This document shows, in pieces, positions 1 through 44,401 of a stretch of 44,401 nucleotides of DNA. Positions within the stretch are counted from its first letter, which is position 1, and each line of letters opens with the position of its first letter. The DNA is from an uncultured Rhodocyclaceae bacterium (GTDB lineage: Bacteria; Pseudomonadota; Gammaproteobacteria; Burkholderiales; Ga0077523), in assembly GCA_964510915.1 (NCBI GenBank), contig CAZEDA010000002.1, positions 1-44,401 on the forward strand. The letters run 5' to 3'. The translations under genes were made by a program, and so were the position numbers. The notes beneath the pieces were generated by a model. That model did not search any database. It was given only the letters and a program-made list of their open reading frames with translations, and had not been told where the DNA came from.

Positions 1-2
1 CC

Positions 3-1178
3 GACCCGGACCACTTCCTGCGGTTTGCCCGTCGGCGGTGGCCTTCCGCCATGGCGGGGGATTTCCTCCCCCGGGCCACCTACGGAGACTACCTGGAGCG
101 CCTCCTCCGGGACGCTGTGCGGGCGTGTGCGGGCACTGCCGAATGCATCGAGGATTCGGTCGACGGGATTCACCCTGGAGGCCCCAGTGACCGGTTTCAC
201 GTCGCTCTCCGTTCGGGCAGGCGTCTGGAAGCCGACTCGGTCGTGCTGGCGACCGGCAACTTCCCGCCAGCGGATCCCCTCGACCGGTTCCCTGCGCCGT
301 CCGATGCGACCCGTTATGTGCGGGATGCCTGGGCCCCGGGTGCGCTCTCCGGCGTCATGTCGGGAGAGCGGATCCTGCTGATCGGCTCCGGGCTCACTGC
401 GCTGGACGTCGCCCTGTCGGTTCACGCGAGGGGGGCGGGCCACATCGACTGCGTGTCTCGTCACGGCTGGACGCCTCTGGCCCATCGTGTGCCGACGCTG
501 CCCTCCCGCGCGACACCGGTGCAGGAGCGCATCCTGGCCGTGCCGCCGACAGTGCGCGGCTATCTCCGCTGTCTGCGCGACACCGCCGCAGAGGTCGAAC
601 GTGATCATGGGCAGGACTGGCGGGATGTCGTAGGCGGGATCCGTCCGATCACACCCCGCCTCTGGGAGCGGCTGCCACTCGCGGAAAAGCGGCGCTTCCT
701 CCGTCATCTGCGAACGCTGTGGGACGTCCACCGGCACCGGTGTGCGCATACCGCGGCGACGTCGTTTACCGGCCTGGTCGCGCAGGGGCTGCTCGACATG
801 CATGCCGGACGGATCGCCGCCGTATCGTGGGAAAGCGATGGCGTGGAGGTGGTGCTGCAGGGCCGGGACGGCAGCTCCGTGGTCCTGCGAGCGGACCGCA
901 TCGTCAACTGCACCGGGCCTCAAGGCGATCCCGCGAGGATCGACGACCCGCTGGTGAAGGCGCTCGTCGCCGGCGGAACGATCGTCCCGGACGACCTCGG
1001 GTTGGGCATCGCCACCGACGCCGACGGGCAGGCCGTCGATGCGAACGGCCACGTCGTCCGGGGCCTCTTCGTCGTGGGCCCGGCCCTGCGGGCCCGTGAC
1101 TGGGAGGCGACGGCAGTCCCGGAGCTCCGTGTCCTGGCGGAACGTACCGCCGCTGCGGTTTTGCAGACCACCTCCTGA
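3..1178 (+). CDS. FAD/NAD(P)-binding oxidoreductase (YdhS-like family), 5' end outside window
   Basis: ORF 51..1178 stays open in the same frame to the window edge (DPDHFLRFARRRW precedes the first Met). It has an internal dinucleotide-binding motif, ILLIGSGLTALDVALSV. The N-terminal GxGxxG expected for this family is absent, so the gene is truncated at its 5' side. Confidence 0.65.
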   Translation, partial: DPDHFLRFARRRWPSAMAGDFLPRATYGDYLERLLRDAVRACAGTAECIEDSVDGIHPGGPSDRFHVALRSGRRLEADSVVLATGNFPPADPLDRFPAPSDATRYVRDAWAPGALSGVMSGERILLIGSGLTALDVALSVHARGAGHIDCVSRHGWTPLAHRVPTLPSRATPVQERILAVPPTVRGYLRCLRDTAAEVERDHGQDWRDVVGGIRPITPRLWERLPLAEKRRFLRHLRTLWDVHRHRCAHTAATSFTGLVAQGLLDMHAGRIAAVSWESDGVEVVLQGRDGSSVVLRADRIVNCTGPQGDPARIDDPLVKALVAGGTIVPDDLGLGIATDADGQAVDANGHVVRGLFVVGPALRARDWEATAVPELRVLAERTAAAVLQTTS

Positions 1179-1296
1179 CGAGCCTTGTCGTGCGCGGCGG
1201 TCTGCCGTATCTGCATGCAGTTTGGGTTTTCCGGGGGTCTTCGGCGGTGGATTTCTGGTATCTTCGAATGATTACCAGGGGTTTGCGGGAGACAAG
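1179..1296 (+). promoter_or_regulatory. Intergenic leader, candidate promoter for the rSAM/kinase/E1 operon
   Basis: 118-bp gap with locally lower GC. There is an extended -10-like TGGTATCTT at 1256..1264 and a GGGAGA Shine-Dalgarno-like element just upstream of the ATG at 1297. I found no convincing -35. Confidence 0.2.
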
Positions 1297-2802
1297 ATGC
1301 CGAAAGCATCGATCGATGTGCTGATGGTCAATCCGGGCAGCCGGACAGCCGTCTACCAGAAGCTGGGAGACACCTTTTCCGCCATCGAGCCGCCGTCACT
1401 GGCCGGCCTGTTCGCCGAATACCTCCGCCGCAAGGGCATGTCGGTCGCGATCATCGACGCGCCCGCCCACAATCTGAGTCCCGAGGACGTCGCGCGCAGC
1501 GTGCGGGAGGATTTCGACCCCGCGCTCATCGTCATGGTCGTCTACGGCTTCCAGCCTTCCGCGTCCACGCAGAACATGCCTGCCGCCGGTGAGACATGCC
1601 GGGCCATCAAGGCGCTCGATCCCGGATACCGGATCATGATGACCGGCACCCATCCGGCGGCCCTCCCGGAAAGAACGATGCGGGAGGAGGACATCGACTA
1701 CGTGTGCGACCGCGAAGGGCCGGAGACGATCCTCGCGACAGTCCAGGCCATCAAGCAGCGCGCCACCGATCTCACGCACATTCCCAGCCTCTGGTACCGG
1801 CAGGACGGCGCCATCCGCTCCAACGCGCCCGGTCCCCTCATGGACGATCTCGACAACGAGATGCCCGGTGTGGCCTGGGACCTGCTGCCGATGGAGAAGT
1901 ACCGCGCCCACAACTGGCACTGCTTCGAGCACATCGACCAGCGCAGCCCGTACGTGTCGATGCATACCAGCCTCGGCTGTCCTTACAAGTGCACCTTCTG
2001 CTGCATCAACGCGCCCTTCGGCAAGCCTTCGTATCGCATGTGGTCCCCGGACAGTGTCATCCGCGAGATCGACATCCTCGTCAACAAGTACGGCGTCAAG
2101 AACATCAAGTTCGTCGACGAGATGTTCGTGCTCAACAAGGCTCACGTCATCGGCATCTGCGATCGCATCATCGAGCGCGGCTACGACCTCAACATCTGGG
2201 CATACGCCCGGGTCGACACGGTGAAGGACGAATTCCTCGACAAGCTGAACCGCGCCGGCTTCCGCTGGCTGGCGCTCGGCATCGAATCCGGCAGCAAGCA
2301 CGTGCGGGATGGCGTCGAGAAGGGACGATTCGGTTCGGCAGAGATCATCCAGGTGGTCCGCAAGATCCAGGATGCCGGAATGAACGTGATCGGCAACTAC
2401 ATCTTCGGCCTGCCGGACGACACCTACGAGTCCATGGAGGACACGCTCAACCTCGCCATCGAGGCCAACTGCGAGTTCGCGAACTTCTACTGCGCCATGG
2501 CGTACCCGGGCTCCAAGCTCTACGGTCTTGCCGAGGCCAACGGGTGGGATCTGCCACCGACCTGGATCGGGTACTCACAGCACAGCTACGAGTGCTTCCC
2601 GCTGCGGACGGACGCTCTCACGAACGCGCAGGTGCTCAAGTTCCGGGACGAGGCCTTCCATCGCTATTTCACGAATCAGCGCTATCTGGATCTCGTGGAG
2701 AAGAAGTTCGGCCCGAAGGTCCTCGCCCATGTTCGCGAGATGACCGCGATCAAGCTGCGGCGCCAGCTCTACGCCGAGGATGCCCTGGCCGTACCCGCCT
2801 GA
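1297..2802 (+). CDS. B12-binding (class B) radical SAM enzyme
   Basis: The ATG at 1297 (MPKASIDVLMVNPG) is preceded by GGGAGA. The N-terminal Rossmann-like cobalamin-binding region (VAIIDAP...IVMVVYGFQPS) is followed by the radical SAM cluster motif CPYKCTFC (CxxxCxxC). The 5' part of track ORF 1039..2802 overlaps the upstream gene and has junk composition. Confidence 0.9.
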   Translation: MPKASIDVLMVNPGSRTAVYQKLGDTFSAIEPPSLAGLFAEYLRRKGMSVAIIDAPAHNLSPEDVARSVREDFDPALIVMVVYGFQPSASTQNMPAAGETCRAIKALDPGYRIMMTGTHPAALPERTMREEDIDYVCDREGPETILATVQAIKQRATDLTHIPSLWYRQDGAIRSNAPGPLMDDLDNEMPGVAWDLLPMEKYRAHNWHCFEHIDQRSPYVSMHTSLGCPYKCTFCCINAPFGKPSYRMWSPDSVIREIDILVNKYGVKNIKFVDEMFVLNKAHVIGICDRIIERGYDLNIWAYARVDTVKDEFLDKLNRAGFRWLALGIESGSKHVRDGVEKGRFGSAEIIQVVRKIQDAGMNVIGNYIFGLPDDTYESMEDTLNLAIEANCEFANFYCAMAYPGSKLYGLAEANGWDLPPTWIGYSQHSYECFPLRTDALTNAQVLKFRDEAFHRYFTNQRYLDLVEKKFGPKVLAHVREMTAIKLRRQLYAEDALAVPA

Positions 2803-2859
2803 TCGCACAGCGGTACGGGTGCGCATCGGACTGAACAACCGGTTGCAGGTAGCTGAACG

Positions 2860-3855
2860 TTGATCATCACAAGAACACCCTTTCGAATCTCCTTCTTCGG
2901 CGGCGGAACCGACTATCCCGCGTGGTACAGGAACAACGGCGGGGCCGTGCTTGCGACGACGATCGACAAGTACTGCTATGTGTCCTGCCGCTACCTGCCG
3001 CCGTTCTTCGAGCACAAGCACCGCATCGTCTACTCGAAGATCGAGAACGTGCAGTCGGTCGACGAGATCGTCCACCCGGCGGTCCGCGCGATCCTCGCGG
3101 ACATGGGGCCCGACCGCGGGCTGGAGATCCACCACGATGGCGACCTGCCTGCGCGTTCCGGCCTCGGTTCGAGTTCCTCGTTCACCGTCGGGCTCGTCCA
3201 CACGCTGATGGCACTGCAGGGCAAGTACGCCTCGAAGGATTTCCTTGCCGCGCAGGCCATCCGCCTCGAACAGGACGTGATGAAGGAGCATGTCGGCTCG
3301 CAGGACCAGGTGTCCGCGGCCTACGGCGGGTTCAACATCATCGAGTTCACACGGGACGATCACTTCATCGTGAGCCCGATGATCCTGCCGCGGGGGCGCA
3401 CCGAAGAACTCCAGAGCCATCTGATGCTGTTCTTCACCGGGTTGTCCCGGTTCGCGTCGGACGTCGCGAAGTCCAAGATCGACAACTTTGGCAAGAAGGA
3501 AAAGGAGCTCACCCGCATGGGGGAGATGGTGACGGAAGCCATCATGATCCTTCAGGGCCAGCAGAGCTCCGTGCTCGAGTTCGGGCAGCTGCTCGCCGAA
3601 GCCTGGGAGTACAAGCGCTCGCTGTCGGACAAGGTGTCCACGCCCGAGATCGACGAGATCTACACGGCGGGCCGCCGCGCCGGCGCCATTGGCGGAAAGC
3701 TGCTCGGCGCGGGCGGCGGGGGATTCCTGCTGCTGTTCGCCAAGCCGGAGGACCAGCCTGCAGTACGCGCTGCGCTGAAGAACCTGGTGCACGTGCCTTT
3801 CCGGTTCGAGAACGCCGGCAGCCGGGTCGTGCTTTACCAGCCGAACGGCCTCTGA
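2860..3855 (+). CDS. GHMP-family sugar kinase (COG2605 type; HddA/WcbL-like D-glycero-alpha-D-manno-heptose 7-phosphate kinase candidate)
   Basis: TTG start. The N-terminus MIITRTPFRISFFGGGTDYPAWY is characteristic of this kinase family. It carries the GHMP motif II LPARSGLGSSSSF and the C-terminal GKLLGAGGGGFLLLF. Confidence 0.9.
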   Translation: MIITRTPFRISFFGGGTDYPAWYRNNGGAVLATTIDKYCYVSCRYLPPFFEHKHRIVYSKIENVQSVDEIVHPAVRAILADMGPDRGLEIHHDGDLPARSGLGSSSSFTVGLVHTLMALQGKYASKDFLAAQAIRLEQDVMKEHVGSQDQVSAAYGGFNIIEFTRDDHFIVSPMILPRGRTEELQSHLMLFFTGLSRFASDVAKSKIDNFGKKEKELTRMGEMVTEAIMILQGQQSSVLEFGQLLAEAWEYKRSLSDKVSTPEIDEIYTAGRRAGAIGGKLLGAGGGGFLLLFAKPEDQPAVRAALKNLVHVPFRFENAGSRVVLYQPNGL

Positions 3856-3905
3856 GCCTCGGCGACATCCCACCAGTCACGGTTCGATCGTTCAGGGAGC
3901 ATCGA

Positions 3906-4931
3906 TTGATTCGCTATACGTACGAGGGACGCGGTTTCCAGGACTGGACCGCACGCCCGCTGCCGCTGGAACCCGACGGCCTGAGGGCGCTGCTTCGGGA
4001 CATGGTCCGCATCCGCGTGATCGAGGAAGAGATCGAGAAGCGCTATCACCAGGACCAGATGAAGACGCCGATCCATCTCGTCATCGGTCAGGAGGCGACC
4101 GCGGTGGGGTTCTGCGCGGCACTCACGCGAGAGGATCTGCTCTACAGCGGGCACCGCACTCACGGGGCCTATCTCGCCAAGGGCGGCAGTCTGGAATCGA
4201 TGCTGTGCGAGATGCATTGCCGGATCAATGGCTGCGCCGGGTCGCGTGGCGGCTCGATGCATCTCATCGACAAGAGCGTCGGGATGGTCGGCACGTCCGC
4301 CATCGTCGGTGGAGCGGTGCCCATCACGGCAGGCGCGGCGCTGTCCCTCAAGATGCGCAAGTCCGACCGCGTGGCTGCGGTGTTCCTCGGTGACGCCACC
4401 ACGGAAGAAGGCGTGGTTTCGGAAACGCTCAACTTTGCCGCGCTGAAGCGCCTGCCGATGATCTTCTTCTGCGAGAACAATTTCTACTCGGTGCAGTCGC
4501 CGCTCGTCACTCGTCAGCCCGGCCGTGATCTCACCCGCTGGGCGGCGGGGCACGATGTCGCCAGCGTGAAGGTCGACGGTACCAATGTTCTGGCCGTATA
4601 CGAAGCCGCCGTGCAGGCGGTCGAACGCGCGCGATCCGGCGGTGGCCCCACCTTCATCGAGGCCCGCGTGTACCGCTACCGGGCGCATGGCGGATCGGGC
4701 GACGACAGCAAGACGGGCTACCGGGATCTCGAGGAAGTGGCGCACTGGCAGAAGGTGGATCCGATCGACACCTACACGGATTTCCTGCTGGGCAAGGGGC
4801 TCATCGATGGCAGTACGCGGGAGCAGATGGCGGCGGCGGCACTGATCGAGACCGAGCGCGCCTTCGAGATGGCGCTCGCCAGCCCGAACCCCGAAGAGAA
4901 GGATCTCTACACCCATGTCTACAGCGACTGA
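3906..4931 (+). CDS. Thiamine-diphosphate-dependent dehydrogenase/transketolase-like E1 component, alpha subunit
   Basis: ThDP-binding motif GDATTEEGVVSETLNFAALKRLPMIFFCENN (GDG..NN type), plus IHLVIGQEATAVG and SRGGSMHL. The proposed TTG start at 3906 has GGGAG 7 nt upstream. The track ORF 2922..4931 is a run-on through the kinase gene. The start codon remains uncertain; an internal ATG (MVRIRV) is the alternative. Confidence 0.85.
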   Translation: MIRYTYEGRGFQDWTARPLPLEPDGLRALLRDMVRIRVIEEEIEKRYHQDQMKTPIHLVIGQEATAVGFCAALTREDLLYSGHRTHGAYLAKGGSLESMLCEMHCRINGCAGSRGGSMHLIDKSVGMVGTSAIVGGAVPITAGAALSLKMRKSDRVAAVFLGDATTEEGVVSETLNFAALKRLPMIFFCENNFYSVQSPLVTRQPGRDLTRWAAGHDVASVKVDGTNVLAVYEAAVQAVERARSGGGPTFIEARVYRYRAHGGSGDDSKTGYRDLEEVAHWQKVDPIDTYTDFLLGKGLIDGSTREQMAAAALIETERAFEMALASPNPEEKDLYTHVYSD

Positions 4932-4945
4932 TAAGGGGCCTTGCC

Positions 4946-5983
4946 ATGCCGTGGGATGAAGGACTCGTCAATTCGCTCGTGTATGAAGGCCCCGATCCCT
5001 CCGAGGGACGGGTATTGAGCTACGTGAAGGCCGTGAACGAGTCGCTGTCCCTGGCGCTGGAACACGACCCCGGCGTATTCGTGCTGGGACAGGGCGTAGA
5101 CGACCCGAGTGCGATGTTCGGCTGCACGCGCGGACTCCAGGAAGTCTTCGGACCCGAACGGGTGTTCGATACCCCCGTGGCCGAGGAGTCCATGATGGGG
5201 ATGTGCACCGGCGCTGCGATGAACGGCATGCGCCCGGTCTACATGCACAACCGCCCCGATTTCATCCTGCTCGCGTTCAACCAGCTCGTGACCCATGCGT
5301 CCAAGTTCCACTTCATGGACAACGGCCAGACGACTGTGCCGATGGTCGTCTGGGCGGCGATCGGTCGAGGCTGGGGGTCCGGCGCCCAGCATTCCCAGGC
5401 CATCCAGGGGCTGCTCATGGGCGTTCCCGGTCTCAAGATCGTGATGCCCAGCACGCCGGCAGATGCGAAGGGACTCCTGCTGTCTGCCATCGCCGACAAC
5501 AATCCCGTGCTGTTCTTCGAGCATCGCTGGCTCATGAAGAAGGATGGCATTGTGCCGGAGGGCTTCTATCAGGTGCCGCTCGGCAAGGGCGTTTACCGGC
5601 GGCGCGGCAAGGACCTGACCGTGGTCGGCGCCTCCCACGCCATCGAGCTGGCGGGGCAGGCGGCCACCCAGCTTGCGAAGGAAGGCATCGATGTCGAAGT
5701 TATCGACCTTCGCACGCTGAAGCCGCTCGACGAAGCGATCATCGAGGAATCCCTAAGTAAAACTGGACGTCTCGTGGTCGTGGATACGGGCTGGGCGATG
5801 GGCGGCGTCTGTGCCGAGATCGGCTGCCTGGCCGCGGAGAAGTGGTTCCACCTGCTGAAGGCGCCGATCCGCCGCATCGGGTTGCCGGATATCCCGACCC
5901 CGGCGGGGTTCACGCTGGAGCAGTTCTACTACCCGAGCGTCGATCGGATGGCGAGCACGATGCGCGAGGCCGCTGGCCGCTGA
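4946..5983 (+). CDS. E1 component beta subunit (transketolase-like pyrimidine-binding plus C-terminal domains)
   Basis: Typical E1-beta sequence: VFVLGQGVDDP, FDTPVAEESMMGMCTGAAMNGMRPV, NPVLFFEHRWL, EGIDVEVIDLRTLKPLD. It starts 15 nt after the alpha-subunit stop. Confidence 0.9.
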   Translation: MPWDEGLVNSLVYEGPDPSEGRVLSYVKAVNESLSLALEHDPGVFVLGQGVDDPSAMFGCTRGLQEVFGPERVFDTPVAEESMMGMCTGAAMNGMRPVYMHNRPDFILLAFNQLVTHASKFHFMDNGQTTVPMVVWAAIGRGWGSGAQHSQAIQGLLMGVPGLKIVMPSTPADAKGLLLSAIADNNPVLFFEHRWLMKKDGIVPEGFYQVPLGKGVYRRRGKDLTVVGASHAIELAGQAATQLAKEGIDVEVIDLRTLKPLDEAIIEESLSKTGRLVVVDTGWAMGGVCAEIGCLAAEKWFHLLKAPIRRIGLPDIPTPAGFTLEQFYYPSVDRMASTMREAAGR

Positions 5984-5998
5984 GCAAAGCCTGTGGCG

Positions 5999-6919
5999 TC
6001 AGCCGCCCTTGATGCGCGCACCCAGGAAGCCTCGCGCGGCGAGATATCGGCCGATGAACCAATACCAGAGGAACGTACGCCATTTGAGAGGTAGACCGCC
6101 GTCCATGAGAAACCGGCGCGTGTAGAGCCAGACGGCGCCTGCCACGCTCTGCGGCGCGGATCCGCCGGTTGGGGAGACATCCAACGGCACTAGCGGATGT
6201 CCGCGAATCGCGCGCATCAGCTGGTGTGAACTGGATCGCCGCGCTTCGATGAGGGCGACGAAGGTCGGGTCGTCCTTGAATCGATCTCTTCGTCTGTAGG
6301 TCTCGTCGAATTCGCTCTTTCCCACGCGGTAGTGAAGGTGCTCGAACACAACATCCGGCACATATCGCACTCGCTGGGCGCCAAGCCGTGACAGTCGCTG
6401 GAAGATGTCTACGAGATGGGAGTCGATGAACGCACCCTGATACACCGTGGGATAGGGATCGACCAGCAACTCGCAAGTGCTGCGCGACATCACGGGAAAA
6501 GTGCACCATCCGCGATTCTTGAACAGGTCGTTGCCGTAGGCCAGATAGACTTTGTCTGGAAACTCCCTGTCGACAGCGCGCAACCGCTCGTCCCAGCCCT
6601 CGGTCCGCATCACCATGTCATCGTTGGCCAGCATGATGATGTCCCCGCGTGCGCGACGTAGGCACGCGGTGTTGTAGGAGCCCATGGTGTCGGGAGGCCC
6701 GATGATGGGCGTCACCCGGAATCGGTCGTCCGTCAGGTCATGACTGCCGACATCGTCCTCATCGACATACAGGATGACTTCCACCGAGTCCAGGCGCGCG
6801 GTCGTTTCGCGAATGCTCGCGAAGAGCCGTCGCACGTGCTGCGGGCGACCGCGTGTGGGGAGCAGCAAAGAAATCATCGGGGCGCTCATGCGCACATCAC
6901 CAGAGACGCTCGGTAGCAT
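5999..6919 (-). CDS. Glycosyltransferase, GT-A fold (GT2-like)
   Basis: MISLLLPTRGRPQHVRRLFASIRETT, then VEVILYVDEDD (DxD-type) and IIMLANDD. The start could instead be the ATG at 6889 or 6877. The gene is convergent with the E1-beta gene. Confidence 0.8.
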   Translation of the reverse strand: MLPSVSGDVRMSAPMISLLLPTRGRPQHVRRLFASIRETTARLDSVEVILYVDEDDVGSHDLTDDRFRVTPIIGPPDTMGSYNTACLRRARGDIIMLANDDMVMRTEGWDERLRAVDREFPDKVYLAYGNDLFKNRGWCTFPVMSRSTCELLVDPYPTVYQGAFIDSHLVDIFQRLSRLGAQRVRYVPDVVFEHLHYRVGKSEFDETYRRRDRFKDDPTFVALIEARRSSSHQLMRAIRGHPLVPLDVSPTGGSAPQSVAGAVWLYTRRFLMDGGLPLKWRTFLWYWFIGRYLAARGFLGARIKGG

Positions 6920-7048
6920 GCGGGGGCTGATGTTCCGTCGTCATCTGTGGCCCGTCGGATCGGTGAAGGCGGGAGAGTCATCGGGCAGTTGCCGGACACC
7001 GGAAGTACAAGGCCCGGACCAGGGGAGCCGGGACGAGGAGTTCGACTC

Positions 7049-7753
7049 TCATTTCCAGCAGATCACTTCGCGAATGAACTGGAAGTAGTAGGCGGCCCCC
7101 CACTTCAATACCTGGAGTTTTCGCGTGCCTCCGATTCGCGGGGGCTCGTCGCCAGGAATCTCGGCAATCTTCAGCTTTCGCTTGGCTGCGCGTACGGACA
7201 GGAGAGGCTCCCAGCTGATCTTCGTACGGAACAACCGTTCGGCCGTGACGTAACCTTCGTCCCTGTCCAGTTCGAGCTCGTGCACAAGACTCTTCCGGTA
7301 CGCGCGGAAGATGACCATGGCGTCCGTGTAGCGGCCGCCATGCAGGAAATTCACCGTTCGAGTGAAGAGCCAGTTCCCGAAGCCGGTCACGAAGCTGTCA
7401 TCGGTGCTCTTTGCACCATCGAGGTACCGCGAGGCAATGACCATGTCGAATCCCTCGGCCATCTTGCCGATCAGATCGGGAATGAGTGCGGCGATCGAAT
7501 TGCCGTCCGGGCTGAACGTGATGATCACGTCTCCGATGACCAGCGGCATCACCTCCGTGTACGCATGCCGGAATCCGCGCTGTTTCTGTACATACACCTC
7601 GTAGCCGTTCTCACGGGACCACTCGATGGTACCGTCGGTCGAGCCGCCGTCGACGACGATGATCTGATCGCACCAGTTTCTGTCGACCTGGGGCATGATG
7701 GCCCGCATGCCGTCGATCTCGTTCAGTGTCATGACCAGCAAGGTGGTTCGCAT
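7049..7753 (-). CDS. GT2 glycosyltransferase of the polyprenyl-phosphate sugar synthase type (DPM1/GtrB/ArnC-like)
   Basis: MRTTLLVMTLNEIDGM...IIVVDGGSTDGTIEW...ITFSPDGN...VIASRY...RAYRK...EIPGDEPPRIGG. This architecture and size are typical of Und-P/Dol-P sugar synthases. The longer track ORF to 7864 adds a low-complexity N-extension. Confidence 0.8.
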   Translation of the reverse strand: MRTTLLVMTLNEIDGMRAIMPQVDRNWCDQIIVVDGGSTDGTIEWSRENGYEVYVQKQRGFRHAYTEVMPLVIGDVIITFSPDGNSIAALIPDLIGKMAEGFDMVIASRYLDGAKSTDDSFVTGFGNWLFTRTVNFLHGGRYTDAMVIFRAYRKSLVHELELDRDEGYVTAERLFRTKISWEPLLSVRAAKRKLKIAEIPGDEPPRIGGTRKLQVLKWGAAYYFQFIREVICWK

Positions 7754-7918
7754 GGGTTGGCTGATATCGGTCTGGTTGGTAACGGTTCGCCATTCTTGAA
7801 AGCGGCCCCTTGGAATGCCTGCCGTTGGGGCCGGTCGTTCCCGGAAAGGCGGGAGTGATTGCACAGCAGGGGATCGGCCAGCGGCGACTGGCAGGCCTTT
7901 CTGAATCGGAGCAAAGGC

Positions 7919-8701
7919 TCATTTCGCCAGATATCTTCGGAGCACCGGCCTCCCGAGCACGAGCAAAGTGATGATGGCCGAGGCGGTCATGACATTCACG
8001 AACAGGTCTCTCGCCTCCCCGGTCAGGACTACACTTCCCACGGAGGCGCCGATGGCGGACACGAAGAGGGCGGGCGGTGCGACGAACAGAGCTGTGGCCC
8101 AGGTGTACTGCCAGAGGCCGATCGTGCAGATGCCGAAGAACCAGTTCAGAGGGCCGAAAGGCAGCACAGGATTGATCCTGGCGAAGGCGACGGCTTTCCA
8201 TCCGGTCCGCGAGATCTCCTCGCTCAGCCAGTCCCATGCCTTTCCCCGCAGGGCACGCTGGACATGCTCCCTCAGCAGATGCCTTCCGCAGTTGAACGCA
8301 ATCAGCGCGCCGAGCGTTCCCCCCAGGACCGTATAGACCGTACCCATGCCGATGCCCCACAGGAACCCGGCGGCCAGATTCATCGGCAGTGTCGGTACCA
8401 TGGTCAGGACCATCAAGGCATACACGGCCACGAATATGATCGGGGCGGCCGTCGGATGTTGTTCGAGCAGTCGGACAAGGTGTGTCGGATCCAGCCAGCC
8501 CACATGTTTCGCCCATAGAACACTTGCGAGCGTCGCCGCGAGCATCAGAGCGAGCCAGAAGCGCTTCCGACCCAGAATGCTGGCGAGAAAGCGGAACTCA
8601 GCCTTGGCTCTCTGCATGGACTTTCCGTCATCCTCCGCATGCGACCCGGCTGGATCTGGTTCGGAAGGCGGAGGCCCGAGCGATTCGAGTTCACGCTTCA
8701 T
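7919..8701 (-). CDS. TVP38/TMEM64 (DedA-superfamily, SNARE-associated domain) integral membrane protein
   Basis: Several hydrophobic helices, and a core FLWGIGMGTVYTVLGGTLGALIAFNCGRHLLRE...RINPVLPFGPLNWFFG typical of TVP38/TMEM64. The start is uncertain: ATG 8701 (MKRELESL) or ATG 8617 (MQRAKAEF). The extension to 8836 looks non-coding. Confidence 0.8.
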   Translation of the reverse strand: MKRELESLGPPPSEPDPAGSHAEDDGKSMQRAKAEFRFLASILGRKRFWLALMLAATLASVLWAKHVGWLDPTHLVRLLEQHPTAAPIIFVAVYALMVLTMVPTLPMNLAAGFLWGIGMGTVYTVLGGTLGALIAFNCGRHLLREHVQRALRGKAWDWLSEEISRTGWKAVAFARINPVLPFGPLNWFFGICTIGLWQYTWATALFVAPPALFVSAIGASVGSVVLTGEARDLFVNVMTASAIITLLVLGRPVLRRYLAK

Positions 8702-8822
8702 TCGCACTCGCCCGTGTGGACAGGGCCAAGGGGAACCGCCTTGAGGGGTTCGCCTGCCCGACAGGCAAAGCGAGAATGCGCAACATCGGCCAATACCAGG
8801 AGATCCGAACTCGGTCGCGCGA

Positions 8823-10499
8823 TCATCTTGCGCCAAACCAGCGACGTATGGCGCGCAGCGGCGCGGTCAACTGCCAGGAATGGGAGGAACGAATCTGCGC
8901 CAATTGCGCGCGCAGGTCCTCCACAAGGGCGTTGGAGGCGGCCAGCGTGCCCGCTCTGTCCGTGATCTCCTGGCGCAGCGCATCGATTTCGCGCTTCCGC
9001 AAGTCGACCTCGGTGGCAAGTCGGCGGTGCTCTGCGTCCACCGTGGCCAGGCGCTCCCGAAGATCCGCCTGCCGGGAGTGCTCCCGCGTGAGCTCGTCGC
9101 GAAGCGTGGCAACGTCACGATGGCTATCGGCAGCACGAACGTCTGCGGCGTCCCGCGCAACTCGCTCCCGATCAAGTGCTTCATCCAGCCGCGTGATCAC
9201 ACTCGCATCGTGCAGATGCCTCTGGTGAGCGGACGAGAGATCGCTTTCCAATGCCGCGATTCGTCTGTCCTTGGCGACGCTTTCCGAGGCGAGATTCGAC
9301 AGAGTGTCTTCGAGACGAGACTCGACTTTGCGCAGTTCCAGGTCTCGGCTGGCGAGTGAACCCTCCAGCGTTTCGATTCGTGCCAGCAACTCGCCGATCG
9401 GGCGGGTCGCCTCGGTGGCATGTCGGTTGGCCTCCACGACATCCGAAGCCAGGCGTTCGAGACCGGATTCCAGTCCGCCCAGTTTCGCGACGGTCTGTCT
9501 CGATACCTCCAGGTCGGCGTCCGCACGCGTCCGCAGAGCGTCCTGGTCTTCCTTCAGTCGGTAGAACAGCGCGCGGACTGCACTCGGCGGAAACAGAAAG
9601 TCGGTACTGATCGGGACGGGTAGCGCATCCGGCCCCCTCGCCGGTTCAGCGGATGTTCGTGGGGGAAAACTCAGCGGACCGGAGTCAGCCGGTGCAGAGA
9701 GAGTCTCGAGGCACTCCTGGAAGGAGTGCGCATCCTGTTCGGCCAGAGGCCGAGCGGCCAGAGCCTGAAGAGCCTCGAACAACGATCGGGTGCGCTCGTC
9801 CAGCGTGCCTTCGAACCGCTGGCGAATGAGGGAGGCATCCGGAAATGTCTGATCGAGCTTTGCACCGATCACACCTTCCAGTTGGACGTGGGTTTCTTTC
9901 CGAAGCAGCAGTTCCTGGGAGACGAAACAAAGGCGCTGCCCTCTGGCCCCCAGATTCAGCAGGCGCAGGTGCACGTTTCGCCAAGCTTCGTACAGGTCTG
10001 CAACACTCAGCCGGAGGTCGGCGAGATACTGTGCGCTCTGGGTTTCCTTCAGGATGCTGCTGATCACGCTGCCGGGGTCCCGGAACACGCAGATCGCGAC
10101 TGCGTCGGGCACCGCAGCGCTCCACGCTTCCAGGGTGAAGCTGAAGCGCGGGTCCTTGAAGGCAAACGGTCGGCGTTTCGTCAGGGCTTCGATGGATCTG
10201 CGGTCGTCTTCCGTCGCCGCACATGGCAGCTGGGCTGGCAGTCTGGCCAGCCAGAATTGTCCGGGCCGATAGTAGGCATCCATGAAGCCGGCCGCCTCCG
10301 GGCCGAACGCCTGGCGTACCGACGCAAGGATGATCCGCTCGTTCAGGGAATTGATGGCCCAGTTCTCGAAGAACCCCTTGGGATTCGCATCGCGCGGCGG
10401 ATAAAGGTCATCCCCCTGAAAGTAGCCTGCTCCCGCGAACATGCCTGCGAGCATGCTGGTGCCGCTGCGGCCCGAACCGCAAATGAAGACATCTCTCAT
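8823..10499 (-). CDS. Sulfotransferase-domain protein with a long C-terminal coiled coil
   Basis: The N-terminus MRDVFICGSGRSGTSMLAGMF is a PAPS 5'-phosphosulfate-binding P-loop. From roughly residue 320 to 535 the sequence is heptad-like and rich in Leu/Glu/Arg/Asp/Ala (LERLASDVVEANRHATEATRPIGELLARIETLEGSLASRDLELRKVESRLEDTL...). It ends in the tail IRSSHSWQLTAPLRAIRRWFGAR. Confidence 0.85.
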   Translation of the reverse strand: MRDVFICGSGRSGTSMLAGMFAGAGYFQGDDLYPPRDANPKGFFENWAINSLNERIILASVRQAFGPEAAGFMDAYYRPGQFWLARLPAQLPCAATEDDRRSIEALTKRRPFAFKDPRFSFTLEAWSAAVPDAVAICVFRDPGSVISSILKETQSAQYLADLRLSVADLYEAWRNVHLRLLNLGARGQRLCFVSQELLLRKETHVQLEGVIGAKLDQTFPDASLIRQRFEGTLDERTRSLFEALQALAARPLAEQDAHSFQECLETLSAPADSGPLSFPPRTSAEPARGPDALPVPISTDFLFPPSAVRALFYRLKEDQDALRTRADADLEVSRQTVAKLGGLESGLERLASDVVEANRHATEATRPIGELLARIETLEGSLASRDLELRKVESRLEDTLSNLASESVAKDRRIAALESDLSSAHQRHLHDASVITRLDEALDRERVARDAADVRAADSHRDVATLRDELTREHSRQADLRERLATVDAEHRRLATEVDLRKREIDALRQEITDRAGTLAASNALVEDLRAQLAQIRSSHSWQLTAPLRAIRRWFGAR

Positions 10500-10566
10500 G
10501 TGTGGTGGCCCCGGTGGCGTCCTGAGACGAACGCCTTGCCAGCGAGGTTGCCGTGTGAAAGCTTGT

Positions 10567-11559
10567 TCATTTCTTGTCGTCGATCCGTCGACGGGTGCCG
10601 GTGGCCTCGATGCGAGCCTCGCTCATTTTCGTGACGACCCCGCGCATCGCGGTCTGAGCTTTCCAGTTCAGAAGGGCGAGCGTCCGCGAAGGATTGCCGC
10701 AACTCCAGGCGATATCGGCCGGCCGATACTGAGAGCGATCCGTGTCGACGTGGTCCCTCCAGTCCAGTCCATGGAGCGCGAACGCCGCTTCCACGAAGTC
10801 CGCGAGCGAGTGGGCCTCCCCCGTGGCGACGATGTAGTCGTCTGGAGACTCCTGCTGAAGCATTCGCCACATGGCATCCACATACTCGGGAGCCCAACCC
10901 CAATCCCGCACCACGTCCAGGCGCCCGAGTGTGAGGCGTTCGCCGGACCCCTGGGCAATCCTGACGGCCGCCGAAACGATCTTCTGTGTCACGAACCGCT
11001 CCGGCCGGAACGCGGACTCATGATTGAAGAGGATCCCGTTGCATCCGAACAGCCCATAGGCCTCCCGGTAGTTCGCCACCAGCCAGTGGGCGGAAGCTTT
11101 CGCTACCGCATAGGGGCTCCGTGGTCGAAACGGCGTCAGTTCCGTTGCCGGGGTCCCGTCGAGTTCTCCGAAACACTCGCTGGAACTGGCGTGATACAGA
11201 CGGACCGGGCGGTCCAGAAACCGGATCGCTTCGAGCAGATTCAGTGTCCCGGACGCTATGCTCTCGAGAGTTTCGACGGGCTGCTCGAAAGAAAGTCCGA
11301 CGGAGCTTTGCGCCGCCAGGAAATACACTTCGTCAGCCTGACTGCGGTTCAGCGCGGAGAGCACGCTGCGGAAATCACTGGCCGCCATCGAAATGAGTTC
11401 GATGCGGTCGCGAATGCCGAGCTTCACCAGAGAGGAGAACAGCGAGATCTGCGCATCGCGGGAAGTACCCCAGACGCGGTATCCCTTCTCGAGAAGCAAC
11501 TCGGCCAGAAAGGCGCCGTCCTGGCCGCCTACGCCGCAAATCAGCGCTGTCTTGCGCAT
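10567..11559 (-). CDS. gmd: GDP-sugar 4,6-dehydratase (Gmd family; GDP-mannose or GDP-D-glycero-D-manno-heptose 4,6-dehydratase)
   Basis: MRKTALICGVGGQDGAFLAELLLEKGYRVWG, SSECFG, SPYAVAKASAHW (YxxxK) and GILFNHESAFRPERFVTQKI are all Gmd hallmarks. An alternative ATG lies at 11571. Confidence 0.9.
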   Translation of the reverse strand: MRKTALICGVGGQDGAFLAELLLEKGYRVWGTSRDAQISLFSSLVKLGIRDRIELISMAASDFRSVLSALNRSQADEVYFLAAQSSVGLSFEQPVETLESIASGTLNLLEAIRFLDRPVRLYHASSSECFGELDGTPATELTPFRPRSPYAVAKASAHWLVANYREAYGLFGCNGILFNHESAFRPERFVTQKIVSAAVRIAQGSGERLTLGRLDVVRDWGWAPEYVDAMWRMLQQESPDDYIVATGEAHSLADFVEAAFALHGLDWRDHVDTDRSQYRPADIAWSCGNPSRTLALLNWKAQTAMRGVVTKMSEARIEATGTRRRIDDKK

Positions 11560-11560
11560 G

Positions 11561-11905
11561 TCAGTCGTCATGTTCGAGAAGCTTCATGCCGCGTAACCGA
11601 ACGGCGGGAAAATCTGCGGGCCGTATCGGCTCCTCTGCAAAGGCGAAGCCCGGAATCGGTGCTTGCTTGCCCATCGGCGGCAACCTGTGGTCCGAAGGCC
11701 TGAAGATGCCCACGGGCGGAACTGGACTCCCCGCATCAATGATTCTCGCGGGACGATCGGCGCAAGATCCGCAATCCCGGTTCACCCGGTTGTACAAGAC
11801 GCCGTCGTGCCCCGATCTTTGCCCGAGCCTGAGTGTGACCTTGCATGACACCACGATCCCCTGCCCGATCGCTCCGAGTGTATGCGCGAAATAGTAGCCC
11901 ATCAT
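11561..11905 (-). CDS. Hypothetical small protein (114 aa), uncertain
   Basis: It fills the gap between the methyltransferase and gmd. Its TGA stop lies 1 nt upstream of the gmd ATG at 11559. Third-position GC is fairly high. No clear Shine-Dalgarno. There is a weak by-eye resemblance of YYFAHT...VSCKVT...GHDGVLYN to the C-terminal strands of RmlC-type 3,5-epimerases, so it could be a remnant. Confidence 0.3.
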   Translation of the reverse strand: MMGYYFAHTLGAIGQGIVVSCKVTLRLGQRSGHDGVLYNRVNRDCGSCADRPARIIDAGSPVPPVGIFRPSDHRLPPMGKQAPIPGFAFAEEPIRPADFPAVRLRGMKLLEHDD

Positions 11906-11966
11906 GGACGTGCCAGTGCAGCGAAGAACACGTCAGGGGTGACGCCCCGCAGCCGAGATGAGGTCG

Positions 11967-13055
11967 TCATCGCCTGACCAGGAGCATCTGTCCCGACGCC
12001 ATGTGGATCGGCACGAACGCCGGTCCGGCCGGCGAGCGCAGGAACTCGACCAGAGCCAGATAGGCGCCCGCGAGCGCGGGCGTGTGCCCCTGGTCCTCGA
12101 CGACCAGAACGCCGCCCGGGACGACCCGCGGCGCGAGTTTCTGCAAGGCTGCCAGAACCGCCTCGTACAGGTCGACATCGATGTTGGCGACGGCGACGGC
12201 ACCGATGGTGTCTGGCAGTTCGTCCTCGATGATGTCGAGTCTGTGAATTCTGTAGCCGTCCAATTCGCCGAGGAAACGGCGCAGGTCCCGTTCACTGGTA
12301 TCCGCATGGGTACCGAGCCAGAGCCCGTCCGGGCTTTCACGTGCGCCGTCGAAGTTGAAGCCCTCGAACACGTCCACGAGGTGGGTGGTGCGTCGAATGC
12401 CGGAGGCTTGCATGTAGTGCATGGCCGTCCTTGCACTGCGCCCCCGGTAGACGCCGATCTCGACATAGTCGCCGGAAAGCCGGGCTGTGATGTCGATGGC
12501 CTGAATCAGATTCTCGAAGTCCGCCACTTCGAACTTCTGTTCCGGCAGAGCGGCTTCGTGCAGCAGGACGGCGCGAGCCAGATCGTTCCGATGGAAGTAG
12601 CGCGCCGTCGGGTAGAAGCGGCTCGCCCCGTAAAAGAAGGCCTGAGGCTGGCGGCGTACCAGTGCCAGCACCTCCACGAGTTTCTGGTCCGACTCGAAGG
12701 CACACACAAAGGCCCTCGGGCTATCGCTGGGGGCGAGGTCTGCGAGCTCGGATTCGGACAGCAGAATCGTGTCATCCGGATGGCCGAGTCGATCTCCCGC
12801 GTCGGTAAGCAAGTAGACCGGAGCATCCGGAAAACGCGCCCGGGCTGCCGCGATTGCGCGCGAGACTTCCTCCCGGCTGAACCTCGGTAGGCTCAGGTTC
12901 GAGTGGAAGTAGAAGTGGCGCATTGCTTCGTCTTGCAGCCCGAAGCGCTCGACCAGATGGTGCAAGAGCGCCCTTGCCTGGTCTCGCGAGAGATCGGCGG
13001 TCGCGGCCAGGATCTCTGGAGGGAACGGATTTGCGGGCGACGGGGTGGGGTTCAT
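11967..13055 (-). CDS. Class I SAM-dependent O-methyltransferase (TylF/MycF-like)
   Basis: The C-terminal half GDYVEIGVYRGRSARTAMHY...ANIDVDLYEAVLAALQKLAPRVVPGGVLVVEDQGH matches the TylF/Methyltransf_24 pattern, including the metal-binding D..D.D region. Its ATG overlaps the upstream stop (ATGA at 13053-13057). Confidence 0.85.
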   Translation of the reverse strand: MNPTPSPANPFPPEILAATADLSRDQARALLHHLVERFGLQDEAMRHFYFHSNLSLPRFSREEVSRAIAAARARFPDAPVYLLTDAGDRLGHPDDTILLSESELADLAPSDSPRAFVCAFESDQKLVEVLALVRRQPQAFFYGASRFYPTARYFHRNDLARAVLLHEAALPEQKFEVADFENLIQAIDITARLSGDYVEIGVYRGRSARTAMHYMQASGIRRTTHLVDVFEGFNFDGARESPDGLWLGTHADTSERDLRRFLGELDGYRIHRLDIIEDELPDTIGAVAVANIDVDLYEAVLAALQKLAPRVVPGGVLVVEDQGHTPALAGAYLALVEFLRSPAGPAFVPIHMASGQMLLVRR

Positions 13056-13870
13056 CAGTCGCCGCCGGAGTCATCGGCGGTTCTCTCCGGAACCGGCCCG
13101 AATCCGCTGCGCGGATCGCGTCGGGAGAACTGCTCGTGAAACGGCCGATTGCCTCGCTCGGTCGTGAACCCGCGACCCTCGCGATCGTGCCTCACGCACA
13201 AGCGCCCCCCTCCTACGACCAGCGTGGCATACCCCTTGTGGTAGTTCCTCAGGTTGAGCCCGGCGGTCTGGAATGTCGAGATCGGATACTCGTCGGTGTC
13301 GTAGCCCTTCAGCACCGAAAGCCAGTGCGTTGTAGGCGCGCAGCGGAAGCAACTGTTGGTGCCGCCGGCCATGAGGGGAGGAACCCTGGCGGTGTCCGCC
13401 ATCAAGTGCGGCCCGCCATCGACCGCGACGAGGTTGTGCAAGTACTCGTCTCCCCAGCAGTAGGGGCATGTGGTGAACATGCCGAAGCGGAGCCCGGTCG
13501 CGGAGGGCTTGCCATAGTAGGTCTGCATCGCCTGGATCAGTTGGGGAATCGTGTCGTCGGCGTACCCGTGATCGTCCTCCAGCATGCACAGATAGGTGGG
13601 CGCGTGGAGTTCCAGTGCGAGCCACAGGCCGAGATTGCGGGCGAGGCCCATGGAGATGGGGTCGGTGTGCGCAAGGAAGAAAGATTTGCCTCGCCCGAGT
13701 TCTGCCAGCAGAGCCCCCATCGCCGCGCGGTTCCGAACGCTCGAATCGACCACGACCACGGCGGCACCCGATCGCTCCGAGGCGCGAAGAACCGTGGGCA
13801 GCATCTTTCCCACCGTCTCGACGTCTTCGAAACAGCAGTAGACCGTGGCGAACTCCGAAGGAACATGCAT
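13055..13870 (-). CDS. GT-A-like glycosyltransferase-family protein (unassigned family)
   Basis: Rossmann-like N-terminus ATVYCCFEDVETVGKMLPTVL...AAVVVVDSSV with an acidic LEDDHGY motif. It is translationally coupled on both sides. Coding-like composition. I recognised no closer family. Confidence 0.65.
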   Translation of the reverse strand: MHVPSEFATVYCCFEDVETVGKMLPTVLRASERSGAAVVVVDSSVRNRAAMGALLAELGRGKSFFLAHTDPISMGLARNLGLWLALELHAPTYLCMLEDDHGYADDTIPQLIQAMQTYYGKPSATGLRFGMFTTCPYCWGDEYLHNLVAVDGGPHLMADTARVPPLMAGGTNSCFRCAPTTHWLSVLKGYDTDEYPISTFQTAGLNLRNYHKGYATLVVGGGRLCVRHDREGRGFTTERGNRPFHEQFSRRDPRSGFGPVPERTADDSGGD

Positions 13871-13873
13871 GCG

Positions 13874-14911
13874 CTAGTCTCCGATGGCGTCGGCTACGTC
13901 CGCCAGCCATGCCTCTACCAGGACCAGTTCGTCCGATGGGAAGAACCCTTCGGAGCACAGGCGCCGGTAGCAATGGAGCAGGGCCTCTCCGACTGTGAAT
14001 TCCTCGAGCCTGACCGAGTCGAGCGCGTCGGTGAAGTCTTCAGCGCGCAGGTAGGCGTCCAGTTCCTGTCGGAAATCATCGAGGAGATCGTGGGGATGGC
14101 GCACCTGTTCGACTGTGGCCGTCGTGAAGAGAAGGTGCCAGCCCTTCGAACCGGTGATCCGCTGGGCAACAAGGCCCCGCCAGATGTCCGTCAGCCGGAA
14201 GCTGCAGTTGGCGGGAAGATACATGAGCGCGAAGGCGTCCGGCCACCACGCCGTGTTCTGACTGTTGATCGGGCATCGCGCACCCGGTGCGAGTGCCACC
14301 GGAGGATGATCCGCAAACACGAAGCGCCCACCGTGGACGAGCCGATGAATGGCATCGACATCGGGATCTCCATTGGCCAGTCCCTGCTGGATCGGGCAAT
14401 AGACCGGTTCGAGCGTATTCGAGAGGAAGGGCTGGTCATCTCGTATGTGTCGCAGAGGAAAGCCTCGCGGCCAGATCGGCGAGTCGCTGAACGAGCGATA
14501 GACGTTGAACCATCCTTTCTCCCGAACCAGCCGTGCCGGGACCGTGTGGTTTCCGGGTGCGAAGAAACCCTCCAGCGGCGCGTTGTCATCGTCGGTTTCG
14601 ACGATACGGTCCGGTCGAGACGCCATGGCTTCCAGATAGCCGAGGTTCTTGCGGGCGTAGTGGTTTCGCGGCAGCTTCGTCGCCAGTCGCCAGCGGGAAC
14701 CCTCCTGGTCGGCGAGGCTCAGGTACGAGGCGGCCTCGAGGCGAAAATCGGAAGGGGTCTTCGCGTCGCCGACGATCCAGGCCTTCCAGTCAGCGGCTCG
14801 CACGCCGCGCATGGTCTCTTCGAGCGCCTTCGTGGGCGCATGCACAGTGGTCACGACGAGCGCGGTCTGGCCTGCGGAGGCCTGCCTGGGCCCTGATCTA
14901 GGCGCTCGCAT
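13874..14911 (-). CDS. STELLO-like (DUF288-type) glycosyltransferase-family protein
   Basis: ALVVTTVHAPTKALE...WKAWIVGDAKTPSDF...SYLSLADQ...NHYARKNLGYLEAMASRPDRIVETDDDN follows the conserved STELLO pattern (V.GD.KTP..W, YLS...Q, Y.RKN.GYL.A, DDDN). The ATG at 14911 overlaps the wzt stop by 14 nt. The track ORF runs on to 15007. Confidence 0.75.
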   Translation of the reverse strand: MRAPRSGPRQASAGQTALVVTTVHAPTKALEETMRGVRAADWKAWIVGDAKTPSDFRLEAASYLSLADQEGSRWRLATKLPRNHYARKNLGYLEAMASRPDRIVETDDDNAPLEGFFAPGNHTVPARLVREKGWFNVYRSFSDSPIWPRGFPLRHIRDDQPFLSNTLEPVYCPIQQGLANGDPDVDAIHRLVHGGRFVFADHPPVALAPGARCPINSQNTAWWPDAFALMYLPANCSFRLTDIWRGLVAQRITGSKGWHLLFTTATVEQVRHPHDLLDDFRQELDAYLRAEDFTDALDSVRLEEFTVGEALLHCYRRLCSEGFFPSDELVLVEAWLADVADAIGD

Positions 14912-16295
14912 GGGATCGTTCGTGGTCTGTACGATGGTCAGTCGCCGGGCGCAAGGCGAGTGTCGCGGGCCCTCCGGAGGCGTCGAAATAGCCGAACGAC
15001 ACGTCATGCTCCACCGGGAGAACTCGAAACATCGTGCGGTCGAGGACGCGATGCAGGCATTCCGGCTCGTGATCGGACCAGATGCCGCCGCCTACGAAAT
15101 AGGCTCCCGGCAACAGATCGAGCTTGAAGTCGAAGACCACCTCGAATTCCGTGTCAGAGCCAACTTCCGCGATGGAGAGCCCCGTGCCCGGATGGCGTTG
15201 GCCGGTGATGCCATGGCCGCTCCCGAGGCGGATATGGATGCCGAAGTGAACCGCTCGGCAGGGCTTCAGAAACCGCCCGCGACTGACGAACTGGTACCTT
15301 TGTCCGCGCTGCAGGACATTCACCGTCCTGCCGGAAAGGTCCCGAATCAGGATGTCCGTGATCTCGGCACCCTGCGATTCGTAGATCACCGTGGATTCCG
15401 GCGCCAGCGACGGATCGAACCAGGCCGCTTGTGCTTGGGTGGCGGGTTCTTCGCTCCCGCCAGTTTCGGGGATCGGATCCGATGTCTCGACCCGTTCGCG
15501 GGCATCCGCAAGGCGGAAGGATCTGATGCTTTCCAGGACCTCCTGCTGCTGGCTGGGTGGCGTGTAGATCAGCTTCTGGTAGGCCTGAATCGCATTCAGC
15601 GGAATGCCTGAATAGATCAGCTCGCCGCCGTGAAGAACATGCGCGGTATCGCACCAGTCGATGATGTGCTGCGCCACATGCGATACCAGGATGATGGCGG
15701 TGCCGCGTTGCTTGAGGGCTTCCATGCGCGCGAAGCACTTTCTCTGGAAGCGTTCGTCTCCGACGGCCAGCGCCTCGTCAACCACGAGTACGTCAGGATC
15801 TATGCAGGCCTGTACGGCAAATGCCAACCGAACGAACATTCCACTCGAATAGCTGCGCACCGGCTGGTCGATGAACTCGCCAATGTCGGCGAACTCCTCG
15901 ATCCTCGGAAACACGGCGTCAGTCTCGGCACGCGACAAACCCAGGATGGCGGCGTTCAGGTAGGCGTTCTCTCGCCCGGTGAACTCGGGATTGAATCCGG
16001 CGCCCAGTTCGAGCAGCGCGGCAAGGCGTCCATGGACCTGTACCGAGCCCTGGGTCGGGGACATCGTGCCGCAAATGATCTGAAGGAGCGTCGACTTCCC
16101 GGCGCCGTTGCAGCCGATGATCCCGACCGTCTCTCCTTTTCGAATCTCGAGGGAGACATCCCGCAATGCCCAGTACTCGCGGTACTTGGGCGACCTGCCG
16201 AAACCGAGCAGCTGAGCGAGGCGTGCGTAGGGGCCGTCGAACACGTGGAAGCATTTCCCCACGCCGTCCACACGAATCGCGAGTTCAGAGGACAT
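14898..16295 (-). CDS. wzt: Polysaccharide ABC transporter ATP-binding protein Wzt with an extended C-terminal domain
   Basis: Walker A GCNGAGKST, signature YSSGM, Walker B LVVDEALAVGD. At 465 aa it has about 200 residues beyond the NBD, with a beta-rich sequence (VIYESQGAEITDILIRDLSGRTVNVLQRGQRYQF...FEVVFDFKLDLLPGAYFVGGGIW) of the kind seen in Wzt C-terminal glycan-binding domains. Confidence 0.9.
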   Translation of the reverse strand: MSSELAIRVDGVGKCFHVFDGPYARLAQLLGFGRSPKYREYWALRDVSLEIRKGETVGIIGCNGAGKSTLLQIICGTMSPTQGSVQVHGRLAALLELGAGFNPEFTGRENAYLNAAILGLSRAETDAVFPRIEEFADIGEFIDQPVRSYSSGMFVRLAFAVQACIDPDVLVVDEALAVGDERFQRKCFARMEALKQRGTAIILVSHVAQHIIDWCDTAHVLHGGELIYSGIPLNAIQAYQKLIYTPPSQQQEVLESIRSFRLADARERVETSDPIPETGGSEEPATQAQAAWFDPSLAPESTVIYESQGAEITDILIRDLSGRTVNVLQRGQRYQFVSRGRFLKPCRAVHFGIHIRLGSGHGITGQRHPGTGLSIAEVGSDTEFEVVFDFKLDLLPGAYFVGGGIWSDHEPECLHRVLDRTMFRVLPVEHDVSFGYFDASGGPATLALRPATDHRTDHERSHASA

Positions 16296-17073
16296 CGGAG
16301 AACCCTTTTCGAGTCTTCTCGAACCACATGAAGCCGAGCCTGGCCACGACCACGCTTACCACGGCGTACATGAACAACCGTGCCCACGCGGGTTGGTTCC
16401 CGACCAGGGCAACGTCTCGCACCTGTTCAATGATGAAGGTGAGCGGGTTCAGAAACAGCAGAGGACGGATCTCCTTCGGCAAGACGGATGCAGGATAGAA
16501 GATCGGACTCAGAAACAGGAGGATCGTGGTGAGAATGCCTACGATTTGCCCCACATCCCTGACAAACGTGCCGACCGAAGCCAGGAACCATGCAGCACCA
16601 ACGGTGAGCACCACCAGGGGAGCGATGACGATCGGCAAGTAGAGGGCGGTCCACGGCAGGTGTCCCCGGACCAGAAGGGAGGCGAGGAGCAGCACTGCGA
16701 AGCTGATCGCAGTGTGTATCAGCGCGGCGCCCATGGTCACCCAGGGCAGAACCTCTAGCGGGAAGACGACGCGCTTCACGTAGCTGGGATTGGCAACAAT
16801 CAGGGTCGGTGCTCTCGATACGCAGTCGGCGACCATGGAGTGCATGACCAGTCCGGCGAACAGAAACAGTGCAAAGTCTCCCGACGAGTCGGACTCCGGC
16901 GTCCATCGGGCCCGGAAGATGAAGCTGAAGACGAACGTGTAGATCGCCAGCATTACGAGCGGCAGCACGAAGGACCAGACGACGCCCAGGACGGAGCCAC
17001 GATAGCGTCCAACCACCTCTCGTCTGGTCATCTGCCAGACCAGGTATCGATGGCGCCAGAGCGAACTCAACAT
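16285..17073 (-). CDS. wzm: Polysaccharide ABC transporter permease (ABC-2 type) Wzm
   Basis: MLSSLWRHRYLVWQMTRREVVGRYRGSVLGVVWSF is the canonical ABC-2 N-terminus. There are six hydrophobic segments. It overlaps wzt by 11 nt. Confidence 0.9.
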   Translation of the reverse strand: MLSSLWRHRYLVWQMTRREVVGRYRGSVLGVVWSFVLPLVMLAIYTFVFSFIFRARWTPESDSSGDFALFLFAGLVMHSMVADCVSRAPTLIVANPSYVKRVVFPLEVLPWVTMGAALIHTAISFAVLLLASLLVRGHLPWTALYLPIVIAPLVVLTVGAAWFLASVGTFVRDVGQIVGILTTILLFLSPIFYPASVLPKEIRPLLFLNPLTFIIEQVRDVALVGNQPAWARLFMYAVVSVVVARLGFMWFEKTRKGFSDVL

Positions 17074-17261
17074 TGGAAGGCGAACAGGGTCACGTCGGAG
17101 AGGTCGCGGCCGGAAATGGGGAGCTCGCTTTCCAGTTCGAGCCCGGCGCGGTGTTGCTCCAGATCGTCGGATTCGACCACCCGCCAGGGAGCCTCAACCC
17201 ATCGGCCCGGGCGGCGAATGCGAGTCGTTTCCGGACAATGGGTCAGATACGGACAGGACAC
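17067..17261 (-). CDS. Hypothetical leader ORF (64 aa) overlapping the wzm start, uncertain
   Basis: The stop overlaps the wzm ATG (ATGTTGA). The distal two thirds have high third-position GC (…VVESDDLEQHRAGLELESELPISGRDLSDVTLFAFQC). I recognised no family and no clear SD. Confidence 0.25.
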   Translation of the reverse strand: MSCPYLTHCPETTRIRRPGRWVEAPWRVVESDDLEQHRAGLELESELPISGRDLSDVTLFAFQC

Positions 17262-17825
17262 GATCTCGTCTGCGATATTGCGACCACCAAGTTCAAGACT
17301 GGCCGGGTCATTTCAAGCCACCCAGGACAAGGGGGTCGTGTGTCGCGTTCAGTCTGCAGTCGGTTGAGCCGGAATGATACGCCGAATGCATGGTAAGCAG
17401 TCGGTCGACGCCGGAGGCCGTGAGGCACTGCAAGACGAACCGAGCCCAATGAGGGAGAGCCCTCGCTTGCGCCGGTCGTCGCGCCTTAGGTCTTGCCGGG
17501 ATCGGATCGAGGGCCGTGTTCCCGGTGTCTTCGATTGGGGGTTTCCCCGGGGCGACGAGGCACGCGGATCGTGTGGCGAGGCCCAGCGCGTTGCGTGGGG
17601 AGAAGTGGGTACAGGCGGTGTCGGGCAGTCTGCCGCCGTCCGCTTTCCTGGCCATCGAGCGATGTACGCGAGCTTGGCGGACTGTCCTTAAGGTATATTC
17701 CATCGGGAAGTTTCCTTGCGACGTTTCGGCGCGGCACGGGCACCTGCAGGTACTGGCCGTCGTCCCGTGCACGCCGAGCACTCTCCTGGTCCATGACCAT
17801 GGGAGAACTCTTCTTGGGGGAGTCC
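17074..17825. promoter_or_regulatory. Long divergent intergenic/control region between wzm (minus) and a lipoprotein gene (plus)
   Basis: About 750 bp with no ORF of recognisable family. It must contain the promoter of the wzm-wzt operon and of the lipoprotein gene. The only AT-rich patch is CTTAAGGTATATTCC near 17688-17702. Confidence 0.35.
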
Positions 17826-18206
17826 ATGAGGTTGCGTTCCGGGTTTGCTGTCGTGCTGATGGCGGTTCTGGTGGTTGCTTGTGGCAAGGGCGATGAGCCC
17901 GCGAAGAACAGTGACCAAACTGCAAAGCCCGTGGAGACACCGGCCACACCGAAGTACGACATCCCCGCAGATGCAGGCGAGATGACTGCCGACGCAGCGA
18001 AAGGGGACTGGAACGTGGGCCCAGCGGTCGCGAAGGTAGTGATCGAGGGCGACCAGATCACCTGTGTCAACGAGAAGGGATCGTCCAGCAAGTGTCAGAT
18101 CGAGGAAGGCAAGGTTCTCGTCGCCACCGATTGGCGGGTGTACGCATTTCTGCTGGCGGGTGGCAAGGTTTTGCGTTGGAGCGACGGAAGCGGGTGGACC
18201 CGATAG
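17826..18206 (+). CDS. Small secreted lipoprotein (126 aa)
   Basis: The ATG at 17826 is preceded by GGGGGAG. Signal peptide MRLRSGFAVVLMAVLVVAC with lipobox LVVAC, followed by a Gly/Asp/Glu/Pro/Lys-rich linker. The upstream part of track ORF 17493..18206 is Arg-rich junk. Confidence 0.75.
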   Translation: MRLRSGFAVVLMAVLVVACGKGDEPAKNSDQTAKPVETPATPKYDIPADAGEMTADAAKGDWNVGPAVAKVVIEGDQITCVNEKGSSSKCQIEEGKVLVATDWRVYAFLLAGGKVLRWSDGSGWTR

Positions 18207-18233
18207 TGCAGGCGACAGGCCGCCCGCGCGCTT

Positions 18234-20096
18234 TCAGCGCGGAACCTGGAATACGCAAATGCGCCGCCCGACCGTTTCGAAACATCCGCGGGCCACGATT
18301 CCCTCGGGCAATGGCGCCTTTGCCATGTCTATGAACTGGCGGGTGTGTTCGACGTAAGGATCCTGCCAGTTCACGTCTGCCGGCGAGTCGAACATGTCCA
18401 CGAGGATGTATTCGAAATCGCGCGCCTTGATCTGCTCTGCAAGGGTTGCCGGCTTGCTGAAATCGAGATCCCCCATGAAGTGCACGTAGATGGGAAGCCC
18501 TCGCTCGGTTGCCAGCGTCGACAGTGCCACCGGTTCGAACATCGGGAGGCGCAGCCGTTCGCAATTCGCATAGTCCCTGTAACAGTAGGTGTGGGCGGAG
18601 ATCCGGCCTGACTTGATCCCGAGTCCGATCAGGCCGTCGAGAACCGGTACGTTGGGGTCGGTTCCCGTATCTGGCGCTCGAAGATGGCCGAAAACCGATG
18701 CAGTCGAAACCAATACCGCCGGAAGCCGAACGCGCAAGCCGTTGGCCGTGGCGGCGGTTGCCATCAGCAGTGCAGTGGCGGTTATCGCTGCAAAGCGGAG
18801 TCGCGGTCCCAGTCCCGATGGCGCCAGCGCGAGTCCGGCGAGTCCGATGTACAGAAACAGCATCGGTGGCATGACGCGCCGCATGTCGCTCGTGCCGGTT
18901 CTCGACAGCATCCAGAGCATCGGGATCATCGCCAGCGCCGATAGGGCGAGCAACGCCATGTGCGTCTTGAGCACCCCTCGTCCCTTGGCTCCCGACGGCA
19001 ACACCAGCGCGATCAGCGTGCATGCGATCAGCGCGAAGAGGAGGTCGGGCGAGTATTGCTGCAGCAGGCGCCAGAATATCGTCCACGGCGGAACGCTGAG
19101 GAACTCCTGGTCGGTCAGCTTGGCCAGCGATCCGAAGGAAGTGTCGTAGGCCCACAGGTACAGCAGGCGGACCGTCGGCAGATGCCAGGCCACGGCAACG
19201 GATTGCGCCGCGCCGAGATAGCCGAGAAACGGGCTGCTCGCGAGGAGGTGCCTGCGGCGCAGCAGCAGGACCGTCGTCGCCGCCAGGACCATGAGATAGG
19301 GTACGGAGCGTCTGGTCTCGGGCTGGGTAAGCCAGCCTACCGCGGCGCCTGTCAGCAGCAATGCGCCCAGGTACCAGAGGGCCTCTCTTCGTGGTAGTCG
19401 ACCGCGCCGATACTCGAAGTGGAGGAGCGCCAGAACAGGAAGCGCGCTGAGTAACGCGGTCTCCACGGGGCGAATCGCGCCCATCAGGCCAAGCCAGATT
19501 CCGCCAAGGACGAACTGCCGTCCAGAGCGCTCGCGCAGGGCAAGCGCCGTGTGGTGTAGGCATCCGGAGGCTGCCGCCAGCCAGTAGAGTTCGGAATAGA
19601 GGACGTTGGTGTAGCCCACCAGCCAAGGCATGCCGCACAACAGCAGGCTCCCCGCGATCGCGCGGCCTGGCGAAAGAGTCTGGCGAAAGAATCGGTAAAG
19701 ATAGATTCCGAGAACGGCGATTCCGGCGAACTGCGTTAGTGCAACGCCCCCGAGAATGCTTCGTTCCGCCATCCAGAAGAACGGCGTGGCGAGGGCCGGA
19801 AATATGATCGGCCTCCAGCCTCGTTCGAAGTAAAGGCCTTTCAGGCCATCGATGGCTCCGGTGTCGAATCGCGACAGAATGTTCTGGACGTTCAGCACAT
19901 AGTTGGCGGAGTCCCAGATGGGCAGCCTCTGGTTGAACGCATGCCAGGGGATGACCATCGCAAACAGGACGACGACCAGCAGGAGTGCCGGATAGATCTC
20001 CGTTCGAGGGCCTGTTGGCTCCACCAATCCGCCATTCCCTGGCGGGCTCGTTTGGATGCGCTCCTCGGGAGAGCGGTTCCGGTGAAACCACTTCAT
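18234..20096 (-). CDS. GT-C fold glycosyltransferase (ArnT/PMT_2, GT39/GT83-like) with a C-terminal soluble domain
   Basis: ATG at 20096 (MKWFHRNRS). There are roughly a dozen hydrophobic helices. An early loop with acidic/aromatic residues (LPIWDSANYVLNVQNIL) follows TM1. The last ~130 aa are hydrophilic. The track ORF extension to 20300 is non-coding-like. Confidence 0.8.
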   Translation of the reverse strand: MKWFHRNRSPEERIQTSPPGNGGLVEPTGPRTEIYPALLLVVVLFAMVIPWHAFNQRLPIWDSANYVLNVQNILSRFDTGAIDGLKGLYFERGWRPIIFPALATPFFWMAERSILGGVALTQFAGIAVLGIYLYRFFRQTLSPGRAIAGSLLLCGMPWLVGYTNVLYSELYWLAAASGCLHHTALALRERSGRQFVLGGIWLGLMGAIRPVETALLSALPVLALLHFEYRRGRLPRREALWYLGALLLTGAAVGWLTQPETRRSVPYLMVLAATTVLLLRRRHLLASSPFLGYLGAAQSVAVAWHLPTVRLLYLWAYDTSFGSLAKLTDQEFLSVPPWTIFWRLLQQYSPDLLFALIACTLIALVLPSGAKGRGVLKTHMALLALSALAMIPMLWMLSRTGTSDMRRVMPPMLFLYIGLAGLALAPSGLGPRLRFAAITATALLMATAATANGLRVRLPAVLVSTASVFGHLRAPDTGTDPNVPVLDGLIGLGIKSGRISAHTYCYRDYANCERLRLPMFEPVALSTLATERGLPIYVHFMGDLDFSKPATLAEQIKARDFEYILVDMFDSPADVNWQDPYVEHTRQFIDMAKAPLPEGIVARGCFETVGRRICVFQVPR

Positions 20097-20232
20097 GTGA
20101 CGCTGTCTCGGCGGGGCGCGGTCAGAGGATTGCGAAGGTCGAGCCAAGTGACCGGGTTGCCGAAGGCGCCATGCTTCGGCAGATGCATGCTGAGGCCCAT
20201 CGGATGGCGACTGATGCCATTGCCAGGACGGC

Positions 20233-21198
20233 TCATCGTGTCCGCCTGCCGGCCCGGTTTCCGAGCATGTTCGCGGCAAAACGCGCGCATCCGCGCGCAA
20301 ATGCCCTGAGTCGGGGATACGGTGTCACCAGCCTTCTCCCGGCGAGAATCGCGCGCCATCCGGCGCTGCGCTCGATCTCTTCAAGCCGTGCACGTAACCG
20401 TTCAACGTCTCGCAACGCGACGATCAGCGCCGTCGAGGATTCGAGGTCGGGCGACTGCGAGGCCAAGGCTCCGTTCGAACTCGAGGCGGCCAGCGCGCTG
20501 GCCGCCTCGCCACTTTCCCTGTATACGCTGAAGCATTGCGGATGCACTACGTCCAGCAGCGACGGCCTGTCGGAACTCAGCCCGGCAAGCCGGTCCATCA
20601 CTTCTCTGCGGCTCGACTTCACGAACAGCAGGGTGTTCTGCCGATACCACCATTCGACGCGTTCGTCGTACCAAAGCACCGGCCGAAGCAGATCGAAACA
20701 CGTGTATCCCCTGGCCTGGAAACGGGATACCCAGTAGCTGGCCCAGCGTTCGTTGATGTGCTGCGTCCCTCCTTGCCCCGGGATCGCCGCTCCGAACACG
20801 ATGCAGTCGCTCAGGTCTGTGAGATTGTCGACGAAACCATCGGCGCTGGAGGCTGGAAGATGCTCCGCGACTTCGAGCGTGATCGCGAGATCGAACCGCT
20901 CCCCGAGGTCGAACTTCTCTGCCAGATTTCTCCGCACGAAACTCCCCGAAGGAATGTGCAGGAGCTCCGCAGGGGCGTCACCGCCGTCGAGGCCGAGGAC
21001 TCTCGGCACGCCTTCGAGGGAGAACTGATGCAGCCAGGTTCCCGTTCCGCACCCTACGTCGACAACCGACCGCGTATCCGGGAACAGTTCGAGTATCCGC
21101 GGGACGACGGCGGCGGCTGACCGGGCAGATCCGGCGACCTGAGCTGCGTAGAACGCCTTGTCGTAGACCTGTCGAAGGCTCTTGATGTCGCTCTGCAT
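20233..21198 (-). CDS. Class I SAM-dependent methyltransferase with a C-terminal helical tail
   Basis: SAM motif I VVDVGCGTGTWL, post-I LGLDG, and motif II-like FDLAITLEVAEHL. The C-terminus LIVALRDVERLRARLEEIERSAGWRAILAGRRL resembles the tail of the sulfotransferase protein. ATG at 21198. Confidence 0.85.
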   Translation of the reverse strand: MQSDIKSLRQVYDKAFYAAQVAGSARSAAAVVPRILELFPDTRSVVDVGCGTGTWLHQFSLEGVPRVLGLDGGDAPAELLHIPSGSFVRRNLAEKFDLGERFDLAITLEVAEHLPASSADGFVDNLTDLSDCIVFGAAIPGQGGTQHINERWASYWVSRFQARGYTCFDLLRPVLWYDERVEWWYRQNTLLFVKSSRREVMDRLAGLSSDRPSLLDVVHPQCFSVYRESGEAASALAASSSNGALASQSPDLESSTALIVALRDVERLRARLEEIERSAGWRAILAGRRLVTPYPRLRAFARGCARFAANMLGNRAGRRTR

Positions 21199-21233
21199 GG
21201 TTGCGTCCTTCCGGCGAATGGTTGAGCAGCGCA

Positions 21234-21899
21234 CTACAACGAAAACGGAGAGCCGCTCGCCGCGTATTCGTTGGTCTTCCTGACGATATATGGTTCCGTG
21301 CTCCACTCACCGAGAAACGGGTCGGGCGAGGTGCGCTGGAACACCAGTGACTTGCCGAGATCGAGCGCAAGCGTGAAGCCGGGCTGCTCGGTAAGCAGGC
21401 GAGCCAGTTCCTTCACGGAATGCAGCTGGACATCATCGATCATCAGGAAGCCGCCTGGCTTGAGCAGGTAGTTGCAGTAGAAGAAGTCAACAAACACCAT
21501 CGGCCAGTTGTGTCCGCCGTCGATGAGAATGAAGTCGAATCTCTTCTCGTCCGCCACGCCATCGCAAAGCTTCGGAAGAACCCACTCGGATCGGGCGACG
21601 TGGGCTTCCAGCGAATCCGCCGACACGTCATTGGCTTCGCAGTAGCGAACTATCCTCTCGTACAAGGATTGCTCGGGGGCGATGGAGACCAGCTTGCTCG
21701 GCGACAGGAAGAGAAACGTGATGGTCGAGTTGCCGGCGCCCGTCTCGAGAATCCTCGGGGAGGCGGGCAGACGGCTCTTGAGGAATCGCTGCAGAGAGAG
21801 GAGGTGCTCCGCCTGAAAGCCGCCCGTATTCCAGGTGACGCCGCCGTCCCAGGAGTGCAGCAGCGGTATGTTCGCCAGATAGGCATCGAAAGAGGTCAT
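21234..21899 (-). CDS. Class I SAM-dependent methyltransferase (Methyltransf_24/O-MT family 3-like)
   Basis: ILETGAGNSTITFLFL, FDFILIDGGHNWPMVFVDFFY, LLKPGGFLMIDDV. Confidence 0.85.
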   Translation of the reverse strand: MTSFDAYLANIPLLHSWDGGVTWNTGGFQAEHLLSLQRFLKSRLPASPRILETGAGNSTITFLFLSPSKLVSIAPEQSLYERIVRYCEANDVSADSLEAHVARSEWVLPKLCDGVADEKRFDFILIDGGHNWPMVFVDFFYCNYLLKPGGFLMIDDVQLHSVKELARLLTEQPGFTLALDLGKSLVFQRTSPDPFLGEWSTEPYIVRKTNEYAASGSPFSL

Positions 21900-21943
21900 G
21901 GTGGGCTCGTCGGGACGGGTTGCTCGGATTGATGGGGGTTGGA

Positions 21944-24055
21944 TCAGTCGGCTGGCTCGAGCAGGTCTCTCAGCCGGGACAGGACCGCCGCTCGACTGAT
22001 TGACGCCCTGTAGCGGTCGTCGCCAGAGACCTTGCCGTTTTGAGCGCCGGCCGCCAGAAAAATCTCGTGGATGGCTCGTCCCACCGACTCGGGGGTTTCG
22101 TCAGCGACCGCAGTGCCGAGTTCGTACTGCTTGACGAGTCGTCCGACGATGCTGTCGGCGGTGGCGACCACGGGACGGCGACCCCACGCATAGTTCGGCA
22201 GGACACCGCTCATGCACTTGCGCTGGTCTTCCTGATACAGGAGAAGACCGACATCGGTCGCACCGATGAACTCGCCGAGTTCACGCTCGGTGAGGACGGC
22301 AAACGCGAGCGGGTCGGCCGAGGACCGCAAGGCGACGTGGCTGGGGTAGCCGAGAGTACGCAACCGCTGCGCGACGGCATCCGCCTGGTAGTCCTTCGCG
22401 CGGCCTCCGAAAAGGAAGAACATCTTGCCGCGTGATTCGACCGGCACGTGCGCCAGTGACTCCAGCAGCAGCTCGTAGCCCTTTCCCTTTCTCGCTTCAC
22501 CCAGAAGCGAGAACACCACCATGTCGTCGGATGCACCGATGCGTTGCCGGGTGGGCGTCGAATCTCGATCGAGGTACGGGGCGTGCGTGGGATGCAGGGG
22601 CAGGTACGTCACGGGACCGATGCCGTGCTCCTCCAGGAGCTTGTCCTGCATGCTCTCCGCGAGGACCAGTATCTGCATCCTGTCTGCCACGCCCCGAAGC
22701 AGTTCCGCCTGCTCCTTGGTCCACGGCAGACGGTGGAGGATCCCGGTGATCGGCAGCTTCGAATTCCGGATCAGGCGGTCGAATCGTGGCCAGGACGGCC
22801 CCCACAAGAATGGCTCCAGGGTCAGGAATGTGAGTGACGCCAGCTCCGTCGTAAGGCACTCCTCGAGCTTGTCTAACTCGGCGTCCTGTCGGTCCCAGAG
22901 ATTCCCATGGAGGAGGCACAGCTGAGCGCCAGGGAGTTCGCCGTAGATGTCGTACAGGAACGCGTGCGAAGAAAGCGAGTCGACCATCAGGTGCCGGGTT
23001 CGCGGACCCACGGCCATCACAGGCTGGAAGACGTAGGAAGGAACCGAACTCGCCGCGGGACTCTGCTCGGCGACGGATGACTTGACGGGAGGCGGTGCTG
23101 CGGTCGAGGCGGACAGAAACGGGTGCTCGAACGCGGCATCCGCTTCGTTGTTGGCGTTGAGGACCAGAAGCAGCAGGTGGTAGACGATATCGATCTGGGC
23201 CGTGAAGACTCGGGGGTCGCGGGTCGCGAACAACTGGGCGAAGGAGGAGTCCACGCCCGCCTCCGTACATGCCCGCAGGAGCTCTGCACGGGACTGTTCT
23301 GCATTCCAGAGCGGCGATTCGTGAAGGAGTGTCGACACCGCCTGCCAGGCCATGCGTGCCCTGAAATAGTTGCGCGTCACACGGCCTTTGTGCACCAGAT
23401 GCGTGACACGGGCTCGGGCCGCATAGAAACTCTCGTGGCCTCGCTTGCGCAGGGCCAGCTGCACTTGAATCTCCTCGTCGCTCAGGAGTGTTCGCGCGCC
23501 GATCCTGCCCAGACCGGTATCGAAACCGCCCACTTCCCGCAGCGCCTCGGCCACGAACGCCATGTTGGTGCCGTAGGCGAACTCGTAGTCGGACATGGGA
23601 TGGTCTGCCGAGCCGTAGTCGAGCACTGTCAGACAGGCGAGATACTTGTCGGGAAGCCACGAGGGTGGGGCAACGGGCCACCTGGGGTCGATCGGTCCCG
23701 CGACGACGCTCGCTCGAGACGAGCCGAACGCCTCGACGATCGACTCGAGCCAGTGGGGGCTCGGCGTCGCGTCGTCGTCGATATAGACGATGAACGGCGT
23801 GCGGCAGGCGGCGAGGGCGGTGTTTCGCGCCCGCGACAATCCAGGTGGCGTGGACACCACGACGTCCAGTCCTGCCGTGCCGGCAACCTGCTGCGCAAAC
23901 GCCTGCCGCTGTTCTTCGCTGTCCGTGTTGTCGACCACGAGTACTCGGAAGCGATCCCGCGGCAGAGTCTGGTGCGGCAGTTCTGCCAGCAATTGCGCAA
24001 GAAGATCGTATCGCCGGTAGGTGCAGATGGCGACGGTGATGACTTCGTCTGTCAC
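21944..24055 (-). CDS. Two-domain glycosyltransferase (N-terminal GT2, C-terminal GT-B/GT4-like)
   Basis: GTG start. The N-domain has VITVAICTYRRYDLLAQLLAELPHQT...VLVVDNTDS...VYIDDDA. The C-terminal third has MVVFSLLGEARKGKGYELLLESL...FFLFGG...RRPVVATADSIVGRLV, typical of GT-B retaining transferases. This architecture is typical of ABC-pathway glycan polymerising enzymes. Confidence 0.85.
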   Translation of the reverse strand: MTDEVITVAICTYRRYDLLAQLLAELPHQTLPRDRFRVLVVDNTDSEEQRQAFAQQVAGTAGLDVVVSTPPGLSRARNTALAACRTPFIVYIDDDATPSPHWLESIVEAFGSSRASVVAGPIDPRWPVAPPSWLPDKYLACLTVLDYGSADHPMSDYEFAYGTNMAFVAEALREVGGFDTGLGRIGARTLLSDEEIQVQLALRKRGHESFYAARARVTHLVHKGRVTRNYFRARMAWQAVSTLLHESPLWNAEQSRAELLRACTEAGVDSSFAQLFATRDPRVFTAQIDIVYHLLLLVLNANNEADAAFEHPFLSASTAAPPPVKSSVAEQSPAASSVPSYVFQPVMAVGPRTRHLMVDSLSSHAFLYDIYGELPGAQLCLLHGNLWDRQDAELDKLEECLTTELASLTFLTLEPFLWGPSWPRFDRLIRNSKLPITGILHRLPWTKEQAELLRGVADRMQILVLAESMQDKLLEEHGIGPVTYLPLHPTHAPYLDRDSTPTRQRIGASDDMVVFSLLGEARKGKGYELLLESLAHVPVESRGKMFFLFGGRAKDYQADAVAQRLRTLGYPSHVALRSSADPLAFAVLTERELGEFIGATDVGLLLYQEDQRKCMSGVLPNYAWGRRPVVATADSIVGRLVKQYELGTAVADETPESVGRAIHEIFLAAGAQNGKVSGDDRYRASISRAAVLSRLRDLLEPAD

Positions 24056-24146
24056 GGGGTGGACACCCTCATGCTTGGTTGACGGGAGCTCTCCCGCATC
24101 GGATCCGGGCCCGGCGCGCTGCGATCGGACAGAAGGGCGGGCATGT

Positions 24147-24527
24147 TCAGACCACCACGAAATCGAGCCGCTTGCGCGATGCCGCCATCAGGTGATGGTA
24201 GCGCGCGTACAGGTGACTGGTGACGATGACAAGAGTGTTGGCAGACCGCGGTTCGGCCATGGCAAGGGGGACGTCTTCCGTGCGGCGGATGACCCTGATC
24301 CGCAATCGTGGCAGTACCCGGATCGCCGAGAAGGTCCTCAACAGGATGGCCTCCCGCCAGCTATCCACGAGAAGAACGAATTGCAGATCCGCGCGCAGAT
24401 CCTGCCGCAGGAACGCAAGATTCAGCAGGAGAGATTGCAAGCTGGCGGACTTGATCCGGGTCTCCGTCAGAAACTGGGCCCAGCGGTCGGATATGCGAGC
24501 TGTCAGTGCGCGACTCGGGGCGGACAT
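24147..24527 (-). CDS. Hypothetical protein (126 aa)
   Basis: The ATG at 24527 is preceded by a perfect GGAGG with 6-nt spacing (GGAGGTAAGGCATG), and it starts 3 nt after the upstream TAA. It fills the only gap between two GT genes. I recognised no family. Confidence 0.6.
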   Translation of the reverse strand: MSAPSRALTARISDRWAQFLTETRIKSASLQSLLLNLAFLRQDLRADLQFVLLVDSWREAILLRTFSAIRVLPRLRIRVIRRTEDVPLAMAEPRSANTLVIVTSHLYARYHHLMAASRKRLDFVVV

Positions 24528-24530
24528 GCC

Positions 24531-25880
24531 TTACCTCCGCAGCTTCCGCGCGATCCGCCGGCGCAGGAAAAGATAGCCCATGCCGAGCGCCCGGGCGAAG
24601 AAGGTGACGGCGCCGGCCAGGGGAAGAGCAACATGAACGGTCCAGGGGAGGGCCCGATGGAGCCGATCCCGCACAATCTCCAAAGACGCACCCTGTACTT
24701 CGAATGCTTCGCGCCGTGATGCCAGAGACGGATGCCCGAACACCCGCGGATAGGCGCGGAACCCGTCTTCGGAAGGCTCCACGACGAACCCGTGCCAGAG
24801 GTCCCGTCGGACCGAGCCCTGGAGCCAGCGTTTGCCGACTCGAAGCGACTCGTGGCGCCACGAAGATCGGTAGTCTGCGGAAATCACGAATTCTTCCTGG
24901 CGCGACTGCGACCCGCTCTCTTCGCGCAGTCTGCGGATGGACGCGTTCTCGAGCAATGGCAGCACACGGCCGCTCGTGAGCGCGTCCAGCGCGGTCGTCG
25001 AGACCTGACGGCCATCGTGGGGGCCGAGATAGTTGTCAGCGCCCGCCTGGCCGGGATGCCAGGTGTGGTAGAGAAACTCGTGGCGATGCCAGACCTCGCT
25101 CAAGCCGCGGTTCACAAGTCGGAACGTCATCTCGTACGGGCCGCAGACATGCCCCAGGAAATCGATGTGCTCATCGGCGCCGCCGATTGCGATGAGGTCG
25201 CTTCGCCTCGCGCACATGCAAGCTCCGAAATTGCGGTTGTGTATCGGGTCGCTCTCGTCCGCCAGGCCGCTCGTGAGATCGCCGGCCCGATTGATGCACC
25301 CTCGGCCCGTCACGTCCTCGAAAGAAGGAAAGGCGAAGGGATACAGATCCCGTCGGATGTTTCGAAACTGGTCGATGTGAAGGACGATGTCGGGCGAGGC
25401 ATCGAACGCATCGATGATCGCGCGGATGAATCCGGGCTTCACCATTGCATCGGAGTCGCAGATCACGCAGATGTCACCGCGGGCAACGAAGATTCCGGCG
25501 TTGTACATCAGGTGCTTGTGGTAATAGCACTGCTCAGGCATCTGTAGCAGGACCCAGGCGTCCACCTGTTGCTCGAACTTGCCCACCGCTTCCGAGACCC
25601 GGGAGTAGTACTCCACCACGATGACTTCGAACTGATCCCGGTCGAGATCCTGCGCACTCAGGTAGTGCAGAAGGTGAAAGCTCTCCCGGACACTCCAGTC
25701 GAGCAGGATCAGACTGACTCTTGGACGCTCCCGCCGGCTTCGCCGGATGAAATGCAGCCCGGGTTCCTCGGCCATGGCGGGTATGCCTTCGCGAGCGGCC
25801 GGGATGCCGGACGGCTCGGGAAGATCCCGGACCGACGGCGTGTTCAGCGGCAACGGAAAGGACGTGGTCGCGTCAGACAT
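24531..25880 (-). CDS. GT2-family glycosyltransferase with a C-terminal membrane anchor
   Basis: RVSLILLDWSVRESFHLLHYL...FEVIVVEY...NAGIFVARGDICVICDSDAMV (DxD). The C-terminal hydrophobic helix VHVALPLAGAVTFFARALGMGYLFL is followed by RRRIARKLRR. Its ATG overlaps the upstream stop by 8 nt. Confidence 0.85.
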   Translation of the reverse strand: MSDATTSFPLPLNTPSVRDLPEPSGIPAAREGIPAMAEEPGLHFIRRSRRERPRVSLILLDWSVRESFHLLHYLSAQDLDRDQFEVIVVEYYSRVSEAVGKFEQQVDAWVLLQMPEQCYYHKHLMYNAGIFVARGDICVICDSDAMVKPGFIRAIIDAFDASPDIVLHIDQFRNIRRDLYPFAFPSFEDVTGRGCINRAGDLTSGLADESDPIHNRNFGACMCARRSDLIAIGGADEHIDFLGHVCGPYEMTFRLVNRGLSEVWHRHEFLYHTWHPGQAGADNYLGPHDGRQVSTTALDALTSGRVLPLLENASIRRLREESGSQSRQEEFVISADYRSSWRHESLRVGKRWLQGSVRRDLWHGFVVEPSEDGFRAYPRVFGHPSLASRREAFEVQGASLEIVRDRLHRALPWTVHVALPLAGAVTFFARALGMGYLFLRRRIARKLRR

Positions 25881-26811
25881 TCCCGTACAGGTTGTTCTTG
25901 ATCATCGTGAAGCCCTTGATGAGTTCCGTGATGCCGGCGTCCAGCGACATGGAGGTCCGGAAGCCGGTGGCTTCCAGCTTGGCGTTCGAGACGATGTAGT
26001 TGCGCTGGTCAGGGTCCTTGCCGACGGGGGCGTCGATGAACACGAACTGTGGCAGTTGCTTCTGGATGTGCTCGCACAGTTCCTTCTTCGAGACGTTGGC
26101 ATCGGACAGCCCCACGTTGTAGATCTGGCCCTTCATCTTCTCGAAGTTCGCGAGCCCGTGCTGGAACACGCGGGAGACGTCCCGCACGTGGATGTAGTTG
26201 CGTTTGAAGGCGCTCTCGAACAGCACCACGAAGCGGTCGTGCACCGCGCGATAGGTGAAGTCGTTCACCAGCAGGTCGATGCGCATGCGTGGCGACATGC
26301 CGAACACGGTGGCGAGCCGGAAGCTGATGGCGTTCTCGCGCTGCATCAGTTCCTTCTCGACTTCGACCTTTTCCTTGGCGTAAAGGGAGATCGGTCGCAG
26401 CGGCGACTCTTCCGTGCAGAAGTTGTTCTCGTCGCCGGTGCCGTAGGCGCTGTTGGTGGTCGGCATCAGGATGCGCTGTTCGCGCGAGAGCAGACGCAGC
26501 ATCAGGGAGATCGCGTCGTGATTCGTGGTCGTCGCACCCACCGGGTCCAGCGTGCAGAGCGGTGCGCCGACCAGCGCAGCGAGGGGGATCACCACGTCGG
26601 CCTTCGCGATCAGCGGCGCCATGGTGCTCTCGATGCGGATGTCTCCCTTCACGACGTCGAAGCCGGGGTGGTGGCAGACGTGGTTGAGGCTCGCCTGCTT
26701 GAACATGAAGTTGTCCACCACCGTGACCTTGTGGCCCGCGGCCAGCAGGTCGGGCACCATCGTGGAGCCCAGGTATCCGGCACCGCCCGTGACGAGAATG
26801 TTGTAGGTCAT
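25873..26811 (-). CDS. Extended SDR, NAD-dependent sugar epimerase/4-reductase
   Basis: ILVTGGAGYLGS Rossmann motif and catalytic SLYAKEK (YxxxK). It sits immediately downstream of the nucleotidyltransferase and the 3-dehydratase-like gene. Confidence 0.9.
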   Translation of the reverse strand: MTYNILVTGGAGYLGSTMVPDLLAAGHKVTVVDNFMFKQASLNHVCHHPGFDVVKGDIRIESTMAPLIAKADVVIPLAALVGAPLCTLDPVGATTTNHDAISLMLRLLSREQRILMPTTNSAYGTGDENNFCTEESPLRPISLYAKEKVEVEKELMQRENAISFRLATVFGMSPRMRIDLLVNDFTYRAVHDRFVVLFESAFKRNYIHVRDVSRVFQHGLANFEKMKGQIYNVGLSDANVSKKELCEHIQKQLPQFVFIDAPVGKDPDQRNYIVSNAKLEATGFRTSMSLDAGITELIKGFTMIKNNLYGNV

Positions 26812-26845
26812 GTATGTGTTCCTGTTTGCTGGCTGGGAAAGGGAG

Positions 26846-27550
26846 TCAGTGGGTCAGCACCTGGTCCGCGCGGTGATAGTCCGACGGGATGCCGATGTCG
26901 ATGAAAGCGCCGGCGCACTCGAGTCCGAAGAGCGAATGGCCGCGCGCAAGCGCCGAGGCGAACAGGTCATCCTCCAGGGAGACCTTCTGGCCGGGCGTGA
27001 ACGGCTGGTCGGCGAGCGCTCGAGGATGCACCCGGTACACGCCCCCGTTGGCGAGCCGGCCGATCTGGTCGTCGTTGGACTTCAGCGCCAGCACGCGCCC
27101 GTCGGGGCCGATGCTCATGCCCATGTAGCGGCCCGCCTCGTTGGCGCGAAACAGCGAGAAGCACCAGTCCGCTTCGTGCTCCACGGCGAAGCGCTCGAGT
27201 TGTGCGAGTTCCACAGCGAAGTAGGTGTCGCCGTTCAGGAGGAGAAACGGCGAGTCGCCGCGCAGTCTGGCCGCCGCGAGCAGCACGCCACCGCCCGTCC
27301 CCAAGGGGGTGTCCTCCACGGCGTAGTCGATTCGCGCGTCCCGGTACTTCGAGCCGAAGTGATCCTGGATCACCTCGTGCCGGTATCCGACCGACAGTAC
27401 GAACCGTTCGATGCCCTGGCCGATCCAGTAGTCCATCAGGTGCTCGAGAAAGGGGCGCCCGGCGACGGGAGCCATGGGCTTTGGCAGGTCGGGGACAGCG
27501 CTTCGCAATCTCGTTCCGAGTCCGCCTGCGAGGATCACGGCCGCCTTCAT
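26846..27550 (-). CDS. Sugar-1-phosphate nucleotidyltransferase (HddC/WcbM-like heptose-1-phosphate guanylyltransferase candidate)
   Basis: MKAAVILAGGLGTRLRS...LPKPMAPVAGRPFLEHL...LGTGGG...LLLNGDTYF. The short (234 aa) single-domain form is typical of HddC. Confidence 0.85.
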   Translation of the reverse strand: MKAAVILAGGLGTRLRSAVPDLPKPMAPVAGRPFLEHLMDYWIGQGIERFVLSVGYRHEVIQDHFGSKYRDARIDYAVEDTPLGTGGGVLLAAARLRGDSPFLLLNGDTYFAVELAQLERFAVEHEADWCFSLFRANEAGRYMGMSIGPDGRVLALKSNDDQIGRLANGGVYRVHPRALADQPFTPGQKVSLEDDLFASALARGHSLFGLECAGAFIDIGIPSDYHRADQVLTH

Positions 27551-27556
27551 CGGCTG

Positions 27557-28726
27557 TCAGACGGCGTTCAGGATTCGACAGAGTTCGTCCACCTCGTGGT
27601 CCCGGAGGTCCGGGAAGTTGCCGATGTAGAAGCCGTAGAAGTGGACGTGATCGGTGTTGGGGAAGCGCAGGTGGTGCCCCTCCGGGACGATGCCCTTGAG
27701 ATAGGGCTGGCGGACCTGGTTGCCGCCGCCCGCGCTGCCGCGCCGGAATTCGATCCCCTCGGCGCGCATGCGCTCCATCAGGCGACCCACCAGAACGTCG
27801 TCCGCGTGGCGGAGCACCAGATTGAAGGCGTAATTGCTCGACCCCTCCACCTTGAAGTCCGTCCGGTACTTGGCGCTGTCTATCTGGGCGAGAAAGCGCT
27901 TCAGATTGTGGGTGCGACGTTCGACATTGGCGTCGAGCCGCTTCAGCTGGCTGCGCCCGAGGATCCCGCCGATCTCCGTGTTGCGCATGTTGTACGCGGG
28001 GTAGGCGAAGATGAAGTCGGGATTCAGTTCCGGATTGCCGGCCTGGTACTCGGCGCGCACGGCCGCGTCGTCGGACTCGCGCACCATCCCGTGGGACCGC
28101 AGCATGCGGACCTGCTGATAGACCTGGGGGTCGTTGGTGCACACCATGCCGCCCTCGATGGTGCTCATGTGGTGCGCGTAGTAGTAGGAAAAGTTGGAAA
28201 TCCAGCCGATGCTGCCCAGCCGGCGGCCGCCGTGCGTGGCCCCGTGGGACTCGCAAACGTCCTCGATCAGCGGGATGTCGCGCCGGGCGAGTTCCGCCAC
28301 TAGGTCGTCGGTGAGCCCGTCGAAGCCCTGAACGTGCGTGAGGAACACGGCCCGGGTCTTCGGGGTGATTGCCTCGAGGATGAGCTTCGGGTCCATGGCC
28401 AGCGTCCGCGGGTCGATGTCGACGAACACGGGCTGGAAGCCGTTCTGGAGCACGGAGGCCACGTCCGAGATCCAGGTGAGCGGGGGGACGATGACCTCTC
28501 CGCCCTCGGGATGACGGATCTTGAGCACGGCCATCGTGAGCAGGTTGGCCGAAGCGCCGGAATTGACGAAGACGCTGTACTTGACGCCCAGCCACTGGGA
28601 CCACTCCGCCTCGAATGCTCGGACGTTCGCGCCATGGGTGAGTTTCGGATCGTCCTGGCGCAGATGTTCGATGACGGCGTCCAGGTCCTCGCGCAAGATG
28701 TTGTTGCGCATCAACGGAAATTTCAT
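27557..28726 (-). CDS. DegT/DnrJ/EryC1-family PLP/PMP enzyme, ColD/E1-type nucleotide-sugar 3-dehydratase candidate
   Basis: ATG at 28726 (MKFPLMRNN), 389 aa. Family motifs VNSGASANLL, EDVCESHGA and NFSYYYAHHMSTIEGG are present. The position normally held by the Schiff-base Lys is His, as in ColD (FYSHHIATMEGG). The track ORF extension to 29059 is junk. Confidence 0.85.
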   Translation of the reverse strand: MKFPLMRNNILREDLDAVIEHLRQDDPKLTHGANVRAFEAEWSQWLGVKYSVFVNSGASANLLTMAVLKIRHPEGGEVIVPPLTWISDVASVLQNGFQPVFVDIDPRTLAMDPKLILEAITPKTRAVFLTHVQGFDGLTDDLVAELARRDIPLIEDVCESHGATHGGRRLGSIGWISNFSYYYAHHMSTIEGGMVCTNDPQVYQQVRMLRSHGMVRESDDAAVRAEYQAGNPELNPDFIFAYPAYNMRNTEIGGILGRSQLKRLDANVERRTHNLKRFLAQIDSAKYRTDFKVEGSSNYAFNLVLRHADDVLVGRLMERMRAEGIEFRRGSAGGGNQVRQPYLKGIVPEGHHLRFPNTDHVHFYGFYIGNFPDLRDHEVDELCRILNAV

Positions 28727-28943
28727 GGCGTCCCACTGGGTGAGTTCGGATTGTGTCCCGTGCACGCCTCGTCGGCGGCCCCAAGGCGCCGCGACCGTCC
28801 CTGGTCGTCGCACGGAGGGGTGGTCTCTCTGATACCCCGATGGCTTATTATGGCATCGGGATGGCTCTTCTAGCGACCATGCAGCGGCGACACTGTCTCG
28901 GACGGTGTGCGGGACCGCAATCCGCAACGGGGTGGCCTGCGCC
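28727..28943. promoter_or_regulatory. Divergent promoter region between the two large opposing operons
   Basis: 217-bp gap between divergent start codons. A locally AT-richer patch holds the inverted repeat CCGATG-N11-CATCGG at 28837..28859. Confidence 0.4.
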
Positions 28944-29867
28944 ATGAGCCCCGGCGCAGCGCATGTCGCGGTCGTCGGCGGGTCAAGCCAGGTGGCCCGG
29001 TTCCTCGTTCCGCGCCTTCTGGCCGCAGGCCGGTCGGTCACCGTGTATTCGCGTGGCACGCCGCCCTGGGACTACGGGGTGCCCACCGTTGCGACCGGAC
29101 TCGCCGATCTTCCCCACGTGCTGGGCGCCGCCGGTCAGACCAGCGTGCTCGTCTGGTTGCCACCGCTCCTGCTCCTGCCCGAGGTGCTTTCCGGGCTCGG
29201 CCGAGTCGGCATCCGTCGCCTCATCGCGTTCGGCACCACCGCATCGACCTACAAAGCGCAATCCCCGAGCCCTGAGGACCGCGAGTTTGCCCGCAGGACC
29301 GCCGAGGCCGAGGCGGCACTGGCAGCCGCGGGTCGTGAGAGCGGCATGGCCTGGACCATTCTCCGGCCGACGATGACGTACGGGTGCGGCCACGACGACA
29401 ACGTCACGAACGTGAGTCGCCTGGTGCGGAGGTTCGGCTGCTTTCCGCTGGCGGGCATGGCCCGGGGACTGCGTCAGCCCGTGCATGCTGATGATCTTGC
29501 AGCGGCCTGCGTGGCGGTCCTCGATGCCCAGGTGACCCACGGCAAGGTGTACGACCTGCCGGGCGGCGAGACCCTGTCATACCGGGAGATGGTGGCCCGT
29601 ATCGGCGCGGCGACGGGCAGACGGGCTCTGCTGGTGCCCCTGCCGGTGGTTGCCCTCTCGGTATTGATTGCCGTCCTGCGGCGTTCGCCGCGTTTCCGCG
29701 GACTGTCACCCGACATGGCGCTGCGCATGCAGCAGGACTTGTGTTTCGACAGTGCCGAGGCCCGCCGGGACTTCGGCTATGCCCCCGGGCCTTTCCGTCT
29801 CGACGCCGAGGCGCTGGGCCTCCCCGTCGCCGCCGGTGCGGCCGAACCTCGAGATGCCCATGGCTGA
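28944..29867 (+). CDS. Atypical SDR / NAD(P)H-binding epimerase-dehydratase family protein
   Basis: MSPGAAHVAVVGGSSQVARFLVPRLLAAGRSVTVY (a degenerate glycine motif), then ILRPTMTYG and QPVHADDLAAACV, which are typical of NAD-dependent epimerase-family proteins. An alternative ATG lies at 28905. Confidence 0.7.
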   Translation: MSPGAAHVAVVGGSSQVARFLVPRLLAAGRSVTVYSRGTPPWDYGVPTVATGLADLPHVLGAAGQTSVLVWLPPLLLLPEVLSGLGRVGIRRLIAFGTTASTYKAQSPSPEDREFARRTAEAEAALAAAGRESGMAWTILRPTMTYGCGHDDNVTNVSRLVRRFGCFPLAGMARGLRQPVHADDLAAACVAVLDAQVTHGKVYDLPGGETLSYREMVARIGAATGRRALLVPLPVVALSVLIAVLRRSPRFRGLSPDMALRMQQDLCFDSAEARRDFGYAPGPFRLDAEALGLPVAAGAAEPRDAHG

Positions 29868-30435
29868 CCCCAAACCGCCAATAACCCTAAAGTCCCGTCG
29901 CCGAATCGCCGAAAACCAGGTCTTCGACGTGTACTTCGACCACATCGTCCATGAAGGCGGCGGTGAGGTGCCCACCTATCTCGTGGTGGCGCCGAAGGCG
30001 GTGTCGCAAGACTTGGTGACAGGGGTCAGCGTTCTCCCGGTCATGGGCGGCCGCGTTGGCCTGCTCCGACTGCACCGCCATGCCATCGGGGCGATGACCT
30101 GGGAGGTGCCCCGGGGCTTCGTGGAGGTCGGCGAACCGGCGGCCGTATCGGCCGCGCGCGAGCTGGAGGAAGAGGTCGGGCTGCGCGTTGCGCCGGAAAA
30201 TCTGGCGGACGCCGGATTCATGACGCCGGAGGCGGGGATCATCGCGGCCCGTGTCGCGCTGTTCATCGCCCGCGACTGCGAGCCGGTACGCGCCTTCGCG
30301 GCGGACGAGATGGGACATTCGGCATTCGTGTGGTTCCACCTGGAAGAGGCCTTGACCATGGCAAAGTCATCGGAGATTCAGGATCCGTCCACGCTCCTCC
30401 TCGTCTATCGCCTCGCCATCGATGCGCTGCGTTGA
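29860..30435 (+). CDS. NUDIX hydrolase (nucleotide-sugar pyrophosphatase candidate)
   Basis: Complete Nudix box GFVEVGEPAAVSAARELEEEVGL. The ATG at 29860 overlaps the upstream stop (ATGGCTGA). Confidence 0.85.
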   Translation: MADPKPPITLKSRRRIAENQVFDVYFDHIVHEGGGEVPTYLVVAPKAVSQDLVTGVSVLPVMGGRVGLLRLHRHAIGAMTWEVPRGFVEVGEPAAVSAARELEEEVGLRVAPENLADAGFMTPEAGIIAARVALFIARDCEPVRAFAADEMGHSAFVWFHLEEALTMAKSSEIQDPSTLLLVYRLAIDALR

Positions 30436-30468
30436 ATCTCTCGCAACCTCGACACTGAGAGGCGTTGC

Positions 30469-33321
30469 GTGACGGCTCCCAAGTCGATCCCCCCGGGAGA
30501 GCTCCGCTTCCCCCGGCCGTTCGCGGTCTGGGCAATGGCGTTCGGGTATGCCTTGCTCGCCAGCCTGCTGTTCCAGAAGCTGATCCTTCCGGCGCTCCCG
30601 TCGCTGCATGGTGCCCACGGCCTGCTGAAGAACGACGCGCTGTTCTTCCACGACACGGCGGTCGATCTGGCGAAACAGATTCACGCCTCCGGCTGGGCCG
30701 TGCTCGAACTCTTTTCGTTCTCGGGGCTGTCCGGCAACGTGAAGCTGCTGGCGGCCGTCTACGCCCTGTTCGGCGTCGAGCCGGCCTGGTTCCTCCCGAT
30801 CACCTGCGCTTTGCATGCGCTTGCCGCGGTCCTGCTGTATCGCCTGGGGGCGCTGCTCTGGCCCGGACGGACGGGGCAGCTGGGCGGGCTGATTGCCGCA
30901 GCCCTCTTCACGCTCTCTCCGACGTCGCTCCAGTGGTACGGGCAGAACCACAAGGACGCCTTCGCCATCGCCGGGACCCTGCTGGTGGTGTACGCCTGGC
31001 TGCGGCTGCTGGTGCCGGACTGGGGTGACCGGAAGACCGTTCTGGTCAACGTCCTGCTCGCGTCGGCCGGCGCCGTGCTGGTGCTGTTCGTCCGCTCCTA
31101 CCTGCTGCAGATTCTGCTTGGCGCCATGGTGGCCGGGACGCTGCTCGCATGGGGGGCGGGCCTCGCGTTGAAGCGTCGCAACCCCGAGGAGGCCATGTCG
31201 ATTCCGCGGGCCCTGCTGCCGGTGGTCGTCGTGGCGGCCTTCGTGGCGGCAACGCCGCGCCATCAGGTCATGGAACTCGTACTGGCCGTGGACGACATTT
31301 CCACCACCAGTCACGCCCATTGGGAGTGGGAGGCCACCGACGCGCTTCCCGCGCCGATCGACCAGGCCCTGCGCAAGCTTTCCACCACGCGGGCCCATTT
31401 CGCGTCGAGCGGCCAGACGGCCGGTTCCATCGTCGACGCTGACCGGCTCCCCGCCAACGCGGTCGAAGCCCTTGCCTTCCTGCCCCGGGCGCTCGCCATC
31501 GGCCTGTTCGCGCCGTTTCCGGACACCTGGGTCGAACGTCCCACGGTCGTCCGCCTCATCGGCGCCTTCGAAACGTTGGTCTGGTATGTCATCGCGCCGG
31601 GCATCCTGCTGTTCGCATTGCGCCGTCCCACGGTCAAGCTGTTCGCGTGCTTGGGGTTCGCCGCAATCGCACTTGCCATCATGGGGTACGCGGAACCGGT
31701 GGTCGGCACCCTCTATCGCCTGCGCTTCGGTATCTGGGTCCTGCTCCTGCTGGCCGGAACAGTGGGCTGGGCGCACGCGGCGCTGCGTCTGCTCGACCGG
31801 GTCGATCTTGCCCGCGAAATCCCGTCGGGCCCGACGGCAAATTCCGGCGAAGCCCACGCCCGGGGTGGCATGACGGGCCTCGCCTCCGACGGCGGGATCG
31901 TGCTTCTGCTCTGGGGCTTCAGCCTCATCGGCTTTCTCATCCGCGACCTCGTGCTCGTCGGCACGCAGGGCCTCGATGCCCAGCTGGGCGCATTCTTCGC
32001 GGCGGCGATGGTGCCGATGTTCTTCTTTGCATTCCTGTCCGCGCCGATGGCCGACGCCCTCACCGGACCGTTCCTGGGGGCAGACCACGCAACGCGCCGA
32101 AGGATGATCCGTGCCTCGCTGGGCTGGTCTGCGCTCGTGTTTTTCGTGATCGGTGTCGCGCTGCATCTCTGGGCCGAACCGGTGATGGCCCTCGTGCTGT
32201 CGGGTGCGGATGTGTCGACCGTCCGCGAGTCCGCGCGGATGCTCCGCTGGAGCATTCCCTTTCTCGCGTGTTCCGGGTGGACCGTGATCGGGGCGGCCGT
32301 GCTGAACGCGGGTCGCCGATCCCGGATCGTGGCCGTCGCGCAGTTGTGCGTGCCCATTGTCGCGGTCGCCGCGTTCCTCGTCCTCGGTGATTCCGTGGGC
32401 GTGATGGCTGTCGTCTACGGCATGCTGGCGGGCATGGCAATCAACACCGCCATCGTTTCCTGGGCTGCCACGCGCGCCGGTTATCCGCTGGTGCCATCGC
32501 TCGAAGTCAGGGGCCTGCCGCTGCGGGATGTCCTCGGGCGCTATGCAGCGCTGGGGGCCGCCGCGTTGTTCGCCGCCGGTACGGTGCCGCTCAACTTCGC
32601 ATTCGCCGGGATGCTGGGAGCGGACGCGGTTCCTGCGTGGGCCTTCGCCTCCAAACTCGTGCAGGTCTTCACGACCACGGTCGGCTTCGCCATCGGTGCG
32701 GTGGTGCTCCCCCATCTGGGCAGTCTCGTGGCGGCGCGAAGCCGTGCGCAGCTTCGCGATGACACCGTGTTCCTCCTCGTGATCGGTGCCTGGGTCGCCG
32801 CGCTCTGCGCCCTGGCGGTCGATGCGCTTGCCGAGCCCGTTGCCGTCGCGCTCCTGGCCGGCGACCGGATCTCGGCGGCGCAGGCCTCCCAGCTCGCCGA
32901 CATTCTCCGCATCGGTGCGCTCCAGCTGCCGTTCGTGGTCTCCGGCGCGGTACTGGCCAAGGTCGCCGCCGTCGCCGGCGGCTCGTGGCGGGCTACGATG
33001 GCGGCCGCGGTCGGTTTCGCGGTGAATCTCGGTGCGAATGTCATGCTGGCGCCGATCCTCGGCGTCGAAGGCGTGGCGTTCGCCTCCACCGCAGGCGCTG
33101 GCATGGCGTCGGTGACCATGCTGCTGCTGGCTCGACGGCGTGCGGACCTGGCCTTCCGGGATGTCGTGCTCGTCTGCGGTCTCTGGGGCGGGGTGGCGAT
33201 CCTCGGGGCGGCCGTCACGACACGGAGTCTTGCGGTTGCGCTGCTTTCCGTCGTGGTTCTGGCGATCGTGGGACGCATGCAGTGGGTCGGATTCGCGGGT
33301 CGGGAAGAGGCGGCGCGATGA
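30469..33321 (+). CDS. Fusion protein: N-terminal polytopic membrane domain (GT-C/PMT_2-like?) plus C-terminal MurJ/MviN-family (MOP) flippase domain
   Basis: Single uninterrupted 950-codon frame with a GTG start and GAGAGG upstream. Residues ~1-440 are multi-TM, with an acidic first loop (LLKNDALFFHDTAVDLAKQ). From about residue 465 the MurJ signatures appear: FSLIGFLIRDLVLVGTQGLDAQLGAFFAAAMVP (compare SRVLGFARD...G...DAFF.A...P) and WAFASKLVQVFTTTVGFAIGAVVLPHL (compare YADRL...G.A..T..LP.L). Confidence 0.8.
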   Translation: MTAPKSIPPGELRFPRPFAVWAMAFGYALLASLLFQKLILPALPSLHGAHGLLKNDALFFHDTAVDLAKQIHASGWAVLELFSFSGLSGNVKLLAAVYALFGVEPAWFLPITCALHALAAVLLYRLGALLWPGRTGQLGGLIAAALFTLSPTSLQWYGQNHKDAFAIAGTLLVVYAWLRLLVPDWGDRKTVLVNVLLASAGAVLVLFVRSYLLQILLGAMVAGTLLAWGAGLALKRRNPEEAMSIPRALLPVVVVAAFVAATPRHQVMELVLAVDDISTTSHAHWEWEATDALPAPIDQALRKLSTTRAHFASSGQTAGSIVDADRLPANAVEALAFLPRALAIGLFAPFPDTWVERPTVVRLIGAFETLVWYVIAPGILLFALRRPTVKLFACLGFAAIALAIMGYAEPVVGTLYRLRFGIWVLLLLAGTVGWAHAALRLLDRVDLAREIPSGPTANSGEAHARGGMTGLASDGGIVLLLWGFSLIGFLIRDLVLVGTQGLDAQLGAFFAAAMVPMFFFAFLSAPMADALTGPFLGADHATRRRMIRASLGWSALVFFVIGVALHLWAEPVMALVLSGADVSTVRESARMLRWSIPFLACSGWTVIGAAVLNAGRRSRIVAVAQLCVPIVAVAAFLVLGDSVGVMAVVYGMLAGMAINTAIVSWAATRAGYPLVPSLEVRGLPLRDVLGRYAALGAAALFAAGTVPLNFAFAGMLGADAVPAWAFASKLVQVFTTTVGFAIGAVVLPHLGSLVAARSRAQLRDDTVFLLVIGAWVAALCALAVDALAEPVAVALLAGDRISAAQASQLADILRIGALQLPFVVSGAVLAKVAAVAGGSWRATMAAAVGFAVNLGANVMLAPILGVEGVAFASTAGAGMASVTMLLLARRRADLAFRDVVLVCGLWGGVAILGAAVTTRSLAVALLSVVVLAIVGRMQWVGFAGREEAAR

Positions 33322-33926
33322 GCGTCGCCGCCGACCGCGCAGGTCGCCCTGCGGTCTTCGTCGATCGGGATGGCACCCTCAACGTCGAGAAGAACTACCT
33401 CTACCGGATCGAGGACTGGGAGTGGATTCCCGGTGCCGTAGAGGCCATCCGCCGCCTGAACAGCGCCGGATATGTCGTGGTAGTGGTGACCAACCAGGCC
33501 GGCATCGCCCGCGGGTTCTACGGCGAGTCCGAACTCCAGCGGCTGCATGCCTGGGTCGATGCCGACGCACGAAGGGCGGACGCGAAGATCGACGCCTACT
33601 ACCATTGCCCTCATCATCCGGACCACGGGGCGCGCGAAACGTGCGACTGCCGCAAGCCGGCGCCGGGCATGCTCCTGCGAGCGGCGGCGGACCATGGCAT
33701 CGACCTCAGCCGGTCCTTCATCATCGGGGACCGGGAGTCGGATCTCGAAGCCGGAAGCCGCTGTGGCGCCACCCCGCTCCTGGTCGGCACGGGCCACGGC
33801 GCCCGTACCCGGCGCGAATTCCCGTCCGATGCGCCGTACTTTCCCTCGGTGGTGGAGGCCGTGACGTTCATCCTGGAGACCAGCCCGACCGGCGAACAGC
33901 CCGACAGCGACGGCGTCGCGCGATGA
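33318..33926 (+). CDS. gmhB: D-glycero-D-manno-heptose 1,7-bisphosphate phosphatase (HAD-IIIA)
   Basis: FVDRDGTLN (DxDxT), VVVTNQAGIARG, and the zinc-site pattern YYHCPHHP...CDCRKPAPGM followed by IGDRESD. ATGA overlap with the upstream gene. Confidence 0.9.
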   Translation: MSVAADRAGRPAVFVDRDGTLNVEKNYLYRIEDWEWIPGAVEAIRRLNSAGYVVVVVTNQAGIARGFYGESELQRLHAWVDADARRADAKIDAYYHCPHHPDHGARETCDCRKPAPGMLLRAAADHGIDLSRSFIIGDRESDLEAGSRCGATPLLVGTGHGARTRREFPSDAPYFPSVVEAVTFILETSPTGEQPDSDGVAR

Positions 33927-35365
33927 GGGCCATCCTCATCGTGGCCGCGGGTCGTCTGCTGCAGATGATCGCGGCCTTCCTGACGCTCAAGCTGTCCACC
34001 ACGCTGATGGACCCCGGCCAGGTCGGGCAGATCAATCAGATGGTGGCCTTCGTCACCCTCTTTGCGACGGGCATCGTCGTGCCTCTCGTCGTCTACTTCG
34101 CCCGGGGCATCGTCGGATGGGTGGACGCCGGACAGTTCCGCCGTCGCCTGCGGGAGGTGATGATCGCCATCGCCGTCGCGACCGCCGTCCTCACGCCCCT
34201 CGCGCTCGTAGTTCAGGCGGCGTGGTCCCCCGTGCACGGCATCGAGCTGCGCTGGTTCGTCGCGCTCTTCGCCCTTTACGTGTTCGGATTCTCGTCCTAC
34301 ACGCTCCTGCTCAATTGCGTGGCCGTGCTGGGCCAGCGTGTCCGTAGCGCGGTGTACTCCAACTTGGCGTCCTGGGGCGGGCTGGCGCTGGCCGTCATCC
34401 TGTTCGGACTCGACCGCAGCCCCTGGCAGTGGACGCTTGGCGTGTTCCTGGGCTACGCGATTGCCATCCAGGGGTTGTGGGCCGTCCGCAGCGGCGCCAA
34501 CCGGCCGCCGTCCTACGGCGACAGCGTGCCGCTCTCCCTCAAGCCGGCAACGGTCTGGGCCTTCGTGTGGCCGCAGGTCGCCATGTTCGCGCTCTGGTGG
34601 ACGCAGTCGCAGAGCTACCGTTTCGTCCTCGCCGAAGTGAGCACGGTGGCGGCGGTCGGCCTGTTCTTCGCCGCCTATGCGCTCATCTCCGTGCCGATGC
34701 AGGCATTCGAGGCCGCGTTCAACGAGGTCTACTCACCGACCCTCTATCGCGATTTCGAGGGCGGCGGCGCGGATGCCAAGGTGCAGGCGTGGAACCGCTA
34801 TGCATCGGCGTACATGCCGTCCATCCTCGTCTTCGGCTGCTTTCTCGCGGGCTGCGCTCCGCACCTCGCGCGGCTCGCGCTCGGGCCGGCCTTCCAGATC
34901 GGCGCGCTGTTCTTCGTGTGGCCGGCACTCGCTGAAACGGGACGCGCCCTGGCATCTGTCAATCACACGCTCGGCGTGGCGAAGGTCGACATGCGTCTGC
35001 TCCTCCCGCCGGCCCTGGCCGGCGCCGTCGTGGCGCCGATCCTGGTCCTGATCCTGGCGCCGGCATCGCCGCTCCTCGGAACGGGCGCTGCCCTCTGTGC
35101 TGCCAGCCTCGCCGTCCTCGTCGTGGTCTACGCGGTTTCGCGCCGCACGCCCGGACTCGTCTGGCCTGTGGGTCGCATCGCCTCCGGCCTGTTCGCTGGC
35201 CTGCCGATCACCGGGCTCGGGATTGCCCTCGACGCCTGGCTTCCAGCGACGCCGGCCGGTTCGCTGATCGCGTGCGCAGGTCTCGGCATGCTGGCGCTGG
35301 CAGCGCTGTTCCTGCTCGGGCGACCCTGGCTTCGAACGTTGCAGGGTCCTCGCGCGGCGACCTGA
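33923..35365 (+). CDS. Wzx-like polysaccharide (PST/MOP-family) flippase
   Basis: ATGA overlap with gmhB. 480 aa with about 12-14 hydrophobic helices. The N-terminus RLLQMIAAFLTLKLSTTLMDPGQVGQINQMVAFVTLFATGIVVP is typical of oligosaccharide-flippase family proteins. Confidence 0.8.
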   Translation: MRAILIVAAGRLLQMIAAFLTLKLSTTLMDPGQVGQINQMVAFVTLFATGIVVPLVVYFARGIVGWVDAGQFRRRLREVMIAIAVATAVLTPLALVVQAAWSPVHGIELRWFVALFALYVFGFSSYTLLLNCVAVLGQRVRSAVYSNLASWGGLALAVILFGLDRSPWQWTLGVFLGYAIAIQGLWAVRSGANRPPSYGDSVPLSLKPATVWAFVWPQVAMFALWWTQSQSYRFVLAEVSTVAAVGLFFAAYALISVPMQAFEAAFNEVYSPTLYRDFEGGGADAKVQAWNRYASAYMPSILVFGCFLAGCAPHLARLALGPAFQIGALFFVWPALAETGRALASVNHTLGVAKVDMRLLLPPALAGAVVAPILVLILAPASPLLGTGAALCAASLAVLVVVYAVSRRTPGLVWPVGRIASGLFAGLPITGLGIALDAWLPATPAGSLIACAGLGMLALAALFLLGRPWLRTLQGPRAAT

Positions 35366-35427
35366 CCCGGGCGGGAACCCTCGCCCGCCTCGGGTCGTGA
35401 CTGCGCGGCCATGGCTGAAAGGCAGGA

Positions 35428-36282
35428 ATGCCAACACCATCGAGGTGTCGATTTCCTTCGCCGATCGGTAAACTCACGGTTTTTCCGCGCCTGCCGATGC
35501 CCCTCGCCCTCCATCCCGTGCTGCGCCTGACCCTGCGTTGGGCCGGGCTCGCGTTCAACGTGCGCGGGGTCATGACGCTCCATCGCTTTCCGGTCTACCT
35601 CTCGCAGTGGCGGCGTTTCGCGGCGGGCTCGCCGATGCGCGCGCCCTTTGGCGATTCGTATCCCTGCCTGTCCGACGCCACCTCGCATACTGCGTTCGAT
35701 CCCCACTACTTCTACCAGGCCGCGTGGCTGGCGCGTCGCGTCGCGGCATCGAAGCCGGCGCAGCACATGGATGTCGGGTCCGACGTCCAGATGATCAGCG
35801 TGCTGAGCGCCTTCGTGCCAGTACAGTTCGTCGATATCCGCCCGATAGAGGCGAATCTGTCCGGACTCACGCCGCGAGCGGGCAACCTCACGGCCATGAA
35901 CATGGCGTCGGGCAGCGTGGCGTCGCTGTCCTGCCTGCACGTGATCGAACATGTGGGCCTCGGCCGATACGGCGATCCTCTCGATCCGACCGGGCATCTC
36001 AAGGCGACGTCCGAGCTCGCGCGGCTTGTCGCGCCCGGCGGCGATCTGTACGTGAGCATGCCCATCGGCAAGGAGCGGGTGTGCTTCAACGCGCACCGGG
36101 TGTTCTCGCACGGGACGGTCGTGCAGCTGTTCTCCGACCTGGAACTGCAGTCGTTCTCTCTCGTCGACGATCGCGGTGCCTTCCACCCCGATGCCACCGC
36201 GCAGCAGGCCGATGCCTGCGACTACGGCTGCGGCATGTTCCACTTCCGGCGGCCCGGCACGCTGCCGGCGTCGGCGCCCTGA
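35428..36282 (+). CDS. DUF268-type SAM-dependent methyltransferase
   Basis: FDPHYFYQAAW...HMDVGSD...VQFVDIRP...SLSCLHVIEHVGLGRYGDPLDP.G...ELARLVAPGGDLYVSMPIG matches the DUF268 pattern. The start is uncertain (ATG 35428, 35497 or 35572). Confidence 0.8.
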   Translation: MPTPSRCRFPSPIGKLTVFPRLPMPLALHPVLRLTLRWAGLAFNVRGVMTLHRFPVYLSQWRRFAAGSPMRAPFGDSYPCLSDATSHTAFDPHYFYQAAWLARRVAASKPAQHMDVGSDVQMISVLSAFVPVQFVDIRPIEANLSGLTPRAGNLTAMNMASGSVASLSCLHVIEHVGLGRYGDPLDPTGHLKATSELARLVAPGGDLYVSMPIGKERVCFNAHRVFSHGTVVQLFSDLELQSFSLVDDRGAFHPDATAQQADACDYGCGMFHFRRPGTLPASAP

Positions 36283-37244
36283 TGACCGTCTACCAGGACC
36301 TCTGCGAGGTCACGAGGCCGCGGTTGTCGGTGATCACGCCTTCGCTCAACCATGCCGCGTTCCTGCGCGACACCATCGAGACCGTGGCCAATCAGTCGTT
36401 CCGTGACTTCGAGCACATCGTGATCGACGGTGGTTCGAAGGACGGCACGGTCGACATCCTCAAGGAGTACCCCCACGTCCGGTGGATCTCCGAGAAGGAT
36501 CGCGACATCGTCGACGCGTATCGCAAGGCGATCTCCCGCGTGCGGGGCGAGCACGTGATCCAGTGCTGCGTGTCGGACGGTTTCCACGACCGGCACTGGT
36601 TCCGGCGGGCGGTCGACGCGCTCGATGCCGATCCGGAACTCTCGCTCGTGTGGGCGCTGCCGCAGTACATGACGGAGGCTGGCGCGCTGCAGGCCGTGGC
36701 CTACCCGGACTTCCTGATCGATCCGCCGCCGCAGAAGCAGGCATTCCTCTCCTACTGGTGGGCGACCAAGATGCCGTTTCCGGAAAGCAACTATTGCGTC
36801 CGTGCGAGCGTGCTCGATCGTCATTTCCCGACGGATCAGTCGCCGGAGCACTTCCGGATCCATCCGCACCTGGGCTTCATGTACGACTTCATGGTGAACG
36901 GCTATCTGTCCTGGTTCCTCCCCGAGGTGGTGAGCTTCGGCCGCCTGCACGAGGACCAGCGCGGCAAGCGCCTGTGGCACATCGAGCGTCCGGCCCAGCT
37001 GCGATACAACGCCGAGGTCGATCGCCATCGCGCCGGTGTCGTTGCCGGCTCGATCCCCATGGTATTCCGGGACGGCGCCGGGCGGGAGATCGCCACGCTG
37101 TCGAAGAGCGAGGCGGCGACGTATTCGCGGGCGTGCTGGAAGACCCGGATCACCCGTTCCGCCGTCTTGCGCACACCGCCTTACCACCTTGCGCAACGAG
37201 TCCTGCGACGTCTCGGCCTTGGTGCCGCGGCGGGCGGGAGCTGA
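36282..37244 (+). CDS. GT2-family glycosyltransferase
   Basis: LSVITPSLNHAAFLRDTIETVANQSFRDFEHIVIDGGSKDGTVDILKEY. The ATG overlaps the upstream TGA (TGATG). Confidence 0.85.
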   Translation: MTVYQDLCEVTRPRLSVITPSLNHAAFLRDTIETVANQSFRDFEHIVIDGGSKDGTVDILKEYPHVRWISEKDRDIVDAYRKAISRVRGEHVIQCCVSDGFHDRHWFRRAVDALDADPELSLVWALPQYMTEAGALQAVAYPDFLIDPPPQKQAFLSYWWATKMPFPESNYCVRASVLDRHFPTDQSPEHFRIHPHLGFMYDFMVNGYLSWFLPEVVSFGRLHEDQRGKRLWHIERPAQLRYNAEVDRHRAGVVAGSIPMVFRDGAGREIATLSKSEAATYSRACWKTRITRSAVLRTPPYHLAQRVLRRLGLGAAAGGS

Positions 37245-37252
37245 GCCTCGCC

Positions 37253-38008
37253 ATGCCGTTCGGCCGCCTTCGTCAGTGGCTCGCCCACTCGCGATTTCTC
37301 GCCTTCAACGCCGTGGCCCGCGACGAATGGGTTCGTGCCCGCGCGTCGGAAGTTCCGACCGGGGCGCGAGTGCTGGATGTGGGGGCGGGGTCCTGTCCCT
37401 ATCGCGGCGCCTTCGCCCACTGCCGCTACGAGACGCAGGACTTCGCGCAGCTCGATGCGGAACAGCTTCGCTATGGCGGCTACGGTGCGATCGACTACGT
37501 CTGCGACGCGCGGGCGATCCCCGTGCCCGACGGCAGTTTCGACGCGGTGCTCTGCACCGAAGTCCTCGAGCACGTGCCCGAGCCGGCGGCGGTGGTCCGC
37601 GAGATCGCCCGTGTGCTGCGCCCGGGCGGACGCCTCATCCTGACCGCGCCGCTCGGCTCCGGCATCCATCAGGAGCCCTACCACTACTACGGCGGATACA
37701 CGCCCTACTGGTATCGCGAGTTCCTCGCGTCCGCCGGGTTCGGCCAGATCCGTGTGGAGCCCAACGCCGGATCGTTCCAGTTCTTCGCGCAGGAATGCAT
37801 CCGCTTCATCCGCACCTCCCGGCCTTTCCGCCTCGGCCTGCCCATGGTGGCGCAACTGCTCTGGGCGCCGCTGTGGGTGCTGCTGTTCCCGCTGCTCGTG
37901 CTGCTGATCCCCGCCATTTGCCTGGTGCTCGACCGCTACGACACGGAGCACCGCTTCACGGTGGGCTACCACGTCACTGCCGTCCGAGAGGGGCCGGCAG
38001 CGCCATGA
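37253..38008 (+). CDS. Class I SAM-dependent methyltransferase (Methyltransf_11/23-like) with a C-terminal hydrophobic segment
   Basis: VLDVGAGSCPY, FDAVLCTEVLEHVPEPAAVVREIARVLRPGGRLILTAPL. The C-terminal helix is LLWAPLWVLLFPLLVLLIPAICLVL. Confidence 0.85.
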   Translation: MPFGRLRQWLAHSRFLAFNAVARDEWVRARASEVPTGARVLDVGAGSCPYRGAFAHCRYETQDFAQLDAEQLRYGGYGAIDYVCDARAIPVPDGSFDAVLCTEVLEHVPEPAAVVREIARVLRPGGRLILTAPLGSGIHQEPYHYYGGYTPYWYREFLASAGFGQIRVEPNAGSFQFFAQECIRFIRTSRPFRLGLPMVAQLLWAPLWVLLFPLLVLLIPAICLVLDRYDTEHRFTVGYHVTAVREGPAAP

Positions 38009-38925
38009 GTGCAGGCCCGGCGAGGCAGCCGCGCGTCGTGGTGAAGGTCGTGGGAGGGCTGGGCAACCAGCTCTTCTGCTATGCGACCGCCCGCGCGCTG
38101 GCGCAGCGGACAGGTGCGGAACTGGTGCTGGACGTGGATTTCTTCCGATCGGACACTCGCTACGAGCGCCAGTATCGGCTCGACCGGTATCGGCTCGGAC
38201 CGCATCGCGTGCACAGCTCGGCCCGGGTGCTGCCCAGAGCGATCGACCTGCGCTGGTGGCGCGTGAAGCGACGGCTGATGGAGCGCGGTCTCGTGCCGGG
38301 AGTCGTGGCAGTGGTCGAGCGCGATTCGAAGCACTTCCACGCGGAACTGCTCGACTGCACGATCGGCGAGTCCCTCCTGCTGGACGGTTACTGGCAGGAC
38401 GAGCGCTACTTCGCGGGCATCCGGGAGATCCTTGTCGACGAGTTGCAACCCGCCCATGCGCCCGACGAGCGCCACCGAGCCCTGGGGGAGACCATGCGCG
38501 CGTCGCAATCGGTGGCCGTGCATTGCCGGCGTCATCACCACCGGCTTGCGGATGGCACCGTGCAGGCCGCGCGCGGGCGCGCCGGTCTCGACGTGCAGTA
38601 CTATCGGCGCGCCCTGGAGGAACTGTCCGCTGCCGTGCGCCCGGACCACCTCTACCTGTTCGGTGACGAACCGGGCTGGCTCGAATCGGTTCTGCCGCCC
38701 GACTTGCCCCGTACCGTGGTCGACTGGAATACCGGTCCGGGAGGGGAAGTGCTCGACCTCTGGCTCATGACCCGCTGCCGCCACAGCGTGGTGTCGAACA
38801 GCACTCTCAGCTGGTGGGGCGCTTGGCTGGGGATCGGCGAGGACAGGCAGGTGATCGCTCCGAAAGCCCAGGACCTCGAATACTGGGTGTCGAACGCACG
38901 CGGCTGGCGGGAGATCGCCTGGTGA
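38005..38925 (+). CDS. GT11-family glycosyltransferase (alpha-1,2-fucosyltransferase-like)
   Basis: VVVKVVGGLGNQLFCYATARALA, LLDGYWQDERYF, VAVHCRR and SNSTLSWWGAWLG are the conserved GT11 blocks. ATGA overlap with the upstream gene. Confidence 0.85.
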   Translation: MSAGPARQPRVVVKVVGGLGNQLFCYATARALAQRTGAELVLDVDFFRSDTRYERQYRLDRYRLGPHRVHSSARVLPRAIDLRWWRVKRRLMERGLVPGVVAVVERDSKHFHAELLDCTIGESLLLDGYWQDERYFAGIREILVDELQPAHAPDERHRALGETMRASQSVAVHCRRHHHRLADGTVQAARGRAGLDVQYYRRALEELSAAVRPDHLYLFGDEPGWLESVLPPDLPRTVVDWNTGPGGEVLDLWLMTRCRHSVVSNSTLSWWGAWLGIGEDRQVIAPKAQDLEYWVSNARGWREIAW

Positions 38926-38963
38926 CGGGCACCCGCGACCTTTCGTCCCACTGACGGAGACCC

Positions 38964-39668
38964 ATGGCTTCCTGGCTCACGAGAATCAAGCGGCGACTGC
39001 TTCGCGAAGCGGGCATCCACTACCGGAAGTCCTACGCGCAGTGCGGCGAGGACATGATCATCCGCTTCGTCTTCGACGCGCTGAAGATCGACCGCCCCCG
39101 TTTCCTCGATCTCGGTGCCCATCACCCCACGTATCTCAGCAACACCTATGCGCTGTATGCACAGGGCAGCCGCGGCGTGAACGTGGACGCCTCGCCATCG
39201 GCGATCGCGGCGTTCGGCCGCGTGCGGCCGGAAGACGTGAATCTGAACGTCGGTGTCGGCCCGGAGCCCGGCGAACTCACCTTTCACGAGATGTCGGTCC
39301 CGACGCTCAGCACCTTCTCGGACACGCAGGCAAAGGGCTACGAGGCCGAAGGCAGTGCCAGAATCGTGAGTTCGCGCCCCGTGGCGGTACGCACCTTCCA
39401 CGATATCGTGCGCGAGCATTTCGATGGCCCGCCCGACTTCGTTTCGCTCGATGTGGAAGGCCTGGACGTGGCGATCCTCGAGTCCATCGATTTCGCCGCG
39501 TGCCGCCCGACCGTTTTCTGCGTGGAGACGCTCACGTACTCCTCGGCCCGGCAGGGCGATCGGATCGACGCGATCGACCCGATCATGCAGGCCGCCGGGT
39601 ACATGCGTTACGCCGATACCCACGTGAATACGATCTACGTCGTCGAGTCGACGTGGCGCAGCCGATGA
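38964..39668 (+). CDS. FkbM-family methyltransferase
   Basis: QCGEDMIIRFVF...FLDLGAHHPTYLSNTYALY...VNVDASP...GELTFHE...FVSLDVEGLDVAILESIDF. Confidence 0.85.
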   Translation: MASWLTRIKRRLLREAGIHYRKSYAQCGEDMIIRFVFDALKIDRPRFLDLGAHHPTYLSNTYALYAQGSRGVNVDASPSAIAAFGRVRPEDVNLNVGVGPEPGELTFHEMSVPTLSTFSDTQAKGYEAEGSARIVSSRPVAVRTFHDIVREHFDGPPDFVSLDVEGLDVAILESIDFAACRPTVFCVETLTYSSARQGDRIDAIDPIMQAAGYMRYADTHVNTIYVVESTWRSR

Positions 39669-40546
39669 CCGATGCGTCCGCGGACCGGCCGCTCGTCACC
39701 ATCGCCCTGCCGGCCCGGAACTCCGCCGCCACGCTCGCCCTCACGCTGGCGTCGATTCGCTGGCAGACGCTCGTGTCCTGGGAACTCCTGCTGATGGACG
39801 ACGGCTCCACGGACGACACCGTCGCCATTGCGCGCGCTGCGGGGGACGCACGAATCGTCGTGCACTCCGACGGTCGCCATGCCGGCCTCGCGACGCGACT
39901 CAACCAGGCCATCGATCTCGCGCGCGGCCGGTACTTCGCACGGATGGACGCCGACGACATCGCCTACCCGCAGCGCCTGCAAACGCAGCTCGACTTCCTC
40001 GAGGCGCACCCCGACGTGGACCTCGTGGCGGCACGCGCGCTCGCATTCCGGGGCGAGGGCGAAGTGATCGGTCTGCTGCCGCATCGCGCCGTGCACGAGG
40101 AGATCTGCGCGCAGCCCTGGAGCGGCATTCCGATGCCGCATCCCACCTGGTTCGGGCGGATCGAATGGTTCCGGCGACATCGGTATGGCGTCCCCGACGC
40201 TCCGCGCGCGGAGGATCAGGAACTGCTGATGCGCGCGGCGGACGTGAGCCGCTATGCCGCCTGCCCGGAGATCCTCCTGGGCTACCGGCAGGGGGACTAC
40301 TCCGCGACGCGCATGCTGAAGGGGCGGTTCGGCCGCTTGCAGGCGTACACCCGGCATGCGCGCGCACGCGGCGACGGCGCGGGCGTCCTGCGCGCCACGC
40401 TCGTCGCCTGGGCGAAGGCGGGCGTGGATGTCCTGGCCGGGCTGCCGGGATGCGAGGCGCTCTTCTTCCGTCGGATCGGCGCGGCGCCCACCGACGTGCA
40501 GCGACGGGAATGGGAATCGTTGTGGCAGCGGCTGCGCGCAGCGTGA
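39665..40546 (+). CDS. GT2-family glycosyltransferase
   Basis: VTIALPARNSAATLALTLASIRWQT...LLLMDDGSTDDT...FARMDADDIAYPQRL. ATGA overlap with the upstream gene. Confidence 0.85.
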   Translation: MTDASADRPLVTIALPARNSAATLALTLASIRWQTLVSWELLLMDDGSTDDTVAIARAAGDARIVVHSDGRHAGLATRLNQAIDLARGRYFARMDADDIAYPQRLQTQLDFLEAHPDVDLVAARALAFRGEGEVIGLLPHRAVHEEICAQPWSGIPMPHPTWFGRIEWFRRHRYGVPDAPRAEDQELLMRAADVSRYAACPEILLGYRQGDYSATRMLKGRFGRLQAYTRHARARGDGAGVLRATLVAWAKAGVDVLAGLPGCEALFFRRIGAAPTDVQRREWESLWQRLRAA

Positions 40547-40574
40547 TGCGGCACGTTCGCGAGGAGCGGCCCTG

Positions 40575-42545
40575 ATGTGCGGGTTCGCCGGATTCTGGCG
40601 GGCGGGACCCGTGGATCCGCAGGTCGCGACGCGGGCGGGTGAGGCGATGGCCGCTTCACTCGTGCATCGCGGGCCGGACGACCATGGCTTGTGGCTCGAT
40701 GCTGCCGCTGGCATCACGCTGGCGCATCGTCGCCTGTCGATCCTCGACCTGTCACCCGAGGGTCATCAGCCCATGCTTTCGGCGAGCGGGCGCCTGGTGA
40801 TCGCCTTCAACGGCGAGATCTACAACTTCGGCGAACTGCGCGCGGAACTGGAAGCATCCGGTCACTCGACGCCGTGGCGCGGGCACTCCGATACGGAAGT
40901 GATGCTCGCCGCGTTCGAACGCTGGGGCGTGGAGGCTGCGCTCGAGCGGATGGTGGGCATGTTCGCCTTCGCCCTGTGGGACCGCGAAGCGCGCAGCCTG
41001 ACGCTCGGGCGGGACCGGTTCGGCGAGAAGCCGCTCTACTACGGCTGGTCGGGCGGGCTGCTGCTGTTCGCCTCGGAACTGAAGGCTTTCCGCGCCCATC
41101 CCGATTTCCGCGCGAGCCTCGACCGCGAGGCGCTGTCGCTCTACGTCCGACATGCCTGCATTCCGGCGCCGCGGTCGATCTATACCGGTGTCTCGAAGCT
41201 CGCGCCCGGTCACGTCGTGCGGTTTTCGGAGGCGCATCTTGCCGAGGGCCGGTCGCCCGCGTCCACGCCGTACTGGTCGCTCGGCGAGGCCATACGTGCG
41301 GCCCGGTCGGACCCGTTCCGCGGCACACCGGCCGAAGCGGCGGAAGCGCTGCATTCCCTCCTCGGCAGCGCCGTGGAGGCGCAGATGGTGGCGGACGTTC
41401 CGCTGGGCGCCTTCCTGTCTGGCGGGATCGACTCGTCGACGGTCGTCGCGCTGATGCAGGCGCACAGCGCGCGGCCGGTGCGTACCTTCACCATCGGATT
41501 TCGCGAAGGCGACTACGACGAGGCCGCCGACGCGCGTGCCGTGGCCGCGCATCTCGGCACGGACCACACCGAGTGGATCCTCTCGCCGGAGGAGGCACGC
41601 AGTGCCGTGCCGCGCCTGCCGATCCTCTACGACGAACCCTTCGCTGATTCCTCGCAGATCCCCACGCATCTGGTCGCAGGGCTCGCGCGACAGCACGTCA
41701 CGGTGAGTCTGTCCGGCGATGCCGGCGACGAAATCTTCGGCGGCTACAACCGGCACCGTCTGGCCAATCGCCTTGGCCGCCTCGGCGAGCGGTTTCCCGC
41801 CGGGCTGCGCCGTTCCGCGGCGAGCCTGCTCCGCTCCGTGCCGCCGGCGGGCTGGGACCGGCTGGCGCGAGGCGGCGCGAAACTGCTGCCGCAGCTTCGG
41901 CGGCACAAGGCGGTCGGCGATCGCATTCACAAGCTTGCCGGTGTCCTCGGCGCAGAAGACGCTGCTCAGCTCTACGAGCAGCTGACGAGTTTCTGGGGGG
42001 CGGAACTGGTCGCAGGCCATCGCGCCGGGCCGAGCGGCTGGCTGACGGCTGATGCGCCGCCGTCGCTCTCCCTGCCCGAGCGCATGATGTTTCTCGATAC
42101 GCTCGGCTATCTTCCGGACGACATCCTCGTGAAGGTCGATCGCGCCGCGATGGGCGTGAGCCTCGAGACGCGCGTGCCCTTTCTCGACCATCGTGTCGCG
42201 GCGTTCGCGTGGCGGCTTCCGATCGATCACAAGGTCGACGACCGCCGGGGCAAGAAGATCCTCCGGGACGTTCTCTACCGGTACGTGCCCGCAGCGCTGG
42301 TGGAGCGACCCAAGATGGGTTTCGGCATTCCGCTCGATGCCTGGCTGCGCGGACCGCTCCGGGCATGGGCGGAATCGCTGCTGGACGAAGAGCGTCTGCG
42401 GCGCGAGGGGTTCTTCGACGCCGTCGCCGTGCGACGGTGCTGGAGCGAGCATCTCGCCGGCACGCGCAACTGGCAGCACCGGCTTTGGGTCGTGCTAATG
42501 TTCGAAGCATGGCTCGACACCTGGAGCGGAGGGCTCGTCGCTTGA
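40575..42545 (+). CDS. asnB: Asparagine synthase (glutamine-hydrolysing)-family amidotransferase (WbpS-like)
   Basis: N-terminal nucleophile MCGFAG, LAHRRLSILD, FNGEIYNF, and the PP-loop FLSGGIDSS. Confidence 0.9.
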   Translation: MCGFAGFWRAGPVDPQVATRAGEAMAASLVHRGPDDHGLWLDAAAGITLAHRRLSILDLSPEGHQPMLSASGRLVIAFNGEIYNFGELRAELEASGHSTPWRGHSDTEVMLAAFERWGVEAALERMVGMFAFALWDREARSLTLGRDRFGEKPLYYGWSGGLLLFASELKAFRAHPDFRASLDREALSLYVRHACIPAPRSIYTGVSKLAPGHVVRFSEAHLAEGRSPASTPYWSLGEAIRAARSDPFRGTPAEAAEALHSLLGSAVEAQMVADVPLGAFLSGGIDSSTVVALMQAHSARPVRTFTIGFREGDYDEAADARAVAAHLGTDHTEWILSPEEARSAVPRLPILYDEPFADSSQIPTHLVAGLARQHVTVSLSGDAGDEIFGGYNRHRLANRLGRLGERFPAGLRRSAASLLRSVPPAGWDRLARGGAKLLPQLRRHKAVGDRIHKLAGVLGAEDAAQLYEQLTSFWGAELVAGHRAGPSGWLTADAPPSLSLPERMMFLDTLGYLPDDILVKVDRAAMGVSLETRVPFLDHRVAAFAWRLPIDHKVDDRRGKKILRDVLYRYVPAALVERPKMGFGIPLDAWLRGPLRAWAESLLDEERLRREGFFDAVAVRRCWSEHLAGTRNWQHRLWVVLMFEAWLDTWSGGLVA

Positions 42546-43732
42546 GTGCGCCGCGGCTGCTGTTCCTCATCAGCGAGGACTGGTTCTTCTGCTCCCATCG
42601 CCTGCCGCTTGCCATCGCCGCGCGCGAGGCTGGTTTCCACGTCACCGTGGCCACGCGCGTCGGCAAGGATGCCGAGCGCATCCGCGCTGCCGGGCTCGAT
42701 CTGATTCCTCTGCACTGGTCCCGTCGCAGCACCCATCCGCTGAGGGAACTCGCCGCGCTGCGTGAGGTGATCGCCGTGTTCCGCAAGGTGCGGCCCCACA
42801 TCGTGCATCAGGTGGCCATCAAGCCGGTGCTGTACGGGTCGGTCGCGGCGAGGGTGACGCGCGTGCCGATCATCATCAACGCCGTGGCGGGGCTGGGCTA
42901 CGTCTTCGCCTCGCAGGACTTCAAGGCCAGGGTGCTGCGCCCGATCCTGCGCGCCGCGTTCCATCTGCTGCTCGATCGCCACAACGCGCGACTCATCCTG
43001 CAGAACCGCGACGACGCCGAGCAGTTCACCCGCGAGCGCATCGTCGAACGCTCGCGCGTGACGCTGATCCGAGGCTCCGGCGTCGATCCGTCGCGCTTCA
43101 CCGTCGTGCCCGAGCTGGAAGGCCCGCCATTGGTCGTACTCCCCGCGCGAATGCTGCGCGACAAGGGCGTGGAGGAATTCGTGCAGGCGGCGCGCGCGTT
43201 GCGGCGAGATGGCGTGCAGGCCCGTTTCGCCCTGGTGGGTTCGCCCGACCCGGAGAACCTCGCCTGCATCCCCGAGACACAGCTGACCGAGTGGCAGGCC
43301 GAGGGCGTCATCGAGTACTGGGGCTGGTGCAACGACATGATTCCGGTGTTCCAGCAGGCCCATGTCGTGTGCCTGCCGTCCTATCGCGAAGGATTGCCCA
43401 AGGCGCTGATCGAGGCCGCCGCCTGCGGCCGGGCGATCGTCACGACGGACGTGCCGGGCTGCCGCGAAGTCGTGACCGACGGTGACAACGGGCTGCTAGT
43501 TTCTGCGCGTGATGCCGACAGCCTTGCCCGCGCACTGCGCCGGCTCATCGAGGACACGGCGCTGCGTCAGGCGATGGGGCGCCGCGGCCGCGAGCGGGCG
43601 GAGCAGGAGTTTTCCATGACCCGCGTCATCGCCGAGACGTTCGCGCTCTACCGCAGCGCCATGACCGAGGCCGGCGAACGCGTCCCGCCATTGACCGGTG
43701 CGGCCGTCGCCGCCACCCGCGCGGAAAGATGA
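42542..43732 (+). CDS. GT4-family (GT-B) glycosyltransferase
   Basis: TTG start overlapping the asnB stop (TTGA). LLFLISEDWFFCSHRLPLA, followed by the EX7E region SYREGLPKALIEAAACGRAIVTTDVPGCREVV. Confidence 0.85.
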   Translation: MSAPRLLFLISEDWFFCSHRLPLAIAAREAGFHVTVATRVGKDAERIRAAGLDLIPLHWSRRSTHPLRELAALREVIAVFRKVRPHIVHQVAIKPVLYGSVAARVTRVPIIINAVAGLGYVFASQDFKARVLRPILRAAFHLLLDRHNARLILQNRDDAEQFTRERIVERSRVTLIRGSGVDPSRFTVVPELEGPPLVVLPARMLRDKGVEEFVQAARALRRDGVQARFALVGSPDPENLACIPETQLTEWQAEGVIEYWGWCNDMIPVFQQAHVVCLPSYREGLPKALIEAAACGRAIVTTDVPGCREVVTDGDNGLLVSARDADSLARALRRLIEDTALRQAMGRRGRERAEQEFSMTRVIAETFALYRSAMTEAGERVPPLTGAAVAATRAER

Positions 43733-44401
43733 CCGGGCTCACTGCGGCGGTCCTCGGCGGCGGACTGTGCTTCGTCGTCCTGTGGTGGCTCCTGCGTTCG
43801 GGCCGCGCGGCCATCGCTCTGGATCGCCCCAACGAGCGGTCGCTGCACACTCGGCCGATCCCCCGTGTGGGCGGGCTCGGCATCATGGCGGGGGCGCTGC
43901 CAGTGCTGGTCGTGTCCGGCGTGCCATGGGTGCTGCCGGCGGCGGCGCTGATGCTGTCGGTCGTGTCGTTCGCCGACGATCGCAAGGGTTTGCCCATCGG
44001 CCTGCGCTTCGGCGCGCACTTCGCGGCCGCGGGGGCGCTGCTGGCGTTGGGAGTGTCTGCCGCGGGATTGGGCTGGACGCTGCCGATCGTTGCGGTGGCC
44101 GTTGTCTGGATGACCAACCTCTACAACTTCATGGATGGTTCGGACGGCCTGGCCGGCGGCATGGCGATGTTCGGGTTCGGCGCCTATGCCGTTGCGGGCC
44201 ATGTCGTTGGTGACACCGCGCTTGCGGCCGGCGCCGCCGGCATTGCTGCCGCAGCCGGCGCCTTCCTCGTGTTCAACTTCCACCCCGCGCGGGTCTTCAT
44301 GGGGGACGCGGGCTCGATTCCACTGGGCTTTCTCGCTGCGGCGCTCGGGCTCGTCGGGTGGGCGCGCGGCCACTGGCCCCTCTGGTTTCCCGTCGTCGTG
44401 T
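43729..44401 (+). CDS. Polyprenyl-phosphate N-acetylhexosamine-1-phosphate transferase (WbpL/WecA, MraY-like family), 3' end outside window
   Basis: My own translation from the ATG at 43729 (ATGA overlap with the upstream gene): MTGLTAAVLGGGLCFVVLWWLLRSGRAAIALDRPNERSLHTRPIPRVGGLGIMAG. The D.PN.RS.H..P.PR.GG motif is diagnostic. The frame stays open and hydrophobic to the window end (NLYNFMDGSDGLAGG is also present). Confidence 0.85.
   Translation, partial: MTGLTAAVLGGGLCFVVLWWLLRSGRAAIALDRPNERSLHTRPIPRVGGLGIMAGALPVLVVSGVPWVLPAAALMLSVVSFADDRKGLPIGLRFGAHFAAAGALLALGVSAAGLGWTLPIVAVAVVWMTNLYNFMDGSDGLAGGMAMFGFGAYAVAGHVVGDTALAAGAAGIAAAAGAFLVFNFHPARVFMGDAGSIPLGFLAAALGLVGWARGHWPLWFPVVV

Follow-up and report, generated by a model that had tools for sequence, protein, structure and literature searches.

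A conserved bacterial gene module that probably attaches a pyruvate-derived two-carbon branch to an activated heptose

The window analysed here is a stretch of 44,401 nucleotides from an uncultured Rhodocyclaceae bacterium. Near its start, four genes encoding a B12-binding radical SAM (rSAM) enzyme, a GHMP sugar kinase and the alpha and beta subunits of a ThDP-dependent E1 enzyme follow one another on the plus strand, all at the positions given in the initial annotation (1297-5983, Table 1). The intergenic gaps are 57, 50 and 14 nt, in gene order, and prediction of promoters and terminators gave no candidate site within 1297-5983. The genes had been placed in a glycan locus, and the window indeed contains Wzm/Wzt, several glycosyltransferases, a Gmd-like 4,6-dehydratase and a ColD-type DegT enzyme. 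The oxidoreductase gene preceding the four has a full-length counterpart of 457 aa at the equivalent position in L087, a 98%-identical strain in which the four genes match those of the window at 96-99% identity; it is missing from the remaining module loci examined, and its membership of the module is uncertain. The lack of a Pyr_redox_dim domain rules it out as an E3.

Table 1. Position and assignment of the genes discussed in the text
Feature	Coordinates	Strand	Basis or remark
FAD/NAD(P)-binding oxidoreductase	51..1178	+	PF13454; N-terminus cut by window start
B12-binding radical SAM enzyme, 501 aa, HpnJ/BchE-like	1297..2802	+	Pfam B12-binding and Radical_SAM
GHMP sugar kinase, HddA/WcbL-like	2860..3855	+	Pfam GHMP_kinases_N/C
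ThDP-dependent E1 alpha, 341 aa	3906..4931	+	Pfam E1_dh, 4.9e-66
ThDP-dependent E1 beta, 345 aa	4946..5983	+	Transket_pyr and Transketolase_C
Small GT2, dolichyl/polyprenyl-phosphate hexose transferase-like	7049..7864	-	Homology
VTT/DedA-family membrane protein	7919..8836	-	Pfam VTT_dom
Gmd-like 4,6-dehydratase	10567-11571		Glycan gene of the window
Cj1427-like SDR, candidate GDP-heptose C4-dehydrogenase	25873..26811	-	Full-length match to PDB 6VO6/6VO8
HddC-like sugar-1-phosphate nucleotidyltransferase	26846..27550	-	HddC is the best NCBIfam match
ColD-type PMP-dependent C3-dehydratase, DegT family, 389 aa	27557..28726	-	Match to ColD (2gms); length assumes the likely start at 28726
NUDIX hydrolase	29668..30435	+	Pfam NUDIX; real start probably later
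GmhB heptose-1,7-bisphosphate 7-phosphatase	33345..33875	+	Above NCBIfam cut-offs
Module-accompanying protein without assigned function	34001..35365	+	Homology to a gene of locus L001

A set of 83 non-redundant loci holding an E1 alpha relative was surveyed. In 35 of them, hereafter called class-I loci, the rSAM gene and the GHMP kinase gene were both present. Among these 35, E1 beta was found in 34, a Cj1427-like SDR in 31, a DegT protein with an active-site His in 30 and a nucleotidyltransferase in 25. Class-I loci are spread over many phyla with a shuffled gene order, and the neighbourhood of the four genes always lies in sugar-nucleotide or glycan contexts. The four genes form half of the conserved module, the second half being located at 25.9-33.9 kb of the window and comprising the Cj1427-like SDR, the HddC-like transferase, the ColD-type C3-dehydratase, the NUDIX hydrolase and GmhB. 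In Solidesulfovibrio magneticus RS-1 the module is a compact island on plasmid pDMC1 with transposases at its flanks, and it is also found on Azospirillum plasmids. In A. lipoferum 4B, the rSAM and GHMP genes are separated by ~22 kb from the block of E1, SDR and DegT genes. In place of E1 alpha/beta, A. argentinense Az39 encodes a split transketolase, likewise a ThDP-dependent two-carbon transferase, beside the rSAM, Cj1427-like and GHMP genes.

The two E1 subunits have the domain and motif make-up of a 2-oxoacid dehydrogenase E1, including in the alpha subunit a ThDP motif (GDA...ENN) that is invariant throughout the family. The alpha gene starts with a TTG codon at 3906, preceded by a GGGAG ribosome-binding site, and the resulting length matches that of its homologues; relatives of this subunit are encoded in at least 588 species-level genomes. 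E1 beta is ~80% identical to the module copies of loci L001, L003 and L004 and 58% identical to that of S. magneticus. Both subunits score below the pyruvate dehydrogenase (PDH) equivalog cut-offs, with 283 vs 394 bits for alpha and 280.5 vs 321 bits for beta. Domain searches detected no E2 or E3 gene in the window. None was found either in the L001, L003 and L004 loci, in the S. magneticus island, or in the 8.6 kb upstream of the four genes in L087, where the FAD/NAD(P)-binding oxidoreductase gene is followed by waaA-like and heptosyltransferase-like genes. The proposal that the pair works outside any 2-oxoacid dehydrogenase complex is supported by these absences and by the PDH scores. The conserved linkage of the pair is to NDP-keto-sugar genes, namely those of the ColD-type dehydratase and of the C4-dehydrogenase resembling Cj1427. 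E1-type sugar-branching enzymes (alphaKADH2) are an established class (PMC12247030, PMC4753412).

In the rSAM protein, a B12-binding domain (Pfam E-value 1.2e-14) accompanies a Radical_SAM core (2.4e-19) carrying the cluster motif CPYKCTFC, of the CxxxCxxC type, as expected for the class B architecture that had been assigned to it. Its homologues in related loci share 48-98% identity and their genes usually adjoin that of the GHMP kinase. The protein falls under every curated NCBIfam cut-off. The top-scoring curated family, matched over the full length, is HpnJ, of which we know of no biochemical characterisation (179 bits, far under the cut-off of 578), followed by BchE (137 bits); both are ring-forming and not methylating enzymes. 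The methylase families PhpK (103 bits), RiPP C-methyltransferase (98 bits) and HpnR (63 bits) are outscored by these two, all values being below cut-off, and the GenK-type C-methylation suggested at first is unsupported. The AprD4 diol-dehydratase family is also detectably matched (85 bits; PDB 6fd2). HpnJ and calditol synthase (Cds) have been genetically linked to five-membered carbocycles made from sugars (PMC9092360), whereas the hopanoid/GDGT context is absent here.

Several genes point to heptose activation. The nearest PDB relatives of the GHMP kinase are WcbL (4usm/4usk) and the heptose kinases 3k85 and 4n3o, with ~118-135 bits, and its best-matching family is HddA, although the 133 bits obtained are far below the cut-off of 600. 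It is probably an anomeric kinase of D-glycero-D-manno-heptose-7-phosphate, most likely serving to build GDP-heptose. The kinase may have another substrate, because its conservation inside the module (~60% identity, 54-70% across phyla) far exceeds its similarity to known HddA (~30%). The nucleotidyltransferase likewise scores far below the HddC cut-off (160 vs 300 bits); a fusion of such an NTP-transferase with GmhB in A. lipoferum 4B supports its assignment to the heptose pathway. GmhB itself exceeds its curated cut-offs (186.5 vs 178 bits for NF006506, 158 vs 149.6 bits for TIGR00213) and shares 59% identity with the HAD gene in module L004. No GmhA (SIS) isomerase gene was found in the window; it occurs inside the module in 8 of the 35 relatives and in S. 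magneticus, and in the present genome it presumably lies at another site.

The keto-sugar enzymes define the probable substrate. The Cj1427-like SDR aligns over its full length with the 6VO6 chain (E 6e-108, 53% identity), which falls in a 313-aa C. jejuni protein cluster and which we take to be Cj1427, the GDP-heptose C4-dehydrogenase. The chemistry of Cj1427 converts alpha-ketoglutarate into L-2-hydroxyglutarate (PMC10680097). This fits the co-occurrence in relatives of LhgO, an L-2-hydroxyglutarate oxidase, which is absent from the window and lies within the module in L001, L004, L010, L022 and S. magneticus; the DAO-family gene of L001 tops the LhgO equivalog cut-off (349 vs 299 bits) and lhgO is annotated by PGAP in the S. 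magneticus island. The DegT protein has ColD (2gms) as its best PDB match, with 179 bits. The alignment of its segment ...YYYAHHMSTIEGG with ...SFYSHHIATMEGG of ColD places a His of the window protein (...AHHMSTIEGG) at the position of ColD H188, where it replaces the PLP-binding Lys. Cj1427 and a C3-dehydratase yield GDP-D-glycero-3-deoxy-4-keto-heptose, a product described there solely for enzymes mixed in vitro (PMC10680097). The local 3-dehydratase had been proposed, together with the Gmd-like 4,6-dehydratase, to generate a 4-keto acceptor; the former is a regular partner, but the latter lies outside the conserved gene set. Since the partners are a Cj1427-like C4-dehydrogenase, an HddC-like transferase and GmhB, which the earlier reading of the substrate overlooked, the acceptor is most likely GDP-3-deoxy-4-keto-D-glycero-heptose rather than a 6-deoxy sugar.

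Other companions recur with the module. The NUDIX hydrolase is 47% identical to those of the L001 and L004 modules and is also found with the module in S. magneticus and A. lipoferum. The small GT2, whose best NCBIfam matches (AglJ and dolichyl-phosphate hexose transferase) are both weak, is 62% identical to the GT2 encoded next to the VTT protein of the S. magneticus island, and the VTT protein is 27-36% identical to module-flanking VTT proteins in L001 and S. magneticus. Finally, the protein encoded after GmhB, for which a Pfam search gave no firm family, shares 36-38% full-length identity with the product of a 469-aa gene located after the NUDIX gene in L001.

The best reading of these data, to which we assign a probability of roughly 0.55, is that GDP-heptose would be turned into a 3-deoxy-4-keto sugar, acetyl-branched by E1 alpha/beta and then cyclised or methylated by the rSAM enzyme. 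GmhA, the GHMP kinase, GmhB and the HddC-like transferase would supply GDP-heptose, as judged from homology. The Cj1427-like SDR would oxidise C4, its bound NADH being recycled with alpha-ketoglutarate, as strong homology and LhgO in relatives suggest. The ColD-type enzyme, by its homology and active-site His, would take off the C3 hydroxyl to give GDP-3-deoxy-4-keto-heptose. By analogy with YerE and the actinomycete alphaKADH2 enzymes, E1 alpha/beta would then decarboxylate pyruvate and transfer an acetyl-anion equivalent to the C4 ketone, yielding an acetyl-branched tertiary alcohol. More speculatively, the rSAM enzyme might act on this branched sugar, either by C-methylation or by a radical C-C ring closure like that proposed for HpnJ, and the product could possibly be a caryose-type carbocyclic nonose. 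Judging from the conserved neighbours, the polyprenyl-phosphate-type GT2 and the DedA/VTT protein, with a GT-C in relatives, would bring the sugar to a periplasmic acceptor. The branched sugar initially proposed is largely retained, with its E1 pair, conserved glycan neighbourhood and ColD-type partner, and without the 4,6-dehydratase and GenK-type steps.

It is less probable, though worth weighing, that E1 alpha/beta extends the chain or uses a carbonyl other than C4, for instance in an acyloin condensation of hydroxyethyl-ThDP, formed from pyruvate, with a C7 or C6 carbonyl made by the rSAM enzyme or another oxidase, while the Cj1427-like, ColD-like and Fcl/ColC-like enzymes run a colitose-like ring 3-deoxygenation and reduction. 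An Fcl/ColC-like SDR, with GDP-fucose synthases as best matches, is indeed encoded in 17 of the 35 class-I loci; if it reduces C4, this position would be unavailable for branching and E1 might use another carbonyl such as a side-chain aldehyde. Aldehydes are the classical ThDP acceptors, and the AprD4 match of the rSAM enzyme goes in the same direction. However, an intact Fcl-like gene is missing from the window, where just a weak remnant lies at 28905-29867, no dedicated side-chain oxidation enzyme was found, and the acceptor in the YerE precedent is a 3-deoxy-4-keto product. We consider it unlikely that the rSAM enzyme and the kinase, possibly with E1 alpha/beta, make an unusual sugar phosphate before activation (DXS-like condensation of pyruvate with an aldose phosphate, radical rearrangement, anomeric phosphorylation), the GDP-heptose enzymes being mere neighbours. 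The rSAM and GHMP genes nearly always adjoin and stand apart from the E1 block in A. lipoferum 4B, the kinase is strongly conserved in the module and distant from HddA, and E1 beta is detectably similar to DXS; yet GmhA-like SIS, GmhB and HddC-like proteins recur in the module with the GHMP protein as the sole kinase candidate among them, and the Cj1427-like enzyme and LhgO indicate a GDP-heptose intermediate. Finally, it is highly improbable that the pair is the E1 of an ordinary catabolic dehydrogenase for pyruvate, acetoin or branched-chain 2-oxoacids that lies by chance in a glycan locus, with its E2/E3 elsewhere: among curated families and solved structures the nearest relatives are E1 subunits of PDH and BCKDH, and homologues are automatically annotated as PDH or acetoin E1, but the equivalog cut-offs are missed, E2/E3 are missing in all contexts examined, including the self-contained plasmid island, the linkage to sugar-nucleotide genes spans phyla, and a transketolase substitutes for the pair in one relative.

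Our preferred reading, a C4-branched GDP-heptose, can be compared with known systems. By subunit type and gene context, the pair resembles the alphaKADH2 enzymes (AviB1/AviB2, Pau11/Pau12, the aldgamycin enzymes and KbDH-alpha/beta), which also combine E1 alpha and beta, no E2/E3 and NDP-keto-sugar genes, and in which a pyruvate-derived acetyl group is added to a sugar ketone to give a tertiary alcohol (PMC12247030, PMC4753412). Those belong to Gram-positive secondary-metabolite clusters and act on NDP-deoxyhexoses or pentoses, whereas the present module lies in envelope-glycan loci of Gram-negative bacteria and many other phyla, would use a GDP-heptose scaffold and has a B12-rSAM enzyme and a GHMP kinase as tightly linked partners. 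The YerE/YerF yersiniose system and its YerE-like relatives (ErwE, MMAR_2332) share with this reading the cell-surface glycan context, a PMP-dependent 3-dehydratase that makes a 3-deoxy-4-keto nucleotide sugar, and the addition of two pyruvate-derived carbons at C4 (PMC9306805, PMC12247030). YerE is a single chain of the acetolactate-synthase/decarboxylase superfamily acting on a CDP-3,6-dideoxyhexose, CDP-3,6-dideoxy-4-keto-glucose (PMC12247030, PMC4753412), and not an E1 heteromer predicted to use GDP-heptose; here, moreover, the 4-keto group would come from a C4-dehydrogenase instead of a 4,6-dehydratase, and there is no universal YerF-like reductase. The C. jejuni capsular GDP-heptose pathway (HddA/GmhB/HddC, Cj1427, C3-dehydratase, Cj1428) has the same enzyme types for synthesis, C4 oxidation and C3 dehydration, and relatives of the window module also hold an Fcl-like reductase (PMC10680097), but it has no ThDP or rSAM step.

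Taken together, the sequence comparisons suggest that the four genes are part of a widespread bacterial pathway, not described before, which probably adds a pyruvate-derived two-carbon branch to an activated heptose, reworks it by radical chemistry and places the product onto a cell-envelope glycan.

The four genes for the B12-binding radical SAM enzyme (rSAM), the GHMP kinase, E1 alpha and E1 beta were identified with Pfam E-values of 1e-10 to 5e-66. The intergenic gaps between them are 57, 50 and 14 nt, and prediction placed neither a promoter-like nor a terminator-like site within the four-gene stretch. In the alignment, the ThDP motif GDA...ENN is invariant throughout the E1 alpha family, and the rSAM carries the cluster motif CxxxCxxC. 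Around them the window forms a glycan locus that encodes Wzm, Wzt (with Wzt_C), several GT2, a GT-C/PMT_2 protein, methyltransferases, a sulfotransferase and a Gmd-like dehydratase, with a GC content of 0.60-0.65 against 0.68-0.70 in the flanks. In L087, a close strain (about 98% identity), the four genes are 96-99% identical to ours and the two sequences diverge 3' of E1 beta, which places the block at the edge of the variable O-polysaccharide region, adjoining the LPS core genes. Upstream of the PF13454 oxidoreductase, which does not occur in other module loci, L087 encodes divergent heptosyltransferase-like and WaaA-like LPS core genes. All positions are collected in the table.

Positions of the module genes and of neighbouring or related features, in the window and in other loci
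Feature	Sequence	Position	Strand	Remarks
FAD/NAD(P)-binding oxidoreductase (PF13454)	window	51-1178	+	directly 5' of rSAM
FAD/NAD(P)-binding oxidoreductase (PF13454)	L087	7111-8484		457 aa; directly 5' of rSAM
rSAM	window	1297-2802		co-directional with next three; Pfam
GHMP kinase	window	2860-3855		co-directional block; Pfam
E1 alpha	window	3906-4931		341 aa as in all homologues; TTG start preceded by GGGAG
E1 beta	window	4946-5983		co-directional block; Pfam
GT2	window	7049-7864		match to module partner
VTT	window	7919-8836		match to module partner
Sulfotransferase/coiled-coil protein	window	8823-10499	-	558 aa
Gmd-like 4,6-dehydratase	window	10567-11571	-	334 aa
Wzm/Wzt	window	14898-17073	-	
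SDR	window	25873-26811		match to module partner
NTP-transferase	window	26846-27550		match to module partner
DegT protein	window	27557-28726		match to module partner
ORF with weak SDR similarity	window	28905-29867	+	320 aa
NUDIX	window	29668-30435		match to module partner
Partly MurJ-like protein	window	30469-33321	+	950 aa
HAD phosphatase	window	33345-33875		match to module partner
Protein without assigned function	window	34001-35365		match to module partner
Salvage genes	L004	5983-6729 and 17918-20945		betaproteobacterial contig
Salvage genes	L090	3745-6010		A. lipoferum 4B
HddC-like::GmhB fusion	L090	11325-12596		423 aa; A. lipoferum 4B
Locus with split transketolase	L089	9132-18017		A. argentinense Az39
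Second-class E1 locus	L060	6393-18650		Lusitaniella
Orphan E1 alpha/beta	L092	14004-19534		S. griseofuscus pSGRIFU1

Metagenomes contain abundant E1 alpha homologues of 65-96% identity, and the metagenomic homologues found number in the thousands. Three long contigs (L001, L003 and L004) share around them the rSAM, GHMP kinase, E1 alpha, E1 beta, DegT, NTP-transferase, a 312-aa SDR, a DAO-family FAD oxidase and NUDIX, with a SIS-domain protein and a HAD phosphatase present only sometimes; in L001, VTT/DedA, GT2 and DUF268 genes come next. The window carries the same partners, separated from the four-gene block and inverted, so that the block makes up one half of a conserved module. Among species-representative genomes, at least 588 were found to encode an E1 alpha relative, and the best 80 loci, almost all from MAGs, were annotated against the module proteins. 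The rSAM, GHMP kinase, E1 alpha and E1 beta neighbourhood, whose conservation the initial annotation had proposed to check, recurs across many phyla: both rSAM and GHMP kinase lie near E1 alpha in 35 of 83 non-redundant loci (class I), together with E1 beta (34/35), the SDR at 50% identity or more (31/35), a His-type DegT (30/35) and the nucleotidyltransferase (25/35). The loci missing a partner are mostly on short contigs, and the gene order is variable. The taxa include Burkholderiales, Vicinamibacterales, Nitrospinota, Bdellovibrionota, Myxococcales, Omnitrophota, Chloroflexota, Planctomycetota, Desulfobacterota and Paenibacillus. A literature search retrieved no paper on this gene combination, though its coverage was incomplete and it is hence no proof of novelty.

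The partner genes point to GDP-heptose. The SDR matches PDB 6VO6/6VO8 over its full length (E-value 6e-108, 53% identity); the 6VO6 chain falls within the cluster of a 313-aa Campylobacter jejuni protein, which we take to be Cj1427. The DegT proteins of the window and its relatives all exhibit the ColD signature ...SHH(I/M)STxEGG or ...AH(I/M)xTxEGG, with a His at the position of the aminotransferase PLP lysine, and the window copy aligns best with ColD, at H188. Judged by this signature, the module DegT proteins are PMP-dependent C3-dehydratases. That the window copy, 30-34% identical to the module copies, might be a non-orthologous aminotransferase was rejected, the alignment showing only His-type dehydratases. 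The window HAD protein is a GmhB scoring above the curated cut-offs, the nucleotidyltransferase is nearest to HddC, and the GHMP kinase is nearest to WcbL/HddA-type heptose kinases. Several relatives carry GmhA-like SIS genes within the module, and in Azospirillum lipoferum 4B an HddC-like nucleotidyltransferase is fused to GmhB in one protein, annotated 'HAD-IIIA hydrolase', which links two steps of GDP-heptose synthesis. Conservation of the GHMP kinase among module copies is about 60%, whereas its identity to known HddA is only about 30%, so a different substrate is possible. Finally, the module DAO gene scores 349 bits against the L-2-hydroxyglutarate oxidase equivalog cut-off of 299, and the Solidesulfovibrio magneticus copy is annotated lhgO by PGAP; no such gene was found within the window. 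An enzyme recycling L-2-hydroxyglutarate has no obvious reason to be in a sugar cluster unless Cj1427-type chemistry operates there.

From these identities we strongly infer that the module makes GDP-heptose, oxidises it at C4 and takes off the C3 hydroxyl. In vitro, Cj1427 and a C. jejuni C3-dehydratase yield GDP-D-glycero-3-deoxy-4-keto-heptose, exactly the product proposed here, which was obtained there only by mixing enzymes (PMC10680097). By analogy with known branching enzymes, E1 alpha/beta would then decarboxylate pyruvate and add the acetyl-anion equivalent to the C4 ketone; the proposed acceptor is the heptose analogue of CDP-3,6-dideoxy-4-keto-glucose, the substrate of YerE. E1-type alphaKADH2 enzymes carry out the same acetyl transfer in the aldgamycin, kibdelomycin, paulomycin and avilamycin pathways, and for KbDH-alpha/beta it was demonstrated in vitro with ketone analogues (PMC12247030; PMC4753412; PMC9306805). 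Whereas such E1-type enzymes were previously tied to actinomycete antibiotics, and a 2025 review credits LPS branching to YerE-like enzymes (PMC12247030), the module would use one for an envelope glycan on a heptose scaffold. The idea of an E2/E3-less E1 pair branching a keto-sugar holds on sequence and gene context, its acceptor being refined to a probable GDP-heptose derivative; of the two proposed sources of the 4-keto group, the ColD-like dehydratase stands and the 4,6-dehydratase gives way to the Cj1427-like dehydrogenase. A different fate for the C4 ketone is conceivable, as an Fcl/ColC-like SDR, present in 17 of the 35 class I loci, could reduce it as in colitose synthesis; in that event E1 alpha/beta would have to act on a different carbonyl, or the two C-C bonds would be formed in the opposite order.

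Several neighbouring genes of the window were also noted. The Gmd-like 4,6-dehydratase lies outside the conserved module and scores 317 bits against the Gmd equivalog cut-off of 415; it could be a DmhA-type GDP-heptose 4,6-dehydratase instead of a true Gmd. An ORF between the ColD-like gene and NUDIX shows only weak C-terminal SDR similarity (31 bits) and a weak match to the Fcl-like SDR from the S. magneticus island; it is possibly a ColC/Fcl-like gene that has degenerated. The protein encoded between NUDIX and GmhB is MurJ-like in its C-terminal half only, its N-terminal ~480 aa having no match in a family search. Near Wzm and Wzt, the latter with its Wzt_C glycan-binding module, one protein has a sulfotransferase domain at its N-terminus and a long coiled coil at its C-terminus, an arrangement resembling a WbdD-style chain-length terminator whose cap would be sulfate, not methyl or phosphate.

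That the E1 pair belongs to an ordinary 2-oxoacid dehydrogenase is essentially excluded: its best solved relatives are PDH and BCKDH E1 (about 165 bits), but both subunits fall below the NCBIfam PDH equivalog cut-offs and the gene context speaks against it. Domain searches detected no lipoyl, 2-oxoacid_dh or dihydrolipoamide-dehydrogenase architecture among all window genes, and no E2 or E3 in the 8.6 kb upstream of the L087 rSAM, confirming the four-gene block with its orphan E1 pair. The FAD oxidoreductase located there was rejected as E3, lacking the Pyr_redox_dim dimerisation domain, and as LhgO, having no similarity to the module DAO. A further orphan pair was found on the Streptomyces griseofuscus plasmid pSGRIFU1, its E1 alpha being 47% identical to the window copy. 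It lies next to a condensation-domain protein, in a PKS/NRPS region that includes gamma-butyrolactone regulators but is no sugar cluster. Here too the fold is used without E2, in a setting other than sugar metabolism, and the pair was set aside as evidence on sugar branching.

Among curated families the rSAM matches HpnJ (179 bits) and BchE (137 bits) best. The two have been associated with making carbocycles and outscore the methylase families, though all matches are below cut-offs. Judged by these scores, it is more likely a ring-former than the GenK-type methylase of the initial annotation. HpnJ and calditol synthase are rSAM enzymes implicated in forming cyclopentane rings from sugars (PMC9092360). 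The conserved core, made up of the C4-dehydrogenase, the C3-dehydratase, E1 alpha/beta and the HpnJ-like rSAM, might, acting on GDP-heptose, form a route to caryose-type carbocyclic nonoses (4,8-cyclo-3,9-dideoxynonose), a tentative reading to which we give little more than one chance in five. ThDP chemistry would join C2 of pyruvate to C4 and, more speculatively, the rSAM would close the C7-C8 bond, a carbinol radical adding to the acetyl carbonyl; this closure is of the same kind as that proposed for HpnJ and Cds. By our atom count, heptose (C7H14O7) gives C7H12O6 after loss of 2H at C4 and C3 deoxygenation, then C9H16O7 by addition of C2H4O, and an isomerising C7-to-C8 closure keeps this formula. 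The product, bearing one tertiary hydroxyl at C4 and both a hydroxyl and a methyl at C8, has by this count the constitution of caryose, all hydroxyl, deoxy and methyl positions matching. The route requires no further redox step or reductase, and the window has no intact reductase. Caryose biosynthesis is stated as unknown (PMC9092360), and literature searches on it, on pDMC1 and on LhgO with heptose retrieved nothing relevant. Trinickia caryophylli is a caryose producer. A link to bradyrhizose was dropped, as the paper on the O-antigen cluster of Bradyrhizobium lists no genes for comparison. Beside the module, L004 and A. lipoferum 4B encode a salvage set for 5'-deoxyadenosine/MTA (PNP_UDP_1 nucleosidase or MTA phosphorylase, MtnA/IF-2B isomerase, class II aldolase fusion), which may dispose of the rSAM by-product.

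Searches of plasmid records recovered the module in cultured organisms: S. magneticus RS-1 (plasmid pDMC1), A. lipoferum 4B, in two blocks on the same plasmid, and A. ramasamyi. In pDMC1 it forms a compact island between transposases, in the order VTT, GT2, GT2, rSAM, NUDIX, GHMP, E1 alpha, E1 beta, Fcl-like SDR, His-type DegT, Cj1427-like SDR, NTP-transferase, hypothetical, GT-C (PMT-like), two hypotheticals, LhgO, SIS. The first GT2 of this island and the small GT2 of the window share 62% identity; the best family matches of the window protein, though weak, are dolichyl/polyprenyl-phosphate hexose transferases, which suggests that the finished sugar may be attached to polyprenyl phosphate and passed on in the periplasm. 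Azospirillum argentinense Az39 (plasmid p5), in a region full of IS elements, keeps the rSAM, Cj1427-like SDR and GHMP kinase; in place of the E1 pair it encodes a transketolase split into N-terminal and C-terminal genes, along with a second cobalamin-dependent protein. Transketolase is a different enzyme that also transfers two-carbon units with ThDP, and its non-orthologous substitution for the E1 pair supports such a role for the pair.

We also observed a second, more distant E1 alpha/beta class (43-50% identity; loci L051, L053, L054, L060, L062, L066, L084 and others). It lacks the class I rSAM and the GHMP kinase, is accompanied by SIS/HAD-type (GmhA/GmhB-like) genes and other SDRs, and its DegT is Lys-type wherever the motif is readable. 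The only fully annotated locus, in Lusitaniella, encodes an HldE-like ADP-heptose enzyme, GmhB, SDRs, a Lys-type DegT aminotransferase, SAM methyltransferases and a different B12-rSAM. This class is probably another heptose-branching pathway, its product possibly an amino-branched sugar.

The module assembles known enzyme kinds into an undescribed, very widespread envelope-glycan pathway. It would bring E1-type branching into envelope-glycan biosynthesis on a heptose scaffold, offers a natural role for GDP-3-deoxy-4-keto-heptose and accounts for an L-2-hydroxyglutarate oxidase within glycan loci. It also suggests a concrete route to higher sugars that are carbocyclic or branched, one that can be put to the test, and the cultured carriers make the system experimentally tractable. 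Were the caryose reading true, uncultured bacteria from many phyla would commonly decorate their envelopes with carbocyclic sugars, which would no longer be an oddity of one plant pathogen.

Follow-up and report, generated by a model that had tools for sequence, protein, structure and literature searches.

Coupling of a chain terminator to a coiled-coil molecular ruler is among the best-understood modes of length control in bacterial surface glycans. WbdD of Escherichia coli O9a/O8 (equivalent to Klebsiella O3/O5), a kinase-methyltransferase or methyltransferase terminator carried on a coiled-coil ruler, belongs to this class, and wbdD follows wzm-wzt in E. coli O9a. In WbbB of Klebsiella O12/Raoultella terrigena and ORF6 of K. 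pneumoniae O7, one polypeptide holds the terminator, the coiled coil and the GT modules of the polymerase. Across the characterised systems the terminator occupies the coiled-coil protein's distal end (PMC11231755), and the terminal groups described in the literature consulted are methyl, methyl-phosphate and Kdo. A sulfotransferase-domain gene has been reported in the O-antigen cluster of Aeromonas salmonicida, where a 216-aa product of unassigned function, termed 'Hyp', is encoded between wzt and wbbB; no sulfate is reported in that O-antigen, and a WbbB homologue is present (PMC4483657).

The 44,401-nucleotide stretch of DNA analysed here, the window, encodes near its wzm and wzt genes a protein whose overall layout recalls that of WbdD and whose catalytic head is a predicted sulfotransferase. 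The reading frame that the earlier note had placed at 8823..10499 is confirmed and lies on the minus strand, which that note had not given; it comprises 1677 nt, with an ATG start and 558 codons followed by a stop, and its N-terminus, MRDVFICGSGRSGTSML, agrees with the N-termini of homologues. Four parts make up the protein, namely a PAPS-type sulfotransferase head, a disordered proline-rich linker, a coiled coil and a 20-residue tail, which map as follows:

8823..10499, minus strand: whole gene, encoding the 558-aa sulfotransferase/coiled-coil/tail protein, with the stop codon at 8823-8825 (ORF, translation, homologues)
9696..10499, minus strand: sulfotransferase head, aa 1-268 (Pfam, AF2, Foldseek, family profile)
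10455..10478, minus strand: P-loop GSGRSGTS, aa 8-15, the 5'-phosphosulfate-binding motif (alignment A3, TPST alignment)
10146..10157, minus strand: K115-D-P-R118 motif (alignments A3 and A2, TPST1)
10056..10082, minus strand: R140-x-P142...S148, the 3'-phosphate-binding motif, R-x7-S (alignments A2 and A3, TPST1)
9588..9695, minus strand: proline-rich linker, aa 269-304 (AF2 pLDDT, proline count, orthologue conservation)
8886..9587, minus strand: coiled-coil stalk, aa 305-538 (AF2 helices, 3.5-residue periodicity, register, weak SMC/ATG16 matches, 21-aa indel relative to the homologue P0002)
8826..8885, minus strand: conserved tail, aa 539-558, S-x-S-W-(R/Q)-x-T-x-P-L-R followed by basic/aromatic residues (family alignment, metagenome proteins)

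The assignment of the head to the PAPS-type P-loop sulfotransferases, made in the earlier note from the sequence, is borne out by family, fold and profile comparisons that agree with one another. PF13469 (Sulfotransfer_3) matches residues 4-185 with E=1.3e-10 and 42.4 bits against a cut-off of 27, the AF2 model exceeds pLDDT 90 across residues 1-268, and in a Foldseek comparison of the model with the PDB ranks 1-13 are all sulfotransferases (probability 0.99-1.00), among them the CurM sulfotransferase (ST), TPST1/2 and Stf0/1/9. The scores of these structural matches (best E 6e-5, TM of about 0.46-0.49 on the target side) are modest because the query was the whole 558-aa model; sequence identity to them is only ~13-18%. 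A profile built from the head family matches TPST1 at E=3e-6 and also recovers Stf9 and CurM ST. The P-loop GSGRSGTS is invariant in the 16-sequence ST-domain alignment A3 and pairs with the TPST P-loop GvpRSGTT; the K115-D-P-R118 motif is likewise invariant in A3, conserved at 90% or more in the 61 sequences of alignment A2, and pairs with 'NKDP' of TPST1. As for the 3'-phosphate-binding motif, R140 and P142 are invariant in A3 and conserved at 90% or more in A2, where S148 is invariant, and the profile alignment pairs this R-x7-S with 'vRDgrasvhS' of TPST1. Two invariant residues, E45 (in NPKGFFE) and K115, are candidate catalytic bases, the profile alignment lying outside the region of the TPST catalytic glutamate. 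By sequence and modelled fold, the head belongs to the PAPS-type sulfotransferases, both motifs for PAPS binding being present, and it is predicted to transfer sulfate. It has the fold, P-loop, K-D-P and R-x7-S motifs in common with the characterised PF13469/TPST-like enzymes (human TPST1/2, CurM ST, mycobacterial Stf0/Stf1/Stf9); in contrast to the target, none of those matched is described with a coiled-coil stalk or a link to a Wzm/Wzt exporter, and the acceptors of the characterised group (tyrosine, polyketide, trehalose, glycopeptidolipid, Nod factor) differ from the glycan presumed here. NodH and LpsS of Sinorhizobium are further characterised PAPS sulfotransferases.

Between head and stalk, pLDDT falls below 50 over residues 272-301, and 10 prolines occur in residues 261-315; the distal part of this linker, PVPISTDFLFPPSAVRALFYRL, which reaches to about residue 314, is kept in orthologues (P0003-P0005). 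The stalk that follows is modelled as helices at residues 305-361, 366-456 and 463-538, with a further helix at 540-557, and displays a 3.5-residue hydrophobic periodicity over residues 316-538 whose power (96, vs 10.7 +/- 10.2) was reached by none of 1000 shuffled sequences. These data support a coiled coil, as do weak SMC/ATG16 matches over the stalk in profile searches. Its description as an uninterrupted heptad-like region of roughly 200 residues holds for the coiled coil itself, whose length comes to ~220-234 residues, but not for the lack of interruption: the region contains one proline (P367) and two adjacent glycines at 343-344, its register shifts near 379-399, and model confidence is low at two breaks, residues 362-365 and 457-462, with the heptad register constant from ~379 to 546. 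The AF2 model is that of a monomer and gives neither the oligomeric state nor the true stalk length. The closest homologue, P0002 (84% identical), differs by exactly 21 residues, that is three heptads, and among relatives the stalk ranges from ~26 to ~380 residues. Of 32 proteins of the window, no other has a long coiled-coil segment.

The short basic/aromatic tail noted earlier is likewise confirmed and moreover carries a conserved motif, S-x-S-W-R-x-T-x-P-L-R. Its sequence, SHSWQLTAPLRAIRRWFGAR, has a hydrophobic moment of 0.40, a net charge of +3 and no transmembrane segment. The motif is present in 24 of 197 representatives of the sulfotransferase family and recurs at the end of many methyltransferases and glycosyltransferases; most of the 46 non-redundant metagenome proteins that bear it have domains of one of these two kinds. 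Motif-bearing methyltransferases are found near wzm-wzt(Wzt_C), either directly after wzt (L183) or close by (L131, L151, L160), and a protein adjoining wzm in L094 combines methyltransferase, coil, motif and two GT2 modules in that order. The sulfotransferase head of the target thus occupies the position that methyltransferase heads hold in these sister proteins. To judge from these alignments and domain orders, the tail motif defines a modular class of proteins, in which the sulfotransferase occupies the terminator slot of the published terminator/ruler/polymerase layout.

The gene lies in a glycan assembly cluster that includes an ABC exporter, and its neighbours are as follows:

16285..17073, minus strand: Wzm, ABC-2 permease (PF01061, E=1.2e-23)
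14898..16295, minus strand: long-form Wzt, an ABC ATPase joined to a carbohydrate-binding domain at its C-terminus (aa ~290-465; Wzt_C match, about 14982-15383; PF00005; PF14524, E=5e-20)
13874..15007, minus strand: STELLO-like glycosyltransferase (PF03385; same order in L008)
13055-13870, minus strand: 271-aa gene without assigned function, after the STELLO-like gene (ORF)
11967..13055, minus strand: TylF-like O-methyltransferase, a rival cap-maker (PF05711, PF13578)
10567..11571, minus strand: GDP-mannose 4,6-dehydratase, immediately upstream of the target (PF16363, E=7e-102)
7919..8836, minus strand: VTT/DedA-family membrane protein with a TTG start, its listed ORF overlapping the 3' end of the target by 14 nt (PF09335)
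7049..7864, minus strand: GT2 resembling polyprenyl-phosphate hexose synthases (PF00535)
18234..24055, minus strand: upstream genes of the cluster (Pfam; same gene set in L001), including the next three entries
within 18234..24055, minus strand: PMT_2/GT-C-like protein of 688 aa (PMT_2 at 25.8 bits, just under the cut-off of 26.1)
20233-21306 and 21234-21899, minus strand: two methyltransferases (Pfam)
21944-24055, minus strand: 703-aa GT2, putative polymerase (Pfam)

The long-form Wzt that the earlier note expected is present in the window, as is evident from its Wzt_C match. That the target sits in the wzm-wzt operon stands in part: it shares strand and cluster with wzt, and a scan for promoters and terminators between the two genes gave no signal above chance, so that co-transcription is plausible, but the target's start at 10499 and the end of wzt at 14898 are 4.4 kb apart, with four genes and a 395-nt gap (11572-11966) between them. 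The dehydratase also matches TIGR01472, with E=1.6e-94 but with 316.9 bits, under the model's cut-off of 415, and the GT2 at 7049..7864 has a weak, below-cut-off likeness to the AglJ and dolichyl-P-hexose transferase NCBIfam models. Our guess is that the 703-aa GT2 is the polymerase of the cluster. The glycan produced is probably an LPS O-polysaccharide, from a Gram-negative bacterium with relatives among uncultured Betaproteobacteria; the nearest named relative is a Betaproteobacteria MAG, and relatives found in a scan of GTDB genomes are distant, at most 44% identical.

Conservation of this context was surveyed in seven close loci, namely the window and six related ones (L001, L003, L007, L008, L009, L010). 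All seven encode Wzm and a Wzt that ends in a carbohydrate-binding domain, so the co-occurrence of long-form Wzt with sulfotransferase/coiled-coil fusions, which the earlier note had proposed to survey, holds throughout this set, and the link of the target to a Wzt with a binding domain is conserved. The orthologue comes directly after wzm-wzt(Wzt_C) in four of the six related loci (L001, L003, L007, L009); the gene order of L008 is that of the window, a Methyltransf_24 protein being encoded between wzt and the orthologue, and the Wzt of L010 has a related C-domain. The VTT/DedA gene also follows the orthologue in L001, L003 and L008. An APS kinase gene is present in one syntenic locus, L003. 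Pairwise, the Wzt C-domains of the seven loci are 33-63% identical (40-58% for that of the window against the other six) and share motifs, with conserved basic residues in HFGIHIR, GQRYP and CLHR, and the ATPase domains are 57-85% identical; by sequence, the C-domain likeness is consistent with a shared ligand, and it could instead reflect shared ancestry of the clusters.

Farther afield, the family includes a Wzt ATPase/Wzt_C/sulfotransferase fusion (P0055), methyltransferase-sulfotransferase fusions (P0016-P0018, P0027) and four proteins with sulfotransferase, coil and motif in that order (P0009, P0068, P0071, P0077), of which the latter three continue for 425-500 more residues and the first has GT4 domains after the motif by Pfam. 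When the fused methyltransferase domains of P0016 and P0027 were considered as orthologues of the window's methyltransferases, no significant similarity was found. About 75 of the 197 family representatives are stand-alone enzymes of ~250 aa without a stalk, and others are fused directly to GT2. The sulfotransferase family, taken as a whole, is therefore not confined to ruler-type roles, and of 80 distant family loci only about one in four has wzm/wzt within 10 kb; both points weigh against the terminator reading set out below.

How far the protein resembles the described terminators can be stated part by part. With WbdD it shares an N-terminal catalytic head, an extended coiled coil and a short region without catalytic function at the C-terminus; the C-terminal stretch beyond the catalytic domains is similar in size (WbdD aa 460-708, PMC3482155, vs target aa 305-558), and in both cases the gene is tied to wzm and a Wzt with a C-terminal binding domain and encodes the single coiled-coil protein of its cluster. 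The conserved basic/aromatic tail of the target, whose motif comes ahead of GT domains in relatives, is a candidate counterpart of the membrane-associated helix and polymerase recruitment site at the C-terminus of the WbdD family. The earlier note's statement that the architecture is the same as in WbdD and WbbB is accordingly right as to the order of head, coil and tail; it does not extend to the sequence, where no similarity is detected, nor to the linker. A search of the whole target against PDB sequences (E<=10) returned neither WbdD nor WbbB, only weak generic coiled-coil matches at E>=0.26, and neither Pfam nor NCBIfam matched a kinase or methyltransferase domain in the target. Its head is a PAPS sulfotransferase without sequence similarity to WbdD; in the WbdD structure as described the kinase domain joins the helix directly, whereas the target has a ~35-residue disordered linker, and WbdD is a trimer, whereas the target is known here from its sequence and a monomer model. 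The parallel with WbbB and ORF6 lies in the terminator/ruler/polymerase order (PMC11231755) seen in P0009, P0068, P0071, P0077 and the L094 protein. The target itself ends after the tail, without GT modules, has no detected sequence similarity to WbbB or ORF6, and would transfer sulfate in place of their beta-Kdo or methyl-phosphate; Pfam, PDB sequence and fold searches gave no match to a GT99 Kdo-transferase domain. The Aeromonas 'Hyp', compared by description, likewise belongs to a sulfotransferase-domain gene adjoining wzt in an ABC-transporter-dependent O-antigen cluster, but is short and stand-alone, has no coiled coil, and shares its cluster with a separate WbbB-type coiled-coil protein. 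As a sulfotransferase gene beside wzt in a system with no reported sulfate, it counts against a sulfate cap.

Taking these comparisons together, we lean, by analogy of architecture, towards the target being a WbdD-like, non-homologous chain terminator that adds sulfate in a Wzm/Wzt glycan assembly line. The terminator reading put forward in the earlier note is supported by the head, the stalk, the Wzt_C domain, the status of the target as sole coiled-coil protein, the co-occurrence in all seven loci, the Wzt fusion and the methyltransferase sister proteins, the resemblance to WbdD being one of architecture. With the head at the N-terminus, the tail motif at the C-terminus and GT modules following the motif in the fusion proteins, the modifying, non-polymerising module is placed, to judge from domain order, on the far side of the coil from its polymerase/membrane end, as in the terminator class. 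We infer the acceptor position (the non-reducing end), termination, read-out by Wzt and a ruler effect of stalk length. In the proposed mechanism, the coiled coil would oligomerise and the conserved C-terminal tail would fasten the stalk by its base to the membrane-bound polymerase complex; the head would therefore sit at the far end of a ~230-residue stalk, roughly 30 nm when fully extended. Once the growing undecaprenyl-linked chain is long enough, its non-reducing end would meet the head and receive sulfate from PAPS on the terminal sugar, and the sulfate-bearing end would be closed to further extension. This sulfated end, either on its own or combined with a methyl group from a neighbouring methyltransferase, would then be bound by the C-terminal domain of Wzt, licensing export. 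Strict ruler action would, however, be blurred by the ~35 disordered residues modelled between head and stalk.

Since the architecture is that of capping and length-setting enzymes, sulfate may be a new stop-and-export signal. About a wider form of this proposal we are divided, with a slight lean towards doubt: by analogy, sulfate would represent an undescribed class of terminating and export-licensing cap, added by a head on the stalk-and-tail chassis of methyltransferase terminators and read by a distinct subfamily of Wzt domains, the tail acting as a general docking tag and the heads being interchangeable. The view that a sulfate cap is undescribed as a terminating signal agrees with our literature searches, which found no paper with both WbdD and a sulfotransferase, nothing relevant on sulfate, the non-reducing terminus and Wzt, and no paper describing a sulfate cap. 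What seemed to be a sulfotransferase in one paper on a Burkholderia phage is in fact a PAPS reductase.

The main rival to the terminator reading is that a stalk- and tail-tethered enzyme sulfates internal residues or side groups during synthesis, the mark for termination and export being of another kind, for example a methyl group or terminal sugar. All bacterial sulfated polysaccharides that we found in the literature carry sulfate inside their repeat units, a flexible linker would allow the head to sweep along the chain, many family members have no stalk or are fused directly to GT2, and several methyltransferases are conserved in these clusters; in the window there are at least four (11967-13055, 20233-21306, 21234-21899, 38964-39668), any of which could supply a conventional methyl cap, a point against a sulfate cap. 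We nevertheless regard sulfation within the chain as rather unlikely, if the alternative to be taken most seriously. No protein but the target has a coiled coil in this cluster, whose Wzt has a binding domain, and in every characterised case the terminator is borne by such a protein (PMC11231755); the head takes the place of the methyltransferase heads of sister proteins that share the tail, there is no obvious rationale for holding a modifier ~230 residues from the polymerase, and the fusion of Wzt and Wzt_C to a sulfotransferase in P0055 better fits a licence-to-export step.

We consider it improbable that the protein serves as a membrane scaffold or ruler whose cap is a methyl group added by a recruited methyltransferase, with sulfate as a non-essential extra on the terminal residue or directed to another acceptor such as the primer/adaptor region. 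This arrangement would suit the TylF-like methyltransferase encoded between wzt and the target, the Methyltransf_24 protein in the same place in L008 and the methyltransferase-sulfotransferase fusions, and the E. coli O9a cap likewise arises from two activities, kinase and methyltransferase (PMC3482155). Yet no methyltransferase separates wzt from the orthologue in L001, L003, L007 and L009, the methyltransferase domains of the fusions are unlike those of the window, and the head has kept its catalytic motifs in full, which argues that it is not a degenerate scaffold domain. Very improbable, in our estimate, is a head other than a glycan sulfotransferase, whether a P-loop kinase-like enzyme that uses a different donor or an enzyme of the TPST/RaxST type that sulfates protein tyrosines: P-loop nucleotide kinases do appear lower in the Foldseek list, and the best profile matches among solved structures are tyrosylprotein sulfotransferases, but the conserved R-x7-S motif is typical of PAPS enzymes and not of kinases, the top structural matches are all sulfotransferases, and gene contexts and fusion partners alike consist without exception of proteins of glycan assembly (Wzt, GT2, GT4, methyltransferase).

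Were the terminator reading to hold, a sulfate cap would add a new chemistry beside methyl, methyl-phosphate and Kdo and would predict a new class of ligand for Wzt binding domains. It would also leave every O-chain permanently negatively charged at its outermost tip, with a bearing on recognition by phage, antibody and complement, and would offer glyco-engineers a one-enzyme means of end-labelling polysaccharides. The tail motif, for its part, is a simple sequence signature by which terminator-type proteins can be sought in uncharacterised genomes. A search of a 5.8-billion-protein set with the tail-motif profile retrieved only stand-alone 'short coil + motif' proteins of ~74 aa, apparently because it favoured matches close to the query in length; one of them, Bradyrhizobium P0218, lies outside any glycan locus.

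The gene for the 558-residue protein (8823-10499, minus strand, ATG start) has a third-position G+C of 0.71, matching its neighbours in a window of 63-70% G+C, and the encoded N-terminus, MRDVFICGSGRSGTS, aligns with those of its homologues. The head domain matches Sulfotransfer_3 in Pfam (PF13469; residues 4-185; E=1.3e-10, passing the curated threshold), and in a Foldseek search of the PDB ranks 1-13 are sulfotransferases throughout (CurM ST domain, 3rnl, TPST1/2, Stf1), with Stf0, Stf9 and NDST1 further down and P-loop kinases lower still. Furthermore, a profile of 16 head domains matches TPST1 (E=3e-6), a tick TPST, Stf9 (3.6e-4) and CurM ST, and in the profile alignment the P-loop falls on TPST GvpRSGTT, K115-D-P on 'NKDP' and R140...S148 on 'RDgrasvhS', three elements that correspond to the PAPS-binding elements of TPST. 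Among 61 relatives S148 never varies, and conservation is 90% or higher at N39, G42, F43, E45, K115, D116, P117, R118, R140 and P142. The family is a large one: of 1.84 billion cluster representatives searched, 214 fall within it at E<1e-30, rising to 3734 at E<1e-3. On every sequence and fold criterion applied, the protein belongs to the PAPS sulfotransferase superfamily, in agreement with the PAPS-type head proposed in the earlier note.

Beyond the head, the sole Pfam matches at residues ~316-538 are weak and of coiled-coil type (ATG16, SMC). An AlphaFold2 model computed with 61 homologues as input (mean pLDDT 80.5) exceeds a pLDDT of 90 over residues 1-268, predicts disorder at 272-301 and places helices at 305-361, 366-456, 463-538 and 540-557. 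The 316-538 stretch holds one proline and six glycines, and its hydrophobicity follows a 3.5-residue periodicity (power 96 versus 10.7 +/- 10.2 in shuffled sequences, reached in 0 of 1000 shuffles), with a heptad register that is unchanged from ~379 to 546, including across the model's second soft break. Periodicity and constant register therefore show that the coiled coil is real; it spans about 220-234 residues and is the only long one among the 32 window proteins by a simple heptad score. The helical region of roughly 200 residues noted previously thus stands, its description as uninterrupted being slightly overstated, since a proline kinks it near 367 and the register shifts around 379-399. 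At the linker/stalk junction, the segment PVPISTDFLFPPSAVRALFYRL (9557-9623, residues 293-314) is conserved in homologues P0002-P0005, its first part having low AlphaFold2 confidence; one possibility is that the head or a partner docks on it.

Stalk length varies widely: among 20 representatives having both head and tail motif, the two are separated by ~26 to ~380 residues, the 234 of our protein being among the longest. Compared with its closest homologue, P0002 (84% identity in the shared part), the protein shows a single indel inside the coil, exactly 21 residues or three heptads long and made of EVxLRKG-like units, so that stalk length changes in steps that keep the register. Exact tandem repeats within the coils of the short-stalk homologues P0010 and P0014 (locus L008, 8001-9182), such as AEARMRLAEEQQRAVNLEEVNGTLGGEL x2 or x3, suggest that this length evolves through repeat expansion.

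The protein ends in a short tail, basic and aromatic as described earlier, of sequence SHSWQLTAPLRAIRRWFGAR (8826-8885, residues 539-558), which no Pfam model covers. Its motif, S-x-S-W-(R/Q/K)-x-T-x-P-x-R, is present in 24 of 197 family representatives, placed 5-21 residues before the C-terminus or directly ahead of 425-500 more residues, which in homologue P0009 form a GT4 (Pfam). The hydrophobic moment of the tail is only moderate (0.40), its net charge is +3, it has no transmembrane segment and its invariant residues are polar (S, S, T, P, R), so the tail seems no less likely to dock specifically than simply to bind the membrane. In the form S-x-S-W-R-L-T-A-P-L-R the motif has a very wide distribution. 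A metagenome DNA pattern encoding only W-R-L-T-A-P-L-R in high-GC codons, serines excluded, matched at least 120 stretches; among the matches listed, nearly all are in frame and follow an S-x-S, and most lie near a C-terminus, usually 10-25 residues from the end of methyltransferases or glycosyltransferases. The 46 non-redundant complete proteins among these listed matches include, by Pfam, SAM methyltransferases (about 10 of class I type, 6 Methyltransf_24 and 3 FkbM), together with GT2 variants, GT4 and one PIG-L deacetylase, and several of the motif-bearing proteins listed adjoin wzm-wzt(Wzt_C):

Motif-bearing methyltransferases near the ABC exporter genes, by locus
L183: 351-aa methyltransferase directly after wzt
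L131, L151, L160: methyltransferases close to wzm-wzt(Wzt_C)
L094: Methyltransf_24, coil, motif at residue 360 and two GT2 modules, adjoining wzm

The sulfotransferase head occupies a position equivalent to that of the methyltransferase heads. Stand-alone proteins of ~74 aa consisting of a short coiled coil and the tail motif (P0198-P0228, e.g. P0214, P0217, P0218) also occur in Thermoleophilaceae MAGs and Bradyrhizobium, the Bradyrhizobium copy (L091, 8001-8219) lying outside any glycan locus.

The gene lies within a ~23-kb run of minus-strand genes:

Genes of the minus-strand run, in gene order
upstream end, minus: DegT aminotransferase, nucleotidyltransferase, epimerase/reductase
next, minus: two GT2s, one of 703 aa
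downstream of the GT2s, minus: two methyltransferases
18234-20300, minus: 688-aa PMT_2/GT-C-like membrane protein, downstream of the methyltransferases
16285-17073, minus: Wzm
14898-16295, minus: Wzt with Wzt_C domain
downstream of wzt, minus: STELLO-like GT, unknown 271-aa protein, TylF-like methyltransferase
10567-11571, minus: Gmd, directly ahead of the sulfotransferase
8823-10499, minus: stalked sulfotransferase
7049-8836, minus: VTT/DedA protein and GT2 resembling polyprenyl-phosphate hexose synthases, downstream of the sulfotransferase
last in the run, minus: another GT2

Between wzt and the sulfotransferase gene lie four genes and a 395-nt gap, where neither promoter-like nor terminator-like signals rose above chance in a consensus scan. 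The gap itself (11572-11966, between the TylF-like methyltransferase gene and gmd) contains an opposite-strand 102-aa ORF (11586-11894), and genes of 121-123 aa, oriented against gmd, occupy the corresponding position in loci L001 and L003.

This neighbourhood is conserved among relatives, the nearest full-length of which (P0003-P0005, one from a Betaproteobacteria MAG) share 39-42% identity over 97% of the length:

Loci of stalked relatives
L001, L003: gmd-wzm-wzt(Wzt_C), then the orthologue directly, then VTT, GT2 and radical-SAM/GHMP/E1 genes as at the window's left end; L003 additionally carries an APS kinase, inserted in the latter set
L007 (691-aa version), L009 (375-aa version): orthologue directly after wzt
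L008 (393 aa): the window's order, wzm-wzt-STELLO-methyltransferase-sulfotransferase-VTT-GT2
L010: sulfotransferase/coil/motif/GT4 fusion, with a Wzt of related C-domain 3 kb off

The co-occurrence with long-form Wzt that the earlier note had suggested surveying is seen in all seven close loci (7/7), whose Wzt C-domains are 33-63% identical pairwise (ATPase domains, 57-85%) and share motifs including VHFGIHIR, GQRYP, PGxYFxGGGxW and CLHRxxD. In homologue P0055 (L005, 9531-11704), a partial Wzt ATPase, Wzt_C and the sulfotransferase share one reading frame, an apparent frameshift dividing the ATPase domain into overlapping calls (9531-10043 and 10001-11704); this fusion was found in two assemblies, possibly from one study. 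In raw counts, of 80 more distant family loci drawn from species-representative genomes, about 21 have wzm/wzt no more than 10 kb away in the same orientation, and a long wzt is abutted in 11. An Aeromonas salmonicida cluster carries a sulfotransferase-domain gene beside wzt and a WbbB homologue with no sulfate reported (PMC4483657), and adjacency alone is therefore not proof.

On balance, we lean towards the protein being the terminator of this glycan pathway, sulfating the non-reducing end. The coiled coil would be oligomeric and fixed by the tail to the polymerase or membrane, with the head at the opposite end of the stalk; a chain reaching the head would receive sulfate on its non-reducing terminal sugar, extension would halt, and the Wzt C-domain would recognise the modified end for export. 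The predicted ~35-residue disordered linker argues against a very precise ruler. We regard it as rather unlikely that the tethered enzyme sulfates within the chain, a reading favoured by the bacterial sulfated polysaccharides retrieved in the literature searches, which all carry in-chain sulfate, by the many family members that are stalkless or fused directly to GT2, and by the cluster's several methyltransferases, which could make a conventional cap. A scaffold with an accessory head appears improbable, and a head activity on non-glycan substrates or with a group other than sulfate more improbable still.

The proposed terminator would work like WbdD, a trimer with methyltransferase (1-210), kinase (211-459) and coiled-coil C-terminal (460-708) domains (PMC3482155), or like the N-terminal part of WbbB, but our protein belongs to neither family: its catalytic fold differs, and no sequence similarity to either was detected. 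The polymerase/terminator/ruler scheme is already known, and the order methyltransferase, coil, motif, GT2 of locus L094 is the layout described for characterised terminator systems. What appears new is a sulfotransferase in the terminator slot and a common tail motif marking that slot; one literature collection yielded neither a paper pairing WbdD with a sulfotransferase nor a description of a sulfate cap, an absence that is not proof. A sulfotransferase terminator would be a real, directly testable extension of the field rather than an overturning surprise.

Several neighbouring genes bear on the glycan itself. The DegT/DnrJ-type aminotransferase (27557-29059, minus), which carries an extra ~120 residues at its N-terminus, hints in combination with Gmd and an epimerase/reductase (25873-26811) that the building block is a GDP-6-deoxy or 4-amino-6-deoxy-hexose of perosamine-like type. 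The VTT/DedA protein, the polyprenyl-phosphate-hexose-synthase-like GT2 and the 688-aa PMT_2/GT-C-like protein form a set of three that looks like extracytoplasmic sugar addition to the glycan, and VTT and GT2 genes come after the stalked sulfotransferase in L001, L003 and L008. A 950-aa protein (30469-33321, plus) has a MurJ-like flippase domain confined to its C-terminal half (residues 503-939), its N-terminal ~500 residues having no Pfam match. Finally, a divergent plus-strand set at 51-5983 encodes an FAD/NAD oxidoreductase, a B12-binding radical SAM protein, a GHMP kinase and a transketolase-like E1 beta subunit, probably with the E1 alpha subunit at ~3900-4916 (plus) judging from L001. 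The set also adjoins the glycan clusters of L001 and L003, and its product may be an unusual sugar or substituent.

Follow-up and report, generated by a model that had tools for sequence, protein, structure and literature searches.

The window, the whole 44,401-nucleotide stretch of DNA that was analysed, comes from an uncultured Rhodocyclaceae bacterium and carries a gene of 950 codons, running from a GTG start to a TGA stop, that encodes a single 950-aa protein with two membrane domains (Table 1). In its N-terminal 444 residues, about 10 helices span the membrane and are accompanied by juxtamembrane helices, and the C-terminal half is a complete MurJ-family MOP flippase domain, although not the lipid II equivalog. 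Upstream lies a NUDIX hydrolase gene. The ATG of the downstream GmhB gene overlaps the TGA of the fusion (ATGA), which suggests translational coupling, and the 480-aa polytopic protein encoded next is probably a Wzx-type flippase, which would give the operon two MOP-like proteins. The original prediction of a single 950-codon frame encoding a multi-pass membrane part of about 440 residues ahead of the flippase, was confirmed.

Table 1. Features of the fusion gene and its immediate neighbours, in window coordinates.
Feature	Position	Strand	Evidence
NUDIX hydrolase gene, upstream (start approximate)	29860..30435	+	Pfam NUDIX; same gene upstream in L042 and on the P0001 contig
Shine-Dalgarno-like GAGAGG, 6 nt 5' of the fusion GTG	30457..30462	+	Sequence reading
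Fusion gene, complete	30469..33321	+	ORF list; uniform GC3 phase; full-length homologues P0001-P0102; dN/dS about 0.1 vs L001
Predicted N-terminal GT-C class-A glycosyltransferase domain, aa 1-444	30469..31800	+	AF2 model; Foldseek; hhalign to P0110
Codon of D56, start of the predicted first periplasmic juxtamembrane helix	30634..30636	+	Invariant in 96 fused and 3 stand-alone homologues
Signature motif WYGQNHKD, aa 156-163, predicted periplasmic loop 2	30934..30957	+	Alignment invariants
Predicted large periplasmic loop EL4, aa 262-359	31252..31545	+	Alignment invariants; Cys-rich insert in relatives
Predicted cytoplasmic linker, poorly conserved, aa 445-467	31801..31869	+	pLDDT 56-61; dN/dS 0.64 vs about 0.08 in the domains; variable length
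C-terminal MurJ-family MOP flippase domain, aa 468-950, 14 TM helices	31870..33318	+	Pfam PF03023; Foldseek; AF2 model
Codons of R492-D493 (MurJ R24-D25), TM1, invariant	31942..31947	+	phmmer alignment to MurJ 7waw; invariant columns
Codon of K729 (MurJ R270), invariant	32653..32655	+	phmmer alignment to 7waw; invariant column
GmhB (D-glycero-beta-D-manno-heptose 1,7-bisphosphate 7-phosphatase) gene, downstream	33318..33926	+	NCBIfam NF006506, 187 bits vs cut-off 178
Separate 480-aa polytopic protein, probable Wzx-type flippase	33923..35365	+	Weak Polysacc_synt_3 match (E = 0.0018); at least 10 hydrophobic segments; orthologue in L042

The fusion is one uninterrupted reading frame under selection and not a frameshift or assembly artefact. 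Third-position GC stays between 0.80 and 0.93 along the entire ORF with a constant phase, no frame switch occurs at 31750-31900, where the original prediction had called for a check, and N bases are absent from the window. An orthologue 92% identical to the fusion has the same length, with a dN/dS of about 0.08; at the nucleotide level, the L001 orthologue is 87% identical, has the same 2853 nt and shows zero indels. Differences between the window and L001 genes fall 61/32/275 across the three codon positions, and dN/dS is 0.09 in the N-terminal domain, 0.07 in the C-terminal domain and 0.64 in the linker, which evolves in frame. The prediction had also asked whether orthologues are fused or split. 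Close relatives are unsplit, and 103 protein clusters of 920-990 aa, drawn from NCBI, JGI, ENA and Logan, cover the fusion full-length, with identities as low as 29%. A single fused ORF is present in 30 of the 34 complete loci of reference genomes.

The Pfam MurJ profile (PF03023) covers aa 503-939 nearly end to end (profile positions 8-440 of 451; E = 4.5e-19; 68.8 bits vs a cut-off of 27.4), and the Wzx-type Polysacc_synt profiles PF01943 and PF13440 have no match in the fusion. In the AF2 model, 14 helices across aa 468-943 adopt the MurJ fold. The top 13 Foldseek matches are all MurJ structures (TMt 0.58-0.75), the best being 9ukv, 7wax and 6nc9 (0.70-0.75), followed by MATE proteins and WzxE, so the proposed complete MurJ-like domain is upheld. 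R18, R24, R52 and R270 (E. coli numbering) are the essential cavity arginines of MurJ. Like MurJ (MviN; 5T77, 6NC9, 6CC4, 7WAW), the domain keeps R24-D25 and carries a lysine, K729, in place of R270. Unlike MurJ, it has lost R18 (Leu) and R52 (Phe) in the alignment to 7waw, falls far under the cut-off of the TIGR01695 equivalog (79.5 bits vs 235.55), follows a 444-aa enzyme domain, and is encoded not in a housekeeping setting but in variable glycan clusters.

What, then, is the N-terminal domain? Residues 1-480 have no Pfam match even at E ≤ 10, whether to PMT_2 (PF13231), STT3 or Wzy_C (PF04932); no NCBIfam model, STT3 included, was found to match the domain, and a PDB sequence search with its profile returned nothing. 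The AF2 model (pLDDT 88.5, pTM 0.91) matches STT3, AglB, DPY19, AftA, ArnT, ALG9, ALG3 and Pmt4 in Foldseek with probabilities of 0.91-1.0. Of the top 20 PDB matches, 19 are GT-C class A enzymes or a GT-C-fold GPI-transamidase subunit, as are 21 of 25; the best E is 4.8e-5, and TM-scores are moderate (0.43-0.48 for the best matches) with large rmsd. By hhalign, the domain aligns over 346 columns to the PMT_2-family protein P0110 (probability 98.6%, E = 1e-15), which itself matches PMT_2 at 3.2e-11. The suggested GT-C/PMT_2 likeness is therefore supported. Among the folds named for comparison (ArnT, PglB, PMT, Wzy and WaaL), the ArnT/STT3/PMT type of GT-C class A agrees and the Wzy/WaaL type does not. 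Wzy, WaaL and PglL belong to the Wzy_C or GT-C class B type, and a polymerase or ligase fold of this kind is excluded by the WaaL structure 7tpg (Foldseek probability 0.16, TM 0.22) and the lack of Wzy_C. Its modelled fold places the domain in an unnamed family of OST/ArnT-like class-A GT-C glycosyltransferases.

As in class-A GT-C enzymes generally (STT3/PglB/AglB, ArnT, PMT/PMT_2, DPY19, ALG3/ALG9, AftA), a long external loop that contains juxtamembrane helices and an invariant Asp follows the first membrane helix, and conserved acidic and basic residues lie at the predicted periplasmic membrane interface. The domain differs in having only about 10 membrane helices, its own signature motifs (HGLLxNDA, WYGQNHKD, PRAL..GLFAPFP..W and GTLYRxR) and no direct Pfam or NCBIfam match. 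Loop charges (EL1 net -3.0, CL3 +1.8, CL4 +2.0) and a Cys-rich stretch of some 110 aa inserted into EL4 of L046 and L047, which fits a periplasmic EL4, point to a periplasmic active-site side and a 10-helix topology with both ends in the cytoplasm. In the model, EL1 spans aa 43-104 with helices at 56-74 and 76-79. The acidic, GT-C-like first loop of the original prediction survives in its net charge and in D56, the sole invariant position of residues 55-66 (NDALFFHDTAVD) across 96 homologues; D62 and D66 of the same motif vary. D56 is a candidate catalytic base or metal ligand by analogy with the EL1 Asp of GT-C class A enzymes, whose conserved acidic residue lies in this first loop. W156, Q159 and D163 of WYGQNHKD are invariant, with D163 in a predicted periplasmic loop, and K162 is invariant in A2 and at least 90% conserved in A1. 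In EL4, W287, R308, R340 and the PFP..W motif are invariant, and D323 is invariant in A2 and at least 90% conserved in A1. All of the invariant polar residues (D56, Q159, D163, R308, R340, E368, R417 and R419, plus K162 and D323) occupy predicted periplasm-facing loops or helix ends, and they persist down to 28% identity, stand-alone paralogues included. Median identity across homologues is 43% in the N-terminal domain vs 32% in the flippase domain.

The AF2 models connect the last GT-C helix to the first MurJ helix through the 23-aa linker, with no soluble domain between them. Because the chain enters the flippase directly, the N-terminal domain has neither the soluble periplasmic domain nor the WWDYG-type acceptor motif of STT3/PglB/AglB. 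The full-length model has a pTM of 0.89, too high for independently placed halves, and would be consistent with a rigid two-domain unit.

At 50% identity, the GT-C family comprises at least 1,300 clusters. Among its best 150 50%-identity representatives, 57 are GT-C-MurJ fusions and 12 are GT2-GT-C-MurJ triple fusions. The parts were originally described as normally separate and their fusion as unusual; this holds relative to described systems, but not within the family itself, where carriers make up 69 of the 150. The GT-C module also stands alone, then usually adjoining a MurJ-type or Wzx-type flippase, or occurs in permuted or triple fusions with GT2. GT-C and MurJ are neighbouring separate genes in L036 and L045, Formivibrio citricus encodes a GT2-MurJ protein followed by a separate GT-C, and L037, L046 and L047 each have several GT-C paralogues per cluster. 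This range of fused, triple-fused, permuted and adjacent arrangements indicates functional linkage of the GT-C and MOP modules.

A search with WYGQNHKD as the pattern recovered 38 genomic loci, the majority of them Und-PP-glycan clusters with a PglC-like initiating transferase and a GT4. The GT4 neighbour family is represented in 29 loci, some nine of which have it no more than about 100 nt from the fusion and the others 0.6-9 kb away on one side or the other. A PglC-like Bac_transf (24 loci), DegT (22) and a PglD-like acetyltransferase (17) are also encoded. About 15 loci encode, within 10 kb, no polytopic candidate for flippase or polymerase apart from the fusion, and they have no ABC-2 exporter and no other polymerase or ligase candidate nearby. 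A separate Wzx-type flippase is encoded in the window and about 11 other loci, and a Wzy_C protein in about 5. In these loci, other proteins could also serve as flippase or polymerase, and the fusion may act on a second lipid-linked species. No PglC-like initiating enzyme was found near the fusion in the window, which also holds an ABC-transporter O-polysaccharide pathway. The NUDIX-fusion-GmhB cassette is the sole segment common to the window and L001 (85% nucleotide identity), and the surrounding glycan genes differ. Together with the higher conservation of the N-terminal domain than of the flippase, this suggests relaxed glycan specificity.

Based on architecture and gene context, we infer that the gene on balance probably encodes a natural bifunctional inner-membrane enzyme that flips and then transfers a glycan in a lipid-linked pathway for O-antigen, exopolysaccharide or glycoconjugate. 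Cytoplasmic enzymes of the cluster, in most relatives a PglC-like phosphoglycosyl transferase and a GT4 with further GT2, GT4 or GT11 enzymes, would build an Und-PP-linked oligosaccharide, and the MurJ-like domain would move it to the periplasmic leaflet. There, the attached GT-C domain would capture it and transfer it either to the next lipid-linked unit, as a polymerase does, or to a final acceptor, as a ligase or oligosaccharyltransferase does. The fusion would thereby pass the substrate straight from flippase to transferase. The fused or adjacent GT2 enzymes resemble EpsE, WcaA, HpsN and PglI, which act on Und-PP-glycans, and this counts for an Und-PP pathway.

Several readings compete with a flip-and-transfer enzyme. 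A merger of two neighbouring genes, through a frameshift or missing stop codon introduced in sequencing or assembly, is scarcely credible and is rejected here: the split arrangements in a few relatives (L036, L045 and L033) and a frameshifted copy in one MAG (L024) are outweighed by more than 100 independent clusters of the fused length from four sources, the fused genomic loci, the GC3 phase and the L001 comparison. Could the protein simply be the housekeeping lipid II flippase, with a non-catalytic N-terminal membrane domain for localisation or regulation? The Pfam and structural matches to MurJ would fit, as would the names of homologues in source databases ('lipid II flippase MurJ' or 'peptidoglycan biosynthesis protein MviN/MurJ'). 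Yet those names look like annotation carry-over, since 'putative peptidoglycan lipid II flippase' is also the name given to stand-alone GT-C proteins that lack a MurJ domain. The TIGR01695 shortfall, the hydrophobic replacements of R18 and R52, and the variable polysaccharide clusters that make up all loci examined also make this very improbable. So does the N-terminal domain, the better conserved half with its many invariant polar residues, which also occurs alone and adjoining Wzx-type flippases. We find it somewhat less far-fetched, though still improbable, that the GT-C domain has no catalytic activity and acts as a scaffold that only binds the lipid carrier or tethers the flippase to partner enzymes. 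PIG-U (9ub7_B), a GT-C-fold subunit of GPI transamidase, is among the structural matches, and the domain lacks a soluble periplasmic acceptor-binding domain. A dN/dS of 0.09 and the dense polar invariants, including D56 in the predicted first periplasmic loop, where GT-C class A enzymes carry their conserved acidic residue, and D163 in another predicted periplasmic loop, argue otherwise.

The remaining alternative is side-chain decoration, in which the MOP domain flips a GT2-made Und-P-sugar and the GT-C domain adds it as a branch to a periplasmic polysaccharide. GacIJKL of Streptococcus pyogenes is a system of this kind. In the accepted four-component model for GacIJKL and WpsA/B-WpsG-WpsJ, the lipid-linked sugar is made in the cytoplasm by a GT2, flipped by a Wzx-type MOP protein and used outside by a GT-C enzyme (PMC10821137). 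The logic of GacI/J-GacK-GacL, WpsA/B-WpsG-WpsJ/WpsH and GtrB-GtrA-GtrC is the same as that proposed here, and the GT2-GT-C-MurJ triple fusions, 12 of the top 150 representatives with an N-terminal GT2, mirror their three functions in one chain; a GT2-MurJ with a separate GT-C also occurs in Formivibrio. The main repeat unit could be flipped by the separate Wzx that the window and many other loci encode; the ABC-transporter pathway of the window could provide the acceptor polymer; and the GT-C paralogues of L037, L046 and L047 would suit linkage-specific decorating enzymes. In those systems, however, the proteins are separate, whereas here the GT-C is covalently fused to a MurJ-type flippase, and the clusters contain Und-PP-initiating PglC-like enzymes. 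The fused or adjacent GT2 enzymes, some with a hydrophobic helix at the C-terminus, are not GtrB- or GacI-like by sequence: their best matches, mainly over the nucleotide-binding half, are EpsE, TuaG, WcaA, HpsN and PglI, with none to GtrB, ArnC or DPMS. Most fusions, including that of the window, have no fused GT2, and minimal clusters such as L044 (PglC/D/E/F, one GT4 and one acyltransferase) have no GT2 at all. We consider decoration unlikely, though it is the alternative to be taken most seriously.

A flip-and-transfer enzyme would also have parallels in Wzx/Wzy/WaaL/PglL systems, with which it shares heteropolysaccharide clusters that have an initiating transferase and several glycosyltransferases. 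In L044, the GT-C gene lies directly 5' of, and overlaps, the Wzx-type flippase gene of the cluster, and appears to occupy the slot usually held by wzy. Unlike a typical Wzy, the N-terminal domain stays highly conserved even where clusters differ in their glycan genes. The pgl protein-glycosylation loci of Campylobacter and Neisseria have PglK plus PglB in their inventory. Most relatives resemble these loci in combining a PglF/PglE/PglD/PglC-like module and a GT4 with a flippase and a class A GT-C, but the fusion has no STT3-type periplasmic domain, and the window cassette is associated with GDP-heptose rather than diNAcBac genes.

No description of a GT-C-MurJ fusion was found in the literature searched. 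The fusion is conserved in more than 100 clusters, and its database label is simply 'lipid II flippase MurJ'. We tentatively raise the possibility that the N-terminal domain founds a new class-A GT-C family that uses flipped Und-PP-oligosaccharides, either as an OST-like en-bloc transferase or as a Wzy-independent polymerase. In pgl-like clusters of Betaproteobacteria, methanotrophs, Verrucomicrobia, Nitrospirae and others, it would take the place of Wzy, WaaL or PglL, with its substrate channelled directly from the attached flippase. If true, the protein would be the first flippase-transferase fusion found in nature and would show directly that flipping is physically coupled to periplasmic glycan transfer.

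The membrane domain and the MurJ/MviN-type flippase that the original prediction placed in one frame are indeed encoded by a single 950-codon ORF with a GTG start. A ribosome-binding motif, GAGAGG, is found 6 nt 5' of this GTG, and 33 nt separate the stop codon of the upstream NUDIX gene from the start of the fusion. GC at third positions is 0.80-0.93 in a single phase throughout the ORF, and around 31750-31900, where a frameshift or assembly artefact had been considered, the phase does not switch; the window has no ambiguous bases. Homologues of the fusion fall into 103 clusters (5.8 billion proteins searched), nearly all of 920-990 aa; query coverage is 90-100% in almost all, and identity is as low as 29%. 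Among 185,579 reference genomes, a motif scan identified 38 loci. Relatives could have shown the two parts as separate genes, but a single fused ORF occurs in 30 of the 34 loci that are uncut by contig ends. The orthologue in a Betaproteobacteria MAG (locus L001) has the same 2853 nt and aligns without gaps at 87.1% identity, with 61, 32 and 275 differences at first, second and third codon positions. Values of dN/dS in this comparison are 0.09 for the N-domain (residues 1-444) and 0.07 for the C-domain (from residue 468), versus 0.64 for the 23-residue linker. Given the third-position GC phase, the fused homologues in over 100 clusters and an L001 orthologue of equal length under purifying selection, the fusion gene is genuine and under selection, and its explanation as a frameshift or assembly artefact is rejected. 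The seeming split at locus L024 (protein cluster P0105) was rejected as a case of separate genes: it is a frameshifted copy in which the ends of both ORFs are unrelated to the family consensus, and it is probably either a pseudogene or the product of an indel error in assembly.

The C-domain matches Pfam MurJ (PF03023) at residues 503-939, over nearly the entire model (E = 4.5e-19). In the full-length AlphaFold model (pLDDT 88.2, pTM 0.89) it forms 14 helices at residues 468-943, and the pTM suggests that the domain arrangement is confidently fixed. The best Foldseek matches of this model in the PDB are MurJ structures (9ukv, 7wax, 6nc9 and 5t77; TMt 0.70-0.75); MATE transporters and WzxE rank next. 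Relative to MurJ 7waw, R24-D25 is retained as R492-D493, invariant across the fusion family, and R270 corresponds to K729, also invariant; R18 and R52 differ, with Leu and Phe instead. The score against the TIGR01695 equivalog is 79.5 bits versus a cut-off of 235.55. On this score and the replacement of R18 and R52, we reject assignment of the C-domain as a lipid II flippase equivalog, and the view that the fusion is simply the housekeeping MurJ is poorly supported. Because polar residues (N613, Q625, N659, K729, Q819 and K831) are conserved and dN/dS is low, the C-domain appears to be a functional transporter, albeit for another substrate.

Foldseek with the full-length model returned MurJ, MATE and WzxE matches only and none to N-domain folds, so the N-domain was modelled and searched separately. 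Neither Pfam (E <= 10) nor NCBIfam contains a model that matches it, and its profile matches no PDB sequence. The model of the N-domain alone, built on 97 full-length rows (alignment A3), has a pLDDT of 88.5 and a pTM of 0.91. Almost all of its Foldseek matches in the PDB are class-A GT-C glycosyltransferases: STT3 (human and yeast), archaeal AglB, the C-mannosyltransferase DPY19, AftA, ArnT, ALG9, ALG3 and Pmt4, with the GT-C-fold subunit of GPI transamidase also among them (probability 0.91-1.0, best E = 4.8e-5, TMq 0.43-0.48 for the best matches). In contrast, the class-B O-antigen ligase WaaL reaches a Foldseek probability of 0.16 and a TM of 0.22, and a Wzy/WaaL-type polymerase or ligase fold was rejected on the Foldseek results. 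By hhalign, the N-domain profile aligns with the 450-aa protein P0110 over 346 columns (probability 98.6%, E = 1e-15), and P0110 matches Pfam PMT_2 at 3.2e-11. The GT-C/PMT_2 character guessed from an acidic loop thus proves right in kind, since both the class-A GT-C structural matches and the profile link through P0110 lead there. With the PMT_2 protein encoded elsewhere in the window, any relationship is undetectable (hhalign probability 0.5%). The N-domain belongs to a large GT-C family, as yet unnamed, whose signature motifs are clear and for which Pfam and NCBIfam have no model.

Within the acidic motif itself, NDALFFHDTAVD, D56 is invariant and D62 and D66 are not. Class-A GT-C enzymes have a conserved acidic residue in the same general place as D56, in the first predicted periplasmic loop (EL1); a closer residue-level parallel to the catalytic layout of PglB and ArnT may exist. 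Q159, D163, R308, R340, E368, R417 and R419 are invariant both among 96 fused homologues (A1) and in a second alignment that contains locus-derived sequences (A2); for K162 and D323, A2 shows no variation and A1 at least 90% conservation. Because A2 takes in three stand-alone paralogues of 28-30% identity, these polar residues hold down to that level, and the proposal that the GT-C domain is a dead scaffold is poorly supported. Topology was derived from the helices of the AF2 model and from mean loop charges in 96 sequences. With 10 TM helices and both N-domain ends cytoplasmic, the resulting model agrees with the positive-inside rule (net charges of +0.9 at the N-terminus, +1.8 and +2.0 in the cytoplasmic loops CL3 and CL4, and -3.0 in EL1) and puts all invariant polar residues at the predicted periplasmic side. 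No other parity fits a MurJ domain whose N-terminus is cytoplasmic. The fusions at loci L046 and L047 carry a Cys-rich insert of ~110 aa in EL4, which fits a periplasmic location.

When the N-domain alone was searched exhaustively with HMMER against 1.84 billion representatives, 1,326 proteins matched at E <= 1e-3 and 234 at E <= 1e-30. The best 150 of the 1,326 include 57 GT-C-MurJ fusions, 59 stand-alone proteins of 400-560 aa and 12 longer proteins (>1050 aa) in which the N-domain match starts at about residue 290-360; the long proteins examined (P0030, P0034 and P0046) are GT2-GT-C-MurJ triple fusions. A stand-alone GT-C gene overlaps a Wzx-type (Polysacc_synt) gene at L044 and is directly followed by a separate MurJ-type gene at L045 and L036. 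Formivibrio citricus DSM 6150 was the sole cultured carrier identified; there, an 812-aa GT2-MurJ protein ends at a stop codon and a 510-aa GT-C follows 3 nt on in the same frame. The L046 and L047 fusions each adjoin an extra stand-alone GT-C paralogue, and L046 also has a Wzy_C gene. None of the three tandem paralogues at L037 has a MurJ domain, and a 380-aa polytopic protein with no Pfam match is encoded upstream of them. Across the family, identity to the window protein co-varies between the two halves (r = 0.94), and the GT-C and flippase modules are functionally linked. Median identity is 43% in the GT-C half versus 32% in the flippase half. In being the better conserved of the two, the GT-C half is unlike serotype-specific Wzy enzymes, which suggests that the part of the substrate it recognises is conserved.

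The window is a large glycan locus, and its plus-strand operon encodes, in order, an SDR-like protein, NUDIX, the fusion, GmhB, a probable Wzx, a DUF268 methyltransferase, GT2, a methyltransferase, GT11, an FkbM methyltransferase, GT2, an AsnB-type amidotransferase and GT4. The divergent operon encodes DegT, an HddC-like nucleotidyltransferase, a dehydratase, further GT2 proteins, the PMT_2 protein and Wzm/Wzt. Together, GmhB, the HddC-like enzyme, the SDR and DegT suggest that a modified GDP-heptose is made for the window glycan, and the matches of the amidotransferase and GT4 hint at a link to exosortase-type EPS loci. Wzm and the Wzt/TagH-like ATPase constitute an ABC-transporter-dependent polysaccharide export pair; with this pair and the PMT_2 protein, the window therefore has a second route for glycan export and a second, unrelated GT-C candidate. 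The only segment in common with L001 is the NUDIX-fusion-GmhB cassette (85% nucleotide identity), and the flanking glycan genes are all different. The contig encoding P0001 and locus L042 are syntenic with the window. Together, these comparisons suggest that the cassette recombines between different glycan clusters.

Coordinates of the fusion, its neighbours in the window and selected related loci
Feature	Sequence	Coordinates	Strand	Remarks
GT-C-MurJ fusion	window	30469-33321	+	
GmhB	window	33318-33926	+	above NCBIfam cut-off; ATG overlaps fusion TGA
AsnB-type amidotransferase	window	40356-42545	+	best match XrtA/PEP-CTERM-system TIGR03108, 550 bits, below 817-bit cut-off
GT4 after AsnB	window	42209-43732	+	best match PEP-CTERM-system GT 'stp2'
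DegT aminotransferase	window	27557-28720	-	
HddC-like heptose-1-phosphate guanylyltransferase	window	26846-27550	-	below cut-off
GDP-mannose-dehydratase-like SDR	window	25873-26811	-	
PMT_2-type GT-C protein	window	18234-20300	-	688 aa
Wzm (ABC2_membrane)	window	16285-17073	-	
Wzt/TagH-like ATPase	window	14898-16295	-	
Segment shared with L001	window	29838-33816		9370-13341 in L001
L024	MAG CAWDRW010000007.1	9926-12220		seeming split, ORFs of 472 and 291 aa
L033	Formivibrio citricus DSM 6150, NZ_FOVE01000006.1	8972-12946		permuted and split arrangement
L037	Polaromonas MAG	6273-11981		three tandem stand-alone GT-C paralogues (481, 512, 465 aa)
L039	Pseudomonas sp., GCA_049653025.1	8611-12802		
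L046		3808-7050		GT-C-MurJ fusion, 1075-1080 aa
L047		9476-12703		GT-C-MurJ fusion, 1075-1080 aa

Neighbours were counted across 44 loci. GT4 genes occur in 29, roughly nine of them with the gene ~100 nt or less from the fusion and the others at 0.6-9 kb; GT4 genes adjoining the fusion in other loci share the best match of the window GT4. A small PglC-like polyprenyl glycosylphosphotransferase is present in 24 loci (mostly 0-3.6 kb off, at most 7.6 kb), a DegT aminotransferase in 22 and a PglD-like acetyltransferase in 17, and a PglF/WbpM-like dehydratase is also among the commonest neighbours. Such a module produces an Und-PP-linked 2,4-diamino-trideoxyhexose-type primer. In about 15 loci, no other polytopic protein within 10 kb is a candidate flippase or polymerase; a separate Wzx occurs in ~11 and a Wzy_C protein in ~5. 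An ABC-2 exporter as an alternative route in related loci was rejected, as no Wzm homologue occurs outside the window. In the Pseudomonas locus L039, an HU/IHF-family gene (Pfam Bac_DNA_binding), itself behind cmk and rpsA, immediately precedes the fusion, and a separate Wzx lies further downstream. We take the HU/IHF-family gene to be ihfB, which would make this the classical O-antigen locus. The slot after ihfB in Pseudomonas O-antigen loci is usually held by wzz.

What, then, does the fusion do? The best-supported reading, and in our judgement a probable one, is that the MurJ-like domain flips a lipid-linked glycan and the GT-C domain transfers it at the periplasmic face. The MurJ-like domain would flip the lipid-linked oligosaccharide of the cluster, most likely Und-PP-linked, and the attached GT-C domain would use the flipped glycan on the periplasmic side, with either another lipid-linked unit (polymerase-like) or the final acceptor (ligase- or OST-like) as its acceptor. 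A more tentative proposition, possible but held with some doubt, is that direct channelling supplies the protein with its substrate and that it stands in for Wzy, WaaL or PglL as a new enzyme of OST-like or polymerase-like type. The main rival is a Gac/Gtr-like decoration, in which an Und-P-sugar is flipped and then added as a branch. Such flip-then-branch logic is accepted for GacI/J-GacK-GacL and WpsA/B-WpsG-WpsJ, the closest described systems, although the components are separate proteins there and fused here (PMC10821137). The GT2 domains fused or adjacent to the family resemble EpsE, TuaG, WcaA, HpsN and PglI, matches that do not support a GtrB/ArnC/DPMS-type identity. We consider decoration of this kind unlikely.

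In the literature searched, neither a GT-C-MOP, MurJ-GT or Wzx-Wzy fusion nor the N-domain GT-C family is described; one candidate report was rejected, as 'fused' referred there to cloning only. Both component folds are well known; the novelty lies in the GT-C family and in its covalent attachment to a flippase. Databases label hundreds of family proteins 'lipid II flippase MurJ', including stand-alone GT-C proteins. For example, P0140, P0134 and P0254 (436-455 aa) lack a MurJ domain and carry the JGI/IMG name 'putative peptidoglycan lipid II flippase', apparently through annotation carry-over from fused proteins. The label is a systematic error and can mislead reconstruction of the peptidoglycan pathway in MAGs.

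There is long-standing debate over how a MOP flippase hands a flipped lipid-linked oligosaccharide on to the periplasmic enzyme that acts next, and over whether Wzx-Wzy-type complexes exist; little direct evidence is available. The fusion is a putative stable, natural flippase-transferase whose two domains are confidently predicted to form a rigid unit, and it would suit cryo-EM and reconstitution of coupled flipping and transfer. Its cassette-like conservation suggests that the enzyme tolerates varied glycans, in which case it could serve glycoengineering.
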